DNA of 64,000 bases from an uncultured Acidobacteriaceae bacterium (GCA_963822025.1 CAWGFW010000002.1:23068-87067), one strand, 5' to 3'. Counted from the stretch's first letter, positions 1 through 64,000 are shown. The notes: generated by a model not told the origin, from the letters alone. A program made the numbers and translations.

Positions 1-1068
1 GCGAACGCAGGAGCTGTGTTCAAACTAAACCGCAGCGGAAACGAGACCGTGCTTCACAGCTTTTGCTCACAAACAAACTGCACGGATGGAGCATTCCCCG
101 CGGCGGGATTGGTGTTGGACTCGCAAGGCAACCTATATGGAACCACGGGCCTGGGCGGAGCAAACTATAACGGCCTTTACGGCGGGGGAACAGTATTCGA
201 GGTGTCCAGCACCGGCACCGAAACCGTGCTCTACAGCTTTTGCTCAAATGCGAAATGCACCGATGGCGCGAGACCCGCCGGTTTAGCGATAGATGCTCAA
301 GGCAACTTGTACGGCACAACTGGCTCCGGAGGTGGTTATTCCAGGGCGTGTGAAAATCTCCCGTGTGGGACGGTCTTTAGAGTATCTCGGGCTCATGGAG
401 AAAATAAGGAGACTCGACTTTACAGCTTCACCGGTAAGTCGGATGGAGGGGTTCCAGGAGCGGGCCTGCTTCGAGACGCTAAAGGAAACTTATACGGTAC
501 TTCTACCTTCTCATCCGGAGACGGTTGGGGGACAGTGTTTCGCGTAGCTTTGGCAGCTGGGAAATGGACTCAGAGCACGCTCTACCGCTTCAGCGGGGGG
601 CCAGACACAGGACCTTATGCGGGTTTAATTATGGACGCACAAGGAAACCTGTACGGTACCACCAATGGGGATGGCACTTTTGACGATGGAACCGTCTTCA
701 AACTCGACACGTCGGGAAATGAGACCGTTCTTCACAGCTTCAGTGGAACGAATGGCGATGGTGGCAGTCCGCGAGCTGAGTTAGTGCTAGATGGACAAGG
801 CAATCTTTACGGTACAACGGTTGCTGGCGGCGATTCCTCCTGTGATCCTCCATACGGCTGCGGAACGGTTTTCAAGTTAGATACGAGCGGTAACGAGACA
901 GTGCTTCATAGCTTTAGCGGCGATGCGGACGGCTCGTTTCCGTATGCGGGTTTAGTCCTGGACGGTCAAGGAAATCTGTACGGTACTACCTTTAACGGGG
1001 GATTAAACACCTGCGACAATGGGGCTTCTGGCGAAGGATGCGGAGTTGTGTTTAAGCTAACTCCTTAA
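1..1068 (+). CDS. GloVer-type tandem-repeat protein, 5' partial
   Basis: Frame 1 is open from nt 1 (..AVFKLN precedes the listed Met at 16). At least 6 copies of a ~50-60 aa unit GNLYGTT..GG..GTVF(K/R)(L/V)..G.ETVL(H/Y)SF, the pattern I recall for GloVer repeats. Stop at 1066-1068. Confidence 0.75.
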   Translation, partial: ANAGAVFKLNRSGNETVLHSFCSQTNCTDGAFPAAGLVLDSQGNLYGTTGLGGANYNGLYGGGTVFEVSSTGTETVLYSFCSNAKCTDGARPAGLAIDAQGNLYGTTGSGGGYSRACENLPCGTVFRVSRAHGENKETRLYSFTGKSDGGVPGAGLLRDAKGNLYGTSTFSSGDGWGTVFRVALAAGKWTQSTLYRFSGGPDTGPYAGLIMDAQGNLYGTTNGDGTFDDGTVFKLDTSGNETVLHSFSGTNGDGGSPRAELVLDGQGNLYGTTVAGGDSSCDPPYGCGTVFKLDTSGNETVLHSFSGDADGSFPYAGLVLDGQGNLYGTTFNGGLNTCDNGASGEGCGVVFKLTP

Positions 1069-1521
1069 CTAGCGGTGGCTCTCCTATAGGTGCGTAGCAC
1101 AAAACTCGTCATATTTGGCGAAACATCGCAATTACACCAACAACCTCTAGTTCCCTAGTCCGATTCATCACAAACACCCAGTGCGCCCCATCACATACAT
1201 CTATCTCACCAACTGCAACAATCTTCCCTCATCATCGATTCGGCAGCAGCGCGCCCGTCCTAAGCGGCGGAAATCGACGCTGCTCGAAAGACATTTTCAG
1301 CGCTCTTTGACATCTTGAGTCGTCTATCGGGACCAACTCGGAACCAGTCGAAATGGGCACCTAATCTAATTCTCTCCTAACTCCTTATTCCGCAATACTT
1401 TCATATAAGTCCTTACGATTCAAAGACCGAGCTCAAAAAATCCCGCCAACCCCATGATTCCATAAGACCGAGGGGGAGGGGGGTATCAGTACTAACTGGA
1501 TAACACCTCCGCATTGCCATA

Positions 1522-1549
1522 CATTTCCCATTTCATATTTCATATTAGG
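1522..1549 (+). repeat. period-7 degenerate tandem tract (CATTTCC CATTTCA TATTTCA TATTAGG)
   Basis: Four contiguous heptamers read directly. The tract ends 10 nt before ATG 1560 and runs into its AGGAG Shine-Dalgarno. Confidence 0.6.
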
Positions 1550-1559
1550 AGTCACCAAA

Positions 1560-2090
1560 ATGCCCTTATATCCAGCATCCATCAAACGATGTCAGCACAT
1601 TAAAATCAACGGTACCCAATGCGGTTCCCCCGCCCTCCGCGACAGCACTCATTGCTACTATCACATTCGCTACCACTGGCCTGAGTTCAACGCTCTGGCT
1701 GACAACCTCGGCATACGCGTCCCCCTGCCCACGCTTGAGGATGCAAACTCCATTCAAGCAGCGCTGGCCAACGTGATGGAACGTCTTATCATGTCGGAGA
1801 TCGATCACAAGTCCGCTGCGCTAATGCTCTATGCCTTGCAGACCGCGTCCATCAATCTGAAACGAACTTCGCTCGAACCCGAACTGCCAACCCAGGTAGT
1901 CATCGACCGCAAGTCAGTTGCCGACCGTCCAATCGGCGCCTCTGCCTGGTCCAGAGTCGAAGGCCGCGAGTATGACGATCTGACCGAACAAGCTGAGGCT
2001 GAAGGAGAGCCCGAACATAAGCAGCCAGAAAAGGTGGCCTTCGACCTGCGAGTGCCCAACCTTTCGAAGGCCGCATCAACTGAGAACTGA
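1560..2090 (+). CDS. hypothetical protein with N-terminal Cys/His cluster
   Basis: 176-aa ORF with AGGAG 9 nt upstream. N-terminus is C-x9-C-x12-HC-x2-H (CQHIKINGTQCGSPALRDSTHCYYH), zinc-ribbon-like. No family recognised. Confidence 0.55.
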   Translation: MPLYPASIKRCQHIKINGTQCGSPALRDSTHCYYHIRYHWPEFNALADNLGIRVPLPTLEDANSIQAALANVMERLIMSEIDHKSAALMLYALQTASINLKRTSLEPELPTQVVIDRKSVADRPIGASAWSRVEGREYDDLTEQAEAEGEPEHKQPEKVAFDLRVPNLSKAASTEN

Positions 2091-2112
2091 CAACTGACGA
2101 CTGAGAGCTGAT
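2078..2112 (+). repeat. period-7 tandem tract (AACTGAG AACTGAC AACTGAC GACTGAG AGCTGAT)
   Basis: Five contiguous heptamers. Spans the TGA stop (2088-2090) of the upstream ORF and ends 30 nt before the rph ATG. Confidence 0.7.
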
Positions 2113-2142
2113 TCGCGCGCACGACTGTTAAAATTCCCTCAC

Positions 2143-2880
2143 ATGATCTTTCGCAGCGACAACCGCGCTCCCGACCAGCTTCGACCCGTCAATATCGTTC
2201 CCGATTTCATCTCCACCGCCGAAGGCTCGGCGCTGATCGAGATGGGCAACACGCGCGTCATCTGCACCGCGTCGATAGAAGAAACAGTCCCGCCCTTCCT
2301 CCGCAATTCAGGCAAGGGATGGATCTCCGGCGAGTACGGAATGCTGCCACGCTCGACCCTGACCCGCAGCGCGCGCGAAGCGGCCAAGGGAAAGCAAAGC
2401 GGCCGCACGCAGGAGATTCAGCGCCTCATCGGCCGTTCGCTGCGCGCAGTAGCCGATCTTCAGCGCATGGGCGAACGCACCATCTGGATCGACTGTGACG
2501 TCATCCAGGCCGACGGCGGCACGCGCACCGCCTCGATCACCGGAGCATTCGTCGCGCTCGGCCTCGCTTTGCAGCGTCTGGTCGATGCCGGGACCTTGAC
2601 TGCGGCTCCGATCAAAGATTTTGTAGCTGCCATCAGTGTCGGAATCGTCGATGGAGAAGCGCTTCTCGATCTGAATTACGAAGAAGACTCGCGCGCCGAT
2701 GTAGACATGAATTTCGTAATGACCGCAGGCAACAAAATCGTCGAACTGCAAGCCACCGCTGAGCACCAGGTATTCGACGACGCGCAACTCGCGAAGATGA
2801 TGGCGCTCGCGAGGCAAGGCATCCAGTCGCTGATCGCCAAACAACAAACCCTGCTCGGAACGCTCTCCCTGCGGCAGTAA
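2143..2880 (+). CDS. rph: ribonuclease PH
   Basis: 245 aa. The N-terminal R.DGR/R.D.LRP-type motif ([13 protein letters not shown]), ..[17 protein letters not shown].. and ..[19 protein letters not shown].. match the RNase PH family over full length. Confidence 0.95.
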
Positions 2881-3063
2881 ATCGGAGGCCGTGACCTTCA
2901 GATTAGGCGCACCAGCGATACTCTTTTGAGTTGTCATCCCGAGCGAAGCGAGGGGTCTGCAGTCCACCGATTCGGGACGATAATCAGGCCTCAATGATTA
3001 TTCCCCGCGCAGTGCTCGTGGTTTAGAATTGTCTGTTGTAGGCATTGATTGATCGGAGGACTT

Positions 3064-4072
3064 ATGAAACTCACCCCCGGTAAACTCACCGGCATGAAAG
3101 CCGTTTCAAACGACCATGGCGTAATCGCCGCCGCCGCCATGGACCAGCGCGGCTCCCTGCAGAAATCGCTCGCCAAAGAAAAGGGTTCCGCCGTTTCTGA
3201 CTCAATGATGGAAGAATTCAAGATTTTGGTGAGCGAAGTGCTCACGCCTCATGCCAGCGCAATCCTGCTCGATCCAGAGTGGGGCCTGCCCGCTTCAAAG
3301 CGCCGTGCAAAAAACGCCGGCCTGCTCCTCGCCTATGAAAAAACCGGCTACGACAAGACCGGTCCCGGACGTTCTCGGCGACCTACTCGATCATTGGTCG
3401 GTGCGCCGCCTGAAAGAAGCTGGCGCGGATTGCATCAAGATTCTCCTCTACTACACTCCCTTCGATTCGAGAGATGTTAACGACAAAAAGCACGCCTGGG
3501 TCGAGCGTCTGGGCGATGAGTGCCGCGCCAATGACATTCCATTCTTCCTCGAGTTCGTCGTCTACGAGGAAGGCGTGGACGAGAAAGGCTTCGACTTCTC
3601 AAAGAAAAAACCGAAGGCCGTAATCGAAAGCATGCGCGAGTTCACCAAAGACCGCTACGGCGTCAACGTCATGAAGGTGGAAGTTCCCATCAACATGAAA
3701 TTTGTCGAAGGCACGAAATCGTACAAAGGTGAGAAAGCCTATTCGAAGCAGGAGGCGATGAAGCACTTCCAGGAAGCAGCCGCCGTCGCAACCAAGCCCT
3801 TCATCTATCTGTCAGCGGGTGTAAGCAATGCCGAGTTCACCGAGTCGCTCGAACTCGCGGCCGAGTCAGGCGTGAAATTCAACGGCGTGCTCTGCGGCCG
3901 CGCCACGTGGAAAGACGGCATCCCGATCTACGCGAAACACGGCGCCAATGCTTTCCGTAAGTGGCTGGAAGACGAAGGCGTGAAAAACATCAATAACGTA
4001 AACGACCGCCTGAAGGCCGCCACCAGTTGGTATTCAATCTACGGAGTAGAGCCGGCGCTAGCGCACGTGTAA
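3064..4072 (+). pseudogene. class I tagatose-1,6-bisphosphate aldolase (LacD-like), interrupted by a +1 frameshift near 3372/3373
   Basis: ORF 3049-3480 carries the N-terminal part (..AMDQRGSL.., LLLAYEKTGYD). ORF 3251-4072 in the next frame carries the rest (LLDHWSVRRLKEAGAD.IK.LLYY, VMKVEVP.NM, LSAGV, GVLCGRATW). Removing one T of cgTTctc restores ..PGRLGDLLDHW... GGAGGA precedes ATG 3064. Confidence 0.8.
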
Positions 4073-4095
4073 ATGAAATTTGTTCCAAATGCAGG

Positions 4096-4124
4096 GGCGG
4101 GTCCTCGGACCCGCCTTTGTTGTT
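4096..4124 (+). terminator. intrinsic terminator
   Basis: GGCGGGTC-CTCG-GACCCGCC (8-bp stem, tetraloop) followed by TTTGTTGTT, 24 nt after the aldolase stop. Confidence 0.7.
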
Positions 4125-4127
4125 GCC

Positions 4128-4162
4128 GAATGCTGAATGCCAAGTGCTAATTGCTAACCACT
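4128..4162 (+). repeat. period-7 tandem tract (GAATGCT GAATGCC AAGTGCT AATTGCT AACCACT)
   Basis: Five contiguous heptamers with consensus RANTGCT. Ends 2 nt before ATG 4165. No Shine-Dalgarno between tract and start. Confidence 0.7.
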
Positions 4163-4164
4163 AA

Positions 4165-4950
4165 ATGCCGACTCCCAACCGTAAAACCGCCCTCATCACC
4201 GGCGCCTCCTTCGGCATCGGAATGGAATTAACTCGCATCTTCGCGCGCGAAGGCTACAATCTCGTTCTCGTCGCCCGCACCGCGGATAAACTGCGGCAGA
4301 TCGCCTCCGAACTCGAAAAAGCCCATGGCACACGCTCGCTGATTTTGGCCATCGATCTGACCGATCCCGGAGCTCCCGCCTATGTACTCGATCAGACCAC
4401 GCGCGCCGACCTTCAGATCGATGTGCTGGTCAACAACGCCGGCTTCGGACAGTATGGTCGATTTGCCGAGAACGATCTGGAAGAATGCCTGCGTCAGATC
4501 CAACTCAACATAACGACGCTCACCCATCTGACGCGCCTCTATCTGCCAATGATGATTGAGCGAAAGAGCGGACGCATCCTGAACGTCGCTTCCACCGCGG
4601 CGTTTCAGGCGGGGCCGCTGATGGCCGTCTATTACGCCACCAAAGCCTACGTTCTGCACTTCTCGGAAGCAATCGCCAATGAACTGAATGGAACGGGCGT
4701 CACCGTCACCTGCCTCTGCCCCGGTCCTACTGTCACGGAGTTCCTCCAACGCGCAAAAATGGAGGGCATTCGGTTAGCGAAGTTCGGCGCTATGGATGCC
4801 CGCACGGTCGCGGAAGATGGTTATCGCGCCCTGATGGCAGGCAAGCCAGTAGTAATTTCAGGATTCAAGAACTGGCTGGTAGCGCAGTCAGTGCGCTTCG
4901 CACCCAGGCGAATGGTTACCGCCGTAGCAAGAAAATTGCAGGAAAAATAG
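4165..4950 (+). CDS. SDR family oxidoreductase
   Basis: 261 aa. TGASFGIG cofactor motif, NNAG, and catalytic Y-x3-K (YYATK). Confidence 0.9.
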   Translation: MPTPNRKTALITGASFGIGMELTRIFAREGYNLVLVARTADKLRQIASELEKAHGTRSLILAIDLTDPGAPAYVLDQTTRADLQIDVLVNNAGFGQYGRFAENDLEECLRQIQLNITTLTHLTRLYLPMMIERKSGRILNVASTAAFQAGPLMAVYYATKAYVLHFSEAIANELNGTGVTVTCLCPGPTVTEFLQRAKMEGIRLAKFGAMDARTVAEDGYRALMAGKPVVISGFKNWLVAQSVRFAPRRMVTAVARKLQEK

Positions 4951-4952
4951 CC

Positions 4953-5213
4953 CTACCTGGCGAGAAGCCGATATATTTCCGTCACTGCGATACACGCAAA
5001 CCAGCAACCTGCAACGCAAATGACCATGCCGACTGCGCGACTGCCGAGTTTCATAATCGGAGCCAGACCCTTGGGGCCAGGATACATCCAGCGAGGAGTA
5101 GGACCGCCGATTGCTTCCGTGAGTCTGTCCCATCGCGCAGGCAAGAAGCACATCGTGAATCCCCACGCTGCGGCAAACAGCCCTATCAGTAGCATCCCGA
5201 GAAGAATCAACAT
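4953..5213 (-). CDS. small membrane protein (hypothetical)
   Basis: 86-aa ORF filling the gap between convergent genes. Two clear hydrophobic helices at the N- and C-termini. No family recognised. Confidence 0.45.
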   Translation of the reverse strand: MLILLGMLLIGLFAAAWGFTMCFLPARWDRLTEAIGGPTPRWMYPGPKGLAPIMKLGSRAVGMVICVAGCWFACIAVTEIYRLLAR

Positions 5214-5250
5214 AGCGTCCTTCGAACGCCGTGCCCCTGCAACAGCGTAT

Positions 5251-6867
5251 CTAACGCAAGACTTCCTGAGTGGTCTTCCGCCCTTCGAGCGCGGCCTGCA
5301 CGCGGCTGTGCTTCCGGCTATAGCTGAAATAAACTACCATTCCAATCACCAGCCAGATAATCAATCGCGCCCAGTTGATCCAACCCAGTTTGTACATCAT
5401 GTAGCCATTGAAAATAATTCCCATGACCGGCACAAACGGCACCCAGGGCGTGCGAAACGGACGAGGCTGGTCAGGGTTGGTGTGGCGCAACGCCATGACA
5501 GCGACGCAGACAATCACAAACGCCAGCAGCGTTCCGATATTGACCATCTTTCCGATATCGTCGATCGGAGTCAGCGCCCCCACAATCGCCGCCAGCAAGC
5601 CGACGAGCATCGTGTTCTTCCAAGGCGTCCTAAAGCGCGGATGAATATCCGCAAAGAATTTCTTCGGCAACAGCCCGTCATTCGCCATTGAATACAACAC
5701 GCGAGTCTGCCCCAGCAGCATGACTAGCATCACGCTAGTCAGACCGGCCAGCGCGCCGAGCGTAATGATATTGGAAGCGCCAACAAGGCCTCGATCCAGA
5801 AAGGCGCGCGCAATCGGCGCTTCAATATTCACTTCTTTCCAGGGCACCATCCCCGTCAGAACCGCCGCGACCGCGATATACAAAACTGTACATACCAGCA
5901 ACGAGGCGATGATTCCGATCGGTAAATCACGCTGCGGATTCTTCGCCTCCTGCGCCGTGGTCGAAACCGCATCGAATCCGATGTACGCGAAAAAGATGTA
6001 AGCCGCTCCGGCCCCTATACCGGAGAATCCGTAAGGCGCAAATGTCGACCAACTCGAACCCCAGTTGGCCGCGCTGATGTAACGTATGCCCAACCCGATG
6101 ACAAATAAAACCACCCCCACTTTGATCGTGACGATGGTTGCGTTGAAGCGAGCACTCTCTTTAATACCAATTACCAGAATCGCCGTAATCACCAGAGCAA
6201 TCACAAAGGCTGGCAAGTTAAAGCCAATTTCAGATCCGAACAGGTGCGGAGCGTTCAGCAGATCGTGACCCTTCTGCACCAACTCCGGCGATTGCGCTCC
6301 CATGATCGCAGTGACCTTATCCAGGAAAGCCTGCGTGCCTGCCACAAGCGTGGAGTCGGATGCTGTCGCCATCTGGCGAGCAACGATTTTTTCCGCCTGA
6401 TCGAGTCCAGTCCAATGGTCATAGGCCAGCCACAACGGCATCCTGATATGAAAAATATTGAGCAGTTCGATGAAGTGATTCGACCATCCTGACGAGACCG
6501 TGCTCGCGCCCATGGCGTATTCGAGTGTGAGGTCCCACCCGATAATCCAGGCAATAATCTCGCCCAGCGTAGCGTACGCGTAGGTGTATGCGCTGCCGGC
6601 CAACGGAATCATGGCCGCGAACTCCGCGTAGCAGAGCGCCGCAAAGGTGCAACCCAGGCCGGAAAGGACAAACGACAACATCAGGCCCGGCCCGGCGTAG
6701 TGCGCGCCCAATCCCGAGAGAACGAAAATTCCAGCCCCGATGACGGCACCCACGCCGAGCGCCGTCAACTGAAACACGCCCAGCGTGCGCTTCAGACTAT
6801 GCGAGCCCGTCTCTCGCGCCTCTTCCATCAACAACCCAAGCGGCTTTTTCGCAAAGAGGTCAGTCAT
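5251..6867 (-). CDS. APC-family amino acid permease
   Basis: 538 aa, about 12 TM segments. N-terminal ..LKR.LG...L...G.GA.IG.GIFV..G motif typical of APC/CAT transporters. Confidence 0.9.
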   Translation of the reverse strand: MTDLFAKKPLGLLMEEARETGSHSLKRTLGVFQLTALGVGAVIGAGIFVLSGLGAHYAGPGLMLSFVLSGLGCTFAALCYAEFAAMIPLAGSAYTYAYATLGEIIAWIIGWDLTLEYAMGASTVSSGWSNHFIELLNIFHIRMPLWLAYDHWTGLDQAEKIVARQMATASDSTLVAGTQAFLDKVTAIMGAQSPELVQKGHDLLNAPHLFGSEIGFNLPAFVIALVITAILVIGIKESARFNATIVTIKVGVVLFVIGLGIRYISAANWGSSWSTFAPYGFSGIGAGAAYIFFAYIGFDAVSTTAQEAKNPQRDLPIGIIASLLVCTVLYIAVAAVLTGMVPWKEVNIEAPIARAFLDRGLVGASNIITLGALAGLTSVMLVMLLGQTRVLYSMANDGLLPKKFFADIHPRFRTPWKNTMLVGLLAAIVGALTPIDDIGKMVNIGTLLAFVIVCVAVMALRHTNPDQPRPFRTPWVPFVPVMGIIFNGYMMYKLGWINWARLIIWLVIGMVVYFSYSRKHSRVQAALEGRKTTQEVLR

Positions 6868-6922
6868 CCGTGACGTTTCTCCTATTTACTTAGGACCAGT
6901 GTAGTCACAATCGCAGTTTAAT

Positions 6923-8485
6923 CTAAGCCGCCTCGCCGCGCGGCCGCCAGATGTAATACACCGGAATTCCCAGCAGCACGATAAACAACCCTGGCCAAGT
7001 ATATTGCGGCTTGTAGCGTAAGAGCACAATATCAATAAACAAAGCCATCACGATATAAACCGCTGGCAGAATCGGATACCCCACGGCCTTATACGGACGC
7101 TCCGCCTCAGGATGAGTGCGCCGCAAAACAAATAATCCAAAGATGGTGAGCACATAAAACACAAGCACGGCAAAAATAATGTAGTCGAGCAACTGGCCGT
7201 AGCTTCCCGAGATGCAAAGCACGCAAGTCCACACCATCTGGACCATCAGAGAAACAGCGGGCGTCTTATAGCCAGGATGCAACCGGGCCACGCCGCGAAA
7301 AAACAGCCCGTCCTTAGCCATCGCGTAATAAACGCGCGCGCCCGAGAGAATCAATCCATTGGCGCAACCGAAGGTCGAGATCATGATGGCAACGGCCATC
7401 AAGCCTCCACCAAAAGAACCGAACATCTGAGTCATGACCGCAGTGGCGACTCTTTCCTCCGTGGCATACTGAATGCCCCGTTCCAGCAGTGTCGTTCCGT
7501 TGGGGCTGCCGGCCAGCGGCAGCGCGCTCAGATAAACAAAGTTGCACGCAATATACAGCGCAATCACGACGCCCGTTCCCAGCGCCAGTGACAGCGGAAG
7601 ATTGCGGCTCGGATTTTTGACCTCGCCGGCGGTGAATGTAACGTTATTCCATGCGTCCGAAGAGAAGAGCGACCCGACCTGCGCAATCGCCAGCACCGTC
7701 AGCGTCGAGACAAGCACGCTGGCGCCCATTCCACCAACGTCATGCAGCGCACCGAGACCAGCGTTGTGCCAGAAGTTGGCTCCAAAGTTCGCAGCGATCG
7801 CCTGCGCGTTGCGACCAAGAAGCACCCCGAAGATGACTAGACCGAGCAGCGCTGAAACTTTGGCGGTTGTAAAAATGTTCTGGATCAACGCACCTGTCTT
7901 TACGCCGAAGATATTAATAATCGACAGCAAAACTACAACCAGGATGGCGACGAGGTTCTGCGTATTCAGTCCGACATCCATGCCGCCAAGCAGCATCGGG
8001 CCAATCGCAAATTTCGGCACTTTCCACAGGTGGATGATCCAATGCGTCGAAGAAATCGACGGCCAGAAAATTCCAAGGAATTTGCCGAAAGCCACGCCCA
8101 CCGCGGCGATTGTGCCCGTCTGAATCACCAGAAACAAAGTCCAGCCGTAGAGAAATCCCCACAGCGGCCCCAGCGACTCGCGCAGATAAACGTATTGCCC
8201 ACCTGCCCGCGGCATCATCGCCGCCAGTTCGCCATAAGTAAGCGCGCCGACAATCGTCAAAAAACCGGTAATGACCCATGCGCCAATCAGCAGCGCCGGC
8301 GAAGCAACCTCGCGCGAAATCTCGGCGGAGACAATAAAGATGCCCGAGCCGATCATCGACCCCATCACCAGCATGGTGGCGCTGGTCAGCCCAAGGCCTT
8401 TAACGAGTTCCTGATCCTGATGAGTATGGCGCTCCCAATCGCTGATCTTCGAAGCCGGATTCGGCGCTTGAACTTTGGTACTCAC
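6923..8485 (-). CDS. APC-family amino acid permease
   Basis: 520 aa polytopic membrane protein. ..MGSMIGSGIF.. signature. Paralogue-like neighbour of 5251-6867. Confidence 0.9.
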   Translation of the reverse strand: MSTKVQAPNPASKISDWERHTHQDQELVKGLGLTSATMLVMGSMIGSGIFIVSAEISREVASPALLIGAWVITGFLTIVGALTYGELAAMMPRAGGQYVYLRESLGPLWGFLYGWTLFLVIQTGTIAAVGVAFGKFLGIFWPSISSTHWIIHLWKVPKFAIGPMLLGGMDVGLNTQNLVAILVVVLLSIINIFGVKTGALIQNIFTTAKVSALLGLVIFGVLLGRNAQAIAANFGANFWHNAGLGALHDVGGMGASVLVSTLTVLAIAQVGSLFSSDAWNNVTFTAGEVKNPSRNLPLSLALGTGVVIALYIACNFVYLSALPLAGSPNGTTLLERGIQYATEERVATAVMTQMFGSFGGGLMAVAIMISTFGCANGLILSGARVYYAMAKDGLFFRGVARLHPGYKTPAVSLMVQMVWTCVLCISGSYGQLLDYIIFAVLVFYVLTIFGLFVLRRTHPEAERPYKAVGYPILPAVYIVMALFIDIVLLRYKPQYTWPGLFIVLLGIPVYYIWRPRGEAA

Positions 8486-8515
8486 GACTCTCCTAAAAAA
8501 TGTAGGTGCCCCACT

Positions 8516-9130
8516 TTACCCCAGAATTCTGAAAAATTCTTCTGCTGATTCGCGGGGATCCCGTAACAAGTCGGATATCACCGCGATCGAGTCAGCCCCC
8601 GCGTCGATGACCGAGGGCGCGTTAGCGCGCGTAATGCCTCCAATCGCGACCAAAGGCTTGCGCGTCAGTTCCCGCGCCCGGCGCAGGCCTTCGAGGCCAA
8701 CAACTGGATCAGGATTGGCTTTGCTGCCGGTGGCGAAGATCGGTCCAATGGCCAAGTAGTCCGCGGAGGTCTTATCGGCTTCGTCTAATTGTTCAGGATT
8801 ATGCGTCGACACTCCCAGCCAACGACCAGGTCCAATAATGCGCCGCGCTGATTCGGGGAGTAGATCGTCCTGCCCTACGTGTAGTCCGTCGAAACCAGCC
8901 CCCAGGCAAAGATCGGCACGATCGTTCATGATGAGCTTGACGCTTGGTCCGAGTAGCGCCCTGAGTTTGCGCGCCTCTTCGAGCATCAGTCGGGCAGTGC
9001 CCGACTTATTGCGATATTGAAGCAGCGTGATTCCAGCAGCCGCGAGTTCTTCTGCCGCGGCCAACATTTCCGCAGAGTCGCCGAAACATGCAGGGTCGAG
9101 GATCGGATAGAGGCGGGGAAGCTGCAACAT
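8516..9130 (-). CDS. thiE: thiamine-phosphate synthase
   Basis: 204 aa. LYPILD.., ..QYRNK.., ..NDR.DL....DG.H.GQ.D.., ..G.S.H.. and ..DY...GP.F.T.SK.. match the ThiE layout. Confidence 0.9.
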   Translation of the reverse strand: MLQLPRLYPILDPACFGDSAEMLAAAEELAAAGITLLQYRNKSGTARLMLEEARKLRALLGPSVKLIMNDRADLCLGAGFDGLHVGQDDLLPESARRIIGPGRWLGVSTHNPEQLDEADKTSADYLAIGPIFATGSKANPDPVVGLEGLRRARELTRKPLVAIGGITRANAPSVIDAGADSIAVISDLLRDPRESAEEFFRILG

Positions 9131-9166
9131 AGGCTCAACTGCATAGACGCGGCTAGGCCGCAGTAA

Positions 9167-10525
9167 TTAAGAACGTGCTTCTTTCTTCGCCAGAAATCTC
9201 TCAATAAATCCCGTATCAAAATTCCCCGCGCGAAACTCGGGATCCATGAGAATACGCCGATGTAGAGGAATCGTGGTGTAAATCCCTTCCACAATAAACA
9301 TGCCCAGCGCCCGGCTCATGCGCGAGATGGCTTCGGCGCGATCTTTGCCTCGCACCACCAGCTTCGCAATCAGCGAATCATAATAAGGAGGAATCGTGCC
9401 CTCGGCATATGCCGCCGTGTCGATGCGCACGCCCGTCCCTCCCGGCGGATTGAAGGTCGTGATCTTGCCCGCCGAGGGCGTGAACTTCTCCGGATGCTCC
9501 GCGTTGATGCGACACTCGATCGCGTGCCCGCGATGGACGATCGGTCCCTGCAACACATCGGATAGCTTCGCGCCCGCAGCTATCATGATCTGGCTCTTCA
9601 CCAAATCCACGTCCGTGACCATTTCCGTAACCGGATGCTCCACCTGAATCCGCGTGTTCATCTCGATGAAGTAGAGCCGCCGCTGCTGATCCATGAGAAA
9701 TTCGATGGTGCCGGCATTGTGATAGCCGACGACGCTCAGCGTCTTGCTCAGCATGTCCCCGGTTTCCTCGCGCAGCTCGGGCGTCATCCGCACCGACGGC
9801 GACTCTTCCAGCAACTTCTGGTGACGCCGCTGAATCGAGCATTCGCGTTCTCCCAGGCTGACAACGTTGCCGTGCTCGTCGCCCAGCACCTGAAATTCAA
9901 TGTGGCGCGGATTCTCGACATAGCGCTCCAGGTAAAGGTCGCCATTACCAAAGGCGCCTGCCGCCTCCGATTGTGCCTGCCGATAGAGCGCAGGCAATTC
10001 GTCTTCGTTGCGCACAATGCGCATGCCGCGTCCGCCCCCGCCCGCTGTGGCTTTTACGATGACGGGAAAGCCGATCTGGCGCGCCCACTCGCGCGCTTCT
10101 TCAGCAGAAGCGACCACGCCGTCCGACCCCGGGACGATCGGCACTCCGTGCTGTTTCATGGCGGCGCGCGCCTTTTCTTTTTCACCCATCAAGCGTATGA
10201 CGTCGGGAGGTGGTCCGATGAACTTGATGTGGCAGGCCTCGCACACTTCCGCGAAATTAGCATTTTCCGAAAGCAAGCCATAGCCGGGATGAATGGCGTC
10301 GACGTTCGCGATTTCGGCGGCGCTGATCACCGCGGGAACGTTGAGGTAACTCTGCGCCAGTTGCGGCGGCCCAATGCAAATCGCTTCGTCGGCGAAGCGT
10401 ACGTGGAGCGAATTGCGATCCGCCTCACTGTAGATTGCTACCGAGCGGATGCCGAGTTCCTTGCACGCGCAAATCACGCGCAGCGCAATCTCGCCGCGAT
10501 TCGCCACTAAAATCTTATTGAACAT
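9167..10525 (-). CDS. accC: acetyl-CoA carboxylase biotin carboxylase subunit
   Basis: 452 aa. [18 protein letters not shown]-grasp GGGG(R/K)GMR, and [13 protein letters not shown]. Confidence 0.97.
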
Positions 10526-10618
10526 GATTGCTTCGTGGAAAATTCAGTTGCCTGGGTGTGTTGTATCCGGTTGGTGTTAAACGGCCCGATGCCCCAGTCA
10601 CTCGATGATCCGATCTCT

Positions 10619-11107
10619 TCATTTTGCCGGACGAACGGCGAACAGTTCCTGTCCGTACTCGATGGGCTGGCCATTGGCCACGAGTTTCTTGACTAACTCT
10701 CCCGTTACGTCGCATTCGATTTCGTTCATCAGTTTCATCGCTTCCACAATGCACAACACCTGTCCTATTTCAAGCGTATCGCCCACCTTGACGAACGGTG
10801 GCGACCCAGGCGAGGGCGACTCGTAGAAAGTACCCACAATAGGCGACTTCACGATGTGCAGGCCTTCGTGAGGTTCGGGCGCGCCGCTCGCTGCCAGATC
10901 AACCCGAGCCGTCTGCGCAGCCGCGGTCGGAGTTGCCATCACCGGCGCGGGCTGCACCGCGATATATCGCGAATCGGGCAATGATGCCGGCGGAGGCTCC
11001 ACCGCGCGCTTGATCTTTACCTTGACATCGCCGCGCTCCAGCTCAAATTCGGCAATGTCCTTTTCGATTAAGAACTCGATAAGTTCTTTCAGCTCTTTTT
11101 GATTCAT
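10619..11107 (-). CDS. accB: acetyl-CoA carboxylase biotin carboxyl carrier protein
   Basis: 162 aa. Ala/Pro linker then the biotinyl domain with the EAMKLMNEIE biotinylation motif. Directly upstream of accC. Confidence 0.95.
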   Translation of the reverse strand: MNQKELKELIEFLIEKDIAEFELERGDVKVKIKRAVEPPPASLPDSRYIAVQPAPVMATPTAAAQTARVDLAASGAPEPHEGLHIVKSPIVGTFYESPSPGSPPFVKVGDTLEIGQVLCIVEAMKLMNEIECDVTGELVKKLVANGQPIEYGQELFAVRPAK

Positions 11108-11230
11108 GTATGAAGGTGGGTTCGCTTTGCTTTCACGGCATCTTTATGATGCTCAATTCGCATCAGGGTATCGCCTCAGCGACGCCACAATTTCTCTCGA
11201 TTTCAACGGCTCTCTCTCCGGGGTGTATGG

Positions 11231-12331
11231 CTAAATGACAACCAACTCTTTATCCGTGGGCGTCAGCACTTCGCAGCCCGAAGACGTCACCACCACCACA
11301 TCTTCGATCCGCACGCCCCACTTCCCCGGCACGTACGCGCCAGGCTCGATCGTAATCACCATTCCCGGCTCAAGGGGCAAATCCTGCCCGGCCGCCAACC
11401 GCGGCGCCTCGTGTATTTCCAATCCTAAACCATGCCCGGTCGAATGAGTAAAATAGCGCGCCAGTTTCCGCCGGCGAAGTACCCGCCGCGCAGCTCCATC
11501 GACTGCCGCCGCAGTCACGCCCGGGCCAACAGCCGCAATGGCGGCCAGTTGCGCTTCCAGCACGGCCTCATAAGCATATCGCGCCCGCGAAACTTGCCCC
11601 ACGTGCACCGTACGTGTGCGATCTGAACAATAACCGGCGAGTATAACACCAAAGTCACAGACCACGAACCCGCGACGCGGAATCCGCGCCTGCGAAGCCC
11701 GCCCATGCACAACTGCCGAACGCGCTCCAGCAGCCAGGATCGTCGAAAAGGACATGCCCTCGGCGCCCCCACACCTCGCCTCATATTCCATTGCAGCGGC
11801 AACTTCCACCTCCTTTACACCCGGCCGAATTCTCTCGCACGCAATTCGAAACAGACTGGCGCCCAATTTCACCGCCCTCCTAATGTGCACAATCTCGTCC
11901 GCGTCCTTGACCATGCGGGCGCGCTCCACCAGTGGCGGAGCGGAACGAAGCCGCACCTTCCCTCTCAACGCCGACGCCAGGCGATCGCGCATGCCTGCCG
12001 TGATCGACTCCACTTCGATGCCCACGCGGGCCCTCGCCGATCGTCCCGGGGGCGCCGCCAGCCACTCCGCAGCCGCCAGGGCTGGCGATTTGCGAGCAAT
12101 CACAATTCGCACATTGGGAACCTTCGCTCTCGCAATCTCGTCTCTCGCCTGCGTGCGATAGCGTCCGTCCGTAAAAAGCGTGCAGCCGCGATCCGCAACC
12201 AGTAAAGCAGCCGCGCTGCCGGTAAATCCGCAAAGATAGCGAACATTTGGAAGGTGCGTCACTAGCAAAAAGTCGAGCCGATTCTCATCAATCCCAGAAA
12301 GAAGACGATGCAGCCGGCCCGCATGATCCAT
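11231..12331 (-). CDS. M24 family Xaa-Pro aminopeptidase
   Basis: 366 aa. Creatinase-like N-domain plus pita-bread C-domain with H.TGHG.GLE.HE and ..EPG.Y..G..G.RIED. Confidence 0.9.
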   Translation of the reverse strand: MDHAGRLHRLLSGIDENRLDFLLVTHLPNVRYLCGFTGSAAALLVADRGCTLFTDGRYRTQARDEIARAKVPNVRIVIARKSPALAAAEWLAAPPGRSARARVGIEVESITAGMRDRLASALRGKVRLRSAPPLVERARMVKDADEIVHIRRAVKLGASLFRIACERIRPGVKEVEVAAAMEYEARCGGAEGMSFSTILAAGARSAVVHGRASQARIPRRGFVVCDFGVILAGYCSDRTRTVHVGQVSRARYAYEAVLEAQLAAIAAVGPGVTAAAVDGAARRVLRRRKLARYFTHSTGHGLGLEIHEAPRLAAGQDLPLEPGMVITIEPGAYVPGKWGVRIEDVVVVTSSGCEVLTPTDKELVVI

Positions 12332-12352
12332 GCAAGGAGTGTAGCAAGAAGC

Positions 12353-12417
12353 AGTTCTCAGTTCCCGGTTCTCAGCGCAAGCTTGTTCTGAGAACTGAGC
12401 ACCGGGAATTGAGAACT
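12353..12417. repeat. 65-nt inverted repeat built from AACTGAG-type heptamers
   Basis: AGTTCTCAGTTCCCGGTTCTCAG (12353-12375) pairs with CTGAGCACCGGGAATTGAGAACT (12395-12417): 21 Watson-Crick pairs, 1 G-T and 1 mismatch. The loop is centred on AAGCTT. Both arms are in 7-nt register. Confidence 0.7.
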
Positions 12418-12469
12418 CAAAGCAAAAGCCGCCGGGCTCTCGGCGGGTTCTCCGAGAAAGCCGGCGGCT
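12413..12469 (-). terminator. intrinsic terminator after pilQ
   Basis: On the minus strand, AGCCGCCGG...CCGGCGGCT (9-bp stem with an inner CTCGG/CCGAG hairpin) is followed by TTTTGCTTTG. Starts 33 nt after the pilQ stop. Confidence 0.6.
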
Positions 12470-12501
12470 ATAGCTGTTCTAACTTCGCGCCTACGTCTGA
12501 C

Positions 12502-14652
12502 TTATGTCTGAATAATGCGCGGAGTGATGAAGAAAATCAGTTCCTGGTTGGTCGTCGTCACCGTGCGATGCTTGAACAGGTTGCCGAGGTACGGGATGTC
12601 GCCGAGCAGCGGCACCTGTGATACGTTGAGCGAGTTGTTGGTCTGAATCACACCGCCGATCACCACCGTGCCTCCATCTGTAACCAGCACCTGCGTGGTG
12701 GCCTGCTGGGTGATCAGTTCCGGGTTGCCCAGACTGTCTTCCTGTCCGAAGTTCGGCAGAGTGTTTTCCACATCCACGTTGAGGAAGATTGTTCCTTCCG
12801 ACGTGATCTGCGGAGTTACCGTCAGCCGAAGAAAAGCATCGACATAGGTAGCGGTCGCAGGAGAGCCGATCGACGCCGCGGTCATGATCGGAATCTTGAC
12901 GCCCTGCTTCACCACCGCCTGAATGTTGTTCTGGGTGACTACTCGCGGACGGGAGAGAATCTTCAGCAGGCCGCGAGACTCGGCCATGGTGAGAATCATG
13001 TCGATCCGCATGTTGTTGGTTGCGTTTACAAATTGCAGACCGCTGGTCGGCCCGACTGCGCCCAGGTTCGAGAACAGAGGAACCGTCGTTCCGGTCGAAG
13101 GCGTGCCGCCAACCGGATATAAAGGATTGGGAACCGAGCCACCGCCCACAACGATCGGCGATTGCCCCACCCCGCCTACGCCGCCCACGCCGGTCGTGCC
13201 ATTGCCCCAGCCTAGGCCAAGCTGAACGCCTATGTCGCGCGCAAAGCTGCGGGTGGCCGCCACGACGCGGGCTTCAATTTCGACTTCCTGCGTCTTGCGA
13301 TCCATCTGCTGGATGATGCGGTCGATTTGCGGCAGCACCGCTGGAATGTCGTTAACGATCAGCGAATTGGTACGTTCGTCCGCCACCACGTCGCCGCGCT
13401 GGCTCAGGAATTTCTTGATCGGCAGCAACAGGTCCTTGGCATGCGCGTAACTCAGGAAGCGCGTGATGCTGACTTTATCCACCGCCAGCGCCTCGGCATC
13501 GATTTGCGCGCGCCGTCCCTCGGCTTCCTTGCGCAGGGTTTCGACGGTTGCAATGCGCAGGACGTTGCCGTCCAGTTGCCGCGAGAGATCGTTGTTCTTG
13601 AGCACGATGTCGAGCGCTTGATCCCACGGCACGTCATCGAGCACGATGGTCAGATTGCCATGAATCATAGGGTCGAGAACGACGTTCAATCCGCTGATCT
13701 CGTGAATCAGGCGGAAGAAATCTTTCAAATCCACATCCTTGAGATTGACCGAGATCGGCTCGCCGGTATATTTTGCTCCGCGGTCTGCCGGCTTCTGTTC
13801 CATCTGGACCTTCTGCTCGGCTGCTAAATTGACGGCGGGAGTGATCGGCACCGGAGTGCTGCTACCCTGGCCCATGGCTGCGTTGCTGTTGCTGGCCACG
13901 AGTTCTGCCGCGGTCTTATCGGCAAAACGGCTGGCTGCTTCCTGCGATTTCGCCGCAGGTTCGGAGGCCGCAGGCGGAGTCGCATTGTCATCTTTCTTGG
14001 GCGAGAACTTGGGCTCGATAAAGGCAAAGTCCGACGGCTTTTCCGGGCTTGCCGCCGCGGCAGGCGCGGGTGTTACGACCGTTGCGGTTGCCGCCGGAGC
14101 CGGAGTTACTGGAGACGCGGTAGCCGAGGTCATCGGAGCCGAAACTGGAGCGGAAACCGGCGTCGGTCGCGGCGCGGCCGAGGCCACTTGCTTCAGGGAC
14201 GGTGTCCCCGCCTGGCGATGAGCCACGATGGCGTCGTGAATCGTAAGAACGAAGCTGCCGTCCGGGCCGGCGACCAGATCATGCGGGCGGCCAGTGGAAT
14301 CGCTTGTGGCCAGATCGACGACCACGCGCGTGCTCGGCGAAACTCCGCCGCTCATGCCCACGCGGACGTTTTTCACGCCGTCGCTGCCCACGCTGATGTG
14401 GCTCTGTCCCGTCGCCATCACGGTGTTGGGAAAATCGACGACGATGCGTGCCGGGGACTCGAGCGTCGTCAGTTTGGGCGCCAATTGGCCCGTCGCTCTG
14501 AACTCCACCCGCAATCCGTCCTGGCTGTGCGCGACCTCGAGCCTCTGCAAGCGAGCGCTCGCCGCCACCTCTTTGCCCGTCGTGTCAGCCGCGGCCGCGA
14601 TCAGAACGAACGCCAGCAGCGAAACCGTGAGTCCCAGCAGTTGCTTTCGCAT
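12502..14652 (-). CDS. pilQ: type IV pilus secretin PilQ
   Basis: 716 aa. Signal peptide, AMIN-like N-domain, Ala/Pro-rich linker, secretin N-domains, and a C-terminal secretin core (..VPLLGDIPYLGNLF...ELIFFITPRII). Last gene of pilMNOPQ. Confidence 0.9.
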   Translation of the reverse strand: MRKQLLGLTVSLLAFVLIAAAADTTGKEVAASARLQRLEVAHSQDGLRVEFRATGQLAPKLTTLESPARIVVDFPNTVMATGQSHISVGSDGVKNVRVGMSGGVSPSTRVVVDLATSDSTGRPHDLVAGPDGSFVLTIHDAIVAHRQAGTPSLKQVASAAPRPTPVSAPVSAPMTSATASPVTPAPAATATVVTPAPAAAASPEKPSDFAFIEPKFSPKKDDNATPPAASEPAAKSQEAASRFADKTAAELVASNSNAAMGQGSSTPVPITPAVNLAAEQKVQMEQKPADRGAKYTGEPISVNLKDVDLKDFFRLIHEISGLNVVLDPMIHGNLTIVLDDVPWDQALDIVLKNNDLSRQLDGNVLRIATVETLRKEAEGRRAQIDAEALAVDKVSITRFLSYAHAKDLLLPIKKFLSQRGDVVADERTNSLIVNDIPAVLPQIDRIIQQMDRKTQEVEIEARVVAATRSFARDIGVQLGLGWGNGTTGVGGVGGVGQSPIVVGGGSVPNPLYPVGGTPSTGTTVPLFSNLGAVGPTSGLQFVNATNNMRIDMILTMAESRGLLKILSRPRVVTQNNIQAVVKQGVKIPIMTAASIGSPATATYVDAFLRLTVTPQITSEGTIFLNVDVENTLPNFGQEDSLGNPELITQQATTQVLVTDGGTVVIGGVIQTNNSLNVSQVPLLGDIPYLGNLFKHRTVTTTNQELIFFITPRIIQT

Positions 14653-14693
14653 TTCCCTGTCTCCCCATGCGAGGCCATTTTCGCCTCCATGTG

Positions 14694-14735
14694 CTTCCTG
14701 GAATGTGTTTCCTGGAATCTGTTTCCCGGAAATAT
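14694..14735. repeat. three tandem 14-bp repeats, each with a palindromic TTCCNGGAA core
   Basis: CTTCCTGGAATGTG / TTTCCTGGAATCTG / TTTCCCGGAAATAT read directly in the pilP-pilQ intergenic spacer. Confidence 0.75.
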
Positions 14736-14759
14736 TGCCTCGAACTTTCGCCCCCAGCC

Positions 14760-15518
14760 CTACACCGCCGGAGTCGTAATCTTCTTCACCACTTCCCGTG
14801 TAAAGCTCTTGCCCAGCCGGTCCTGCAGCGTTTCCTGGAAAACGATGGAGTCGCCCGTGATCTTCATCACGTAGCCGTTGAACACCGGATCGTTTTCCCG
14901 CAAGAAATACGCTTTATTCAGGCCGTTGCTGACGACCGCGATGAATCCGTTCTGCGACCGCACCACGCCCCGCAGGTTGATGCCACCGATCTCCAGGCAC
15001 TTCTTACCCGTGCTGCAACCGGAACCGCCCGCATGGCTCACCACCGGACTGAGAAAAGGATCACGCCGTCCGTTCGCGCTGTTCTTGCTGTCCGGGGTCA
15101 CCGGCTGCTCCGTCTCCGCCTGCTCCGCGTCCTCGCCTTCCCCAGCGCCCTTCGCGGGTTCGGCCGCGGCTACCGCAGCTTTCGCAGTTTCGACAGCCTT
15201 GGGCGGCGCGCTCGGACGGGTCCCGACGATCGCCACATGTCTGGCACCCGGCTTTCTGGCACCTGAGTGTTTCGCGCTCATCGGACCGGCGCCCGTCGCG
15301 ACTTTCATCGGCGCGGCATGCACGCGCATCGGGCTGGTCGTTGCCGGAGCACTCTGTTCGAGGGCTTCGTTCGACGCAGCCGTGTTCTTGCTCGACACCG
15401 CGTTCATGGTGTTGCGCGTGTTCTGGATAATGCTGGGACTCTGCGCCCAGGCCATGCCCCCGGCCAGCGCCGAAACCAGTATTGCCGTCTTCATCGTGTT
15501 TGCTGGCTTCCTGTTCAT
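14760..15518 (-). CDS. pilP: PilP-like pilus assembly protein
   Basis: Lies between pilO and pilQ. Signal peptide (MKTAILVSALAGGMAWAQ), long low-complexity Ala/Pro/Ser region, and a beta-rich C-terminal ~90 aa. Start set at ATG 15518 (AAGGGGGA SD) rather than 15584, which avoids a 56-nt overlap with pilO. Confidence 0.65.
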   Translation of the reverse strand: MNRKPANTMKTAILVSALAGGMAWAQSPSIIQNTRNTMNAVSSKNTAASNEALEQSAPATTSPMRVHAAPMKVATGAGPMSAKHSGARKPGARHVAIVGTRPSAPPKAVETAKAAVAAAEPAKGAGEGEDAEQAETEQPVTPDSKNSANGRRDPFLSPVVSHAGGSGCSTGKKCLEIGGINLRGVVRSQNGFIAVVSNGLNKAYFLRENDPVFNGYVMKITGDSIVFQETLQDRLGKSFTREVVKKITTPAV

Positions 15519-15528
15519 CCTGTCCCCC

Positions 15529-16161
15529 TTACTTCTTTGCCGGTGGTCCGGGCTTCCCTGCCGGCGTTCCCGGATCCAGATCATGACTGAAATAGGTGGT
15601 GGTCAGACAAGTCGCCACCACGCTCTCGCCCGGCGCATATTGATAGGTATGCTTCGCCTTCGCATCGCTCGGCTTGCGTGTGGTCGATACCGCCAGATTC
15701 GAAACGTTGACGATGCGCTCCACTTTTCCCAGCCGGTCGAAGAACCCCAGCATCGAATAAAATGGTCCGTCGAACTCCACTTCAAACGGCACTTCCGTAT
15801 AAAACTCCTTCGCAATATAAGGCTTCGCTGTGTAGCGGCGGATTTCAATGCCCGACTTGCGCGCTTCTCCGCTCACCATGCGCATGAAATTATCGACTTC
15901 TTTTTCATCGGGTACGATGCGCCGCTCGATTTCCAGTTGCTGCTTCAAGCTCGCCAGCTGCCGGTCCATATCCGCCAGCTTCGGCTTATAGGCTTCGAGC
16001 TCCGCGTTCTCGCGTAATTTCGATTGCAGCTTGACCCGCGCCGCATCGTTCTGGTCGCGCTGCGTCTTATACACCGTGTAGTAGAGGCCGCCCGTGATCA
16101 CGGCCGCCCCCAGCACCAGCACTCCCAGCAGCTTCACACCTGTCAATTCGCCAAGATTCAT
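15529..16161 (-). CDS. pilO: type IV pilus assembly protein PilO
   Basis: 210 aa. Single N-terminal TM segment, coiled coil, then a ferredoxin-like C-domain. Position in the operon supports the call. Confidence 0.8.
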   Translation of the reverse strand: MNLGELTGVKLLGVLVLGAAVITGGLYYTVYKTQRDQNDAARVKLQSKLRENAELEAYKPKLADMDRQLASLKQQLEIERRIVPDEKEVDNFMRMVSGEARKSGIEIRRYTAKPYIAKEFYTEVPFEVEFDGPFYSMLGFFDRLGKVERIVNVSNLAVSTTRKPSDAKAKHTYQYAPGESVVATCLTTTYFSHDLDPGTPAGKPGPPAKK

Positions 16162-16175
16162 AAGAGGTTCCGCCT

Positions 16176-16763
16176 TTACGACTTCGCCTTTTCGCAGGTG
16201 AGCGTGAACTGGAATGCCTGCATGTCCTTCACGCCCTCGTCCTGATAACTTTCTTTGATCTCGATGTTGCGGAAGAATCCTGTCTTTTGCAGGTTGGTAA
16301 TCAGGTTGGCGACCGCATCGCTCGACAGCGCCGTCCCATCGATGGCCACATTCGCTCCCTGGTCCTGCATGCTGTTCAACCAGACCGCCTCGGTGCCGTT
16401 CACCGTGTCGGCAAGCATCGACAGCAAGCTGACCGGGCCGGTCTGGTCTTTACGCAGCTGGTCAATCACATCGACCCGCCGCTTGTAAGATTCGGCTTGT
16501 TTCTGCCGCTCCAGATACTTGACCTTGATGTCGGCCAGGGTGCGATTCTTCTGCTCTGCCGCGCGGGCCTGCACATCGATCGACTTCTTTTCCCGATCGA
16601 GCTGGTACCAGTAGGCCGCATTGACCGCGCCCGCAATCAGCAAGACCACTGCCACCTGCAGCACCGGTCCGCCCAGGTTGCCGAGATCGAAGCTCGGCAT
16701 GTTGATCGCCGGGCCCTTCTTGCCTTTCGGTTTTGGGGATCCCAACAGATTGATTCGGATCAT
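16176..16763 (-). CDS. pilN: type IV pilus assembly protein PilN
   Basis: 195 aa. Conserved MIRINLL N-terminus, one TM segment and a coiled coil. Start overlaps the pilM stop by 4 nt. Confidence 0.85.
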   Translation of the reverse strand: MIRINLLGSPKPKGKKGPAINMPSFDLGNLGGPVLQVAVVLLIAGAVNAAYWYQLDREKKSIDVQARAAEQKNRTLADIKVKYLERQKQAESYKRRVDVIDQLRKDQTGPVSLLSMLADTVNGTEAVWLNSMQDQGANVAIDGTALSSDAVANLITNLQKTGFFRNIEIKESYQDEGVKDMQAFQFTLTCEKAKS

Positions 16764-17815
16764 AGCTTTTCAAAGCTCCTCAGGGCCAAACCCACCGCCA
16801 CCGCCAACTGGCCGGCATTCTGTTCGACCAGTTCCGCCCCGGCGCCCTCTGCCGGCGCCAGAACTTTCTGGAACGGATTGAACAACTCGACCGGCATCGA
16901 GAACTCCTGCCGCAAAGCTTCCACCAGTCCCGGAACCTTTGCCGATCCTCCCGCCAGATAAATCTTCTCGATGTGCTCGCCTGCCGCGCTGGCGCGGAAG
17001 AAGTCAAATGTCTTCTGGATTTCCAGCACGATTATTTCCGTCACCTGTTGCAGGATGGGCGTCTTCGCGTCGTCCTGCACCGTGCCCACCTTGCGCCCCA
17101 GCTTCAGCGACTCCGCATCATCAAAACTCAAATCCAGTTCTTTCTGCAGCGAATCGGTGTACTGGTGCCCGCCCACGGAAACGTCGCGCGGGAAGAGCGG
17201 CGTCGTGCCCTTCACGATGTTGATGTTCATCACGCTCGCGCCCAGGTTGAGCAGCGCCACCACCTGCGTTGGAGCCGGCTCGTAATTGAACTCGTAGCAG
17301 TTCTGCAAAGCCAGCGCGTCGATATCCACAATAGCCGGAGTCTTGCCCGCCATCGAGAGTACGTTGGTGTAGTTCAGAATCTTGTCTTTCTTCACGGCCA
17401 CCAGCAGCACGTCCATCGTCGGACTGCTCGCGTCGTCGGAAAGAATCTGATAGTCGAGGTTCACGTCAGCGAGATCAAACGGAATGTGCTGCGCCGCTTC
17501 TTTCTGAATGGTCTCGGCCAGTTCCTGATCGCTCATCGAGGGCAACGAAATTTTCTTCACGATCACCGAGTGCCCGCTGACCGCCGTCGCCACTGCCTTC
17601 GACTTGATCATCGTGTCCGTAAACAGCTTGGCAATGGCTGCCGAAACCGTGCCGGAATCGACAATCATCGAATCGACAACGATGTCGGGCGCGATCGGCT
17701 CCAGGCCGAGATGCGCCACCTCGATTCCCGTGCGTGTTCTCCTGAGCTCGACGGCCTTGATGCTCGATGAGCCTACATCCAGACCCACTATCGTTTTCGA
17801 TCCCATTCCAAACAT
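16760..17815 (-). CDS. pilM: type IV pilus assembly protein PilM
   Basis: 351 aa actin-like ATPase fold (..VGLDVGSSSIKAVEL.., ..YLAGG.A...GL). First structural gene of the operon. Confidence 0.92.
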   Translation of the reverse strand: MFGMGSKTIVGLDVGSSSIKAVELRRTRTGIEVAHLGLEPIAPDIVVDSMIVDSGTVSAAIAKLFTDTMIKSKAVATAVSGHSVIVKKISLPSMSDQELAETIQKEAAQHIPFDLADVNLDYQILSDDASSPTMDVLLVAVKKDKILNYTNVLSMAGKTPAIVDIDALALQNCYEFNYEPAPTQVVALLNLGASVMNINIVKGTTPLFPRDVSVGGHQYTDSLQKELDLSFDDAESLKLGRKVGTVQDDAKTPILQQVTEIIVLEIQKTFDFFRASAAGEHIEKIYLAGGSAKVPGLVEALRQEFSMPVELFNPFQKVLAPAEGAGAELVEQNAGQLAVAVGLALRSFEKL

Positions 17816-17843
17816 GTCTGCCTCGTCAGCCTGCGAAGTTCGT

Positions 17844-18080
17844 TTACGGAGTTCCGGCAGCCTTCATCGCTGCCTTGATTTTTTTCTTGTCTTGCGGTTC
17901 CGTCTCCATCGACTTTTCTTCCATCCACTGATCGATCTTCGATTTCTTGAAGCGCCAGCGGTTGCCCAACTTGAACGCCGGAATCTTTTGTTCGTTCACA
18001 TACTTGTAAAGCGTGTCCGGACTCACTCCCAGATACTGCGAAGCTTGACGAATATTCATCACTTCTCGCGAGTCGGCCAT
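17844..18080 (-). CDS. excisionase/MerR-type helix-turn-helix DNA-binding protein
   Basis: MNIRQASQYLGVSPDTLYKYVNEQKIPAFKLGNRWRFKKSKIDQW matches the excisionase-family HTH pattern. Start placed at MADSREV (18080); the ORF is open to 18146. Confidence 0.75.
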   Translation of the reverse strand: MADSREVMNIRQASQYLGVSPDTLYKYVNEQKIPAFKLGNRWRFKKSKIDQWMEEKSMETEPQDKKKIKAAMKAAGTP

Positions 18081-18535
18081 TAATGTTTCCTGCGCGTACT
18101 TGTGTTGTTGGTGTGCTGAGCATATCTCAACCGGAAGCAAGGGCATCTCAACCCGAATGTCCCGGTTTTATTGGTTTTTATGGGGTTTTTCTGGATTGCG
18201 CAATTTGCAGGCTTACAAACGATCTCTATATATTGCTATCGGTCAAGGTTTGAACACTACAGGTAGTAGTCCGATCACGAATCGAGCTCTGGTCACCCAA
18301 CTCTGAGTAACTAAGGTACTAGAGACGGTACGGAAGTACTTGCACGGGCGCGCAAGCCGCTGAAAATGCGACCACTGCTTCACTTCCTGCTACACGAGAA
18401 AAGGTGATCTTAGTGCGCTTTCAGCTTGATTTTTCGCGCAGGCGCGCCTTTATTGCTACGACAACATCCGCCGCGCTGCCAAGTCGAAGCCCTCGTCCGA
18501 GCCAGCATCTCTCTGCAGAAAATCACAGCCAGACT

Positions 18536-19543
18536 TTACAAATCCGCAATTCTCTGCCGCCGTTCGCAACTGCCGTTAGCATCCAGCCAGTTAAGCAGCG
18601 CACGCACGCTACCGCGCGCTAGCGCAATCGCGCAATCGGCAGCTCCGTAATAAACATTGATGGTGTCGCCATCTGCATCCATGGTGTAGCCACAGGGGAA
18701 CACCACATCGTCAACATCGCCGTGGAGTTCGTATGGAGCCTCGGGTCCAAAGATCCAGGAGTCTCCCCGCAGCAGGCATTTTTCCGGATTCTGAAGATCG
18801 AAAAGCGCCAATCCCAAACGATAGAGGCAGCCCGAAGGCGTGTGCCGTACGCCGTGGTAAAAGACCAGCCATCCCCTTGAAGTTTCGATGGGTGGAGGAG
18901 ATAGCCCGATCTTATTTGCATCCCACCAGGCGCCGCGGCGAGCTTCCAGCATCAGCCTATGCCTCCCCCAATACCGCAGGTCGGGAGAATAAGAAATCCA
19001 CATGTGGGCTCCGAGCGCCGTCATCGGGCGGTGGATGAGCGCCCAGCATCCATCGATTCTCCGCGGCAAGAGCGCCGAGTCTTTGTCGTCTGGCGGCATG
19101 ATCACGCCGTAGCGCTCAAAACTCCGGAAGTCTTTGGTCAGCGCCAAGGACACTCCGGGCCCTCCGCGCGAGTAAGAAGTATAAGTCACCACGTATTGCT
19201 GCAGCTCGGGCACAAACGTGATCCGCGGATCCTCAATGCCCCAGAGCTCTTCCGGAAAATGCTGCGCGTCGGGCATCAAGGTTGGTTCGCGGTCGATTTG
19301 CCAGCCGTCGACCCCATTCTTGGAGCGGGCGGCGCAAAGATGCGATAAGCCGCGACGGTCTTCGACACGGCAAAGCAGCAATGTCGTTCCATCGGCTAAC
19401 AGCGTCGCGCCAGCATTGAACACACTGTTAATTGAGTACGGCCAATCCTTCCGCGTGAGGATGGGGTTGGCCGCGTGACGTACAAGCAAAGTTGAATAGT
19501 GCGTGTTTTCGACATTGGCCAGAGTTGTTTCGGGAGTAGTCAT
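18536..19543 (-). CDS. GH130 family beta-mannoside phosphorylase/glycosidase-like protein
   Basis: 335 aa. ..NPIL...DWPY..NSVFNAGA......T.LL.RVED..G.S.L..A.S.NG..W.. and a five-bladed-propeller-like layout, as I recall for GH130. Confidence 0.8.
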   Translation of the reverse strand: MTTPETTLANVENTHYSTLLVRHAANPILTRKDWPYSINSVFNAGATLLADGTTLLLCRVEDRRGLSHLCAARSKNGVDGWQIDREPTLMPDAQHFPEELWGIEDPRITFVPELQQYVVTYTSYSRGGPGVSLALTKDFRSFERYGVIMPPDDKDSALLPRRIDGCWALIHRPMTALGAHMWISYSPDLRYWGRHRLMLEARRGAWWDANKIGLSPPPIETSRGWLVFYHGVRHTPSGCLYRLGLALFDLQNPEKCLLRGDSWIFGPEAPYELHGDVDDVVFPCGYTMDADGDTINVYYGAADCAIALARGSVRALLNWLDANGSCERRQRIADL

Positions 19544-19550
19544 GAATGAA

Positions 19551-21929
19551 TCAGCCTTTCCTTGGGCGCTCGGAATTTTGTATCGCCCGCATTTCCAGAA
19601 GTGCCATCAAAAACGACAGGGTTGATTCTGCTCCCTCATTCTGGTTGGCGCGCTCCGGATGCAAGCCGTCCCGGCAACCCCCGGTGATTGCGTCGTAGAG
19701 AGGGATTTGGAGATCGTTGTTGCCAAGAAACCAGTTGAAGACCCACCAGGACTCCTGGCGCCAGCGGACGTCGCCAGTTACGCGATAAGCTTCGAGACAT
19801 GCGGAGACCGCGCCAGCAGCCTCAATCGGCTGTTGATCGAAACGCGCCTTTTCACCGCCTTGACGATAGAAGCCTTGTGACCCGATAGGCACGAAATGCT
19901 TTTGGCTTTCGCAACGCTGCTCCTGCAGCAGCCAATCGAGAGCCTCGAGACCATCTGAGATCATGCGATCGTCGGAACAGGCGGACCCCACGACCAGCAT
20001 CGCTTGCGGCAATCGCGCGTTGCCGTAGGCCACGACATTTTCGAACCACTTCCAATCGGGCCGACGGATCGACTCATACATTTCGAGCAATCGTCGACCG
20101 AGCACCGATCTGATCTTTTGCGCGTCCCGATCTCCCGGATAGGAATTGAGATACTCCTGAATTCCAAGCAAACTATAGGCGGCGGCGCGCGGACTATAGA
20201 GTTTCACGGCTGTGGGAAGCGAAAACTCGAACAGGCGCCCTGCAGCGCTCCTCAATGCTTGATTGTCGGATCGGCCTAAGATCGTCCCCAAGCTCCACAA
20301 CGCGCGGCCGTGGCAGTCTTCGGAACCTACCGTTTCATTCCAGCGGCGATCATAGCCGAGAAAGTTTCGAAATCTGCCGGTTGCAGCATCGAACGCATGC
20401 TCGAGAAAGGACAAATAGCGGGAAGAGAAATCGGGGCAATTGGGGTCCGCCTCGCCGAATCCCGTCTTCCGCATTTGCGCCAGCATTACCGCGAAAATCA
20501 GCGCCCGGGCGTTGTCATCGCTGGTATAGCCTTCCGCTCGGTTGGGGATGGTAAAGATCGCGTGTTGCAAAATTCCCGTGTCATCCGTGAGCGCGTTCAC
20601 ATGATCCAGGTTCAACTCCGGCAGTTGATCGAACACTTTGGGAATGGCGCGAGCCGAGAACTGAACCCGCGGGGTCACCATGCGGTCGCTGCGAACGCGA
20701 CTGAAGCTTTCCATGTAGCCTTGCGCCACTTTTCCCCAGACCATGTCGCGCGCGAATGTATAAGCACGTTTGCGCATGGCATGGCGGATGGCAGGCGTAT
20801 TCAGCAGTTCGATCGTCTTGTTAGCGATCGCGTCGGGATTTTGGAACGGGACCAGCGCACCCCGGCGGTCGTCCAGCAACTCGATCGCGTGCCAGTAGGG
20901 GGTCGAAATGATTGCCTTGCCCGCACCCATGGCATAGGCAAGCGTTCCGGACACTACCTGTTCCTCGTAGCGATAAGGCGTGATGTAGATATCGGCCGCG
21001 CCAATAAACGCAGCCATTTCTTCGGGAGTGGCAAAGCGATCGTGAAAGATCACCTGGGCTTCCACCCCAATTTCCTTCGCCAAGGCCTTCAAACTTTCTC
21101 GATACTTGTCCCCCTCGCGACGGAGAATGTGAGGATGGGTCGCACCGGAAACAATATAGGCAACGTTGTTGTGCCTGGCCAAAATCTGCGGCAGCGCTTG
21201 AATTACATTTTCAATTCCCTTGTTCGGCGAGAGCAGGCCAAACGTCAGCAGCACCGCTTTTCCTTCCACGCCAAAGCGATCCTTGTAGAAATTGGGATCG
21301 AGGAAGGGCAGATCCGGAACACCATGCGGCACCATGTCGATTTTGCTGCCCGGCACTTTAAAGATTTCCTGCAGGAACTGCGAGGAAAGCTCACTCATCA
21401 CGATCAGACGATCGGAAAGCTCTGCGATCTCTTTCATGACGGCGCGCTGCTCGGGATTAGGCTCGCGTAAAACGGTGTGCAGCGTAGTCACCACCGGCAT
21501 CTTCAAACCGCGCAACAGGTGCAGAATGTGGCCTCCGGCTGGGCCTCCGAAAATTCCATACTCGTGCTGCAAACACACCATGTCGATATTGTTGAAGTTT
21601 AAGAATGACGACGCATCCTCGTATGACTTCACCTCATCCTGGTCGAGCGACCAGCGCACCGGCGCGGGATACTCGTATCCTTGCACCGTGTCGTTTACGG
21701 GCAGCGCCAGCAATTGAGTGGTTTCATACTCAGCTGCTATCGCCGCGCACAAGTCTGTAGTAAATGTCGCTATACCGCACTGTCGCGGAAGATAATTCCC
21801 GATCACCGCGATGCGACTCGGCAGCGACGGCTTTGGCTGGACTCGCGGACGAGGCAACTGCGTCACCATGGCGCGTGCAACCATATCTCCCAAGAGTCCA
21901 TCGGGAAACACGGTTATAGGTAGCGCCAT
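19551..21929 (-). CDS. GT4 glycosyltransferase fused to a ~360-aa C-terminal (alpha/alpha)-barrel-like domain
   Basis: 792 aa. The N-terminal ~420 aa are GT-B/GT4-like (..IAVIGNYLPRQCGIATFT.., ..E.FGL...EA.A.G-type region). The C-terminal half is helical with ..GYTSDDNARAL.., ..HGRALWSLG... Stop lies 7 nt before the GH130 start. Confidence 0.8.
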   Translation of the reverse strand: MALPITVFPDGLLGDMVARAMVTQLPRPRVQPKPSLPSRIAVIGNYLPRQCGIATFTTDLCAAIAAEYETTQLLALPVNDTVQGYEYPAPVRWSLDQDEVKSYEDASSFLNFNNIDMVCLQHEYGIFGGPAGGHILHLLRGLKMPVVTTLHTVLREPNPEQRAVMKEIAELSDRLIVMSELSSQFLQEIFKVPGSKIDMVPHGVPDLPFLDPNFYKDRFGVEGKAVLLTFGLLSPNKGIENVIQALPQILARHNNVAYIVSGATHPHILRREGDKYRESLKALAKEIGVEAQVIFHDRFATPEEMAAFIGAADIYITPYRYEEQVVSGTLAYAMGAGKAIISTPYWHAIELLDDRRGALVPFQNPDAIANKTIELLNTPAIRHAMRKRAYTFARDMVWGKVAQGYMESFSRVRSDRMVTPRVQFSARAIPKVFDQLPELNLDHVNALTDDTGILQHAIFTIPNRAEGYTSDDNARALIFAVMLAQMRKTGFGEADPNCPDFSSRYLSFLEHAFDAATGRFRNFLGYDRRWNETVGSEDCHGRALWSLGTILGRSDNQALRSAAGRLFEFSLPTAVKLYSPRAAAYSLLGIQEYLNSYPGDRDAQKIRSVLGRRLLEMYESIRRPDWKWFENVVAYGNARLPQAMLVVGSACSDDRMISDGLEALDWLLQEQRCESQKHFVPIGSQGFYRQGGEKARFDQQPIEAAGAVSACLEAYRVTGDVRWRQESWWVFNWFLGNNDLQIPLYDAITGGCRDGLHPERANQNEGAESTLSFLMALLEMRAIQNSERPRKG

Positions 21930-22012
21930 TTTTTTCTCGCTTTCTTGAGTGCTCGGTTGAAAAGACCGGACGGAAACAGCACCTGGGGAGTCTAGATAGT
22001 TCGGCCGATGTG

Positions 22013-22038
22013 GAGGTCCCTAGTAGAGGTCCCTACTG
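22013..22038. promoter_or_regulatory. tandem 13-bp direct repeat (GAGGTCCCTAGTA GAGGTCCCTACTG)
   Basis: First 10 nt of each unit are identical. Lies 84-109 nt upstream of the GT4 start codon (21929, minus strand). Confidence 0.4.
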
Positions 22039-22078
22039 GTCATTATCACTATTATTCAACGAAAACCGCCTTTCGGAC

Positions 22079-22094
22079 TGGTCAAAATTGACCA
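22079..22094. promoter_or_regulatory. inverted repeat TGGTCAA-AA-TTGACCA
   Basis: Perfect 7-bp arms with a 2-bp spacer, in the same intergenic region as the direct repeat. Confidence 0.35.
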
Positions 22095-22268
22095 CAGCCT
22101 GTCGAAAGAGCGCTCACGGGGAGCCATGCGCTAGCGAATACATCGCCAGACTTTGTCTCTGCTTTTGTTGCGCGGCAGTTCACCGCTGCGACAAAGAACT
22201 TGCCTTGAATACCGGGCTTAGGAGCCGAGAGAACGTGTCGTTCACATCGACCCACCCGTCGCCGATGA

Positions 22269-23285
22269 TCACTGCCGATTCTCTTCCCCCACCACCGTGA
22301 TCTTCGTATCCGTACGGAATTTCTTGTAGTCCCGATAGACTTGCTCTACATCTTCGTCGTAGTTCTTAAACAGCGCCAACCGTAAATCGACGTGGGCCTG
22401 CACCCGCTTCGGGAGCCAGACTTCATCATTCACATGCGTCAGCTCGACCTGCACCCGCGTACCTTTGTGTATGCGGGCCAACACTAAGCCAAACGAGATC
22501 GTGTCAAGAGTGGTGATGTCCAGTTTCACCCACTGCGCTTCGGCTTTGTCGATCCAAATGCGCCCCTTGACTTTGCTTAGCATCTTCGCTTCGCGACTCT
22601 TAGGCTCGTAGCCAGGACGCGGTTCCCCATCGAGCACCCACGTGTCGTGCCCGTCCACAACCTCAGATCCGACAAGCCGAAAATTAAATGCGTCCGCAAC
22701 CTCCAAAACAAACTTGCGGTCGTCTTCACGCTCTTTTTCGTCGCGCGCCAAACGCTTGCGCCGCGCCTCCTCTGATTCATTCTTTCGTTTATCGATGATC
22801 TTCTGAATCTTCTCGTCCTCCTTCTTCGCCTCATCGGCCGGCAGCGGCTTATCATCCTTCGCCGTCAGCCGCTCCACGGGCTCTCCATAAATCTCCAGAA
22901 CCTCCGAGGTTCGCGATTCCGTCTTCTTCACCGCGCCATGACCATCAAGGTGATGTTGCTCGTCGCGCTCGACATACGTATAGTCCCGCTGCTGCTTGTC
23001 GTTCTGAATATCTTTCTCTTCCGCCCGCCGCAGCAACTCACGAATCTGTTCAACCGGCACAGCCCCGCTGGCGTCAGGCTTGAGATCGACGGGGTTAAGA
23101 TCGACAGGCTTAAGATTCAAAGCGGCTGGAGTTGAAGCGACGGGCGAGACCGGGCCAGCGTCCTGAGCCAGGACGCGACCGGAGAAAAACACAACCGCGA
23201 CGCCGAAACCGATACCGAAACAGAAAATGGGCGCAAACCGAAAGCGCATACTCAAAGTACGAAACAAAAGCGGCCGCAGTTCCAC
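22269..23285 (-). CDS. hypothetical secreted protein
   Basis: 338 aa. GTG start with GAGGGA SD, hydrophobic signal region, Lys/Glu/Asp/Arg-rich central segment, and a beta-rich C-terminal ~130 aa that vaguely resembles lipoprotein-sorting (LolA-like) folds. Confidence 0.6.
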   Translation of the reverse strand: MELRPLLFRTLSMRFRFAPIFCFGIGFGVAVVFFSGRVLAQDAGPVSPVASTPAALNLKPVDLNPVDLKPDASGAVPVEQIRELLRRAEEKDIQNDKQQRDYTYVERDEQHHLDGHGAVKKTESRTSEVLEIYGEPVERLTAKDDKPLPADEAKKEDEKIQKIIDKRKNESEEARRKRLARDEKEREDDRKFVLEVADAFNFRLVGSEVVDGHDTWVLDGEPRPGYEPKSREAKMLSKVKGRIWIDKAEAQWVKLDITTLDTISFGLVLARIHKGTRVQVELTHVNDEVWLPKRVQAHVDLRLALFKNYDEDVEQVYRDYKKFRTDTKITVVGEENRQ

Positions 23286-23343
23286 GAGTTTCCCTCTGTG
23301 TTCCTCTGTGCTCCCCGCGGTTAAAGATTCTGATACTACTTAG

Positions 23344-23967
23344 TTAATCCTTTTTGGCCGCACGTTCCAGGCATCCCGCCCGAAACGACCGCCCATCCAG
23401 CCGATGCAGTCGTTTCGCCTGCGCCCGCGTAATCAGCGGAGAATGAGAAATCGTCAGCAGGTATTCCGCGACAAACCACACCGGCTGCTCGGTCGTCATC
23501 CAATCGAGCGAATCGAACCGCCGCATATGGACGGGCCGAGAGAAAGTCCGCAGCGTCCTCTCCCCTCGCAGGTTGAAGTAAGTGTCAAAGTAACTGATTG
23601 CCAGCTCGCGCAGCGAACGATAGACCGGCTCGCGATAGCGGCAGCCGGTATAGTTCGATTTGGCCAGAGCGCCCCAGTGTCCATCGATTTGATAAACGGC
23701 AATCACGTGATCGGTATCGTGCTCGGCCTCGAGATCGAGGATCAGCGGAGGGTATCCAATGGCGCGCAATGCCGCCGCCGCAAACAGCGCTCCCTCATAG
23801 CAATGCGAGGTGTTCTCCCGCAGCACGCGACGCGGCGACCAGGCGCTGTCGGCCAGGTGGTAGGGCATGGCATCGAGCGCCCGCTGGATGCCAAAGGGCG
23901 TCTTCAGCCCTCTCAGCTTCCGGAGCTCGGCAGGGGTCAAGCCCCAGGAATTATCTTGATTAGCCAC
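23344..23967 (-). CDS. transglutaminase-like cysteine peptidase superfamily protein (hypothetical)
   Basis: Cys..His..Asp/Asn order in ..TSHCYEGALFAAAALRAIGYP.. / ..DHVIAVY.IDGHWGALAKSN... Start set at GTG 23967, because the longer ORF (to 24192) would read through a parS site and an AT-rich promoter-like island. Confidence 0.55.
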   Translation of the reverse strand: MANQDNSWGLTPAELRKLRGLKTPFGIQRALDAMPYHLADSAWSPRRVLRENTSHCYEGALFAAAALRAIGYPPLILDLEAEHDTDHVIAVYQIDGHWGALAKSNYTGCRYREPVYRSLRELAISYFDTYFNLRGERTLRTFSRPVHMRRFDSLDWMTTEQPVWFVAEYLLTISHSPLITRAQAKRLHRLDGRSFRAGCLERAAKKD

Positions 23968-23980
23968 GCATTTATGAGAT

Positions 23981-23998
23981 ATGTTCCACGTGGAACAT
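23981..23998. other. parS centromere-like site (core TGTTCCACGTGGAACA at 23982-23997)
   Basis: Perfect 18-bp palindrome ATGTTCCACGTGGAACAT. The 16-bp core equals the fully symmetric form of the chromosomal parS consensus TGTTNCACGTGAAACA. Intergenic, between divergent genes. Confidence 0.85.
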
Positions 23999-24046
23999 TT
24001 GTACTGGCGCTGCTGTACGTATAATAGTATACATATAGGTACTCTT

Positions 24047-24304
24047 ATGAAGAAAAGAAAGCTAGTCGCGAAGCCGCGAAAAATTGCTCGGCTGCGGGCC
24101 TCCTCCGTCGAGCGAGAGAGACCTTCGTCCGGAGTCGGGCCGGAGTGGTCGCGATACTTCAGGCCAATCAAGAAGCCGATCACGTTGCGCATCGACGCCG
24201 ACGTTCTCGCCTGGTTCCAAAAGCAAGGACGAGGCTACCAGACAAGGATCAATCGAGCGCTGCGCAAGGTGATGACGGAGGAAATGCGGAAGTCGGGGAC
24301 CTGA
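24047..24304 (+). CDS. BrnA-like (DUF4415-type) antitoxin family protein
   Basis: 85 aa. The C-terminal ..ITLRIDADVLAWFQKQGRGYQTRINRALRKVM.. is the pattern I recall for BrnA/DUF4415. Start at ATG 24047; the listed ORF start 23981 lies inside the parS site. Confidence 0.7.
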   Translation: MKKRKLVAKPRKIARLRASSVERERPSSGVGPEWSRYFRPIKKPITLRIDADVLAWFQKQGRGYQTRINRALRKVMTEEMRKSGT

Positions 24305-24417
24305 GCAGCGGAGGCAGGTTCCCACCTAAAGTTAGGCTAGGATGTCCTTGTGCCTCGCTTCATGATCCTGATTCGTCGCATAGTGCTCTCCCTGATCTGG
24401 CTCTCCGCCTTTGTTAG

Positions 24418-24570
24418 GACCGGTGGCGCCGAGGACGCTCGGGCGGAAAGGAATTCGACCGCTCTGCGCTAGAAGCAGTACGTGGCAGGCGGTTCAAGCC
24501 TGCGATCTGCAACGGACAACCGATCTCCACACATATCAACGTTGAGATCAGGTTCGCGCCTTATCGGTAG
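24418..24570 (+). pseudogene. TonB C-terminal domain remnant
   Basis: Hand translation gives ..KEFDRSALEAVRGRRFKPAICNGQPISTHINVEIRFAPYR*, like the last strands of a TonB_C domain. No start codon and no Pro-rich or TM part in frame. A TM-like peptide (MILIRRIVLSLIWLSAFV) sits upstream in another frame. Confidence 0.4.
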
Positions 24571-25291
24571 GCGTAGTTAGGAGCAACTCGCCCAGTTCAC
24601 GCGGACTCTCGATCAGCACATCGGGAGGCACGCTTTCCAAAGTATGCGGGGCAAAGCCGTAGGTCACGCCGCAGGTCCAGAGGCCCGCATTTTGTCCCGT
24701 CATGACGTTTACCGATGAGTCGCCGATCATCAACGAGTCCTCAGGTTGGATGCCGGTTTCGTTGAGGATAGTCTGAATGCCAAGGGGGTCGGGCTTCTTG
24801 GTAGGGAAACTGTTCCCGCCGTAGACGCTGATAAAAAATTCCGCCAAGCCCAGCACTCGTATTATGTCGCGCGATGGGTGAACCGGTTTGTTGGTGAGCA
24901 CGGCCATTTGGCGTGGCGCGCCGGGCGACGGATTTCCGTTCGAAGGCTTCGCGAGTTGCGCCAGTGTTTCGCGAATTCCTTCGTAGAGGGTGGTGTGATC
25001 CAATTTGTGCACTCGGTAATAGCCGAGAAAGTATTCGAGAGCTCGCGGTAGTAACGCTTCATTGGTGCTGTCGATGTCTGCATCCCCCAGAACGCGGCGA
25101 ATGAGAGCGGGAGCGCCGTCTCCGACATAGCTGGCGATGACGTCTCCGTCGAGTGCGGGCCGTCCGAGGTGGTGCAACGTTGCGTTCACGGAATGAATCA
25201 AATCAAGGCGCGAATCGATCAGAGTTCCATCAAGATCGAAGACCAGCAGGCGAATTTTATGAGCATCGAAGGGGCGGAGGAAGCGAATCAT
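24548..25291 (-). CDS. HAD-IA family hydrolase (phosphoglycolate phosphatase-like)
   Basis: 247 aa. Motif I is FDLDGTLIDS. Also has ..LTNK.. and a late ..GDS..D...G.NAG.. motif. Confidence 0.85.
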   Translation of the reverse strand: MIRFLRPFDAHKIRLLVFDLDGTLIDSRLDLIHSVNATLHHLGRPALDGDVIASYVGDGAPALIRRVLGDADIDSTNEALLPRALEYFLGYYRVHKLDHTTLYEGIRETLAQLAKPSNGNPSPGAPRQMAVLTNKPVHPSRDIIRVLGLAEFFISVYGGNSFPTKKPDPLGIQTILNETGIQPEDSLMIGDSSVNVMTGQNAGLWTCGVTYGFAPHTLESVPPDVLIESPRELGELLLTTPTDKART

Positions 25292-25496
25292 TAGAGATCA
25301 GGATAAATCAGGGAGCAGAGGCAGATGACAGGAAAGGCATCCGGAAGGAAAAGCCGGGCCCAGGAGAATCGGGTGCGGGAAAGGCTGCGAGATGAAAAGG
25401 TTTCCCTCGCACCTGCTTTTCCTGATTTGCTGGTTTTTCCTGACCTCTGATTTACAATGATGCCGGGCTGGAACTCTTTGGAGTGAACGGCACACG

Positions 25497-27716
25497 ATGG
25501 CCACTACTAAAGTCGATCCCAAGCTGAACCACGCTAATCTTACGAAGCAGGCCAAAAACTATCAGGGGCTCACGGCTCCGCAGCTTATCGATTCGTATCG
25601 ACTCATGTTTACCTCGCGGCGGACAGATGACCGCGAGATCCTCCTCAAGCGTCAGCAAAAGGTTTTCTTCCAGATTTCAGGCGCGGGGCACGAAGCTCTC
25701 GGTGTGGCTGCGGCCTTTGCCTTAAAGGCTGAATACGACTGGTTCTATCCTTATTATCGCGATCGTGCATTGTGTCTGGCGCTGGGCGCTACTCCGTATG
25801 AAATGCTGCTGGGCGCGGTAGGCGCGGCGGATGACCCAAGTTCCGGCGGACGGCAGATGCCTTCGCACTGGGCTTTTAAGCGCTTGAATGTGGTAACGCA
25901 GTCGTCTTGCACCGGAACCCAGATTCTGCAGGCCGTAGGATGCGCGGAAGCAGGCCGCTATTTTGCGGCGCATCCAAAGTCGGCGCAGAAGATCGACGGC
26001 GACTACCGCCAGTTTAAAGATGTGCAATTCCACGGCGACGAAGTCACTTATGTATCGCTTGGGGACGGCACAACCAGCGAAGGTGAATTCTGGGAGGCGC
26101 TGAACACGGCTTCCAACCGGCGCTTGCCCGTAATTTTTTGCGTGGAGGATAACGGCTACGCAATTTCCGTGCCGGTCGAGGTGCAAACGGCGGGCGGAAA
26201 CATCTCGCGGCTGGTCTCGGGCTTTCCTAATTTTCATTTTGAGGAGATTGATGGCACCGATCCCATCGTCGCCTATGCCGCTTTCAAGCGGGCGACAGAT
26301 TACTGCCGCGCGGGCCATGGCCCGGCATTCGTACATGCGCATGTAATCCGGCCTTATTCTCACTCGCTCTCGGATGACGAGCGGCTGTATCGTCCCGATG
26401 GGGAGCGGCAGGCGGATGCGGCTCGCGATCCGGTGCATCGCTTGCAAATGTTTTTGTTGCGCGAGGGAATTCTCGACGAGAAGGGCATCAACAAGATCGA
26501 GAAGGAAGTCGACGAACAACTGCAGATCGACACCGACCGCGCCTTGGCAGCCCCGATCCCGCAGCCAGACACGATTTACAACTTCGTTTACTCGCCCGAT
26601 CTCGATCCGACATCGGAGGCGTTTGACACCCTCCCGGCTGTCGCGCCGCACGAAACCGCGGCGGATGGCAAGCGCTCGCCCGCCGCCAACAAGACGATGG
26701 CCGACCTGATTAACACCACCCTGCGCGATGAGATGCGGCGCGATGAGCGCGTAGTAATTTTCGGCGAAGATGTCGCCGATTGCAGCCGCGAAGACTATCT
26801 CAAGCAGAAACAAGTCAAGGGCAAGGGCGGAGTCTTTAAGCTGACCTCGGGATTGCAGATGGAATTCGGAGCCGACCGCGTTTTTAATTCTCCGCTGGCC
26901 GAAGCAAATATTGTGGGGCGCGCCACGGGCATGGCGCAGCGCGGATTGAAGCCGGTGGTCGAAATTCAGTTCTTCGACTACATATGGCCGGCGATGATGC
27001 AGTTGCGCGATGAGTTGCCGATTGTGCGGTGGCGCTCGAACAATGCTTTCTCTTCGCCGCTCGTGGTGCGCGTCGCGATCGGCGGCTATCTGACCGGCGG
27101 CGCGATCTATCACTCGCAGTGCGGCGAAAGTATTTTTACGCATACGCCTGGGTTGCGCGTCGTTTTTCCTTCGAACGCGCTCGATGCGGCGGGCCTGTTA
27201 CGCACCGCGATTCGGTGCGATGATCCGGTTTTGTTTCTCGAACACAAGCGCCTCTATCGCGAAACCTACGGCCGCGCACCTTATCCGGGGCCGGATTACA
27301 TGGTTCCGTTCGGAAAAGCGAAGGTCGTGCAGCCGGGCACCGATCTCACCGTTGTCACCTATGGCGCGGTGGTTCCGCGGGCCTTGCAGGCGGCGCAAAA
27401 ACTTGAGCGCGAGCATCACGTCAGCGTCGAGCTGATCGATTTGCGATGCTTGAATCCGTTTGACTGGGATGCGATTGCGGCTTCAGTGAAGAAGACGAAC
27501 CGTGCGCTCATCGCCTATGAAGATTCGCTAAGTTGGGGATACGGCGCGGAAATCGCGGCCCGCATCGCGGATCAACTCTTTCATCACCTCGATGCTCCGG
27601 TGAAACGCGTGGCGGCGACCGACACGTTTGTCGCTTATCAGCCGATTCTTGAAGATGCTATTCTGCCGCAGGCGAGCGATTTGTTTCGCGCCATGAAGGA
27701 ACTGGCAGAGTTCTGA
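25497..27716 (+). CDS. TPP-dependent 2-oxoacid dehydrogenase E1 component, fused alpha/beta subunits
   Basis: 739 aa. The N-half is E1-alpha-like (..GDG..SEG.F.EALN.A.., phospho-loop ..YS.SDD). The C-half is E1-beta/transketolase-like (..FGEDV.. , ..FNSPL.E..I.G...G.A..G.KP..EIQF.DY). Confidence 0.9.
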
Positions 27717-27759
27717 AGTCCGGCTCTTAAGCTTCTGGCTCTCGTTTCCTGTGCCGTCA

Positions 27760-28173
27760 CTACTTCGCTTTCCGACTCGCCGACCTGCCACTGAACGTCG
27801 CTGCCCACGGTCCTCCGTCGAAGCAAATGAGTGCTAGCGCGATAGTGGCCAGCGCCATAGGGAATTCGAATCCGCCGGGTCCGGTCAGGCCATTCTTGAA
27901 GTGCACCTTCCAGATGGCGATACACATTTCGATCAGGAAGGCGAACGAGAAGAAACGCGTGAACAATCCCAGCACGATTGCGATGCCGCCGAAAAATTCC
28001 GTGCCCGTGGAGAGATAGGCCATCCAGCGCGGAAGGCCGAGGTGGCCGACAAAATCCATGTGGTGATGAAAACCGCCCCATACCTTATGGTAGCCATGGG
28101 CGATCATGATCGCGCCCAGCGCTAGACGCATCACCAAGAGCGCCAGCGGTTGCAGCCGATTGAGAGATTCCAA
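27760..28173 (-). CDS. DoxX family membrane protein
   Basis: 137 aa, 4 TM segments, ..LLVMRLALG.IMI.HG..K.. motif. TTG start preceded by AGGAGG. Confidence 0.85.
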   Translation of the reverse strand: MESLNRLQPLALLVMRLALGAIMIAHGYHKVWGGFHHHMDFVGHLGLPRWMAYLSTGTEFFGGIAIVLGLFTRFFSFAFLIEMCIAIWKVHFKNGLTGPGGFEFPMALATIALALICFDGGPWAATFSGRSASRKAK

Positions 28174-28316
28174 GAGCTCCTCCTAGAAGCAGGTCCCAGC
28201 TGTTTCGTGTCAGGTCTCGCGAAAATCAAAACCTTTTAGCTCCGCAAGTCAACAGATGAACGAAACGCGACTTTTCCTGCAAGCTGCGACCTAAGATTTC
28301 GGCCATGAGGCTTACC

Positions 28317-28739
28317 TTACCACGTCGAATAGGCTTTGCCGTCGCTGCCAACCTGGTTCGAGCCGCTATGAACTCCTATTATCCCGCCGGGCTCGGTTTG
28401 GTCGAGTGACATGATCACGTCATCTCCCGATTCTGTCTCCCAAGTATCGGGATTGCCGGTGATGTCATCCGGAATTGACTTGATGTAACCGGCCGATTTC
28501 AGGTCGGCGAGCGACTGCGGCGCCTTTTGTTTGTCTTGCGCGTATTGGTAGATCATGTAATTCAGCGTTTCCAGATTCTTGCGGAGATTGTCTTCACGAG
28601 CCCGCATCAGGCTATGACTGTAAAGCGGCATGGCCACGCCCAGCAGAATGAGAATGATGCTGATCACCACCATCATCTCGATCAGCGTGAAGCCTTTGCT
28701 TCGTCCTGCGGTGCTGCGTCTTGTCCTTCGTCGGTTCAT
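28317..28739 (-). CDS. GspG/PulG-like pseudopilin (paralogue 3)
   Basis: 140 aa. Prepilin class III signal ..KGFTLIEMMVVISIILILLGVAMP... C-terminal ..GVHSGSNQVGSDGKAYSTW is shared with paralogue 2. Confidence 0.85.
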   Translation of the reverse strand: MNRRRTRRSTAGRSKGFTLIEMMVVISIILILLGVAMPLYSHSLMRAREDNLRKNLETLNYMIYQYAQDKQKAPQSLADLKSAGYIKSIPDDITGNPDTWETESGDDVIMSLDQTEPGGIIGVHSGSNQVGSDGKAYSTW

Positions 28740-28864
28740 CCCGTGTCGGTCGCTCGATCAACTGGCCGATGTTGAATATGATGCACTTTTCGGTGCGACG
28801 GAAACCACGACCTCCAATCGCGCCCGTCCAATCAATGTCCTAAACTTCGCATTTCTCAAACGCT

Positions 28865-29314
28865 CTAATGCGTCCAACTCGAATAGGCGGTGCCGTCGCT
28901 GGAGAGTTCATTCGAACCGCTGTGCACACTGCCGATGCCGGTATTGTTCGGGTCCCACGCGTTTTCCGGATCTTCTGGTTCCGTCTGCCACGTCGTCGGC
29001 GTACCAGTGATGTCATCCGGGATGAATTTGATGTATCCGGGCACGAGATCGTCGAGCGACTGCGGTGCATGCTTTTTATCGAGCGAATACTCCTGAATGA
29101 CCTTATTGAGGGTGGTCAGGTTCTGATGAAGCTTGGCCTCTTTGGCGCGCACGATGCTCTGGTTATACATAGGCAGCGCGATCGCAATCAGCACCAGGAT
29201 CAGGCTGATCACGACCACCATCTCGATCAGCGTGAAGCCACGGCTGGGGAGTTTGCGCGCATTGGCTTCAGCATTTCTGAGTTTGGAAATGCCAGCTTTG
29301 GAGGGAAATTTCAT
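28865..29314 (-). CDS. GspG/PulG-like pseudopilin (paralogue 2)
   Basis: 149 aa. ..RGFTLIEMVVVISLILVLIAIALP.. and tail ..SVHSGSNELSSDGTAYSSW. The ATG abuts the stop of the upstream gene. Confidence 0.85.
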   Translation of the reverse strand: MKFPSKAGISKLRNAEANARKLPSRGFTLIEMVVVISLILVLIAIALPMYNQSIVRAKEAKLHQNLTTLNKVIQEYSLDKKHAPQSLDDLVPGYIKFIPDDITGTPTTWQTEPEDPENAWDPNNTGIGSVHSGSNELSSDGTAYSSWTH

Positions 29315-29791
29315 CTACCAATCCTTGTATTTCGTGCCGTCCAAAGCAGTCTGGTCTGACTTGGTGTAAACGTCGAAAACGTTCTGCCCGCCCCACGAGG
29401 TCGAATCTTTGTCGTCTTGCATCGACCGCAATCCCCATTCGTCGTGGGTCATCGGATCGACCGGAACCTTACGCAGAAACTTCAATTTCTTGCCAGCAAC
29501 GTCGACACCCTTCACCAGCGTATCGAGATCGGGAGGATAGCCCTGGCTATCCACCTTGATCTGAAACGCGCCCATGTCGGCCGCGGCTTTGTAGCGATCG
29601 ATGGCGTCGCGGATCATCCAGAGGTCGTAGCGCAGTTCGTGCTCCCGCTCGCGGGCAACGGCATTCTTGGCAACTGGAATTGCCATTCCAACCAGGATCG
29701 CCACGATCGCCGTTGCCACGATCAGCTCGATCAGCGTGAAGCCGCGCTGGCCAGTTGCCCCGGCCTTTTTCGTTCTTGTTGATTGAGTCAT
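29315..29791 (-). CDS. GspG/PulG-like major pseudopilin (paralogue 1)
   Basis: 158 aa. ..QRGFTLIELIVATAIVAILVGMAIP.., then ..RE.ELR..L..IR.AID.Y.. and ..YP..L..LV.. typical of T2SS GspG. Confidence 0.88.
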   Translation of the reverse strand: MTQSTRTKKAGATGQRGFTLIELIVATAIVAILVGMAIPVAKNAVAREREHELRYDLWMIRDAIDRYKAAADMGAFQIKVDSQGYPPDLDTLVKGVDVAGKKLKFLRKVPVDPMTHDEWGLRSMQDDKDSTSWGGQNVFDVYTKSDQTALDGTKYKDW

Positions 29792-29872
29792 AACATCCGC
29801 TGCTCGTTATGCCCGCGCTGTCTGCATTCTGCGGGCACATCCATAGATCCAGCTCCGCTCACGATGACAGCG

Positions 29873-32218
29873 CTATTGAATGGTGATTGCCGCTTGCGCT
29901 CCGCTCATGGCAATCGGCTGCATCGCCGGATCGCGCGCGCCGCCGCGCGTGATGGTCAAGGCAGACTGGCCTGCCGCTTTGGCCATGAAGGTGAGGGTCA
30001 CCACTGCGCCCTGCCCGGAAACGCCGCCGGCGCCCGGAGGCCGCGACGCTGTAATTTGCATCGTGCCCGTCGTCGTATCCTCGCGATGCGCCACGGTTAC
30101 TATTTGCCCATCCTGCGAGAGGAAGCCTCCGTTCGAAACGTTGACCACCTCCAACTTATTCGGATCGTAGTTGAGTTGTACGGGCACGGAATAAACGTTC
30201 TGGCCGCCCGAGAGCATGACATTCACGGTGAACGTCGAACCCTTGGGTTGATTCAGGGTAGGCGGATCAAAGAGGAATGTGCCACCTCTCGCACTAGCCC
30301 CAGCCGGGTTCGGTGGAGTCGGAGATGACAAAGTAAAATTCTGCGGAGTGGGGCTCTGCATCGCTGCCTGCGGCTGCATCGGCGAAGCCGGCGGGACTGC
30401 GGACGAGGTTGGCGAACCAGCCGGAGCAGATGTGGCTGGCGTCGGCGCCTTGGCATTCGCCAGCCGGAGCGACAGCGCATTGGCCGTGCCCACGTCGAGC
30501 ATCTCATTGCTGTCACGAGAAAATTCAGGCCCGCGAATAATGTGCGGGATCAGAACAAAGATCACTTCGTTCGAAGAGTGATCCGACGTGTCCTGGGCAA
30601 AGAGATACTTCAAGATCGGAATCGAAGCGAGGCCAGGAATTCCGGTGAGCGACTTGGTCTTCGAATCCTCCATCATGCCGCCGAGCACGCTGACTTCGCC
30701 ATCTTTCAAGCGGATATCGTGTTCAATCTTGCGCTGGCCGATGACCGGCTGGCTGATGCCGCCGATGCTGACGTAGGAGTCGACTTCCGAGACATCCATC
30801 GACAGCTTCAATGAAATCTCGCGGCCCGCGTGTACCCGCGGAGTAATGTCGATATTCACGCCAACGTCGAGATATTGAAATTGAGTATTAACCAGCGGGT
30901 TGATGCCGACGCCGCCGATACCCGGCTGAAACGATCCGGTAGCCACCGGCACGCGCTCGCCGATTTTCAAAGAAGCCTTCTGGCCATCGAGGGCGCGAAT
31001 CTGCGGATTCTGAATAACTTTGGTGTCATTATCCGCCATCAACGCCGTGGCCGAAGCTTGCGGAATGGTCACCTGGAAATCGGTGGCGTTGAGATTGGCA
31101 ATCGTATTCAGGCTGATGCCGTTCGTCGTTGTAGAGGTAGTGCTCGAGGTAGTAGTGGTAGTCGAAGTGGTCGACCCGGTAGTACTGATATTCGGCTGCA
31201 ATTGCACCGAAACGCTGGTCGGCGGATTGATGCCGAGGGTGTGCGATTTATCGCGGCTCACCTGCATGACCGCGATTTCAATCATGACCTCAGGCTTTGC
31301 CTTGTCGAGATCGTCGACCAGTTTCTGCGCCAGGGCTACCTGGTCGGGCGTGCCGCGCACTACGATCGCTCCCTGCGAGGGCAATTGCTGAATACGGCTC
31401 ACTTCGAGAATAGTGCGCATCGCGTTGACTACGTCCTGCAACTCGGTTGGCTGGGAGAGATTCGAAAGATAAAAAGTTTTGATGACGTTTTGTTCCAGCT
31501 CTTTGCGTTTGGCAGGATTGTCTTGCGCGATAAAAATCGTATTCGGCGTCACCGGACGCCAAAAGGTTTTGGTCTCAAAGGAAATGATCTCGAGCGCCTC
31601 TTGCAGCGTGACGTTATTGAGTTCGACATGCACCTGGCGCGGCGTGTAATCGGGATCGAAAAGAACGTTGATGCCGGCGAGTTTGCCGACGGTTTCGTAG
31701 ATTACATTCGACTTTTCCGTCACCTTGAGGGTGATAGGCACATTCGAAATCGGAGCCAGTTCCACTGGTCCCTGCGCCGACTCCAACCGCCGCCGCAACG
31801 CGGTCGGAGCTGCCGCTTGCGGCACGGGAGTTTGCGCATCCTTGATCGCTTGCTGCGTCCGCTTCAGTTCCTGGAGCGCGATGAAAGACGATGGATCGGT
31901 TTCGATCGCCTTCTGGAATTCGACCACCGCCTCGTCGAGTTTGCCGGCATCGCGCAAAGTCTGGCCCCGGTGTACGTGCGATGCCCCAGCCAAAAAGCGC
32001 GTCCGCTCGAAAGCGGTGCGATATCTCAGATCTTTGGGCTTGAGGTTATAAGCTTGTTTGAAATAGTCGAACGCTTGCTCGTAGTTCTGGCGCGCCTCGG
32101 CATCGGTGCCTTTTTCGTAAAGGGCTTTGGCCGAATCGTGACTTTTCCCAGCGAGCGGAAGCGCCAAACAGAGCAACACTAGAACAGACAAAGCCGGAGG
32201 GATCAGGCGTCTCATCAA
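29873..32218 (-). CDS. secretin with N-terminal TPR-like region and C-terminal cohesin-like domain
   Basis: 781 aa. Signal peptide, TPR-like helices (aa ~30-130), secretin N-domains, a Thr/Ser run, the secretin core (..GIPGLASIPILKYLF...EVIFVLIPHIIR), a Pro/Ala/Ser linker, then a ~140-aa beta-sandwich resembling cohesin (GSTFTVNVML..VPVQLNYDPNKLEVVNV..). Confidence 0.88.
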   Translation of the reverse strand: MMRRLIPPALSVLVLLCLALPLAGKSHDSAKALYEKGTDAEARQNYEQAFDYFKQAYNLKPKDLRYRTAFERTRFLAGASHVHRGQTLRDAGKLDEAVVEFQKAIETDPSSFIALQELKRTQQAIKDAQTPVPQAAAPTALRRRLESAQGPVELAPISNVPITLKVTEKSNVIYETVGKLAGINVLFDPDYTPRQVHVELNNVTLQEALEIISFETKTFWRPVTPNTIFIAQDNPAKRKELEQNVIKTFYLSNLSQPTELQDVVNAMRTILEVSRIQQLPSQGAIVVRGTPDQVALAQKLVDDLDKAKPEVMIEIAVMQVSRDKSHTLGINPPTSVSVQLQPNISTTGSTTSTTTTTSSTTSTTTNGISLNTIANLNATDFQVTIPQASATALMADNDTKVIQNPQIRALDGQKASLKIGERVPVATGSFQPGIGGVGINPLVNTQFQYLDVGVNIDITPRVHAGREISLKLSMDVSEVDSYVSIGGISQPVIGQRKIEHDIRLKDGEVSVLGGMMEDSKTKSLTGIPGLASIPILKYLFAQDTSDHSSNEVIFVLIPHIIRGPEFSRDSNEMLDVGTANALSLRLANAKAPTPATSAPAGSPTSSAVPPASPMQPQAAMQSPTPQNFTLSSPTPPNPAGASARGGTFLFDPPTLNQPKGSTFTVNVMLSGGQNVYSVPVQLNYDPNKLEVVNVSNGGFLSQDGQIVTVAHREDTTTGTMQITASRPPGAGGVSGQGAVVTLTFMAKAAGQSALTITRGGARDPAMQPIAMSGAQAAITIQ

Positions 32219-32525
32219 GCAATCCTCATAAAAATTTTCTTCGTCCGGCCGTGGCGCCCGGCCAGACTTATCCCGGCAAGACGCATCGAACCACCCGAAA
32301 AAACAAACCGGTCAGGCATCTCCGGGGCGGTTACGTGCAAAAAGTACCGGAAATTCGGATTATAGCATCGCAGCAACGGGCGCCCGAAGTGATTGGTAGG
32401 GCGATGTTTACACTCATTAGTACAGGTACTGACGGACAGCTCACAGATCGCAGAAGAGCAAACCCTTTCTTGCGCGATGCCAAGAACTCTCGAAAAAGAA
32501 CCCTGCGTTATCAGCAGTTGCTTTT

Positions 32526-32553
32526 CCTGCGACCTGTCACCTGACACCTGCCC
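32526..32553 (+). repeat. period-7 tandem tract (CCTGCGA CCTGTCA CCTGACA CCTGCCC)
   Basis: Four contiguous heptamers ending 23 nt before the smpB ATG. Confidence 0.6.
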
Positions 32554-32576
32554 CGTGTTACTTTCTTTTCAGCACC

Positions 32577-33107
32577 ATGGCCAAGCAGACTACCCACCAG
32601 ACAGCGCCCCATCGCGAGAAAAACCCGCGCCGCCAGCCGACCGCTTCAGGGGAAAAGGATGCTGCCGTAAATAGGAACGCGAGTCACAACTATTTCTTGC
32701 TCGAAAAATTTGAAGCCGGTGTCGTGCTAACCGGAACCGAGGTAAAGTCGGTCCGCACCGGCAAGACCAATCTCAAGGACGCCTATGGCCTGATCAAAGA
32801 TGGCGAACTGTGGCTCCTCAACTGCCACATCAGCCCCTACGACTTTGGCAATTATGCCAATCACGCCGCCCTGCGGACGCGCAAGCTTCTGATTCACAGA
32901 GAAGAAATTCGCAAACTGATCGGCAAAACGCAGCAGAAAGGGCTGACGCTGATTCCAACGCGCATGTATTTCAAGAACGGCAGGATCAAAGTCGAACTCG
33001 CGCTAGCCAAGGGCAAACAGCTGTGGGATAAACGCGAAACCGAGCGCCGCCGCACCGCCGATAAAGAGGCCCGCGAGGCGATCTCGCGGGGAAGAAAACA
33101 GGTATGA
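32577..33107 (+). CDS. smpB: SsrA-binding protein
   Basis: 176 aa. ..N.NA.HNYF..E.FEAG..L.G.EVKS.R.GK.NL.D.Y.....GE.WL.N.HI.PY.. and ..R.RKLL.H..EI.KL.. are classic SmpB. The basic N-terminal extension makes the exact start uncertain. Confidence 0.92.
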   Translation: MAKQTTHQTAPHREKNPRRQPTASGEKDAAVNRNASHNYFLLEKFEAGVVLTGTEVKSVRTGKTNLKDAYGLIKDGELWLLNCHISPYDFGNYANHAALRTRKLLIHREEIRKLIGKTQQKGLTLIPTRMYFKNGRIKVELALAKGKQLWDKRETERRRTADKEAREAISRGRKQV

Positions 33108-33117
33108 CCACCGACCG

Positions 33118-33804
33118 CTACAGCACGTTTGCCACGAAGTCCACCAGAAAGTGCCCGAACATATTCGACACCAGATCCTGTCGCCATAAATAAAAGGCAG
33201 CCAGAATTCCCCCGAGCACGAGCGCGATCAGAATATTGGCCGCTCCTCCCGTCCAGTGGGCCGCGCTAAAGATAGCGAGTGGGATCGCCCAGGACGCGAT
33301 CCGTCCCGCGCCTACTGCTCGCAGCCGTTCGATGGCGTACCCGCGATAGAACAACTCTTCGACTACGCCGGCACGCAGAACGACGATACAAACAACCCAA
33401 ACGGGAAGCTTGGCAAAGGCCTGCGAAGCGGCACCATGGCCGTAGCCGGTCAGCTTCACCAGCACCGCCGCGGGCACGATGCAGGCAATGGCAATCACCA
33501 CGCCCCAAGCCAGCGACTTCCACAGCGGAGACGTGCCGATCCCGATGGAAGTGAGCGGCAGGCCTTCCCTTTTGCGCACCAACCACACAAGCAAGCCAGC
33601 ACTCGCAAACATGCAAGCCTCTCGGGCCAGCGTCAGGGCCGTTCCGGGCTCAGGCGTGACCGCTCGAAATGCCTGCCGGATGATCAGCATGGAGAACAGA
33701 GACAGGCCTAGGCCGATCCACGTTGTGGCCTTGCCGGCGCCAGAGGGCGCCACCGCATCTTTCCTGCCCGCGATTTCCGCAATCAAGTTATCGTTCATAA
33801 ACAA
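33118..33804 (-). CDS. CPBP family intramembrane glutamic endopeptidase
   Basis: 228 aa polytopic. Motifs EELFYRGY and ..FSAAHW.. (CAAX protease family). Confidence 0.85.
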   Translation of the reverse strand: MFMNDNLIAEIAGRKDAVAPSGAGKATTWIGLGLSLFSMLIIRQAFRAVTPEPGTALTLAREACMFASAGLLVWLVRKREGLPLTSIGIGTSPLWKSLAWGVVIAIACIVPAAVLVKLTGYGHGAASQAFAKLPVWVVCIVVLRAGVVEELFYRGYAIERLRAVGAGRIASWAIPLAIFSAAHWTGGAANILIALVLGGILAAFYLWRQDLVSNMFGHFLVDFVANVL

Positions 33805-33921
33805 GTTTACGAAGCGGGCGTCGCCAAAGTTCCCAACCGCAGGCTTTCACGGCAAGTAATTCGAATATCGCAATGGGCGATGAATTCGGCGAGATTTAAG
33901 AGAATTTTGCTGCTGGTTTAG

Positions 33922-33990
33922 ATTGCCCGGCCCGCCGCTTGGGGGCGGCTATGTGGGGTCGTGGGGTGAGGCCGGGCAATTTTTTGTTTC
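33922..33990 (+). terminator. orphan intrinsic-terminator-like structure
   Basis: ATTGCCCGGC (33922-33931) pairs perfectly with GCCGGGCAAT (33971-33980). Inner hairpin CCGCC-GCTTGGG-GGCGG. Followed by TTTTTTGTTT. No plus-strand gene lies upstream. Confidence 0.5.
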
Positions 33991-34037
33991 CAGGATTGCA
34001 ATTGCTAACTTTATACGCCACCCGGCCGAAAGTGTTG

Positions 34038-34096
34038 TGTGACCACGATCACCATTCTTTGTGACTATGACACCTCCACCTGTGACAAATATCACT
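34038..34096. promoter_or_regulatory. three phased CRP/FNR-family-like boxes (TGTGA-N6-TCAC)
   Basis: TGTGACCACGATCAC (34038), TGTGACTATGACAC (34060) and TGTGACAAATATCAC (34081). Starts are spaced 22 and 21 bp apart. Centres lie ~79-123 nt upstream of ferredoxin ATG 34168. Confidence 0.4.
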
Positions 34097-34167
34097 GCCC
34101 CGGCGGACATCCCGCCGTAAGGTAGAGGCTGAATCTAGTCCACTAACGTTTTCAGGAGAAACACCCA

Positions 34168-34422
34168 ATGGCGTACGTGATTACCGACAACTGCATTAAA
34201 GACGAGCTGTGCGTCGAAGTCTGCCCCACCGACTGCATTCATCCCAAGAAAGACGAACCCGAGTTCGAAGCTGCAACCCAACTTTATATCGATCCCGAAG
34301 GCTGCATCGATTGCGGAGCCTGCGTACCCGCTTGCACCTCCGATTCTCTATTCGCGGCGGAAGATCTGCCTGAGGACAAGAAAGAGTTTCTGGAAAAGAA
34401 CGCTGCTCATTTCGGCAAATAG
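34168..34422 (+). CDS. ferredoxin (Fe-S cluster protein)
   Basis: 84 aa. MAYVITD.C......C.EVCP.DCI then C.DCGAC.P.C, the pattern of 7Fe/2x[4Fe-4S]-type bacterial ferredoxins. GGAGAAA SD. Confidence 0.9.
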   Translation: MAYVITDNCIKDELCVEVCPTDCIHPKKDEPEFEAATQLYIDPEGCIDCGACVPACTSDSLFAAEDLPEDKKEFLEKNAAHFGK

Positions 34423-34528
34423 CGGTTTCGTATCGCGCACCAGGCAGAATCAGGCGGCCGACCCATTCTTGCGTCATTTGAGAGTGCGCCAGGCCGCCAC
34501 CTATTTTTCTTTCCTTATTCCTCGCCAG

Positions 34529-35356
34529 CTATCCAAGGCAGGAATTTGAAGATGGGGCAAGCGGCGAACCCACCAGATAAGTAATCGGTATCCCCCCGCC
34601 CCAAGCCTCGCCAATCTCCCATCGATAGTCACCGCCTTTTAGCCCTTCGACCATTTCGCGCAGTTCTTGGGGCCGATAGCTGCGCAGGCACGACACGACT
34701 CCATCGAATAACAACGCGATGGGGACGATGGGAATCAAGTACGTCCATAGCAGCCGCGACCACCGAAATGGACGGATCCACGGAGCGCCCACAAATAACA
34801 TCAATACGAAGCCAAATGTAAGCAGTATGGTCGATAGAGCTCGCCTCGGTAGCTCAAAAATGCCAATGCATTTGCCGGCATCGACCGCATTTTGAATGAT
34901 TGCGCGAGCCTCGTCCGGCGGGAAATGGTGGAAAGAAGTAAACATGGTTCGCAATCCCTGTAATTCTTCAGGAACCTTCAATGCATCCACCGAAGTGGGA
35001 TAAAAGTTTATGCGAGCGCTGGAAGCAGCTTTAACATTTTCGAAGCCACGGAGGTTGGGATACTTATCGGTCAGTAATATTTGAAGGTCAAGCGAATTTC
35101 CCCGTCCATTGCCCGTTGCCGCCCTTCGAGCTTCTAGCTGACGAGCAAGATCGAGCCACGGACCGCCTCCTCCCGAGCACATATCGACAATCGATCGGCT
35201 CTCTGTCGCCTCGATCGCACGCTCAAGCATGGGAATAATCGGCGCATAAGCCCGCAGCCGACGTATGCCAAACTGAAGCGCATCGGTGACTCCATCCCGC
35301 AGAGACGAGGGAAACCACGCTTGCTCATGGAGTTCGAAAAATTGTCTGCGACGCAT
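34529..35356 (-). CDS. class I SAM-dependent methyltransferase with C-terminal membrane segments
   Basis: SAM motif I is VDMCSGGGGPW. Hydrophobic helices near the C-terminus. Start uncertain (ATG 35356 chosen; ORF open to 35464). Confidence 0.7.
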   Translation of the reverse strand: MRRRQFFELHEQAWFPSSLRDGVTDALQFGIRRLRAYAPIIPMLERAIEATESRSIVDMCSGGGGPWLDLARQLEARRAATGNGRGNSLDLQILLTDKYPNLRGFENVKAASSARINFYPTSVDALKVPEELQGLRTMFTSFHHFPPDEARAIIQNAVDAGKCIGIFELPRRALSTILLTFGFVLMLFVGAPWIRPFRWSRLLWTYLIPIVPIALLFDGVVSCLRSYRPQELREMVEGLKGGDYRWEIGEAWGGGIPITYLVGSPLAPSSNSCLG

Positions 35357-35630
35357 CGCTTGCCGACCCTTGAATGCAGCGATTATGACCATAGCTCGTA
35401 ACCGCTGATTGGTATGCCAGCATAGTAACAGGGCGCCGCGCCCGACGCGTTGACCTGCGCTCAAGTGACTTAGTTTGAATTCGCCTTGAAGGGGCTTCTG
35501 CCATGCCCTAACCGCCGCACAATAGCGGCTTTAGCCGCGGAGGTGATGTGCCCTCCAAATTACGCCAATACCCGCTGCTCTTTCTTCTTTGCGCTAATCG
35601 CGAAATCGTGCATACTCTTTTGCTTCGCCC

Positions 35631-38021
35631 ATGGAGGCCGCGTCAGTCATGCTTTCTCGTATCTGGGTCGTCATCATCCTGTCAGTTACTTCCCTGCTCG
35701 CTCGACCTTCATGCCTATACGCGGCCGATGCTCCCGCCGGCCCTAACTCCGATCCGACTTACCAGCAACTTCGTAACCTAACGCTCTCGGGCGAAGCGGT
35801 GAGTGTTACTAACTTCGAGTTAAAGCGCGACGCCGGCACCTTCCACCTGCACTCCGGGACCGTGTGCTTTGTAATGCCGGTGATGGGCAAGGTTACGGGA
35901 GCAGTGTTTGTCGGCGAAGGTCACTTCGTGCTGGATCCATCCGAGCAATCCGAACGCAATAGCCTGAAGCTGCTCACCAAGGAAGATGAATTCAGCGAGA
36001 GCTTCAGTCAGGCAGTCTTTCGCTTTACTGATTCGACGTATGACGACATTAAAAAAGGAGGGAGCCCGGCATCTGTCGGCTGCGATGCAGGGCTATTAAA
36101 AGACAGCCAAAACACCACGCGCCACAAACTGAAGAATAACCTCGAAGCTCGCATTCTGGAAGATGTTTTGAGCCCTGAGCCCGGAGGACTGTTCTATGCC
36201 TTCATCCATGGTAAGCACTATGACAGCAAGGAACTTTTTGAGATCGATCCGGACCACGGAACTGGCCAAGTCAACTTCCGAACTTACGACGAGAACAAAT
36301 GGGGACATTGGGCTTCATTCAATCTCGCGCACGAGCATGCGAAAACTTCGGGACACCTGACCAGGATCGAGCACCAACAGCTCGACGTTACCTTTGAAAA
36401 GAATGGAAGTTTGAAGGGAACAGCAACCACCGATTTGGTCGCGCAGCGGAATGGCGTGCGAGTTGTGCCTTTCAACCTCTTCCGGCCCTTACGCGTACAG
36501 AGCGTGACCACCAATGGACAGCCTCTCGCCTTCATTCAAGAGGACAAGAACGACGACGGCAATTTTGCGGTTATTTTGTCTAAAGCTCTGGGCGCAGGAG
36601 AAAAGCTTTCCATCACCACCACCTATGGCGGAAAAGATGCGGTGAGCAATGAGGGCGGCGGCAATTATTTTCCGGTCGCGCGAGAAAATTGGTATCCCAA
36701 CAATCCCGGAGCAGAGTTTGGCGAATACGCTCTCTATGACATGACGCTGCGAATTCCAAAGGGAATGAAGATGGCAGCCACCGGCGTGCTTGTCTCCGAG
36801 AGTAATGAAGGCGGACAGAATGTAACGGTGTGGAAGAGCGAGAATCCGCAGACGGTGGCAGGCTTCAGCTTCGGCCTCTTCAAAGAAGAGGAGGCCAAGC
36901 TTACCAAGCCCGAATACTTCATACAGTCCTACGCCAATGAAAATCCTCCCGACTGGGTCGATATGATGCGGAACCGGGGAACGCTCGGGTCGATGAGCAC
37001 AGTTTCGCTGAACAAGAAAGCGCTGGCCGAGGGCGAATTGGCGGTAGAACTCTACACCGATTATTTCGGCCCTTCTCTCTTCAAACACATGCAATTGACG
37101 CAGCAGACCGCGTGTAATTTCGGCCAGTCGTGGCCGGAGTTGGTTTGGATTCCAATCTGCTACTACTTTGACACGACCGTCCGCCACGAACTGGGGCTCG
37201 ATTGGGGCGATCGTGGATACTGGAAGGTGGTGGCGCCCCACGAAGTGGCGCACCAATGGTGGGGACACACGGTCGGTTTCGCCTCCGGCCGCGACCAGTG
37301 GATGAGTGAAGGCTTCGCCGAAATGTCTGCCTCGCTCTATATCAGCATGATCGAGAAGAATCCTAAGAAATTTATTGAATTCTGGAATGATGAACGCCAG
37401 TTATTACTCGAAAGGGATGCTCAGGGTTTTCGTGCCATCAACGTCGGTCCGCTAACGATGGGTTACAGAGCCGATAACTCGCGCACCGGCTTTGGAGTAA
37501 CTCAACGTCTTATCTATCCCAAGGGCGCCTACATTCTCCATATGATCCGCATGATGATGTGGGACCGCAACACCGGCGACCAGAATTTCAAGGCTGCCAT
37601 GCAGGACTTCGTCAAGACTTACTCCGGCAAAGCCGCCACCACCGAAGACTTCAAAGCCATGATGGAAAAACACATGACCAAAGATATGGACCTCGATAAC
37701 AATCATCGTCTCGATTGGTTCTTTGACGAATACGTCTACGGCATCGCGCTGCCGACTTACAAAATCAATTACACCTTCGACAAAGACGCGAACGGCGATG
37801 TGCTCTTCGGCTTCAAAGTCACGCAATCCGGAGTGGATGATAAATTTCGCATGGTCGTGCCCATCTATCTCGAACTGGCGGACGGGCGCACCGCATTCGT
37901 GGGACGCACCCATCTAATCGGAAATATTTCAATCGATCGGAAAGTGCCGCTCAAGGGCCTCAAAGACACGCCCAAGCGCGCCATGCTGAATGCCAACGAC
38001 GACGTGCTGGCCTCGAACTAG
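35631..38021 (+). CDS. M1 family aminopeptidase (secreted)
   Basis: 796 aa. Zinc motif HEVAHQWWG plus the downstream WMSEGFAEM glutamate. N-terminal signal peptide. Start could be Met at 35649. Confidence 0.9.
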   Translation: MEAASVMLSRIWVVIILSVTSLLARPSCLYAADAPAGPNSDPTYQQLRNLTLSGEAVSVTNFELKRDAGTFHLHSGTVCFVMPVMGKVTGAVFVGEGHFVLDPSEQSERNSLKLLTKEDEFSESFSQAVFRFTDSTYDDIKKGGSPASVGCDAGLLKDSQNTTRHKLKNNLEARILEDVLSPEPGGLFYAFIHGKHYDSKELFEIDPDHGTGQVNFRTYDENKWGHWASFNLAHEHAKTSGHLTRIEHQQLDVTFEKNGSLKGTATTDLVAQRNGVRVVPFNLFRPLRVQSVTTNGQPLAFIQEDKNDDGNFAVILSKALGAGEKLSITTTYGGKDAVSNEGGGNYFPVARENWYPNNPGAEFGEYALYDMTLRIPKGMKMAATGVLVSESNEGGQNVTVWKSENPQTVAGFSFGLFKEEEAKLTKPEYFIQSYANENPPDWVDMMRNRGTLGSMSTVSLNKKALAEGELAVELYTDYFGPSLFKHMQLTQQTACNFGQSWPELVWIPICYYFDTTVRHELGLDWGDRGYWKVVAPHEVAHQWWGHTVGFASGRDQWMSEGFAEMSASLYISMIEKNPKKFIEFWNDERQLLLERDAQGFRAINVGPLTMGYRADNSRTGFGVTQRLIYPKGAYILHMIRMMMWDRNTGDQNFKAAMQDFVKTYSGKAATTEDFKAMMEKHMTKDMDLDNNHRLDWFFDEYVYGIALPTYKINYTFDKDANGDVLFGFKVTQSGVDDKFRMVVPIYLELADGRTAFVGRTHLIGNISIDRKVPLKGLKDTPKRAMLNANDDVLASN

Positions 38022-38128
38022 AAACCTCGCACAAGCTTTCCCGCAAAAAGCCGATTCGACGTTAAACTAAAGATGCCTCATTCGCAGAGATGGCGCGGCG
38101 ATGCCTCGCTGTGGAGTCTGCCCAGATC

Positions 38129-38156
38129 GCGAACAGCGAACGACCAACGACCAATG
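38129..38156 (+). repeat. period-7 tandem tract (GCGAACA GCGAACG ACCAACG ACCAATG)
   Basis: Four contiguous heptamers. The last one contains the hisS ATG (38154-38156). Confidence 0.6.
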
Positions 38157-39431
38157 ATCAAGTCTCCCCGAGGAACTCGCGACCTTCTCCCGCCCGACAC
38201 TGCGCTTTGGAATTTCGTCGAAGCGGCAGTGCGCGATGTCTTTCGCGCCTACAACTTCCACGAAATCCGTACGCCGATTTTTGAATCGACCGAACTGTTC
38301 GCTCGCGGAGTTGGCGAAGAAACCGACATCGTGTCCAAAGAAATGTTTACCTGGGAAGATCGCGGGCGCGCCGAAAGCGATAAAGGGCAGTCGCTCACCC
38401 TGCGCCCCGAAAACACCGCCGGAATCGTCCGCGCTTACATCGAGCACAAACTCTGGGAGCGCGGCCTCAATAAATTCTTCTCCATCGGTCCTATGTTTCG
38501 CCGCGAGCGCCCGCAAAAAGGCCGCTACCGCCAGTTCTACCAGATCGACGCCGAAGTCATCGGACCCGCCTCCGCCGGCAGCCAGTCTCCGGCTAGAGAC
38601 GCGGAAATCCTCGAACTGCTCGCCACGCTGCTCGACCGCGTCGGCATCACCGGCTGGACTCTCGAACTGAACTCGGTAGGTTGCCCCTCCGACCGCACCA
38701 AATTCAACGAAGCCTTGCGCAACGCGCTCGCGCCCGTGGTCGATAAAATGTGCGCCGATTGCCAGCGCCGCGCCGTCACCAACCCGCTCCGCGTCTTCGA
38801 TTGTAAAGTTCCGGAAGACCAGCCGATCATTGCAACTCTTCCCACCATTAATCAATTTCTCGACGACGCATGCCGTGCCCACTACGAAGAAGTAAAACAA
38901 ATCATTAACGCCGTCGAAATTCCATACACAGAAAACCCACGCCTGGTGCGCGGTCTCGATTACTACACTCGCACGGCGTTTGAATTCACCCACGGAGGCC
39001 TGGGCGCGCAGAACGCAATTCTAGGCGGCGGACGCTACGACGGTTTATCCGAAGCTCTGGGCGGGCCGCCCGCTCCAGGGATTGGCTTTGCCATCGGCGA
39101 AGATCGACTGGTCCTTTCGCTGTCCGCATCGGCGGAATCGGTGGTGCGAAAACCAGATGTTTATATCGCTCCGCTAGGCCCCGGAATGAATCGTGAAGCC
39201 GCGCGCCTGGCCCGTGAACTCCAACGTCACGACCTGGTAGTTGAATTAGGCGACGAGTCATTCCGCCTCAAAAAGTCATTCGAAGCTGCCGACAAGATCG
39301 GTTCACGGTACATCCTTATAATCGGCGAGAACGAAGTGGCAGCTAACGCATTCGCCCTCAAACATCTGGCGTCGGGCGAACAAGTCACCGTTCCCCATGC
39401 GGACTTGGCGCAAAGAATTTTGTTGAAGTAG
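38154..39431 (+). CDS. hisS: histidine--tRNA ligase
   Basis: MIKSPRGTRDLLP....W, ..F.EI.TPIFE..ELF.R..GE.TDIV.KEMY.F.D.., ..LRPE.TA...R.., ..FR.ERPQ.GR.RQF.Q.. are class II HisRS motifs. Start at ATG 38154 rather than the listed 38073. Confidence 0.95.
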   Translation: MIKSPRGTRDLLPPDTALWNFVEAAVRDVFRAYNFHEIRTPIFESTELFARGVGEETDIVSKEMFTWEDRGRAESDKGQSLTLRPENTAGIVRAYIEHKLWERGLNKFFSIGPMFRRERPQKGRYRQFYQIDAEVIGPASAGSQSPARDAEILELLATLLDRVGITGWTLELNSVGCPSDRTKFNEALRNALAPVVDKMCADCQRRAVTNPLRVFDCKVPEDQPIIATLPTINQFLDDACRAHYEEVKQIINAVEIPYTENPRLVRGLDYYTRTAFEFTHGGLGAQNAILGGGRYDGLSEALGGPPAPGIGFAIGEDRLVLSLSASAESVVRKPDVYIAPLGPGMNREAARLARELQRHDLVVELGDESFRLKKSFEAADKIGSRYILIIGENEVAANAFALKHLASGEQVTVPHADLAQRILLK

Positions 39432-39517
39432 CTCGCTGCGGCGTTTCCGTATTCGCCTCTTCGCTCTTTCCGCCGTGTATTGCTGTTTCAGCTGATCAAA
39501 ACGGTAGGGTTCAAAGA

Positions 39518-39545
39518 AAGGGCTCCGCGATTGGAGCCTTTTTCT
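39518..39545 (+). terminator. intrinsic terminator after hisS
   Basis: AAAGGGCTCC-GCGATT-GGAGCCTTTTTCT, 87 nt after the stop. Confidence 0.7.
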
Positions 39546-39705
39546 CGCCTGCGTAATTTCCACGATCTTTTCCACGATCGATGACCCGTTTGGATTGCTC
39601 TTCCCGCTTACCAATATGAGTGCGGAATTCAAAGTTGTCAGCGAGTTTCGCGACAAGTTCCGCAAGCAAATCTATTTCGAAAACAATTCATCGAGGAGGT
39701 TCGAT

Positions 39706-40422
39706 ATGAAAACGGCAAACAACACACTGGCAAAAATGATCTTGGCGACCGCAGTCTCGTTCATAATTCCGCAACTGGCATTCTCGCAATTACTGATCGA
39801 CGACTTTTCAACAGGTCCCTACCAGAAGTCGCTCAGATCGGGTACCGACACAAATTTCCAGTCCGGCAGCATGGTTGGCGGCAGCCGCGAGACCTCATTC
39901 TTCGCTTGCGTTAAGACCGACTGTGGCAAATGGAATCCGTTCGGTCAGCCCAGTTCCTTCCAAATTCAGCCCAAGACGAAGACCAGCCCGAGCGCTCTCG
40001 TCTTCAACGGAGCCTACAAGTCACAGGCCTACGTCGCGGTGTTGTATGGTTTTTCCGCTCCCATGACACTCGACCTGGCTTCCAGTTATGACCGCCTGCG
40101 CGTCACTTTCGACAGCGCTGACCAAGCCGTTAATTTCAATATCATCGTCTGGTCAAACGGCGGCGCTCTCTATAGCCAGACCGGTTGCTGGCTGTCGGAC
40201 CCAGGAGCGGGAACGTCCTTCACCGTCGACTTTCCCTTCGCCGATTTCACGCCCGGAGGCGACACTCCCGGAGCAAGTTTCAGCGGCATCAACTACATGG
40301 AATTTCTCTTCGATGGCGCACAAGGCACGCTCACGGGTGAGGACTGGGCGGTCACTTCCCTACAGGCAATTCCGATTGGCGCCCCGGCGGCCAACGTTAC
40401 CTGCAACGGATTGGGAACTTAG
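39706..40422 (+). CDS. hypothetical secreted protein
   Basis: Start at ATG 39706 with GAGGAGG SD. Signal peptide MKTANNTLAKMILATAVSFIIPQLAFSQ. Beta-rich mature part, no family recognised. Confidence 0.6.
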   Translation: MKTANNTLAKMILATAVSFIIPQLAFSQLLIDDFSTGPYQKSLRSGTDTNFQSGSMVGGSRETSFFACVKTDCGKWNPFGQPSSFQIQPKTKTSPSALVFNGAYKSQAYVAVLYGFSAPMTLDLASSYDRLRVTFDSADQAVNFNIIVWSNGGALYSQTGCWLSDPGAGTSFTVDFPFADFTPGGDTPGASFSGINYMEFLFDGAQGTLTGEDWAVTSLQAIPIGAPAANVTCNGLGT

Positions 40423-40666
40423 TCTCTCTGGAAGGAGAACGTGTCAACCCGAATGCTGGATGCCCCCGCTCAAGCGCAGATTGGGCGGGGCTTTTCGTTT
40501 CCGCCACCTTCGTGTACTCTTCGGGACCTCTTTCAAGCCTTCGCAAACTGGCCGTCGCTGCAAGCGCTCTGCTGTGGACAAAAAAGAGATCCGTGATTAG
40601 ACACTCCTTCACCCAAAATTGCTTTCAAAACACGGTAACAGCATTCAAGCCGGAGCCCACTTCTCC

Positions 40667-41017
40667 TTACTTTTCGACCAGGCAATACGCGCCGACCATC
40701 TCGCTTGCCTGCTGCCCGTCTTTATCGCCTCGGTAAACCTCTACATTCTTGCAATCGTACATTCCGTAGTTTTCCGGGAGCTCAATCATCGTGTAATCGC
40801 CGCTCGCCAGCGCCTTGCACCGCCCCGCCCCCTCGTTGCACTGGAGTTCAATTGACTTTCCGTTTTTTTCAACGTGAACGATAACAACTCCAGTTATCAC
40901 CTCCGAGCTTTTCACCTTGACCGGCGTTTTTTCCTGCGCGAATGTCTGTGCAGCGGTCACTAGGATGACGATAAAAGCGAAGGCTAATGTCGCGAGTAGA
41001 GAAACTGTCTTTTTCAT
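40667..41017 (-). CDS. small secreted 4-Cys protein (hypothetical)
   Basis: 116 aa from ATG 41017 (GGGAGG SD 4 nt upstream). Signal peptide ending AQTFAQ. Four Cys in the mature part. Confidence 0.6.
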   Translation of the reverse strand: MKKTVSLLATLAFAFIVILVTAAQTFAQEKTPVKVKSSEVITGVVIVHVEKNGKSIELQCNEGAGRCKALASGDYTMIELPENYGMYDCKNVEVYRGDKDGQQASEMVGAYCLVEK

Positions 41018-41085
41018 AACGCCTCCCATAAATGCGAAGACCTTTTCAGCCCGTATTTATTCTTCGCCTTCAGGCCAGCCTCTGT

Positions 41086-41105
41086 CTGTGATCTCTCAAT
41101 CACAG
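41086..41105. promoter_or_regulatory. 20-bp perfect-arm palindrome CTGTGAT-CTCTCA-ATCACAG
   Basis: 7-bp arms with a 6-bp spacer, 69-88 nt upstream of ATG 41017 (minus strand). An extra TGTGAT half-site lies at 41109-41114. Confidence 0.4.
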
Positions 41106-41394
41106 TCTTGTGATGTCCCCACCGGGGCGGAGTACTCCCGGTCGGCCACGACGCTGACATTTTTCAACTCGGTGAAGGTGAAGGGATGGTTGTGAAATTA
41201 GAGGTCGACGGCGGAACGCTTATCCGCTATTGAAACGCGATAAAACCGTCGGGGACGAGGAGCCAAAAAAGCCAACCCTGCCGCGGCATTTTCACGAATC
41301 GCCTCGCTCCATAGTCGGAGGGGCATTTCAAGAAATAGCCACTAAGCAGGGCTGGCAAACACCCTTGCTAAAATAACTGTTCGAGGAGGGAAGC

Positions 41395-41625
41395 TCAGGC
41401 TTGATAAACCTGCTCGTGCCGGCGCGCTTCATACCAGAGCGCCAACTCGACCCGGTTCCACAATCCCAGCTTGTCATAGATCAAGCGCAAATAATTTTTC
41501 ACCACGTGCTCAGTGGTCCCAAGCGAGTGGGCGATTTCAGAGTTCTTACAACCCTCGGCTACGCGTTGAATGATGAGCTGTTCGCGTTCGTTGGGCCTGA
41601 GGCGGACTGCTGCCTCTCCAACCAT
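41395..41625 (-). CDS. GerE-like stand-alone LuxR-family HTH protein
   Basis: 76 aa. ..NEREQLIIQRVAEGCKNSEIAHSLGTTEHVVKNYLRLIYDKLG. is the LuxR_C HTH. GGAGG lies 5 nt upstream of ATG 41625. Confidence 0.8.
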   Translation of the reverse strand: MVGEAAVRLRPNEREQLIIQRVAEGCKNSEIAHSLGTTEHVVKNYLRLIYDKLGLWNRVELALWYEARRHEQVYQA

Positions 41626-41834
41626 AATTGCCTCCGATAAAGTAAAGTTGCGAGTTTGACCCGCTTGATGCCACCCGTGATCCCAAACCTCAGAAACAGG
41701 CGGTTAAAGTGTGCCTTGACGGTGCGCTCGGCAATATGAAGATCGCGAGCGATTTCCGAGTTATCGCATCCCTGGAGCAAGAGCTCAATAATCTGTCTTT
41801 CCCGGGGGCCTACTTGTTCGAACTTTTCGTCCAT
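41559..41834 (-). CDS. GerE-like stand-alone LuxR-family HTH protein
   Basis: ..PRERQIIELLLQGCDNSEIARDLHIAERTVKAHFNRLFLRFG.. is the LuxR_C HTH. Start uncertain (ATG 41834 or 41873). The 3' end overlaps the next gene by 67 nt in another frame. Confidence 0.72.
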   Translation of the reverse strand: MDEKFEQVGPRERQIIELLLQGCDNSEIARDLHIAERTVKAHFNRLFLRFGITGGIKRVKLATLLYRRQLWLERQQSASGPTNANSSSFNA

Positions 41835-42182
41835 AAAACACTGCACCTTCCCGATGCCTTCCATCCACCACACGTGGCGATTCAGCTCCGGCTTCCGGAC
41901 GCATCTGGATTAGGGTCGTTGCCAAATATTTTGCATTCACACGGCCAAAATGAGTCGGGAAACGTTATCGGTTGATGAAATTGTCAATTCCAACGCCTTT
42001 TCTTCAGAAAATCCGGGTCACTTTAGTAATTTCATGAGGTTGGGCGCGCTTTACTACAGTGGTTTTGCGCCGCTTCTAAGGTGAACTACTTAGTACAAAA
42101 TTCATATGCATCGCCTTCCAAAGCCCATATTTACACAGAAGTGCACCCCGGAACCAACCTAGTTCCTCCCCTATAATGGAGT

Positions 42183-44174
42183 GTGGACTTTAAGCTCGTA
42201 AGCAATTACAAGCCTCAAGGCGATCAGGCGCGGGCAATCGAAGCACTGACCCGAGGAGTCTTCGATCGCGAGCAGCACCAGGTCTTGCTCGGCGTAACCG
42301 GATCGGGCAAAACCTACACCGCCGCCAAAGTGATCGAGGCGGCGAACCGCCCCGCGCTCGTCATGGCCCATAACAAAACCTTGGCCGCCCAGCTCTATCA
42401 CGAATTCAAGACTTTTTTTCCCCACAATGCCGTCGAATACTTCGTCTCCTACTATGACTTCTATCAACCGGAGGCCTACGTCCCCGCAGCCGACCTCTAT
42501 ATCGAAAAGGAATCGACCATCAACGATGAGCTCGACAAGCTGCGGCTCTCGGCCACGCGATCGCTCTTTGAGCGCCGCGACTGCTTGATCGTCGCCTCCG
42601 TCAGTTGCATCTACGGCCTCGGATCGCCCGAGGCTTATTACGGCATGATGCTCTTCCTCGAGAAGGGACAAAAGATTAAGCGCTCCGACATCACGCGCAA
42701 GCTGGTCGACATTCTTTACGAGCGCACCGAAGGCGACTTTCGCCGCGGAACGTTTCGCGTGCGCGGCGATGTCATCGAAATTTATCCCACCTACGACGAC
42801 AACGCCTATCGCGTGGAGATGTTAGGCGATGAGGTCGAATCGCTTTCGCAAATCGATCCTCTGTTCGGAACCGTCAAGCAGCGCTACATGCGCCTGCCGA
42901 TCTATCCGAAGACGCACTACGTGATGAAAGAGGAAACACGCGCCTCAGCAGTGGTCTCGATCAAGGCTGAGCTCGCCTGGTGGGAAGTCGAACTGGAAAA
43001 GCAGGGACGGCTGGTCGAATCGCAACGCATCCATCAGCGCGTCATGTATGACCTCGAAATGATCAAAGCCATGGGCTATTGCCATGGCATCGAAAACTAC
43101 TCCCGGCATTTCACTGGCCGTTTGCCGGGCGAGCCTCCGCCCACTCTGCTGGATTATTTTCCACGCGATTATTTGATGTTCATCGACGAATCGCATCAGA
43201 CCGTGCCGCAGCTCCACGGCATGTATCACGGCGACCGCTCGCGCAAGCAGACGCTGGTCGAGTACGGATTCCGTATGCCGTCCGCGCTCGATAATCGTCC
43301 GCTCACCTTCGAGGAATTCGAGCACCGCACCAACCAGCTGGTCTATGTTTCGGCGACGCCAGGCCCCTATGAACTCACCAAGTCTGCCGGAGTCGTAGTC
43401 GAGCAGATCATCCGCCCCACCGGATTGATCGATCCACCGGTCGAAATTCGTCCAGTGAAGGGCCAGATTGACGACTTGCTGCACATGATCCGCGACCGCG
43501 TGGCGCGAAACGAGCGCGTGCTCGTGACCACGCTGACCAAACGCATGTCGGAAGATCTGGCCGAATACTACAGCGAAGTTGGAGTGAAGTGCCGCTACAT
43601 GCACTCCGAGATCGAAACGCTGGAACGAGTCAAAATTCTGCGCGACCTCCGCAAGGGCGAGTTCGATGTATTGATCGGCATCAATCTTCTACGTGAAGGC
43701 CTCGATCTGCCCGAAGTATCGCTGGTGGCAATTCTCGACGCCGATAAAGAAGGTTTCCTGCGCTCTGCCGGCTCGTTGATCCAGACGATCGGCCGATGCG
43801 CCCGCAATCTCAACGGCCGCGCGATTCTCTATGCGGATCGCATGACCGACTCCATGAAAAAAGCACTGGATGAAACGAACCGCCGCCGTGCCATCCAACA
43901 AGCCTACAACGAAGAAAACGGAATCACTCCCGAGTCGATCATTCGTCCGCTAGATATGACGCTGGTCGCGATCGTCGGCGCCGACTACGCCGATCTAACC
44001 TCGTCCGAAGTCGACGGCATCCCCGATCTAAAATCACAGGAAGAGTTAGACGCCTACATCGCGAAGTTAGAGAGCGATATGCGCGAGGCGGCCAAGCGCT
44101 TTGAATTCGAGAAAGCAGCGAAGCTGCGTGACACGATCAAAGAACTGCGGACCAAAGAGTTCTTGTTCGCGTAG
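42183..44174 (+). CDS. uvrB: excinuclease ABC subunit B
   Basis: 663 aa. ..Y.P.GDQ..AI..L...., Walker A GVTGSGKT, the beta-hairpin region, helicase motifs, and the C-terminal UVR domain (..A.LRD.I..L). GTG start. Confidence 0.97.
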
Positions 44175-44225
44175 GATCTCAGATTCGCACGCGCTCAGTA
44201 TTGGGATCCGAAAAACCCCTTGGCC

Positions 44226-44888
44226 ATGAAACGCATTCTTCTCTCCTGGAGCAGCGGCAAAGACAGCGCATGGAGTCTCCACGTTCTCCGCCAGCGTGGC
44301 GAGTATGAGGTCGCGGGCCTGCTCACTACGTTCAACGAAGCAGCCGACCGCGTCGCCATGCATGCGGTCAGGCGCGAACTGGTCGAGCAGCAAGCCGCCG
44401 CCGCCGGACTTCCGCTTTGGTCGGTTCCGTTGCCCTGGCCCTGCTCCAACGAACAGTACGAGTCGCTGATGGCGCAAACCTGCGCCAAGGCAGTCTCCGA
44501 TGGAATCGCAGGAGTCGCATTCGGCGATCTGTTTCTAGAGGATGTGCGTGCTTACCGCGAAAAACAAATGGCGGGCACGCGACTCGAGCCCATATTCCCT
44601 CTGTGGGGCATGCCGACGCGGGCTCTAGCCAAAGAGATGATTGCCACCGGTCTGCGGGCCAAGCTGACTTGTGTCGACACCACGCAGCTTGATCAGTCCT
44701 TCGCTGGCCGTGAATTCGACCAGGCGCTTCTTTCAGCGCTACCCGACGGCGTGGATCCATGCGGCGAGCGCGGAGAATTCCATTCCTTTGTATATGCCGG
44801 ACCAATGCTGAATGCTGCCCTACCCGTCTCTGTCGGCGTAACTGTGATTCGCGATCAGTTCGCCTTCGCCGATCTGACTGCGAGTTGA
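44226..44888 (+). CDS. Dph6-related N-type ATP pyrophosphatase (adenine nucleotide alpha-hydrolase superfamily)
   Basis: PP-loop SWSSGKDS at the N-terminus, then ..GV.FGD..LEDVR.YRE.. and ..P..PLW.., as in the MJ0570/Dph6-like family. Confidence 0.72.
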   Translation: MKRILLSWSSGKDSAWSLHVLRQRGEYEVAGLLTTFNEAADRVAMHAVRRELVEQQAAAAGLPLWSVPLPWPCSNEQYESLMAQTCAKAVSDGIAGVAFGDLFLEDVRAYREKQMAGTRLEPIFPLWGMPTRALAKEMIATGLRAKLTCVDTTQLDQSFAGREFDQALLSALPDGVDPCGERGEFHSFVYAGPMLNAALPVSVGVTVIRDQFAFADLTAS

Positions 44889-45159
44889 CGACGCGTAATC
44901 GAGTCGACTAAAACAAACGCCAGCAACCAGCTCTACCCCCGGCACCGACCACGAATAGCCTCGGCTGAACTCGCGCGCCTTCTCCGCTCCACCGCGGTTT
45001 CCGGCGACGCAACGGCCGGGATTAACACAACGCGCCGCCCATGCGGGATTACCACCCCGCCTTTACGGTGATCTCCCTATTGAAGAATATGCAGCCCTCA
45101 CCGATAAATGGTATAGCGCGCCACGCTAATAGCACTTCGTCGAGCAGGTCTATTGTGCC

Positions 45160-46269
45160 GTGTCGTCTATATCTTTATTTTTTTCATGGGCAGCACTCGC
45201 GTGTTTGCTCGTTCTCCTCGGCGGCTGCCAGGGCTTGCCGGCGAACGTAGCCAACTGTCCAGTCATGCCAACCCCTCCCACGAACACATCCGTAGTCACG
45301 CCCGCTACCGAACCGCCGCCGCAATCGCTCTGCGGATTTCCCCTCGAGATCTCAAACCCAGCGCCTGCAGCTCATACCGATCTCGTCGCAGGCGTCAGTT
45401 CCCCCGTCCTCATCACGGCTCAGGCCTCGCCGCCCGATCCGATCTACACCATGCGCCTCTATGTCGACGGGCAGGCCGTCCTCTACACGCCATCCACCAC
45501 CATCAATCAATCCATCTGGATGACCAACGGCCAGCACACAGTCGAGGTCGTCGCCGAAGATGTGGCCGGCTACATCGCTACTTCAACCACGCAGGTCAAC
45601 GTGACCTCGCAAGCGCCCGGAGTCACTAGCATCCAGAATCTGCCCGATTGGGTTTCGTGTTCCGCACAACTAGTCACCGGTTTGACTTGCGCGGCCGGAC
45701 TCGGAGTTGCCAGTTCGACGCTGACCCAGGATCAATCGTCACCTTCCCTGGACGGCTCTTCGTCGCGCTTCAGCCTTGGTGGAAGCCATCCTTATTCGAA
45801 TGAGCTTTACTGGAGCCCTTTCGGCGGCGGCAACAGCGTCAGCCACTTCACTTACGATCTATACTTCTACATCGACAATGGAGATGCGCCTCAGGCATTA
45901 GAATTCGACGTGAATCAAGCCTTCGGCGGCACGCGTTGGACCTTCGGGACAGAATGCGATTTCAACCAAACCGGCAAGTGGAATATCTGGGATGACCTAA
46001 ACAACGTCTGGAGGCCAACCGCCGTCCCGTGCAATCACTTCCCATCCAAATCCTGGATCCATCTGGTGTGGAATTTCGAGCGCGTAGGAAATCAGGTTCA
46101 CTACATCAGCGTGAGTGTCGCTGACACCGACTACGATGTCGACACTTACTACACCGCCGAGCCCAACTGGTACGAAGAGGGAATCGACGTCGCCTTTCAG
46201 ATCGACGGCAATTATGAACAGCAGCCCTACAACATCTGGCTCGATGAAGTCACGTTGAACGCATACTAG
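45160..46269 (+). CDS. lipoprotein with Ig-like domain and C-terminal jelly-roll-like domain (hypothetical)
   Basis: 369 aa. Lipobox LLGGC. An Ig-like segment (..YTMRLYVDGQAV..GQHTVEVVAEDVAG..). The C-terminal ~200 aa are beta-rich. GTG start. Confidence 0.62.
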   Translation: MSSISLFFSWAALACLLVLLGGCQGLPANVANCPVMPTPPTNTSVVTPATEPPPQSLCGFPLEISNPAPAAHTDLVAGVSSPVLITAQASPPDPIYTMRLYVDGQAVLYTPSTTINQSIWMTNGQHTVEVVAEDVAGYIATSTTQVNVTSQAPGVTSIQNLPDWVSCSAQLVTGLTCAAGLGVASSTLTQDQSSPSLDGSSSRFSLGGSHPYSNELYWSPFGGGNSVSHFTYDLYFYIDNGDAPQALEFDVNQAFGGTRWTFGTECDFNQTGKWNIWDDLNNVWRPTAVPCNHFPSKSWIHLVWNFERVGNQVHYISVSVADTDYDVDTYYTAEPNWYEEGIDVAFQIDGNYEQQPYNIWLDEVTLNAY

Positions 46270-46342
46270 AAACAGCTAGTTCGGCTCGCCGCATTTACGT
46301 TCGGAGAAGAAACGAAGGCTTAGCCAACATGACAGGGCGACT

Positions 46343-46744
46343 TTACGGCGTCCGCTTCAGAGTCAGAGTCAGGCTTGCTCCGCCTTGCTTCCACGTGCCC
46401 GTAATTTCCGACGCGTCCTTGCTCAAGGTGCCATCGTAAACGCAAAGATTGGAGCTGCTTTCGAAGTGCAGAACCCCGGCCTTGAAGGTAATAGCGGTGA
46501 TGACAATGCCGGAGGAATCCTGGTCAGGGTAGTCGATGGTGCCGCCGAGAGTTCCGTCTTCCGCCGCGGAAATATGCACCACCACTCGCTGTTTCGGTTT
46601 TGCTCCCGGATCGAGCGTGCCTTCCCAATCGGCAACAATCGGAGGAGTATCGGCTGCCACCGCGTGTGACGGAACAATGCTCGGGGCGAGCGCGATCGCT
46701 AATCCCCAGCAAAGCGCGAACGATGAAATGCGAGGCTTTCTCAT
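46343..46744 (-). CDS. hypothetical secreted protein
   Basis: Start at MRKPRISSFALCWGLAIALAPS.. (ATG 46744). Signal peptide ending HAVAAD. Small beta-rich domain. Confidence 0.55.
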   Translation of the reverse strand: MRKPRISSFALCWGLAIALAPSIVPSHAVAADTPPIVADWEGTLDPGAKPKQRVVVHISAAEDGTLGGTIDYPDQDSSGIVITAITFKAGVLHFESSSNLCVYDGTLSKDASEITGTWKQGGASLTLTLKRTP

Positions 46745-46773
46745 TCTCGAATCCCTCTCGCAAGCAGGGATTT

Positions 46774-46831
46774 TGGTGGACATGGTCGGGATCGAACCGA
46801 CGACCTCCCCGGCGAACGCCGGGACGCGCTC
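46774..46831 (-). other. tRNA-like 3' fragment (T-arm + acceptor 3' strand + CCA; no 5' acceptor strand, no anticodon loop)
   Basis: 46774-46807 matches 47097-47130 of the tRNA-Ala gene at 33 of 34 nt, and CGCGCTC (46825-31) matches 47147-53. The anticodon arm is replaced by CCCGGC-GTTC-GCCGGG. No sequence complementary to CATGTCC lies upstream. Confidence 0.55.
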
Positions 46832-46855
46832 AGGTCTGTCGCCTCGAGGCGTCTA

Positions 46856-47086
46856 TCAATTCCTGAATGGAACGATGCGACTTCCAGCTTTTAAGCTGCC
46901 GCTCGCGTCCCGCGCTTCAACTAAGGTATCAAACTGTTCTTGATAAACCAATATCCAGGGTCCCCGGCCACGGGTTGAAATCGTTTGCCCGCGGTTATGC
47001 TCCTTCAGACGATGCTCCGCTCGTTCCGCGCAGCCAATGTAGAACCTTCTGCTACATTCGCTTTGAAGAACATAAACGGCTGGCAT
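46856..47086 (-). CDS. GIY-YIG nuclease family protein (small, stand-alone)
   Basis: 76 aa. VYVLQS....FYIG.A....RLKEHN.G....T....PW.LVY.E.F matches the stand-alone GIY-YIG (UPF0213-like) family. Starts 10 nt after the tRNA-Ala 3' end. No SD. Confidence 0.8.
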   Translation of the reverse strand: MPAVYVLQSECSRRFYIGCAERAEHRLKEHNRGQTISTRGRGPWILVYQEQFDTLVEARDASGSLKAGSRIVPFRN

Positions 47087-47096
47087 AGGGTGAATT

Positions 47097-47172
47097 TGGT
47101 GGACCTGGTCGGGATCGAACCGACGACCTCTTCCATGCCATGGAAGCGCGCTCCCAGCTGCGCCACAGGCCC
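47097..47172 (-). tRNA. tRNA-Ala (anticodon GGC)
   Basis: The reverse complement folds by hand into a 76-nt cloverleaf: GGGCCTG/CAGGTCC acceptor with G3:U70, GCGC D-stem, CTTCC-ATGGCAT-GGAAG anticodon arm, GTCGG-TTCGATC-CCGAC T-arm, and encoded CCA. Confidence 0.93.
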
Positions 47173-47327
47173 ACGTGCGATCGCGGGCAGTCGCTATCGT
47201 GAATCGCTACCGTTCAATTCTCGCTTAGCTTGGACGCGCCGTCAAACTGACTCGCCAGGCTCGACTCCGACCGTCGACCTCAACTAGGATATGCTTGGCA
47301 ATCGCAAAGCGCACAATTTGGAGCCTC

Positions 47328-48044
47328 ATGAACTTGCGGAACATCTTTCTTCGATCACTTCCCTGCCTCATCGGCGCGCTGGCGGCCGCGCTCGCACCCA
47401 CGACGGCCAGCGCGCAGGGCCCATCCGGCGCGCCGGGCACCGCGCAACCGCCGGTTGCGTATGCGTCGGTCAGCCAGCTCAACGGAATTCTGACTCCTTT
47501 GCAACAGACGGCACAGAGCATGCTGACCGACCTCGGCAAAATGCGCATCGAGAAGTGGAAGACAGACTCGACCAACAAGCAACAGGCGCTGGCCAACGTC
47601 AGTTCTATCCAGCGCAATCTCCAGGACGCGTTGCCCGACATGATCGCGCAACTCAACAACTCGCCGGAGGACTTGGCAGCGAGTTTCAAACTCTACCGCA
47701 ATCTCGATGCGCTCTATGACGTGTTTGGATCGCTGGTCGAATCGGCCGGCGCATTCGGAAACAAAGAAGAATTCCAGAGCCTGAGCAACGACATGAACGG
47801 CATCGAAAGTGCGCGCCGCTCATTCGGCGAACGCATGCAGAAACTTGCCGCGAGCAAAGAAGATGAATTGACCCATCTGCGCGCGCAGGTCAAGACCTTG
47901 TCCGCCGCGCCGCCACCACCGCCAAAAAAGATCGTGGTCGATGACACCGAGCCGCCGAAAAAGCCGGTCAAGAAGAAAGTAACAAAACCGAAGCCGCCCG
48001 CGACAACAACGACGCCAACGCCGACAAATCCGCCGCCAAACTGA
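47328..48044 (+). CDS. hypothetical secreted protein with helical core and Pro/Lys/Thr-rich tail
   Basis: Start at MNLRNIFLRSLPCLIGALAAALAPTTASAQ (ATG 47328). C-terminal PPPPPKKIVVDDTEPPKKPVKKKVTKPKPPATTTTPTPTNPPPN. Confidence 0.6.
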   Translation: MNLRNIFLRSLPCLIGALAAALAPTTASAQGPSGAPGTAQPPVAYASVSQLNGILTPLQQTAQSMLTDLGKMRIEKWKTDSTNKQQALANVSSIQRNLQDALPDMIAQLNNSPEDLAASFKLYRNLDALYDVFGSLVESAGAFGNKEEFQSLSNDMNGIESARRSFGERMQKLAASKEDELTHLRAQVKTLSAAPPPPPKKIVVDDTEPPKKPVKKKVTKPKPPATTTTPTPTNPPPN

Positions 48045-48070
48045 GCAACGAAGATGTCGCGGGAAGAATC

Positions 48071-49498
48071 CTATTTCATCGGCGGAATATAAGGGATATA
48101 GCGCGCAAATAACCAGCACAGAAAAAACACCACCGGCACGTGCACCATCAACTGCAGCACGCCATAGCCCACAATGTCGCGCGCCTTCAATTTCAATAGA
48201 CCCAGCAGGGGCAGCATCCAGAAGGGATTCACGAGGTTCGGCAGCGCTTCCGCCGCGTTGTAGATTTGCACCACCCAGCCCAGATGCACCTGGTGAAGAT
48301 TGGCCGCCTGCAACACATATGGCGCTTCAATCACCCACTTGCTACCGCCCGACGGAATAAAAACCCCCAACACCGCCGAATATATCGCCACTAACAAAGG
48401 ATAAGTATTGTGCGTACTGATCGAGGCAAATAGCTTCGCCAATGCGTCCGCGATGCCCGTCCCGATAATCATTCCGAAGATCACAGCGTAGAACGGAAAC
48501 TGAATTAACACGCCACCGGTCGCTGGAACGCAATCCGCAACCGCCCGCATGAAGCGCTTCGGCCGCCAGTGCAACAAAAGCCCAACCGTGATGAACATCA
48601 GGTTGTAAGTATTCAGATCAAGTGCCGCCAGCGCGCCCTGCGGCGAGGTGCGGAACACATCCACTAGATACCAGCACAAAAGCGCCGCCACCAGAATCGT
48701 CAGCAGCGGACTGTATTCCAGCCACTCGCCAGGCGTTTTCCTGACCGGCAGACTAGAGCGAATCGGCTCGTATTCAATTCCATAAGACTCCGCGGTTCGG
48801 GCATTCTCTGGCGACGGCGTCGACAAGAAAGCAATCAGCACCGAGAGCACGATGAGAATCACGGTAGTCGCGATGCTCTGCCACAGAAAAAGCGTCTGCG
48901 TCAGAGGAATCAGCCCGCTGATGTTAAACAACGACGGCGGCATCGACGACTTGGTCGCCATCAGCATCGCGGCCGAAGAAGATAGCCCCATCGCCCACAC
49001 CGCTCCCAGCCCGAGATATGCCGCGCCACCGGCGGCGCGATAGTCCATTCCTTTCACGCGGTTGGCCAGTTCGCGCACCAACAGCCCGCTGAAAATCAGG
49101 CTCAATCCCCACGAGATCAGCGAGGTCAGCATGGAGAAAAGCGCAACCATGGCGACCGCCCCGCGCGGCGTCTTCGGAATTCCCGCCAGTGCGCGAATGG
49201 CGCGATAAACAATCGGTGTCGAGGCCACGACATATCCGCCAATAATAATCATCACCATCTGCATGGTGAAGGGGACGAGCGTCCAAAAATTCTTCCCACC
49301 CTGAATGGCCAGTTTAGCCGCCGGCTGCCGAAGCAACAGTCCAACAATAAAAACCACGACAATTCCCAGCAAGGCAAAAATCAATGGATCCGGAAACCAG
49401 CGCTCACTCCAGCTGGCCAGCCCAAGGCCAAACCGGACAAGTGGTTGCTCCTGAGTGGCCGCTCCCTTCCGTTGTTGCGTTGGCACGGGCATACGCAC
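48071..49498 (-). CDS. atoE: short-chain fatty acid transporter (AtoE family)
   Basis: 475 aa polytopic. ..SERWFPDPLIFALL.., ..NLMFI..GLLLH..P..FMRA........G.L.QFPFYA.I.. as in AtoE. Confidence 0.88.
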   Translation of the reverse strand: MRMPVPTQQRKGAATQEQPLVRFGLGLASWSERWFPDPLIFALLGIVVVFIVGLLLRQPAAKLAIQGGKNFWTLVPFTMQMVMIIIGGYVVASTPIVYRAIRALAGIPKTPRGAVAMVALFSMLTSLISWGLSLIFSGLLVRELANRVKGMDYRAAGGAAYLGLGAVWAMGLSSSAAMLMATKSSMPPSLFNISGLIPLTQTLFLWQSIATTVILIVLSVLIAFLSTPSPENARTAESYGIEYEPIRSSLPVRKTPGEWLEYSPLLTILVAALLCWYLVDVFRTSPQGALAALDLNTYNLMFITVGLLLHWRPKRFMRAVADCVPATGGVLIQFPFYAVIFGMIIGTGIADALAKLFASISTHNTYPLLVAIYSAVLGVFIPSGGSKWVIEAPYVLQAANLHQVHLGWVVQIYNAAEALPNLVNPFWMLPLLGLLKLKARDIVGYGVLQLMVHVPVVFFLCWLFARYIPYIPPMK

Positions 49499-49728
49499 TC
49501 CTTTCTATTCGCGTCCAATATGTTCGGCAGCGGCAATCCGCAGAGTGGCCTGCCGGTCTTGGCATGATTACGCCCGACATTGTAGCGCTTGTCGTGCGCC
49601 CAGCTAGCACGGAAAGAGGCAACTCCCCAACGATCACGAGCAAACTCGATTGAATTGCCTTCCGCGAAGGGTGTACGATGCGTTCGGTCAGAATCGCAAA
49701 CACCTCTCTTCGCCAAGGGGAGCACATC

Positions 49729-51582
49729 ATGAACACTTTTCCAGTGTTATTAGTTGCCTTGTGCGTATACGTCATCGGCTACCGTTATTACAGCGCATTC
49801 ATCGCCGCGAAGGCGATGGCGCTCGACGATCGCCGCACCACGCCGGCCCACCTCTACGCCGACGGCCATAACTACGTCGCCTCTCCAAAGTGGGTCCTCT
49901 TCGGCCATCACTTCGCCGCCATCGCGGGAGCCGGTCCCCTCGTCGGTCCAACGCTCGCCGCTCAGTTCGGCTTCGCGCCCGGCTTTCTCTGGATCCTGAT
50001 CGGTGCCGTCCTCGCCGGATGCGTCCAGGATTTCACCGTCCTCGTGGCTTCCGTCCGCCACCGTGGCCGCTCCCTCGCGGAAATCGCCCGCACTGAAATC
50101 AGCCCCTTCGCCGGCCTCGTAACCATGATCTCCGTCCTCTTTATTCTCCTCGTAACTCTCGCCGGCCTGGCCCTCGTTGTTGTCAACGCGTTGGCCAACA
50201 GCCCTTGGGGAGTCTTCACCATCGGCATGACTATCCCCATCGCCGTCATCATGGGCTTCTGGATGTTCAAGAGCCACGCGGGAAAAATCACTGTCACCGG
50301 ACCCAGCATCTTCGGCGTCGTCCTCTTGCTCGGCGCGGTCGTCGCCGGTCACTGGTTCGCTCAGAGCGGAGCCGCATCCGCGCTCACCTTCACCCCACAT
50401 CAGATCATCTACATTATTGGAATCTACGGCCTCGTCGCCTCAGTTCTTCCCGTATGGCTGGTGCTTGAGCCCCGCGACTATCTCTCCACCTACGTTAAAC
50501 TCGGCACCATCGCCGCCTTGGTTATTGGTGTTTTCATCGTTCATCCCAACATTCAATTTCCCAACTTCACGCCCTTCATTCATGGCGGCGGCCCCATCAT
50601 CAAGGGCAAACTGTTCCCGTTTCTTTTCGTCACCATCGCTTGCGGAGCCATCTCCGGCTTCCACTCCCTAGTATCCTCTGGCACCACACCCAAGATGCTC
50701 GACAAAGAAACTGACGCGCGCTTCATCGGCTACGGAGCCATGGTCGCCGAGTCGCTTGTCGGCGTCCTCGCCCTCATCGCCGCCTGCTCCATGTATCCCG
50801 GAGATTACTTCGCCATCAACACCACGCCCGCCGTCTTCAGCCACCTCGGCCTATCGACGGTGAATTTGAATCTCTACTCCCACGAAGTCGGCGAACAACT
50901 CGCCGGACGAACGGGCGGCGCCGTTTCTCTGGCCATAGGCATGGCCGGAATCTTCCGCGGCCTGCCCGGCATGGATCGCCTGATGGGCTACTGGTATCAC
51001 TACGCCATCATGTTTGAGGCACTCTTCATCCTGACCACGGTCGACACGGGCACGCGCGTAGCCCGCTACGTTCTCCAGGAACTCATGGGCAGGGTTTACA
51101 AGCCCTTCGGCAACAATGCTTGGCTGCCGGGCAATCTCCTCACCAGCTCCGTCGTCGTCCTCGGCTGGGGATACCTCATCTACACCGGAAATATTTCCAC
51201 GATATGGCCACTCTTTGGAACCGGCAACCAGTTGCTCGCCACCATTGCCCTCGCGGTCGTCACCACTTTCCTCATCAATATGGGCAAGCAGAAATATGCC
51301 TGGATTTCGGCGGTTCCGATGTGCTTTGTGGGCGTCACGACCATTACCGCTGGAGTGCTGTCGATCAAAAACATTTTCCTGCCACTGACCACCAAGCCCG
51401 GTCTGGTATTTACCGGCTACCTGGATTCCGTCCTCATGTGCATCTTTATCGCAGGCGTAGTGCTCGTGGTAGCCGATGCGGCGCGGCGATGGGTCAAGAC
51501 CCTAAACGGCGCTCCGGCGCCGCAAGAAGCCTTCGGTCCGCCGCTCACCGCAGCTGGCGAAGTGAAGATGGGCTGCTGCTAA
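49729..51582 (+). CDS. cstA: carbon starvation protein A
   Basis: ..YRYYS.FIA.K...LDD.R.TPA....DG.NYV...KWVLFGHHFAAIAGAGPLVGP.LAAQFG. is the CstA signature. Start at ATG 49729 (AAGGGGAG upstream). Confidence 0.93.
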   Translation: MNTFPVLLVALCVYVIGYRYYSAFIAAKAMALDDRRTTPAHLYADGHNYVASPKWVLFGHHFAAIAGAGPLVGPTLAAQFGFAPGFLWILIGAVLAGCVQDFTVLVASVRHRGRSLAEIARTEISPFAGLVTMISVLFILLVTLAGLALVVVNALANSPWGVFTIGMTIPIAVIMGFWMFKSHAGKITVTGPSIFGVVLLLGAVVAGHWFAQSGAASALTFTPHQIIYIIGIYGLVASVLPVWLVLEPRDYLSTYVKLGTIAALVIGVFIVHPNIQFPNFTPFIHGGGPIIKGKLFPFLFVTIACGAISGFHSLVSSGTTPKMLDKETDARFIGYGAMVAESLVGVLALIAACSMYPGDYFAINTTPAVFSHLGLSTVNLNLYSHEVGEQLAGRTGGAVSLAIGMAGIFRGLPGMDRLMGYWYHYAIMFEALFILTTVDTGTRVARYVLQELMGRVYKPFGNNAWLPGNLLTSSVVVLGWGYLIYTGNISTIWPLFGTGNQLLATIALAVVTTFLINMGKQKYAWISAVPMCFVGVTTITAGVLSIKNIFLPLTTKPGLVFTGYLDSVLMCIFIAGVVLVVADAARRWVKTLNGAPAPQEAFGPPLTAAGEVKMGCC

Positions 51583-51750
51583 GTTCGATCGGGTTCGGGA
51601 AGGGCATGAGTTTCCTATGCCACAACTCCTTGAAAACGTATCCGCACTTTAGCGCCTGCGGCCCGATTTTTGGCCGCTCCACGAGTTTCTCATCACAAAA
51701 AAACTCCTACGGGACCGCCATGGTCCCGCAGGAGATTATCCACGCAGACT

Positions 51751-53730
51751 TTAGAACGTGAAGATTGGCCCAAACTCCTCGCGCCAATCGTGTGCCTGGG
51801 TCCGGTCCTCTCCTACGAAGAGTTTGCCGGGCCTCGAAGCGGTATGGGTTGCGATATAGCTGGCTTCGTCGACGAACGACACCCAGCTATTCATCTTGTA
51901 GGTCAGCGAAACCGTGTCGAGATCGGTGCGAGCCAAGCCATTACCCTTGCGGGCGTCTGACGCCTTAGCGCGATCCGTCCCGTATTGCATATGGAACACC
52001 CACCCCGCATTGTGACCCTCCGGATCAGCATGGAAGATTCGGGAGAGCGGGAAACTTAACTCTGTGAATCCGCCGACGCCTCCGACCGGTTGCAGGTTCG
52101 CGATGTACACCGGTTCGTTGGTGCCACTGGCGCCGCAATTCCACGCGCCGGTGGTCGTGTCGAGAGCTCCTCCCAGGCAGCCGAACGTGATTGCTCGCCC
52201 GCTGAAAGAAGATCCGCCCTCGCCAATCGGATCAACCCCGGCTCCCAGGTTCGCCCAGACATCATTGAGCTGGCTGCCGAAGAAGAATCTCAGGTCATCG
52301 CCTTTGTAAAACTTCGCGACCCAGGTTACGAACGGCGTGGGCACTTGCAGTTCGGTAGTCCACACGTTCTGTGGATTGCCGTCCTGTATGCCCTTGGGCC
52401 AGATGTGCAACAGGGTACAGGTCCCAGTCGCAGGGCAATTGGTAGCGTTTTCGATGAGCAGTGTATTGTCCAGGCCGAGCGCCGGAACCGTGGTGCTGGC
52501 AGCAGCGAACGCCTGGCCAGGAATGATTTCGTTCATCCGGGCGTGGTGCACGCTCGCAATAAACTGAGCTGGCGCCACCCCTCTCCATTCATGGGAGAGC
52601 GGGAATTGAAACACGATTCTGGATTCCACACCTGGCTCGTTCGAGTCAGAACCTGCGCGGTCTCCAAAGCGCGCCCGCTGATCGGGGGTCAAAGCAGACG
52701 ACCCGGCAACCGGCAAGACAATCGCGAATTCCGGCTGGATCTTCAAATCCCCGGTACGAAACTGAACGCCTGTCTTGAATTGCGGAATGCGCTCATACAG
52801 GCTGCCCATGGCCACGCCCAACCCAGTGGTCTCGAACAGACTGGGGAGTGTGGTCGACATCAGGCTCCAATCCTGCCCGAATTCAGCGAACCAGGGTAGG
52901 TTGCCCAGCTTGTGGTCGAGTCGCATGTAAGCCATGCGCATATCGAACTGGCTGGAACGGACGCTGCTGATGTTTCGGTTGCTCACGTCGGTGTAATCGC
53001 CTTCGAAGTCCGCTTCCACCTTGGCCGTAATGGTGAAGTCGGAATGTCGCGGCACCCATTCGAATTGCGCGCCGGCGCGGGTGCTGCGAGCTTTAATGTG
53101 GAATTGCGGATCCGATGTCGGTCCGGTATCGCCACCAATGAACAACGGAAGGGGCCAATCCTGATCGCCAAACGTGGGACCACCGCTCGACGCCGTATCT
53201 TCGATGGTGCTCGCCTTGAAGAAGCCGTACAACTTCAGGTTGGCGCCGCTTCCCAGCCGTATGTCGGGAATCAGTCCGCCTTGTTTCGGCAGATCAACCG
53301 GCAGCACGCGCACCGGCGCTACCGCGGAAATCTGAATTGGTCCCGCCGCCTGCGGCGGAGTTCCCGTTGGAGCCGACGGGGGCTGCATCTGTGAACCCGT
53401 CGTTTGGGGCGTAATTTCCACCGCATTAACTAGCCGCGGCCCCTGGGCGTACATGCTCACGGGCACAGGCGCGACCGTAGCGGCGTACTCCTGTTGACTG
53501 ATGAGGCCCTTGTCCACGAGCAAGCGAGCGAGGCGCGCATCGGCCTCCTCGGGAGAAGTAGCCTGGTTGACCATCGCCACTTCCGCAGGAGTCAGAATTC
53601 CTTTGGACTGTAGCAGCATCGCTAGCGGGTTGTTACGGGTTGTCGGGGTTTCCTGCTGCTGTGCCATGGCCGACAGGGCCAGCGCAAAAGCAGAAGTCAG
53701 TAAGAGTAATCGCCAAACTTTTCCTTTCAT
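51751..53730 (-). CDS. outer-membrane beta-barrel porin-like protein (hypothetical)
   Basis: Signal peptide MKGKVWRLLLLTSAFALALSAMAQQ. Alternating beta-strand pattern. C-terminal ..GPIFTF ends in Phe, as in many OMPs. Confidence 0.62.
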   Translation of the reverse strand: MKGKVWRLLLLTSAFALALSAMAQQQETPTTRNNPLAMLLQSKGILTPAEVAMVNQATSPEEADARLARLLVDKGLISQQEYAATVAPVPVSMYAQGPRLVNAVEITPQTTGSQMQPPSAPTGTPPQAAGPIQISAVAPVRVLPVDLPKQGGLIPDIRLGSGANLKLYGFFKASTIEDTASSGGPTFGDQDWPLPLFIGGDTGPTSDPQFHIKARSTRAGAQFEWVPRHSDFTITAKVEADFEGDYTDVSNRNISSVRSSQFDMRMAYMRLDHKLGNLPWFAEFGQDWSLMSTTLPSLFETTGLGVAMGSLYERIPQFKTGVQFRTGDLKIQPEFAIVLPVAGSSALTPDQRARFGDRAGSDSNEPGVESRIVFQFPLSHEWRGVAPAQFIASVHHARMNEIIPGQAFAAASTTVPALGLDNTLLIENATNCPATGTCTLLHIWPKGIQDGNPQNVWTTELQVPTPFVTWVAKFYKGDDLRFFFGSQLNDVWANLGAGVDPIGEGGSSFSGRAITFGCLGGALDTTTGAWNCGASGTNEPVYIANLQPVGGVGGFTELSFPLSRIFHADPEGHNAGWVFHMQYGTDRAKASDARKGNGLARTDLDTVSLTYKMNSWVSFVDEASYIATHTASRPGKLFVGEDRTQAHDWREEFGPIFTF

Positions 53731-54142
53731 TGGGGCTCTCTCCTTAATTTCCAACTTGGTTAGCCCGATCTAGACAGAACACGGCCTTAATCGAGGCAGA
53801 GACAAAAATTGACGGCCCTACATACTGCTGTAACGAGTTCAATGTCAAGCTATTTTCTTTTCCGGAATCGGGAAGCTACTCGAACACCTGAACAAAACAG
53901 CCACCCAGATTGATCGCGCCGGGCCGCGGCCGCAGTGACCAGTGCCACGCTCCCCTGTGATCAGCCGCCCTAATCTTTACGCGCGAGCGACCGTAGCCGT
54001 GGGCCCCCGCCTTTCCGCGTACTTTGCGGAAGGGTGGGCCTAGCCGGGCCACAATCCCAACACCATTCCCAAACACTTGTAGCGTGTTAGCGCTTGCCGG
54101 ATTACAATGCCCACGAAATAACGCAGGCTCCAGGAGGAACCC

Positions 54143-55906
54143 GTGACCTCTACCGCCGCTCCGGTAGTTAAGACTTCTCCTACATCCGCCAACCCTGTTG
54201 CTTGGCTGGTCGCGTTAGTAGCGGCCATTGTTGCCGCCGTGCTCATCTTGAGGCTCCCGCCCCTCGCCCATCCCTGGCCGCAGAATTACGATCCTACCGG
54301 ACACTGGTGGCTCTCCGCGCTATTGGCCGCACTGCCCGTAGTCGTGTTGCTCGGCACTCTGGCCCTGCTGCACATGAAGGCGCACTATTCCGCATTGCTC
54401 GGCCTGGCCACTTCGATCCTCTGCGCGATCTGGATCTTCGGCATGCCCGCAAGACTCGCCGCTAAAACGGCCGTCTTGGGTGCCGGCTACGGCTTGCTTC
54501 CCATCGGATGGATTATTTTGAACGTCATCTTTATGTATCAGCTCACCTGCGAGGCCGGCCTATTTAAGGTCCTGCAGGAGAGTCTGACCGGAATCACGCA
54601 AGACCGGCGCCTGCAACTGCTGCTGATCGCATTCAGCTTCGGCGCGTTCTTTGAAGGCGCGGCTGGCTTTGGAACGCCTGTGGCCGTCACCGCCGCCGTG
54701 CTGATCGGGCTGGGGTTTAAGCCGCTCGAAGCGTCTGGACTATCGCTCATCGCCAACACGGCTCCGGTAGCCTACGGTGCGATTGGAACTCCTTTAATCG
54801 CGCTGCACGGAGTCACAGGAATAGATCTTCTGCAATTGAGCGCGCAGGCTGGCCGCATCCTGCCTTTTTTCTCAGTTCTGGTGCCGTTCTGGCTGATCTG
54901 GGCATTCGCCGGATTCGGTGGGATGATCGAAGTTTGGCCTGCAGTGATGGTTGCCGGAGTATTCTTCGCCGTTCCCCAGTTCCTTGTCTCGAACTTTCAC
55001 GGACCTTGGCTGGTGGACGTTGTCGCCGCCATCGTTTCCATGCTGGCTCTCATTCTCTTTCTCTTGAAGTGGCAGCCCAAGCGCATCTGGGGCTTTGAAA
55101 ACGAAGGTCAACGCGAAGCACGCGGCACCCACGGCCACAGCCGTGCCATGGTGGCAAGAGCCTGGGTTCCCTGGCTGGTTCTAAGTATCCTCGTCTTCCT
55201 CTGGGGACTGCCCACGGTGAAGGCAGCCTTAGACAAAATATCGTCTCCGAAGTTCACCGTCGTTGGACTGCATCTTATGGTGCAACGCGTACCTCCAGTC
55301 GTACCCAAGCCCGCCGCTGAAGCCGCTGTATATGCCTTGAACTGGCTGACTGCAACCGGCTCAGGTATCTTGCTAGCCGCGGTGATCGCCGGGCTGATCA
55401 TGGGCTTCACCCCATGGAAGATGGCCTACGTCTATTGGCAGACGATCGTGCGCGTCCGCTTCTCCCTGATCACCATCGCCGCCATGCTTTCAATCGGATA
55501 CATGACCCGCTACTCCGGGCTCGACGCCACCATGGGTCTCGCCTTCGCGCGCACCGGCGTGCTCTATCCCTTCTTCGGCACCCTCCTCGGCTGGCTGGGT
55601 GTGGCGCTGACCGGCTCCGACACCGCCTCGAACGTCCTCTTCGGCAGCCTGCAAAAAATCTCCGCCGAACAGGTTGGCGTCTCTTCAACCCTGATGGCGG
55701 CCGCGAACAGTTGCGGCGGCGTCATGGGCAAGATGATCGATGCCCAGAGCATCGTCGTCGCCAGCACCGCGACCGAGTGGTACGGTCACGAGGGCGACAT
55801 CCTGCGCTACGTCTTCTTCCACAGCATCGCCTTAGCCGCCTTGGTGGGGATCATGGTGACCCTCCAGGCCTATGTGTTTCCCTTCACAAGGCTGGTCGTG
55901 CGCTAG
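54143..55906 (+). CDS. lctP: L-lactate permease (LctP family)
   Basis: 587 aa. ..QNYDP.G.WWLSAL.A.LP.., ..D.RLQ.LLIAFSFGAF.EGAAGFG.PVA..AA.LIGLGF.PL.A.GL.LI.NTAPVA.GA.G.P. matches LctP/LldP. Confidence 0.92.
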   Translation: MTSTAAPVVKTSPTSANPVAWLVALVAAIVAAVLILRLPPLAHPWPQNYDPTGHWWLSALLAALPVVVLLGTLALLHMKAHYSALLGLATSILCAIWIFGMPARLAAKTAVLGAGYGLLPIGWIILNVIFMYQLTCEAGLFKVLQESLTGITQDRRLQLLLIAFSFGAFFEGAAGFGTPVAVTAAVLIGLGFKPLEASGLSLIANTAPVAYGAIGTPLIALHGVTGIDLLQLSAQAGRILPFFSVLVPFWLIWAFAGFGGMIEVWPAVMVAGVFFAVPQFLVSNFHGPWLVDVVAAIVSMLALILFLLKWQPKRIWGFENEGQREARGTHGHSRAMVARAWVPWLVLSILVFLWGLPTVKAALDKISSPKFTVVGLHLMVQRVPPVVPKPAAEAAVYALNWLTATGSGILLAAVIAGLIMGFTPWKMAYVYWQTIVRVRFSLITIAAMLSIGYMTRYSGLDATMGLAFARTGVLYPFFGTLLGWLGVALTGSDTASNVLFGSLQKISAEQVGVSSTLMAAANSCGGVMGKMIDAQSIVVASTATEWYGHEGDILRYVFFHSIALAALVGIMVTLQAYVFPFTRLVVR

Positions 55907-55929
55907 GAAGCCGCCGGGGCGTTGTATGT

Positions 55930-55955
55930 ACAAATGTTCCACGTGGAACATTTGT
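55930..55955. other. parS centromere-like site (core TGTTCCACGTGGAACA at 55935-55950)
   Basis: Perfect 26-bp palindrome ACAAATGTTCCACGTGGAACATTTGT in the 119-nt spacer between convergent genes. The core is identical to the site at 23982-23997. Confidence 0.85.
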
Positions 55956-56025
55956 CGTGGCATATTTGCCGTTGCATCGCTGTATGTACTCGTTTGGAGT
56001 GATAGCGCCGGACTTCATTTTCGGT

Positions 56026-59000
56026 TCACGACGGCAAGTTCGTGGGGAGTGCGACTTCCGTGGGTTCGGGCTTGAAAATTGCTCCTTGGCTGGTGCGGCT
56101 GTTCATTATGACGCGTATCGGGTCAGTGAACTGCAGATGGCGAACGCAGCCTTGCTCTTCTACAGCTTGCTGTTGGGCCAGCCACTGCCAATCGACGCTG
56201 CCTTCGCCAGCGTCGGGATTCACGGTGAAGTAGCCGGTCTGGAAGGCAGTCAAATTCTGGAAGAAATGGCTGCCTTGGGACGGGGTGACGCGAAAATCTC
56301 GGAAGCCGGCCTCCACGATTACGCGAGCGCCGGAAATTTCATCCCACTCTACCGGAATGCCCAGCCAAGGTTCGTTCGATCCCCAGCGGCCCACACCGAT
56401 GAGCAGATAGGGGCGGTTCTCGTCGCTGAGGCGGCGATTGAAGTGGGCGACGGCTTGTGCCACTTCCTGGCTGCGCGCGCGTTCGAAGCGCTGCGAGTCG
56501 ACGACCACCACATCGTGAAGATTCTCGACGCTGCCGTTGCCGAGAACTTTGCTGCTGCGGCAGATCAAGCCTTCTGGATGCACATCATCCAAGGAGAGAT
56601 CTTCGTCATGGCGTGCCAAGGTTAGAGGGCGTATCTGGAGGAACCCGAATTCGGCGATGTCTTCGGTGGGCAAATCAGTCGACTGCGCCAGGCGCACTGC
56701 AAATTCAATTTCCACCGGGTTACCGAGCGCATCTTCCCCCGCCTCAATCAGCACCTCGAGAATTTCGGCTAGCGGGAACGTGCCGTGCTTGAGCATGGGC
56801 GCGAAGGTGACGATGCGCGATCCGGGGCGGCTCACTCCATCGTAGACGGCATTGTTGTCACGAGAATAGGTAGAGGCAAGCGCCTGGAGTGTGCCATCTT
56901 TTTCGGCGATGTGCAGGCCGAAGCGCCTTTCGTGCCAGTGCCCGGGACGGCCATCGGCGGCGCCATCCAATTCGAGCGCCCAGAATTCCGATTGCGAGTT
57001 GGTCAGGATGTCTTCGACGGAAGAAAACTGCACGAGGTTGAGGGGATAGCGCGGACAGAAGGTCAGACATTTTCCACCGTCGACTACGGCGCGTCCGAGG
57101 CCGAGCGCTACGGCGGCTATGCCGTCTTCGAAGGCCATCGGCGGCACGGGATAAAAATTGCGCGAACGCACGACACCGGAGAAATCAGGATAGAAGCGGC
57201 GCCCGTGAACGTTGCCGACAACTTGCTGGAGAATCACCGCCATCTTTTCTTCTTCGAGACGGTAAGGCGTTGCGCGGACATACGCCTTTGCGTGCCGACT
57301 GAAGGTCGAAGCGTAGACGCGACGAATGGCCTCGCTCAGCGCGGTGAGGCGGGCATCAAGATTTGCATGCGGATCGCCTTGCGGATCCAGTTCCTGATTG
57401 CCGAGCATGAAGGTCTTGTAGACGCCGGTGAAGGGCTGGTATTGCGAATCCTCGAGCAGGCTGGAGGAGCGCACGGCCAGTGGGTATTTCACCTCGGCTA
57501 AGAACGCCTTCAAATTTTCGTTGAGAGCACTGGAAAGCGGAGCGGCAAGAAATTTGCGATGAATCTCGGCATCGTCTTCGCAATGCAGGGCAAAATCGAG
57601 AAGGTTGTTCTCGGTTACGAATTGATCGAAGACATCGGTCGCGAGAACTACGGCGGGAGGGACCGAGATGCGAACGCCCGGAAATCGGCGGGTGAGGCGA
57701 CTTTTGCGCAAAAGATGGCGCACAAAGGCCAAGCCGCGCGCCTTTCCGCCGAGCGATCCGGAGCCGACGCGCAGAAAACTTGATTCCGACGGCTGGAAGG
57801 TGTCGGCTTTAAAATCGCCGATCAGGACTTCACTTTGTTCGCGCCGATATTCATTGATCGATTCGATCAGATCGCGGCGAAGATGCTCGGGGCTGGCGAA
57901 ATCGGAAACTTTTCGCGGGCGCAGTTTAGCCGCGAGCGCGAACTCCGTGCGCGCCATCAGCCAGTGCGAAAAATGATTGCTCTGCGAATGGAAGACGATG
58001 CTTTCGGCGGGAACCGTTTGCAGCTGTTCCTCCAATTCGTTCATGTCTTTCGCGCGCCCAACCTCGCTCGCATCGGGTAAACGAAACACGAAATCGCCAA
58101 AACCGAATTGCTCGGTCAATATCTCGCGCAGATCTTTAAGGAGCGTGGGCGAACGCTTGCGCAGAAACGAATAGCCCTCGGCATGGGCGCGCGGTCGGAA
58201 CTCGGTGCGGCTGGTTTGCAAGACGACGGGCGCGTCGGGCACCAGGCTCTTGACCATGTGCGCCAACTCGAAGCCAGCCTCGGGGCTGAGTTTGCCCTCC
58301 CAGGGAAACTCAACGTCCGAGACCAGACCGAAGAGATAGTTGCGATACTCCTGCACCAGGCTGGCGGCGTCTTCGAAGTCAGAGCTCAGCAGAATGCGCG
58401 GGCGCGCCTGCATGCGCACGAGTTTGTGCGCGACGTTGATGCCTTCCTGAATCACACGCCGCGATTGCTTGATCAGTTCGGTATAGATGACAGGCAAAAA
58501 CGCAGAGTAATAGCGGATGTTGTCTTCGACCACGAGCAAGACGGGAACGCCCATGGCGTGCGTGTCGTGGAGGACGTTGCGCTTGTCCTCGATATATTTG
58601 ACGATCGCAATCAGGATGCGAGCGTTGCCCTGCCATAGGAAAATTCGCTCGATATCGGTGACAGGATTGCGCGCCACGAAGTTCTTGATCTCGCGATGGT
58701 CGTAGCCCAGCACGACGACCGGAACGTCGAGTCCGGCGCGCTTTACTTCGCTCGCTAACTGCGCAGCATTCATGTCGCCGACGGTGAGGTTGGTGACGAT
58801 CAGGTTGAATTGGCGGGAGCGCGCCAGTTCGGCCGCCTCGGCGCAGGAGTTGACGTGCGTGATTCCCGGAACGTGCTCGGGACTGAGGTCGAGCGACTGG
58901 TCGATGAGCAGTTCGTTGAGGCGGCCGTCTTCGCGCAGGATGAAAGAATCGTAGAGGCTCGATACCAGAAGGATGTTATGCACCTTGAAGGGCATCAAGT

Positions 59001-59151
59001 TTTCGAAGCCTTCAAAGCGTTCTTCCGCGTCGGTAATGAGGTCGGGCTCGGCTACGCGACGCAGGTTCATGGGGATATCGTAGCCCATGTTTTGAGGGAG
59101 ATGCGCGAGGAAGTTTAGATTCTGGCAGAGTTTACAGCTGGCGCACATCAC
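56026..59151 (-). CDS. PEP/pyruvate-binding (PPDK_N ATP-grasp) domain protein with N-terminal receiver-like domains
   Basis: 1041 aa. The N-terminal ~300 aa have two CheY-like alpha/beta segments (..HNILLVSSLYDS.., ..VLLVVEDNIRYYS..). Centre: ..GSGSLGGKARGLAF.. (PPDK_N). C-terminus: ..LLIGVGRWGS..PWLGIPV.W..I. Start uncertain (59151/59088/59070). Confidence 0.8.
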   Translation of the reverse strand: MMCASCKLCQNLNFLAHLPQNMGYDIPMNLRRVAEPDLITDAEERFEGFENLMPFKVHNILLVSSLYDSFILREDGRLNELLIDQSLDLSPEHVPGITHVNSCAEAAELARSRQFNLIVTNLTVGDMNAAQLASEVKRAGLDVPVVVLGYDHREIKNFVARNPVTDIERIFLWQGNARILIAIVKYIEDKRNVLHDTHAMGVPVLLVVEDNIRYYSAFLPVIYTELIKQSRRVIQEGINVAHKLVRMQARPRILLSSDFEDAASLVQEYRNYLFGLVSDVEFPWEGKLSPEAGFELAHMVKSLVPDAPVVLQTSRTEFRPRAHAEGYSFLRKRSPTLLKDLREILTEQFGFGDFVFRLPDASEVGRAKDMNELEEQLQTVPAESIVFHSQSNHFSHWLMARTEFALAAKLRPRKVSDFASPEHLRRDLIESINEYRREQSEVLIGDFKADTFQPSESSFLRVGSGSLGGKARGLAFVRHLLRKSRLTRRFPGVRISVPPAVVLATDVFDQFVTENNLLDFALHCEDDAEIHRKFLAAPLSSALNENLKAFLAEVKYPLAVRSSSLLEDSQYQPFTGVYKTFMLGNQELDPQGDPHANLDARLTALSEAIRRVYASTFSRHAKAYVRATPYRLEEEKMAVILQQVVGNVHGRRFYPDFSGVVRSRNFYPVPPMAFEDGIAAVALGLGRAVVDGGKCLTFCPRYPLNLVQFSSVEDILTNSQSEFWALELDGAADGRPGHWHERRFGLHIAEKDGTLQALASTYSRDNNAVYDGVSRPGSRIVTFAPMLKHGTFPLAEILEVLIEAGEDALGNPVEIEFAVRLAQSTDLPTEDIAEFGFLQIRPLTLARHDEDLSLDDVHPEGLICRSSKVLGNGSVENLHDVVVVDSQRFERARSQEVAQAVAHFNRRLSDENRPYLLIGVGRWGSNEPWLGIPVEWDEISGARVIVEAGFRDFRVTPSQGSHFFQNLTAFQTGYFTVNPDAGEGSVDWQWLAQQQAVEEQGCVRHLQFTDPIRVIMNSRTSQGAIFKPEPTEVALPTNLPS

Positions 59152-59232
59152 AGGCCGATGTGTCGGACATCACAGATGGCGGTAATTTCCGGTGTTGTAC
59201 TGATGGTTGTACTAACAGTGGAGGACCCTACC

Positions 59233-59487
59233 GTGTGTCTGGCGATTCCGGGGAAGATTTTGGAGATTCAAGAGCAGGGGCCGTTGCGCGCCGCCCGTGT
59301 CCAGTTTGGCGGGATCGTGCGCCAGGTTTCGCTGAACTTCGTGCCCGAGGCGGGGCTGGGCGACTATGTGATGGTGCATGTCGGCTTCGCGATCAGCCGG
59401 ATCGATGCGGACGAGGCGGAGCGAACTTATAAGGTTCTGGAAGAGATGGGCGAGTTAGAGGCGGAATTGCCAGCAGAGGAAGCATGA
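59233..59487 (+). CDS. hypC: hydrogenase maturation chaperone HypC/HupF
   Basis: GTG-TGT start gives (M)CLAIPGKI.. with the essential N-terminal Cys. GGAGGA lies 8 nt upstream. ..GDYV.VHVGFA.... Confidence 0.9.
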   Translation: MCLAIPGKILEIQEQGPLRAARVQFGGIVRQVSLNFVPEAGLGDYVMVHVGFAISRIDADEAERTYKVLEEMGELEAELPAEEA

Positions 59488-59589
59488 TTTTTGTCGGTGC
59501 AGGCGAGGGCATTTACCACTAAGGGCACGAAGGTCCACTAAGGAAATTCTGCGTCCTTTGGATTTCCGCTTAGGTTTATTTTCGAATTT

Positions 59590-60708
59590 ATGAAATATCT
59601 CGACGAATACCGCGACCATCGTATCGCGCGCGCTTTGGCTGCGGAGATTGCGCTGTCGACGACTCAGCCGTGGGTGCTGATGGAGATTTGCGGCGGCCAG
59701 ACTCACACCATCATGCGCTACGGCTTGGACGAGTTGCTGCCCCGTGGAATTGAAATCGTACACGGCCCGGGATGCCCGGTGTGCGTCACTCCGCTTGAGA
59801 CTGTCGATAAGGCGATCGCGTTGGCGCTGCGGCCGGATGTCATTCTGGTTTCTTACGGAGACATGCTGCGGGTGCCGGGGTCGCATTTCGATCTGTTAAG
59901 GGCGAAGGCGCAAGGCGCGGATGTTCGCATTGCGTATTCGCCGATGGAAGCGGTGAAGATTGCCCGCGCGAATCCGGAGCGCAAAGTTGTGTTTCTGGCG
60001 ATCGGATTCGAGACTACGGCTCCAGCAAATGCGACGGCTGCCTGGCAAGCGCGGAGCGAAGGGCTCACCAATTTTTCTTTGCTGGTTTCGCATGTGCTGG
60101 TGCCGCCGGCGATCCGTGCGTTGATGGTTTCGCAGACCAACCGGGTGCAGGGTTTTATTGCGCCCGGACATGTGTGCACAGTGATGGGATGCGGCGAGTA
60201 TGAGTCGCTGGTGCGCGATTTTCGCGTGCCGATTGTGGTGGGAGGATTCGAGCCGGTAGATATTTTGGCAGCGGTGCTGATGCTGGTTCGCCAACTGGAA
60301 GCGGGGGAGGCGCGGCTGGAGAATCAGTACGTGCGCTCGGTGAGCTATCAGGGGAATCTTCCGGCGCAGCGACTGGTGGCTGAGGTATTTGAAATTGGCG
60401 ATCAGAAGTGGCGCGGGATCGGGCTGATTCCGCAGAGTGGTTTGCGGTTGCGCGAGGAATACGCGGCGTTTGATGCGAATCGTGTTTTTGACTTGGGCGA
60501 GATGACGGTGGACGAACCCGCGGAGTGCATCAGCGCGCAGGTTTTGCAAGGTTTAAAGAAGCCGACGGATTGCGCTGCCTTTGGCATGCGCTGCACACCG
60601 GAGAATCCGTTGGGAGCACCGATGGTTTCAACCGAAGGGGCATGCGCGGCGTATTACCACTATCGGCGGCATGCGGTCGCAAAACAGGAGAAACTGTGTC
60701 AGCTATAA
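59590..60708 (+). CDS. hypD: hydrogenase maturation protein HypD
   Basis: 372 aa. MKYLDEYRD, ..MEICGGQTH.., ..GPGCPVCV.., and ..C....GAPMVS.EG.C..Y... Confidence 0.95.
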
Positions 60709-61763
60709 CGTCCAGCGAAATAAAGTTCGAGCTTAGCTGCCCTACGCCGCTTCCGGCTAGGGACACGATTCTGTTGGGCCACGGCAGCGGCGGCAAGTTG
60801 AGTGCCGAGTTGATTCGCGACATTTTTCTGCCGGCGTTTGAGAATCCGGTGCTGGCGCGGCTGGATGACCAGGCGATCGTCAACGTGAACGGGCAGCGGC
60901 TCGCGATCACTACTGATTCTTTCGTGGTCAAGCCGCTGTTTTTTCCGGGCGGCGATATTGGTTCGCTCGCGGTGCATGGGACGGTGAACGACCTGGCGAT
61001 GGGCGGAGCCACGCCGCTATATTTGAGCGCCGCTTTCATTATCGAAGAAGGCTTCTTGATGGAGGATTTGCGTCGTGTCGTGAATTCACTGAGGCGAGCC
61101 GCGGCGGACGCGGGCGTGCACGTCGTTACCGGCGACACTAAGGTTGTCGAGAAGGGTAAGGGCGACGGGCTGTTTATTAACACTACGGGAATTGGGCTGG
61201 TGCCGCCAGGCGTCGAGCTTTCGGCTGACCGCGCGCGTGTCGGCGACAAAGTGATTTTGAGTGGGTCGATTGGCGATCACGGCATCGCGATTCTGGCGCA
61301 GCGCGAGGGGCTGGAATTCGAAACACAGATTCAGAGCGACAGCGTCGCTTTGCACACATTGGTGGCGCGGATGCTGGGCGCGAGCTGCGGCATTCGCTGC
61401 ATGCGCGACCCGACGCGCGGCGGCGTCTCCAGCACGCTGAACGAAATCGCGGAGCGCTCGCAGGTGGGGATTGAAATCGAGGAAAGTTCATTGCCCATCC
61501 ATGAAGAGGTGCGGGGCGCCTGCGAGTTGCTTGGGCTGGATCCTCTCTATGTGGCGAATGAAGGCAAGCTGATCGCAATCGTAGCGCCTGAGGCTGCCGG
61601 CGCCGTGTTGACGGCGATGAGATGTCATCCGCTGGGAGCGGAGACGCGAATTATCGGCACCGTGAAGAAAGAGAATCCTGGACTGGTGACGATGCGAACG
61701 CCGCTCGGAACCTCGCGTGTTGTCGATATGCTCGCTGGCGATCAGTTACCGCGCATTTGCTAG
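60696..61763 (+). CDS. hypE: hydrogenase maturation protein HypE
   Basis: Start at GTG 60696 (CAGGAG SD), overlapping hypD by 13 nt. ..LGHGSGG.., the AIR-synthase-like fold, and the C-terminal ..QLPRIC motif. Confidence 0.93.
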
Positions 61764-61769
61764 GAGATT

Positions 61770-62147
61770 ATGCACGAGATGGGGATTGCGAATTCGGTGC
61801 TGGACGCGGTTCGAACTGAGATGCGCCGCTATCCCGAATCTTATCCCTGCAAAGTCGGCGTTCGCGTTGGCGAGATGGCGGCGATCGATCCTGAGGCGTT
61901 GCGCTTTTGTTTTGAGGCGATGATTCTCGAGACCGATCTGGCGTCGATCGAGTTGGCGATTGAGGTTTGCCCGCGCCGCCATCGTTGTCTGGCTTGCGGA
62001 CGTGAGTTTGTTGTGCACGATTACGATTGCAGCTGCCCGAAATGTTCAAGCCTCGGGACAACATGCATTAGTGGCGATGAGTTAGAGCTGGCCTATTTGG
62101 AGGTGGAGCAATATGGATCGAGTACCGTTGGAGCGAAGAGTACTTAG
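61770..62147 (+). CDS. hypA: hydrogenase nickel insertion protein HypA
   Basis: MHEMGIANSVLD N-terminus (Ni site) and the CxxC..CxxC zinc site (CLACG..CPKCS). Confidence 0.92.
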   Translation: MHEMGIANSVLDAVRTEMRRYPESYPCKVGVRVGEMAAIDPEALRFCFEAMILETDLASIELAIEVCPRRHRCLACGREFVVHDYDCSCPKCSSLGTTCISGDELELAYLEVEQYGSSTVGAKST

Positions 62148-62790
62148 CGAGAACGACCGCATCGCCGCCGGGTTGCGCGCACGCTTTCAGGAGCACAACG
62201 TTTTGTGCCTGAATATCATCAGTTCTCCGGGGTCGGGCAAGACCAGCCTGCTGGAGCGCACGCTGGAGACGCTACCGCGGCATGATCGCGTGGCCGTATT
62301 GACGGGCGATATCCAAACGGAAAACGACGCCAACCGGCTCAAGCGATTTCATTTTCCGGTGAAGCAGATCACCACCGGCGGCACTTGCCACCTCGATGCC
62401 CGCATGATCGAGAGGCACCTGGCGGATTGGCCGCTCGAAAATCTCGATCTGCTGTTGATTGAAAACGTCGGCAACCTGGTTTGCCCCTCGAGCTTCGACC
62501 TGGGAGAAGCAGCGAAGATCGTGGTGCTCAGTGTGACCGAAGGCGAGGACAAGCCGCTGAAATATCCTTCGATATTTTTTAAGTCGGACCTGATGATCTT
62601 AAGTAAGATCGATCTGCTTCCCTACGTGCCATTTGACATGAATGCGGCCGCGGAAAATGCGCGCAAGGTGCATCCGGGGGTGGAGATTGTAAAGGTCTCT
62701 TGCCTCACCGGCAACGGCTTGCACGAATGGATGACGTGGCTCGAACAGCGGCGCAGCGCGCATAAATCGCCGGTCGAGGTTGTAAGCTAA
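62113..62790 (+). CDS. hypB: hydrogenase nickel incorporation GTPase HypB
   Basis: P-loop SSPGSGKTSLL, ..ENVGNLVCP.., ..SKIDLLP... Overlaps the hypA tail by 35 nt. Confidence 0.93.
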   Translation: MDRVPLERRVLSENDRIAAGLRARFQEHNVLCLNIISSPGSGKTSLLERTLETLPRHDRVAVLTGDIQTENDANRLKRFHFPVKQITTGGTCHLDARMIERHLADWPLENLDLLLIENVGNLVCPSSFDLGEAAKIVVLSVTEGEDKPLKYPSIFFKSDLMILSKIDLLPYVPFDMNAAAENARKVHPGVEIVKVSCLTGNGLHEWMTWLEQRRSAHKSPVEVVS

Positions 62791-62796
62791 TGGCCT

Positions 62797-64000
62797 ATGG
62801 AGGTTCGACGCCGGATCGAAGTCTCGGGCATCGTGCAGGGAGTTGGATTTCGCCCCTACATTTATCGTCTCGCCACGAGCCGGCATCTTAGCGGCACGAT
62901 TCGCAATACTTCTGCCGGAGTTACGATTGAAATCCAGGGCGCGGCCGAAGCCGTTCAGGATTTCGTTGAGCATTTACCTACCGATGCGCCGCCTCTGGCG
63001 CGGATTACCAGCTTCACCGTGAGTGACGTCGCCTGCAATGGTGATCGTGAATTCCGCATAATTCATAGCCGCGAGGGCGAAGAAGTTCGCACGCTGATTT
63101 CTCCGGATGTCGCGACCTGCGCCGATTGCCTCCGCGAAATGTTTGACGCTAACGATCGGCGCGATCGCTATCCTTTTATTAACTGCACGAATTGTGGGCC
63201 GCGCTTCACCATCATTCGCGATATTCCTTATGACCGGCCAAGCACGTCAATGGCTGTGTTCCCCATGTGCGCAGCTTGCCTGGCGGAATACGAGAATCCA
63301 CTCGACCGGCGTTTTCACGCGCAGCCGAACGCCTGTTGGGATTGTGGGCCGCAGGTTGAGCTTTGGGACAAATCGGGGCAGCGAATGAAGTGCGGCGATC
63401 CCATTGCCACAGCGGCTTCCAGCCTGCGTGCGGGCTTGGTCGTCGCGGTCAAGGGGCTGGGTGGGTTTCATCTGGCCGTGGATGCTACAAATGCCGAAGC
63501 AGTCGCTTTACTGCGGCAGCGGAAACGGCGCGTGGAGAAGCCATTTGCGGTGATGGTTCCGGATGTGCAGACTGCCGAGGAGATCTGCGAGTTGGATGAC
63601 GCGGCTCGCGCAGCGCTGCAGTCAATTCAGCGGCCGATTGTTTTGCTGCCCAAAAAACTGCAGCCGGGCGACGACACTCGGCTCAACATAATTCCTGAAG
63701 AGGTTGCGCCTTTCAATCGCTATCTCGGAGTTTTTCTCCCCTACACGCCGCTCCATTACCTGCTGCTTGCTGCCGGAGGATTCCAGGCTTTGGTGATGAC
63801 CAGCGGCAACCTGAGTGAAGAACCGATTGCGATTGACAATCGAGAAGCGGTTGAGCGATTGAGCGGGCTCGCCGACCGATTCCTTGTGCACAATCGCGAC
63901 ATTTTACTTCGGTGCGACGATTCTGTGGTGCGGGTTGCTGGCGGCGTGGCGCGGCAAACGCGACGTTCGCGGGGGTTTGTTCCAGTGCCGGTTTTCCTGA
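62797..64000 (+). CDS. hypF: carbamoyltransferase HypF, 3' partial
   Basis: Not in the ORF track because it runs off the window. Hand translation from ATG 62797 gives an acylphosphatase domain (VSGIVQGVGFRPYIYRLA), two Zn fingers (CADCLREM..RYPFINCTNCGPRFTI; CAACLAEY..RRFHAQPNACWDCGP), and YrdC-like KGLGGFHLAVDA. Confidence 0.93.
   Translation, partial: MEVRRRIEVSGIVQGVGFRPYIYRLATSRHLSGTIRNTSAGVTIEIQGAAEAVQDFVEHLPTDAPPLARITSFTVSDVACNGDREFRIIHSREGEEVRTLISPDVATCADCLREMFDANDRRDRYPFINCTNCGPRFTIIRDIPYDRPSTSMAVFPMCAACLAEYENPLDRRFHAQPNACWDCGPQVELWDKSGQRMKCGDPIATAASSLRAGLVVAVKGLGGFHLAVDATNAEAVALLRQRKRRVEKPFAVMVPDVQTAEEICELDDAARAALQSIQRPIVLLPKKLQPGDDTRLNIIPEEVAPFNRYLGVFLPYTPLHYLLLAAGGFQALVMTSGNLSEEPIAIDNREAVERLSGLADRFLVHNRDILLRCDDSVVRVAGGVARQTRRSRGFVPVPVFL

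What the first reader, a model, noticed from the sequence alone, without database searches (positions are those of the whole stretch)
28317..32218. Orphan secretin + three GspG-like pseudopilins with no ATPase, platform or peptidase genes
**Seen:**
- Four co-directional minus-strand genes form the cluster.
- A 781-aa secretin is followed by an 81-nt gap and a 158-aa pseudopilin.
- Then an abutting TAG/ATG junction leads to a 149-aa pseudopilin.
- Then a 125-nt gap leads to a 140-aa pseudopilin.
- All three small proteins have the G/FTLIE class III signal and GspG-like bodies.
- Two share the tail (V)HSGSN..SDG.AYS.W and the third ends DGTKYKDW.
- They therefore look like major-pseudopilin paralogues, not a GspH/I/J/K minor set.
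- Both flanks are visible: smpB lies divergently on one side, DoxX and an E1 dehydrogenase on the other.
- No GspE/PilB, GspF/PilC, GspL/M/C or prepilin peptidase is present.

**Established:** T2SS and T4P need these components.

**Inference:**
- This would be a stripped-down secretin-pseudopilus module that must borrow a motor in trans.
- The candidate donor is the pilMNOPQ system 12 kb away, which already has its own secretin.
- This is the best candidate in the window for an undescribed envelope system.
Basis: partly seen in the sequence, partly recalled or inferred. Interest (0 to 1): 0.7.

Follow-up and report, generated by a model that had tools for sequence, protein, structure and literature searches.

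The report
Outer half of a split secretion machine
The secretin and three small pilin genes are real and conserved, but they are most likely the outer-membrane and filament half of a two-locus, type II secretion-like machine of soil Acidobacteria, whose own motor genes lie elsewhere in the genome.

Summary
In detail: four co-directional minus-strand genes, with no ATPase, platform or prepilin peptidase anywhere in the 64 kb window.

The layout is conserved. In Terriglobales genome contigs, smpB<-|->secretin-p1-p2 was present in 76 of 76 loci with enough flank on each side. In more distant metagenome contigs, the pilins were present in 58 of 61 and smpB in 55 of 56. Motor genes lay within 10 kb in only 1 of 160 loci.

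The "motor-less module that borrows the T4aP motor" reading is not supported:
- One Terriglobales genome (L067) has lolA-gspF-gspE-pilM/N/O/P-like-X just across smpB.
- Nine other contigs carry the same locus. The contigs whose origin is recorded are Terriglobales or Acidobacteria. None has a secretin or a p1/p2 pilin.
- In a distant relative (L082) everything is one operon beside smpB: gspF-gspE-M-N-O-p1-p2-P-secretin.
- The partner-locus M/N/O/P proteins match that operon, not the window's T4aP PilMNOP.

Every component falls below the curated GspD/G/E/F, PilQ/PilB and MshL cut-offs. The secretin carries an N-terminal TPR and a C-terminal cohesin domain. I read it as an uncharacterised, T2SS-like variant of the type IV filament superfamily.

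The partner locus could not be checked in this genome.

The parts
29873..32218 (-). Secretin gene. 781 aa from the TTG start; the likely true start is the ATG at 32215, giving 780 aa. Layout: signal peptide, TPR region, N-domain(s), secretin barrel, a ~90-residue Pro/Ala/Ser/Thr/Gln-rich linker, then a cohesin domain.
   Evidence: ORF. Pfam Secretin 1.7e-39, Secretin_N, TPR_1/TPR_2, Cohesin 3.7e-13. Best NCBIfam hit is GspD at 156 bits (cut-off 351), then MshL 124 and PilQ 107. Best PDB sequence matches are T2SS GspD chains such as 5wln.
31877..31978 (-). TPR repeat that passes the Pfam cut-off (secretin residues 81-114). Helical repeats probably span about residues 25-125.
   Evidence: TPR_1 39.5 bits, TPR_2 39.9 bits, TPR_11 30.4 bits. 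The low-confidence AF2 secondary structure shows helices over 40-128.
31292..31438 (-). Secretin_N (N1/N3-type) periplasmic domain, residues 261-309.
30533..31045 (-). Secretin channel domain, residues 392-562.
   Evidence: PF00263, 135.5 bits against a cut-off of 27.5.
29945..30253 (-). C-terminal cohesin domain, residues 656-758.
   Evidence: PF00963, 50.3 bits against 24.1. The domain is recorded in all 120 closest homologues. It is also present in a 32%-identical relative, P0223.
29315..29791 (-). pil1, a p1-family prepilin of 158 aa. The leader is 17 residues, followed by G|FTLIEL. It ends ...ALDGTKYKDW.
   Evidence: Orthologues lie directly after the secretin in 76 of 76 genome loci and 58 of 61 metagenome loci that have enough flank. 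The L082 operon orthologue is 55% identical.
28865..29314 (-). pil2, a p2-family prepilin of 149 aa. Its start abuts the pil1 stop codon.
   Evidence: The p1 and p2 family profiles are homologous over their full length (hhalign probability 99.9%). The p2 profile weakly hits N-terminally truncated GspG crystal structures.
28317..28739 (-). pil3, a second p2-family prepilin of 140 aa. It is a lineage-specific tandem duplicate of pil2 (53% identity).
   Evidence: Two p2-type copies occur in 48 of 69 Terriglobales loci, but in only 1 of 48 more distant loci.
32219..32576 (.). Divergent intergenic region between the secretin and smpB. It is the presumed promoter region of the secretin-pilin operon.
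   Evidence: Divergent smpB adjacency is conserved in 76 of 76 and 55 of 56 loci. No consensus sigma-70 site was found here, so the promoter role is an inference.

Best explanation
**What it is.** The four genes encode the outer-membrane channel and the filament subunits of a dedicated, T2SS-like type IV filament machine. In Terriglobales its genes are split between two loci.

**This locus.**
- The secretin has the layout TPR - N-domains - secretin barrel - long linker - cohesin.
- There are two families of GspG-like prepilins: p1 (pil1) and p2 (pil2, plus its recent duplicate pil3).

**The partner locus in related genomes.** lolA-gspF-gspE(MshEN)-PilM-like-PilN-like-PilO-like-PilP-like-X.
- It supplies the assembly ATPase, the inner-membrane platform and the alignment complex. 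The PilP-like protein would contact the secretin's N-terminal domains.
- X is a fourth pilin-like protein that lacks Glu5.

**How it would work.** A prepilin peptidase encoded elsewhere would cleave the leaders. The motor would then polymerise p1/p2 into a short pseudopilus or pilus under the secretin.

**Likely role.** The best profile matches are GspD, GspG and GspF, and neither locus carries a PilT. The most likely role is therefore piston-type secretion of folded periplasmic proteins.

**Shown versus inferred.**
- Shown: gene content, conservation, complementarity of the two loci, and their fusion in relatives.
- Inferred: presence of the partner locus in this particular genome, the physical interactions, and the substrate.
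For: **Conservation of this locus.**
- smpB<-|->Q-p1-p2 is present in 76 of 76 Terriglobales genome loci. In more distant metagenome loci the pilins are present in 58 of 61 and smpB in 55 of 56. Counts are among loci with enough flank.
- The genes are intact in these related loci, at 69-96% secretin identity among the Terriglobales genomes. The one exception seen is a truncated secretin in a conspecific contig, L175.

**The partner locus.**
- Motor genes lie within 10 kb in only 1 of 160 loci. That one, L067, has gspF, gspE, PilM/N/O/P-like genes and X just across smpB, M17 and lolA.
- Nine more contigs carry the same lolA-F-E-M-N-O-P-X locus with no secretin and no p1/p2 pilins: L085-L087 and L179-L184.

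**Fusion in distant relatives.**
- L082 has smpB<-|->gspF-gspE-M-N-O-p1-p2-P-secretin in one operon.
- L170 has p2-P-secretin.

**Orthology.**
- Partner-locus M, N, O and P match the L082 operon proteins at E = 2e-18, 3e-16, 5e-11 and 5e-10.
- GspE is 65% identical between the two.
- The window's T4aP PilM gives only E >= 3e-4, and its PilN, PilO and PilP-like protein give no significant match.
- The window secretin matches the L082 secretin at E = 7e-115.

**Profile affinities.** The best hits are GspD, GspG and GspF. GspE and PilB score about equally.
Against: - The partner locus was not seen in this genome. The window is 64 kb of a 1.25 Mb contig and the rest could not be read. Attempts to match contigs by length or by accession prefix failed.
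- Genome-level co-occurrence is directly shown in only one Terriglobales genome (L067), plus one fused operon (L082) and a partial one (L170).
- No component reaches any curated T2SS cut-off, and no GspH-K homologues were found. 'T2SS-like' is therefore a resemblance, not a membership.
- In three partner loci (L085, L179, L180), T4a-type pilin genes and an ABC transporter lie a few kb upstream. Some cross-talk with the T4aP system cannot be excluded.
- The substrate and function are untested.
- Both AF2 models were too poor to use.
Confidence: 0.7

Rival explanations
1. The locus is a self-contained secretin-pseudopilus module with no motor of its own. Its pilins are assembled in trans by the T4aP machinery: the pilMNOPQ genes 12 kb away plus PilB/PilC elsewhere. 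This would resemble the cyanobacterial Hps pseudopilins, which are encoded away from any ATPase.
For: - No ATPase, platform or peptidase lies in the window.
- The motor-less arrangement is the conserved rule.
- Pseudopilin genes encoded away from any motor have a precedent in the hps locus (PMC12475490).
- T4a-type pilin genes lie near the partner locus in three genomes.
Against: - A motor/platform/alignment locus that lacks exactly a secretin and the p1/p2 pilins exists in related contigs.
- It is fused with Q-p1-p2 in L082.
- Its M/N/O/P proteins are unrelated to the window's T4aP PilMNOP.
- The T4aP cluster already has its own AMIN-type PilQ.
Confidence: 0.1
2. Same two-locus machine, different output. 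It would build a surface pilus or adhesin, or export exopolysaccharide slime through the secretin, instead of secreting folded proteins.
For: - The alignment proteins are of the PilM/N/O/P type, not GspL/M/C.
- The prepilin leaders are long, at 14-26 residues.
- The ATPase scores as well against PilB as against GspE.
- Secretins have been tied to slime export in myxobacteria and cyanobacteria (PMC12475490).
- A glycosyltransferase follows the operon in L082.
Against: - The best profile hits for the secretin, pilins and platform are GspD, GspG and GspF.
- The only pilin globular-domain matches are to GspG.
- No polysaccharide synthesis genes are conserved next to either locus in Terriglobales.
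Confidence: 0.2
3. The three small proteins are minor pilins of the neighbouring T4aP system, and the secretin is a redundant second PilQ.
For: - The locus is close to pilMNOPQ, about 10.5 kb from the nearest gene.
- All three proteins are class III signal peptide proteins.
Against: - The best matches are to GspG, not to T4aP minor pilins.
- The three genes always travel with this TPR-cohesin secretin and with smpB, not with pilMNOPQ.
- In L082 they sit inside a gspF-gspE operon.
- The two secretins are only distantly related. The window's PilQ matches the L082 secretin at 21% identity.
Confidence: 0.03
4. A decaying remnant of a former complete operon, no longer functional.
For: - Motor genes are absent locally.
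- One conspecific contig (L175) has an N-terminally truncated secretin of 631 aa.
Against: - The ORFs are intact and full length in about 150 lineages, down to roughly 35-45% secretin identity.
- Identical pil1 copies occur in several conspecific assemblies.
Confidence: 0.01

Closest known systems
Canonical type II secretion system (GspC-M of Proteobacteria)
   Same: - It has a secretin whose best profile and PDB matches are GspD.
- Its short prepilins match GspG best.
- Its platform matches GspF best.
- It has a GspE/PilB-family ATPase.
- Neither locus carries a retraction ATPase.
   Different: - Every component is below the curated equivalog cut-off.
- No GspH/I/J/K was found.
- Separate PilM-, PilN-, PilO- and PilP-like proteins take the place of GspL/M/C.
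- The genes are split over two loci, whereas 96.5% of T2SS are encoded in a single locus (PMC4793230).
- The secretin carries TPR and cohesin fusions.
Type IVa pilus machine (PilMNOPQ + PilB/C/T), including the copy at window 12502-17815
   Same: - Both have a PilM/N/O/P-type alignment complex and a secretin.
- Both are encoded at several loci, as 99% of T4P are.
- The ATPase scores 541 bits against PilB.
   Different: - The M/N/O/P proteins hit the Pfam and NCBIfam models only below threshold.
- They show no significant similarity to the window's PilMNOP.
- The secretin has no AMIN domain, and PilQ is only its third-best match.
- The pilins are GspG-like, not PilA-like.
- Neither locus carries a PilT.
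Atypical or 'generic' type IV filament systems outside Proteobacteria (for example the Chlamydia and Leptospira T2SS-like systems; Denise et al. 2019, PMC6668835)
   Same: - It has the key trio of ATPase, platform and pilin, plus a secretin.
- It fails the specific T2SS and T4aP models and lacks recognisable minor pseudopilins.
   Different: - The composition differs: PilMNOP-like proteins are present, there is a pilin-like protein X, and the secretin is TPR-secretin-cohesin.
- I found no description of the acidobacterial system.
Cyanobacterial Hps pseudopilins (hpsB-D, H)
   Same: Pseudopilin genes are encoded away from any assembly ATPase and have been proposed to act through a secretin (PMC12475490).
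   Different: - Hps pseudopilins sit among glycosyltransferases and have no secretin of their own.
- Here a dedicated secretin is adjacent and a dedicated motor locus exists in relatives.
- HpsB is only a marginal hit (E = 0.0044).

Membership tests
Secretin superfamily (PF00263) | C-terminal secretin channel domain above the Pfam gathering score | tested here: met
   135.5 bits against a cut-off of 27.5. The sequence aligns to GspD, RcpA, pIV and PilQ chains in the PDB.
Type IV pilin / pseudopilin (class III signal peptide proteins) | Prepilin cleavage/methylation motif G|F(T/S)LxE with Glu5 and a hydrophobic N-terminal helix | tested here: met
   N_methyl scores 28.9-34.5 bits against 21.2. 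TIGR02532 scores 27.7-32.3 bits against 16.3. This holds for all three proteins. The motifs are at window positions 28694, 29239 and 29743.
T2SS secretin GspD (TIGR02517 equivalog) | Whole-protein score above the curated cut-off | tested here: not met
   156 bits against a cut-off of 351.35. Only profile positions 301-594 of 600 are matched.
T2SS major pseudopilin GspG (TIGR01710 / Pfam T2SSG) | Score above the cut-off, with the globular T2SSG domain detected | tested here: not met
   - The window proteins score 34.5, 39.0 and 38.5 bits against a cut-off of 88.85.
- They do not hit Pfam T2SSG.
- Only 3 of 16 p2-family and 2 of 20 p1-family members hit T2SSG weakly, with best E-values of 0.0012 and 0.063.
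- The p2 profile hits truncated GspG structures only weakly, for example 3g20 at E = 0.0023.
Canonical T2SS (Gsp) as a system | Minor pseudopilins GspH, I, J and K | tested here: not met
   No GspH-K match above threshold in this locus, in the partner locus or in the fused operon L082. The only other pilin-like protein found is X.
Canonical T2SS (Gsp) as a system | GspE ATPase, GspF platform and GspL/M/C assembly proteins, encoded together with GspD/G | tested here: not met
   - These genes are absent from the window.
- In the partner locus of relatives, GspE scores 533 against 630 and GspF 298 against 424.
- The remaining proteins give only sub-threshold PilM, PilN, PilO or GspM hits.
- The genes are split over two loci.
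Type IVa pilus system | PilQ-type secretin (TIGR02515, often with AMIN domains) and a PilB ATPase above cut-off | tested here: not met
   - PilQ scores 107 bits against 284.35, with no AMIN domain.
- The partner-locus ATPase scores 541 against 675.65 for PilB.
- The true T4aP PilQ, with an AMIN domain, is at 12502-14652.
Type IVa pilus system | Retraction ATPase PilT | not testable with these tools
   No PilT is present in the window or in either locus of the relatives. The rest of the genome could not be read.
MSH pilus | MshL secretin (TIGR02519) above cut-off | tested here: not met
   124.3 bits against 250.2.
Type IV filament superfamily, 'generic' system in the sense of Denise et al. 2019 | ATPase, inner-membrane platform and major pilin, with an optional secretin and prepilin peptidase | tested here: inconclusive
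   The definition is met when both loci are combined in L067, and within the single operon of L082. For this genome only the pilin and secretin parts are visible. The definition itself is quoted.
Cohesin domain (PF00963) | Score above the Pfam gathering cut-off | tested here: met
   50.3 bits against 24.1, over residues 656-758. The fold could not be confirmed because the AF2 model was poor. Binding to a dockerin partner was not tested.

The most novel reading that the evidence does not exclude
This could be the outer half of a separate class of type IV filament machine, conserved in Terriglobales and in more distant relatives of unknown taxonomy. It would be neither a T2SS nor a T4aP by any curated model.

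Its secretin has built-in accessory modules:
- The N-terminal TPR domain could take the place of a pilotin or of a platform-docking protein.
- The C-terminal cohesin domain, on a long flexible linker, could capture dockerin-like partners or substrates at the pore.

If so, it could be a major export route for the hydrolases or surface polymers of one of the most abundant soil phyla.
Probability: 0.3. Interest if true: 0.65.

Novelty: new variant of a known kind. Interest (0 to 1): 0.4.

Why it matters
- Terriglobales and other Acidobacteria are among the most abundant soil bacteria. How they export enzymes and polymers is almost unstudied.
- Automated annotation already labels these genes GspD and GspG. 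However, the system fails every curated T2SS and T4P model, uses PilMNOP-like alignment proteins, is split over two loci and has a TPR-secretin-cohesin fusion.
- Recognising the two loci as one machine gives a concrete target set for genetics in culturable Terriglobales.
- It is also a caution: a seemingly 'orphan' secretin-pilin cluster may simply be one locus of a system encoded at several sites.

Tried and rejected
1. **AlphaFold2 models.** pil1 with 37 sequences gave mean pLDDT 44.7. The secretin with 30 sequences gave 45.7. The permitted alignments were too shallow (at least 77% identity), so neither model could be used for fold search.
2. **Profile searches of the PDB.** The p1 profile matched only the N-terminal helix of assorted pilins. 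The p2 profile gave only weak matches to the GspG body.
3. **Finding the partner locus in this genome or a conspecific one.** The accession prefixes of NCBI GspE hits (CAKYOO, JBPYEW, QIAN) did not match any secretin locus.
4. **Metagenome scan.** A 28-sequence secretin alignment was too divergent to seed the scan. A six-sequence alignment worked.
5. **Literature.** Searches for a description of this system, or of a cohesin-bearing secretin, found nothing specific.
6. **Promoter and terminator scan.** It gave nothing above the shuffle background.
7. **Ideas rejected.** A local rearrangement unique to this genome, a pseudogene, and T4aP minor pilins are all contradicted by conservation and synteny.

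Full report
**1. The observation**

- secretin, 29873-32218, 781 aa from a TTG start. The next codon is ATG, and public gene calls use it (780 aa);
- pil1, 29315-29791, 158 aa;
- pil2, 28865-29314, 149 aa;
- pil3, 28317-28739, 140 aa.

The 81-nt gap, the abutting stop/start junction and the 125-nt gap follow from these coordinates.

The secretin has Pfam Secretin (135.5 bits), Secretin_N, TPR_1/TPR_2 and Cohesin (50.3 bits against a cut-off of 24.1). All three small proteins pass the prepilin motif models.

The flanks are a divergent smpB on one side and DoxX plus an E1 dehydrogenase on the other. pilMNOPQ lies at 12502-17815.

Two tests looked for motor genes in the window:
- A six-frame search for the GspE/PilB Walker A motif found none in the 64 kb.
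- Pfam scans of 44 ORFs found no T2SSE, T2SSF or prepilin peptidase. These covered the large non-nested ORFs, but not every ORF of at least 120 aa.

**2. How the parts classify**

- **Secretin.** The best NCBIfam match is GspD (156 bits, cut-off 351), then MshL (124) and PilQ (107). The best PDB sequence matches are T2SS GspD chains.
- **Pilins.** All three match GspG best, but at 34-39 bits against a cut-off of 88.85. None hits Pfam T2SSG.
- **Family profiles.** Built from many loci, they show two old families, p1 (pil1) and p2 (pil2, pil3). The two are homologous over their full length (hhalign probability 99.9%, 28% identity).
- **Support for a GspG-like body.** The p2 profile weakly picks out N-terminally truncated GspG crystal structures (3g20 at E = 0.0023; 1t92, 2kep, 3fu1, 3gn9 and 4lw9 more weakly). 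T2SSG is the only pilin globular-domain family that any member touches.

'GspG-like' is therefore a fair description but not a demonstrated membership.

pil3 is a recent tandem duplicate of pil2 (53% identity). Two p2-type copies occur in 48 of 69 Terriglobales loci, but in only 1 of 48 more distant loci.

**3. The arrangement is conserved, not a local accident**

- The window secretin is identical to one on ENA ERZ25039454 contig_177, a 1.25 Mb contig. Named homologues are from Terriglobales.
- A genome scan returned 80 Terriglobales/Acidobacteriaceae loci at 69-96% secretin identity.
- A metagenome scan seeded with more distant secretins returned 80 further loci. These are 40-49% identical to the seed in all but one case, and roughly 35-45% identical to the window.

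| Feature, among loci with enough flank | Genome loci | Metagenome loci |
|---|---|---|
| p1 and p2 directly after the secretin | 76 of 76 | 58 of 61 |
| smpB divergent upstream | 76 of 76 | 55 of 56 |

Motor or alignment genes lie within 10 kb in only 1 of the 160 loci.

One was that orthologous clusters 'always sit inside a complete operon elsewhere'. The other was that the secretin is 'a pseudogene in relatives'.

**4. The cluster is not motor-less**

*The exception.* L067 is a 1.92 Mb contig of a Terriglobales MAG. It carries the following genes on the other strand, just beyond smpB, an M17 peptidase and lolA:
- gspF (402 aa);
- a GspE-family ATPase with an MshEN domain (559 aa);
- PilM-, PilN-, PilO- and PilP-like proteins;
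- a long pilin-like protein, X.

*The same locus elsewhere.* Looking up orthologues of that ATPase gave nine more contigs with the same order, lolA-F-E-M-N-O-P-X: L085-L087 and L179-L184. The contigs whose origin is recorded are Terriglobales or Acidobacteria. None has a secretin or a p1/p2 pilin.

*Fusion in distant relatives.*
- L082 carries a secretin 30% identical to the window's over 795 aligned positions (E = 7e-115). There, everything is one operon, again next to a divergent smpB: gspF-gspE-M-N-O-p1-p2-P-secretin, followed by further genes and X. Its p1 is 55% identical to pil1.
- L170 shows p2-P-secretin.

*Orthology.*

| Comparison | Result |
|---|---|
| Partner-locus M, N, O, P vs L082 operon proteins | E = 2e-18, 3e-16, 5e-11, 5e-10 |
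| Partner-locus GspE vs L082 GspE | 65% identity |
| Window T4aP PilM vs these proteins | best E = 3e-4 |
| Window T4aP PilN, PilO and PilP-like protein vs these proteins | no significant match |

The two Terriglobales loci are therefore the two halves of one system. Each lacks what the other provides.

**5. What kind of system it is**

- In the partner locus, GspF is the best platform match (298 bits against a cut-off of 424).
- The ATPase scores equally against PilB (541) and GspE (533), below both cut-offs.
- The alignment proteins give only sub-threshold PilM, PilN, PilO or GspM hits.
- No GspH-K, no PilT and no prepilin peptidase is present in either locus.
- X has a G|Y...T leader without Glu5, p1-like motifs and a Gly/Pro/Gln-rich tail.

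Canonical T2SS are encoded in a single locus in 96.5% of cases, and few are predicted outside Proteobacteria (PMC4793230). Systems that fail the specific models are termed 'generic' type IV filament systems (PMC6668835).

I found no description of this acidobacterial system or of a cohesin-bearing secretin.

I file it as an uncharacterised T2SS-like variant of the type IV filament superfamily, not as a member of T2SS, T4aP or MSH.

**6. Most likely mechanism**

*Shown:* the composition, the conservation and the linkage of the two loci.

*Inferred:*
- The secretin forms the outer-membrane pore.
- Its N-terminal domains are contacted by the PilP-like protein of the partner locus.
- A prepilin peptidase encoded elsewhere cleaves p1 and p2.
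- The GspE/GspF motor polymerises them into a short filament that drives export through the secretin.

Protein secretion is favoured by the GspD/G/F affinities and by the lack of PilT in either locus. A pilus or polysaccharide-export role is not excluded (PMC12475490).

The roles of the TPR domain (pilotin-like or platform docking) and the cohesin domain (partner capture) are speculation. From my own knowledge of GspD structures, a C-terminal extension would start on the periplasmic side.

**7. Limits**

- I could not read the rest of this genome. The presence of the partner locus here is inferred from relatives, and attempts to find it failed.
- Both AF2 models were unusable.
- In three partner loci, T4a-type pilin genes and an ABC transporter lie a few kb upstream. 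Some relationship with the T4aP system remains possible.
- The taxonomy of the metagenome loci and of L082 is unknown.

**8. Verdict**

The cluster is real, conserved and atypical, but it is most likely one half of a split dedicated machine, not an orphan that borrows the T4aP motor.
- Novelty: a new variant of a known kind.
- Interest: moderate, 0.4.

Noticed in passing
window 28317-28739 (and L081 13540-13899, L171 11116-11475): Public gene calls for this contig and some conspecifics start pil3 at an internal Met, giving 118-119 aa. This cuts off the prepilin leader and the G|FTLIE motif, so the product carries no N_methyl hit. Other assemblies call the full 140 aa.
   Followed up: partly
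L175 2685-4580 (ENA ERZ25039493 contig_38470): A conspecific contig with an identical pil1 has a 631-aa secretin that lacks the N-terminal TPR region. Its upstream genes are unrelated, with no smpB. This could be a rearrangement, an insertion or an assembly break.
   Followed up: no
L085 276-4244; L179 710-4790; L180 3559-6886: A few kb upstream of the lolA-gspF-gspE locus, three contigs carry one or two T4a-type pilin genes. An ABC_tran / ABC2_membrane / ~305-aa gene trio follows them. From memory, this resembles the Myxococcus pilA-pilGHI arrangement. L086 and L087 show no such genes in their 10 kb of upstream flank; L181-L184 have too little upstream flank to tell.
   Followed up: partly
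L168 3742-11877 and L169 3489-11624: A 26%-identical TPR-secretin homologue is followed directly by a gene for a protein of more than 2,712 aa that runs off the contig. A divergent SLT transglycosylase lies upstream. No pilins are adjacent. The giant protein could be a cargo or an adhesin.
   Followed up: no
L185 4322-7412: Another distant secretin homologue (30% identity) has no adjacent pilins. It is followed by a secreted protein that looks CAP/PR-1-like by eye, and preceded by a divergent protein with faint BNR/sortilin-type Pfam hits.
   Followed up: no
L082 12328-15448: In the fused operon, the secretin is followed by a Big_1/TIG Ig-like protein, a 159-aa protein with a signal-peptide-like N-terminus, an SLT lytic transglycosylase, the pilin-like protein X and a GT4 glycosyltransferase. 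These possible accessory genes are not seen next to the Terriglobales loci.
   Followed up: no
window 14760-15584: The 274-aa ORF between pilO and pilQ in the T4aP cluster sits where PilP would be. It has no Pfam hit at E <= 1e-5.
   Followed up: no
window 18536-21929: A 792-aa protein with GT4 and Glycos_transf_1 domains is immediately followed by a GH130 mannoside phosphorylase-like gene. The pair lies between the T4aP cluster and the secretin locus, and the GT4 gene is syntenic in the five conspecific contigs that reach that far.
   Followed up: no
window 59590-61763: HypD and a HypE-like (AIRS) hydrogenase maturation gene lie at the far end of the window.
   Followed up: no
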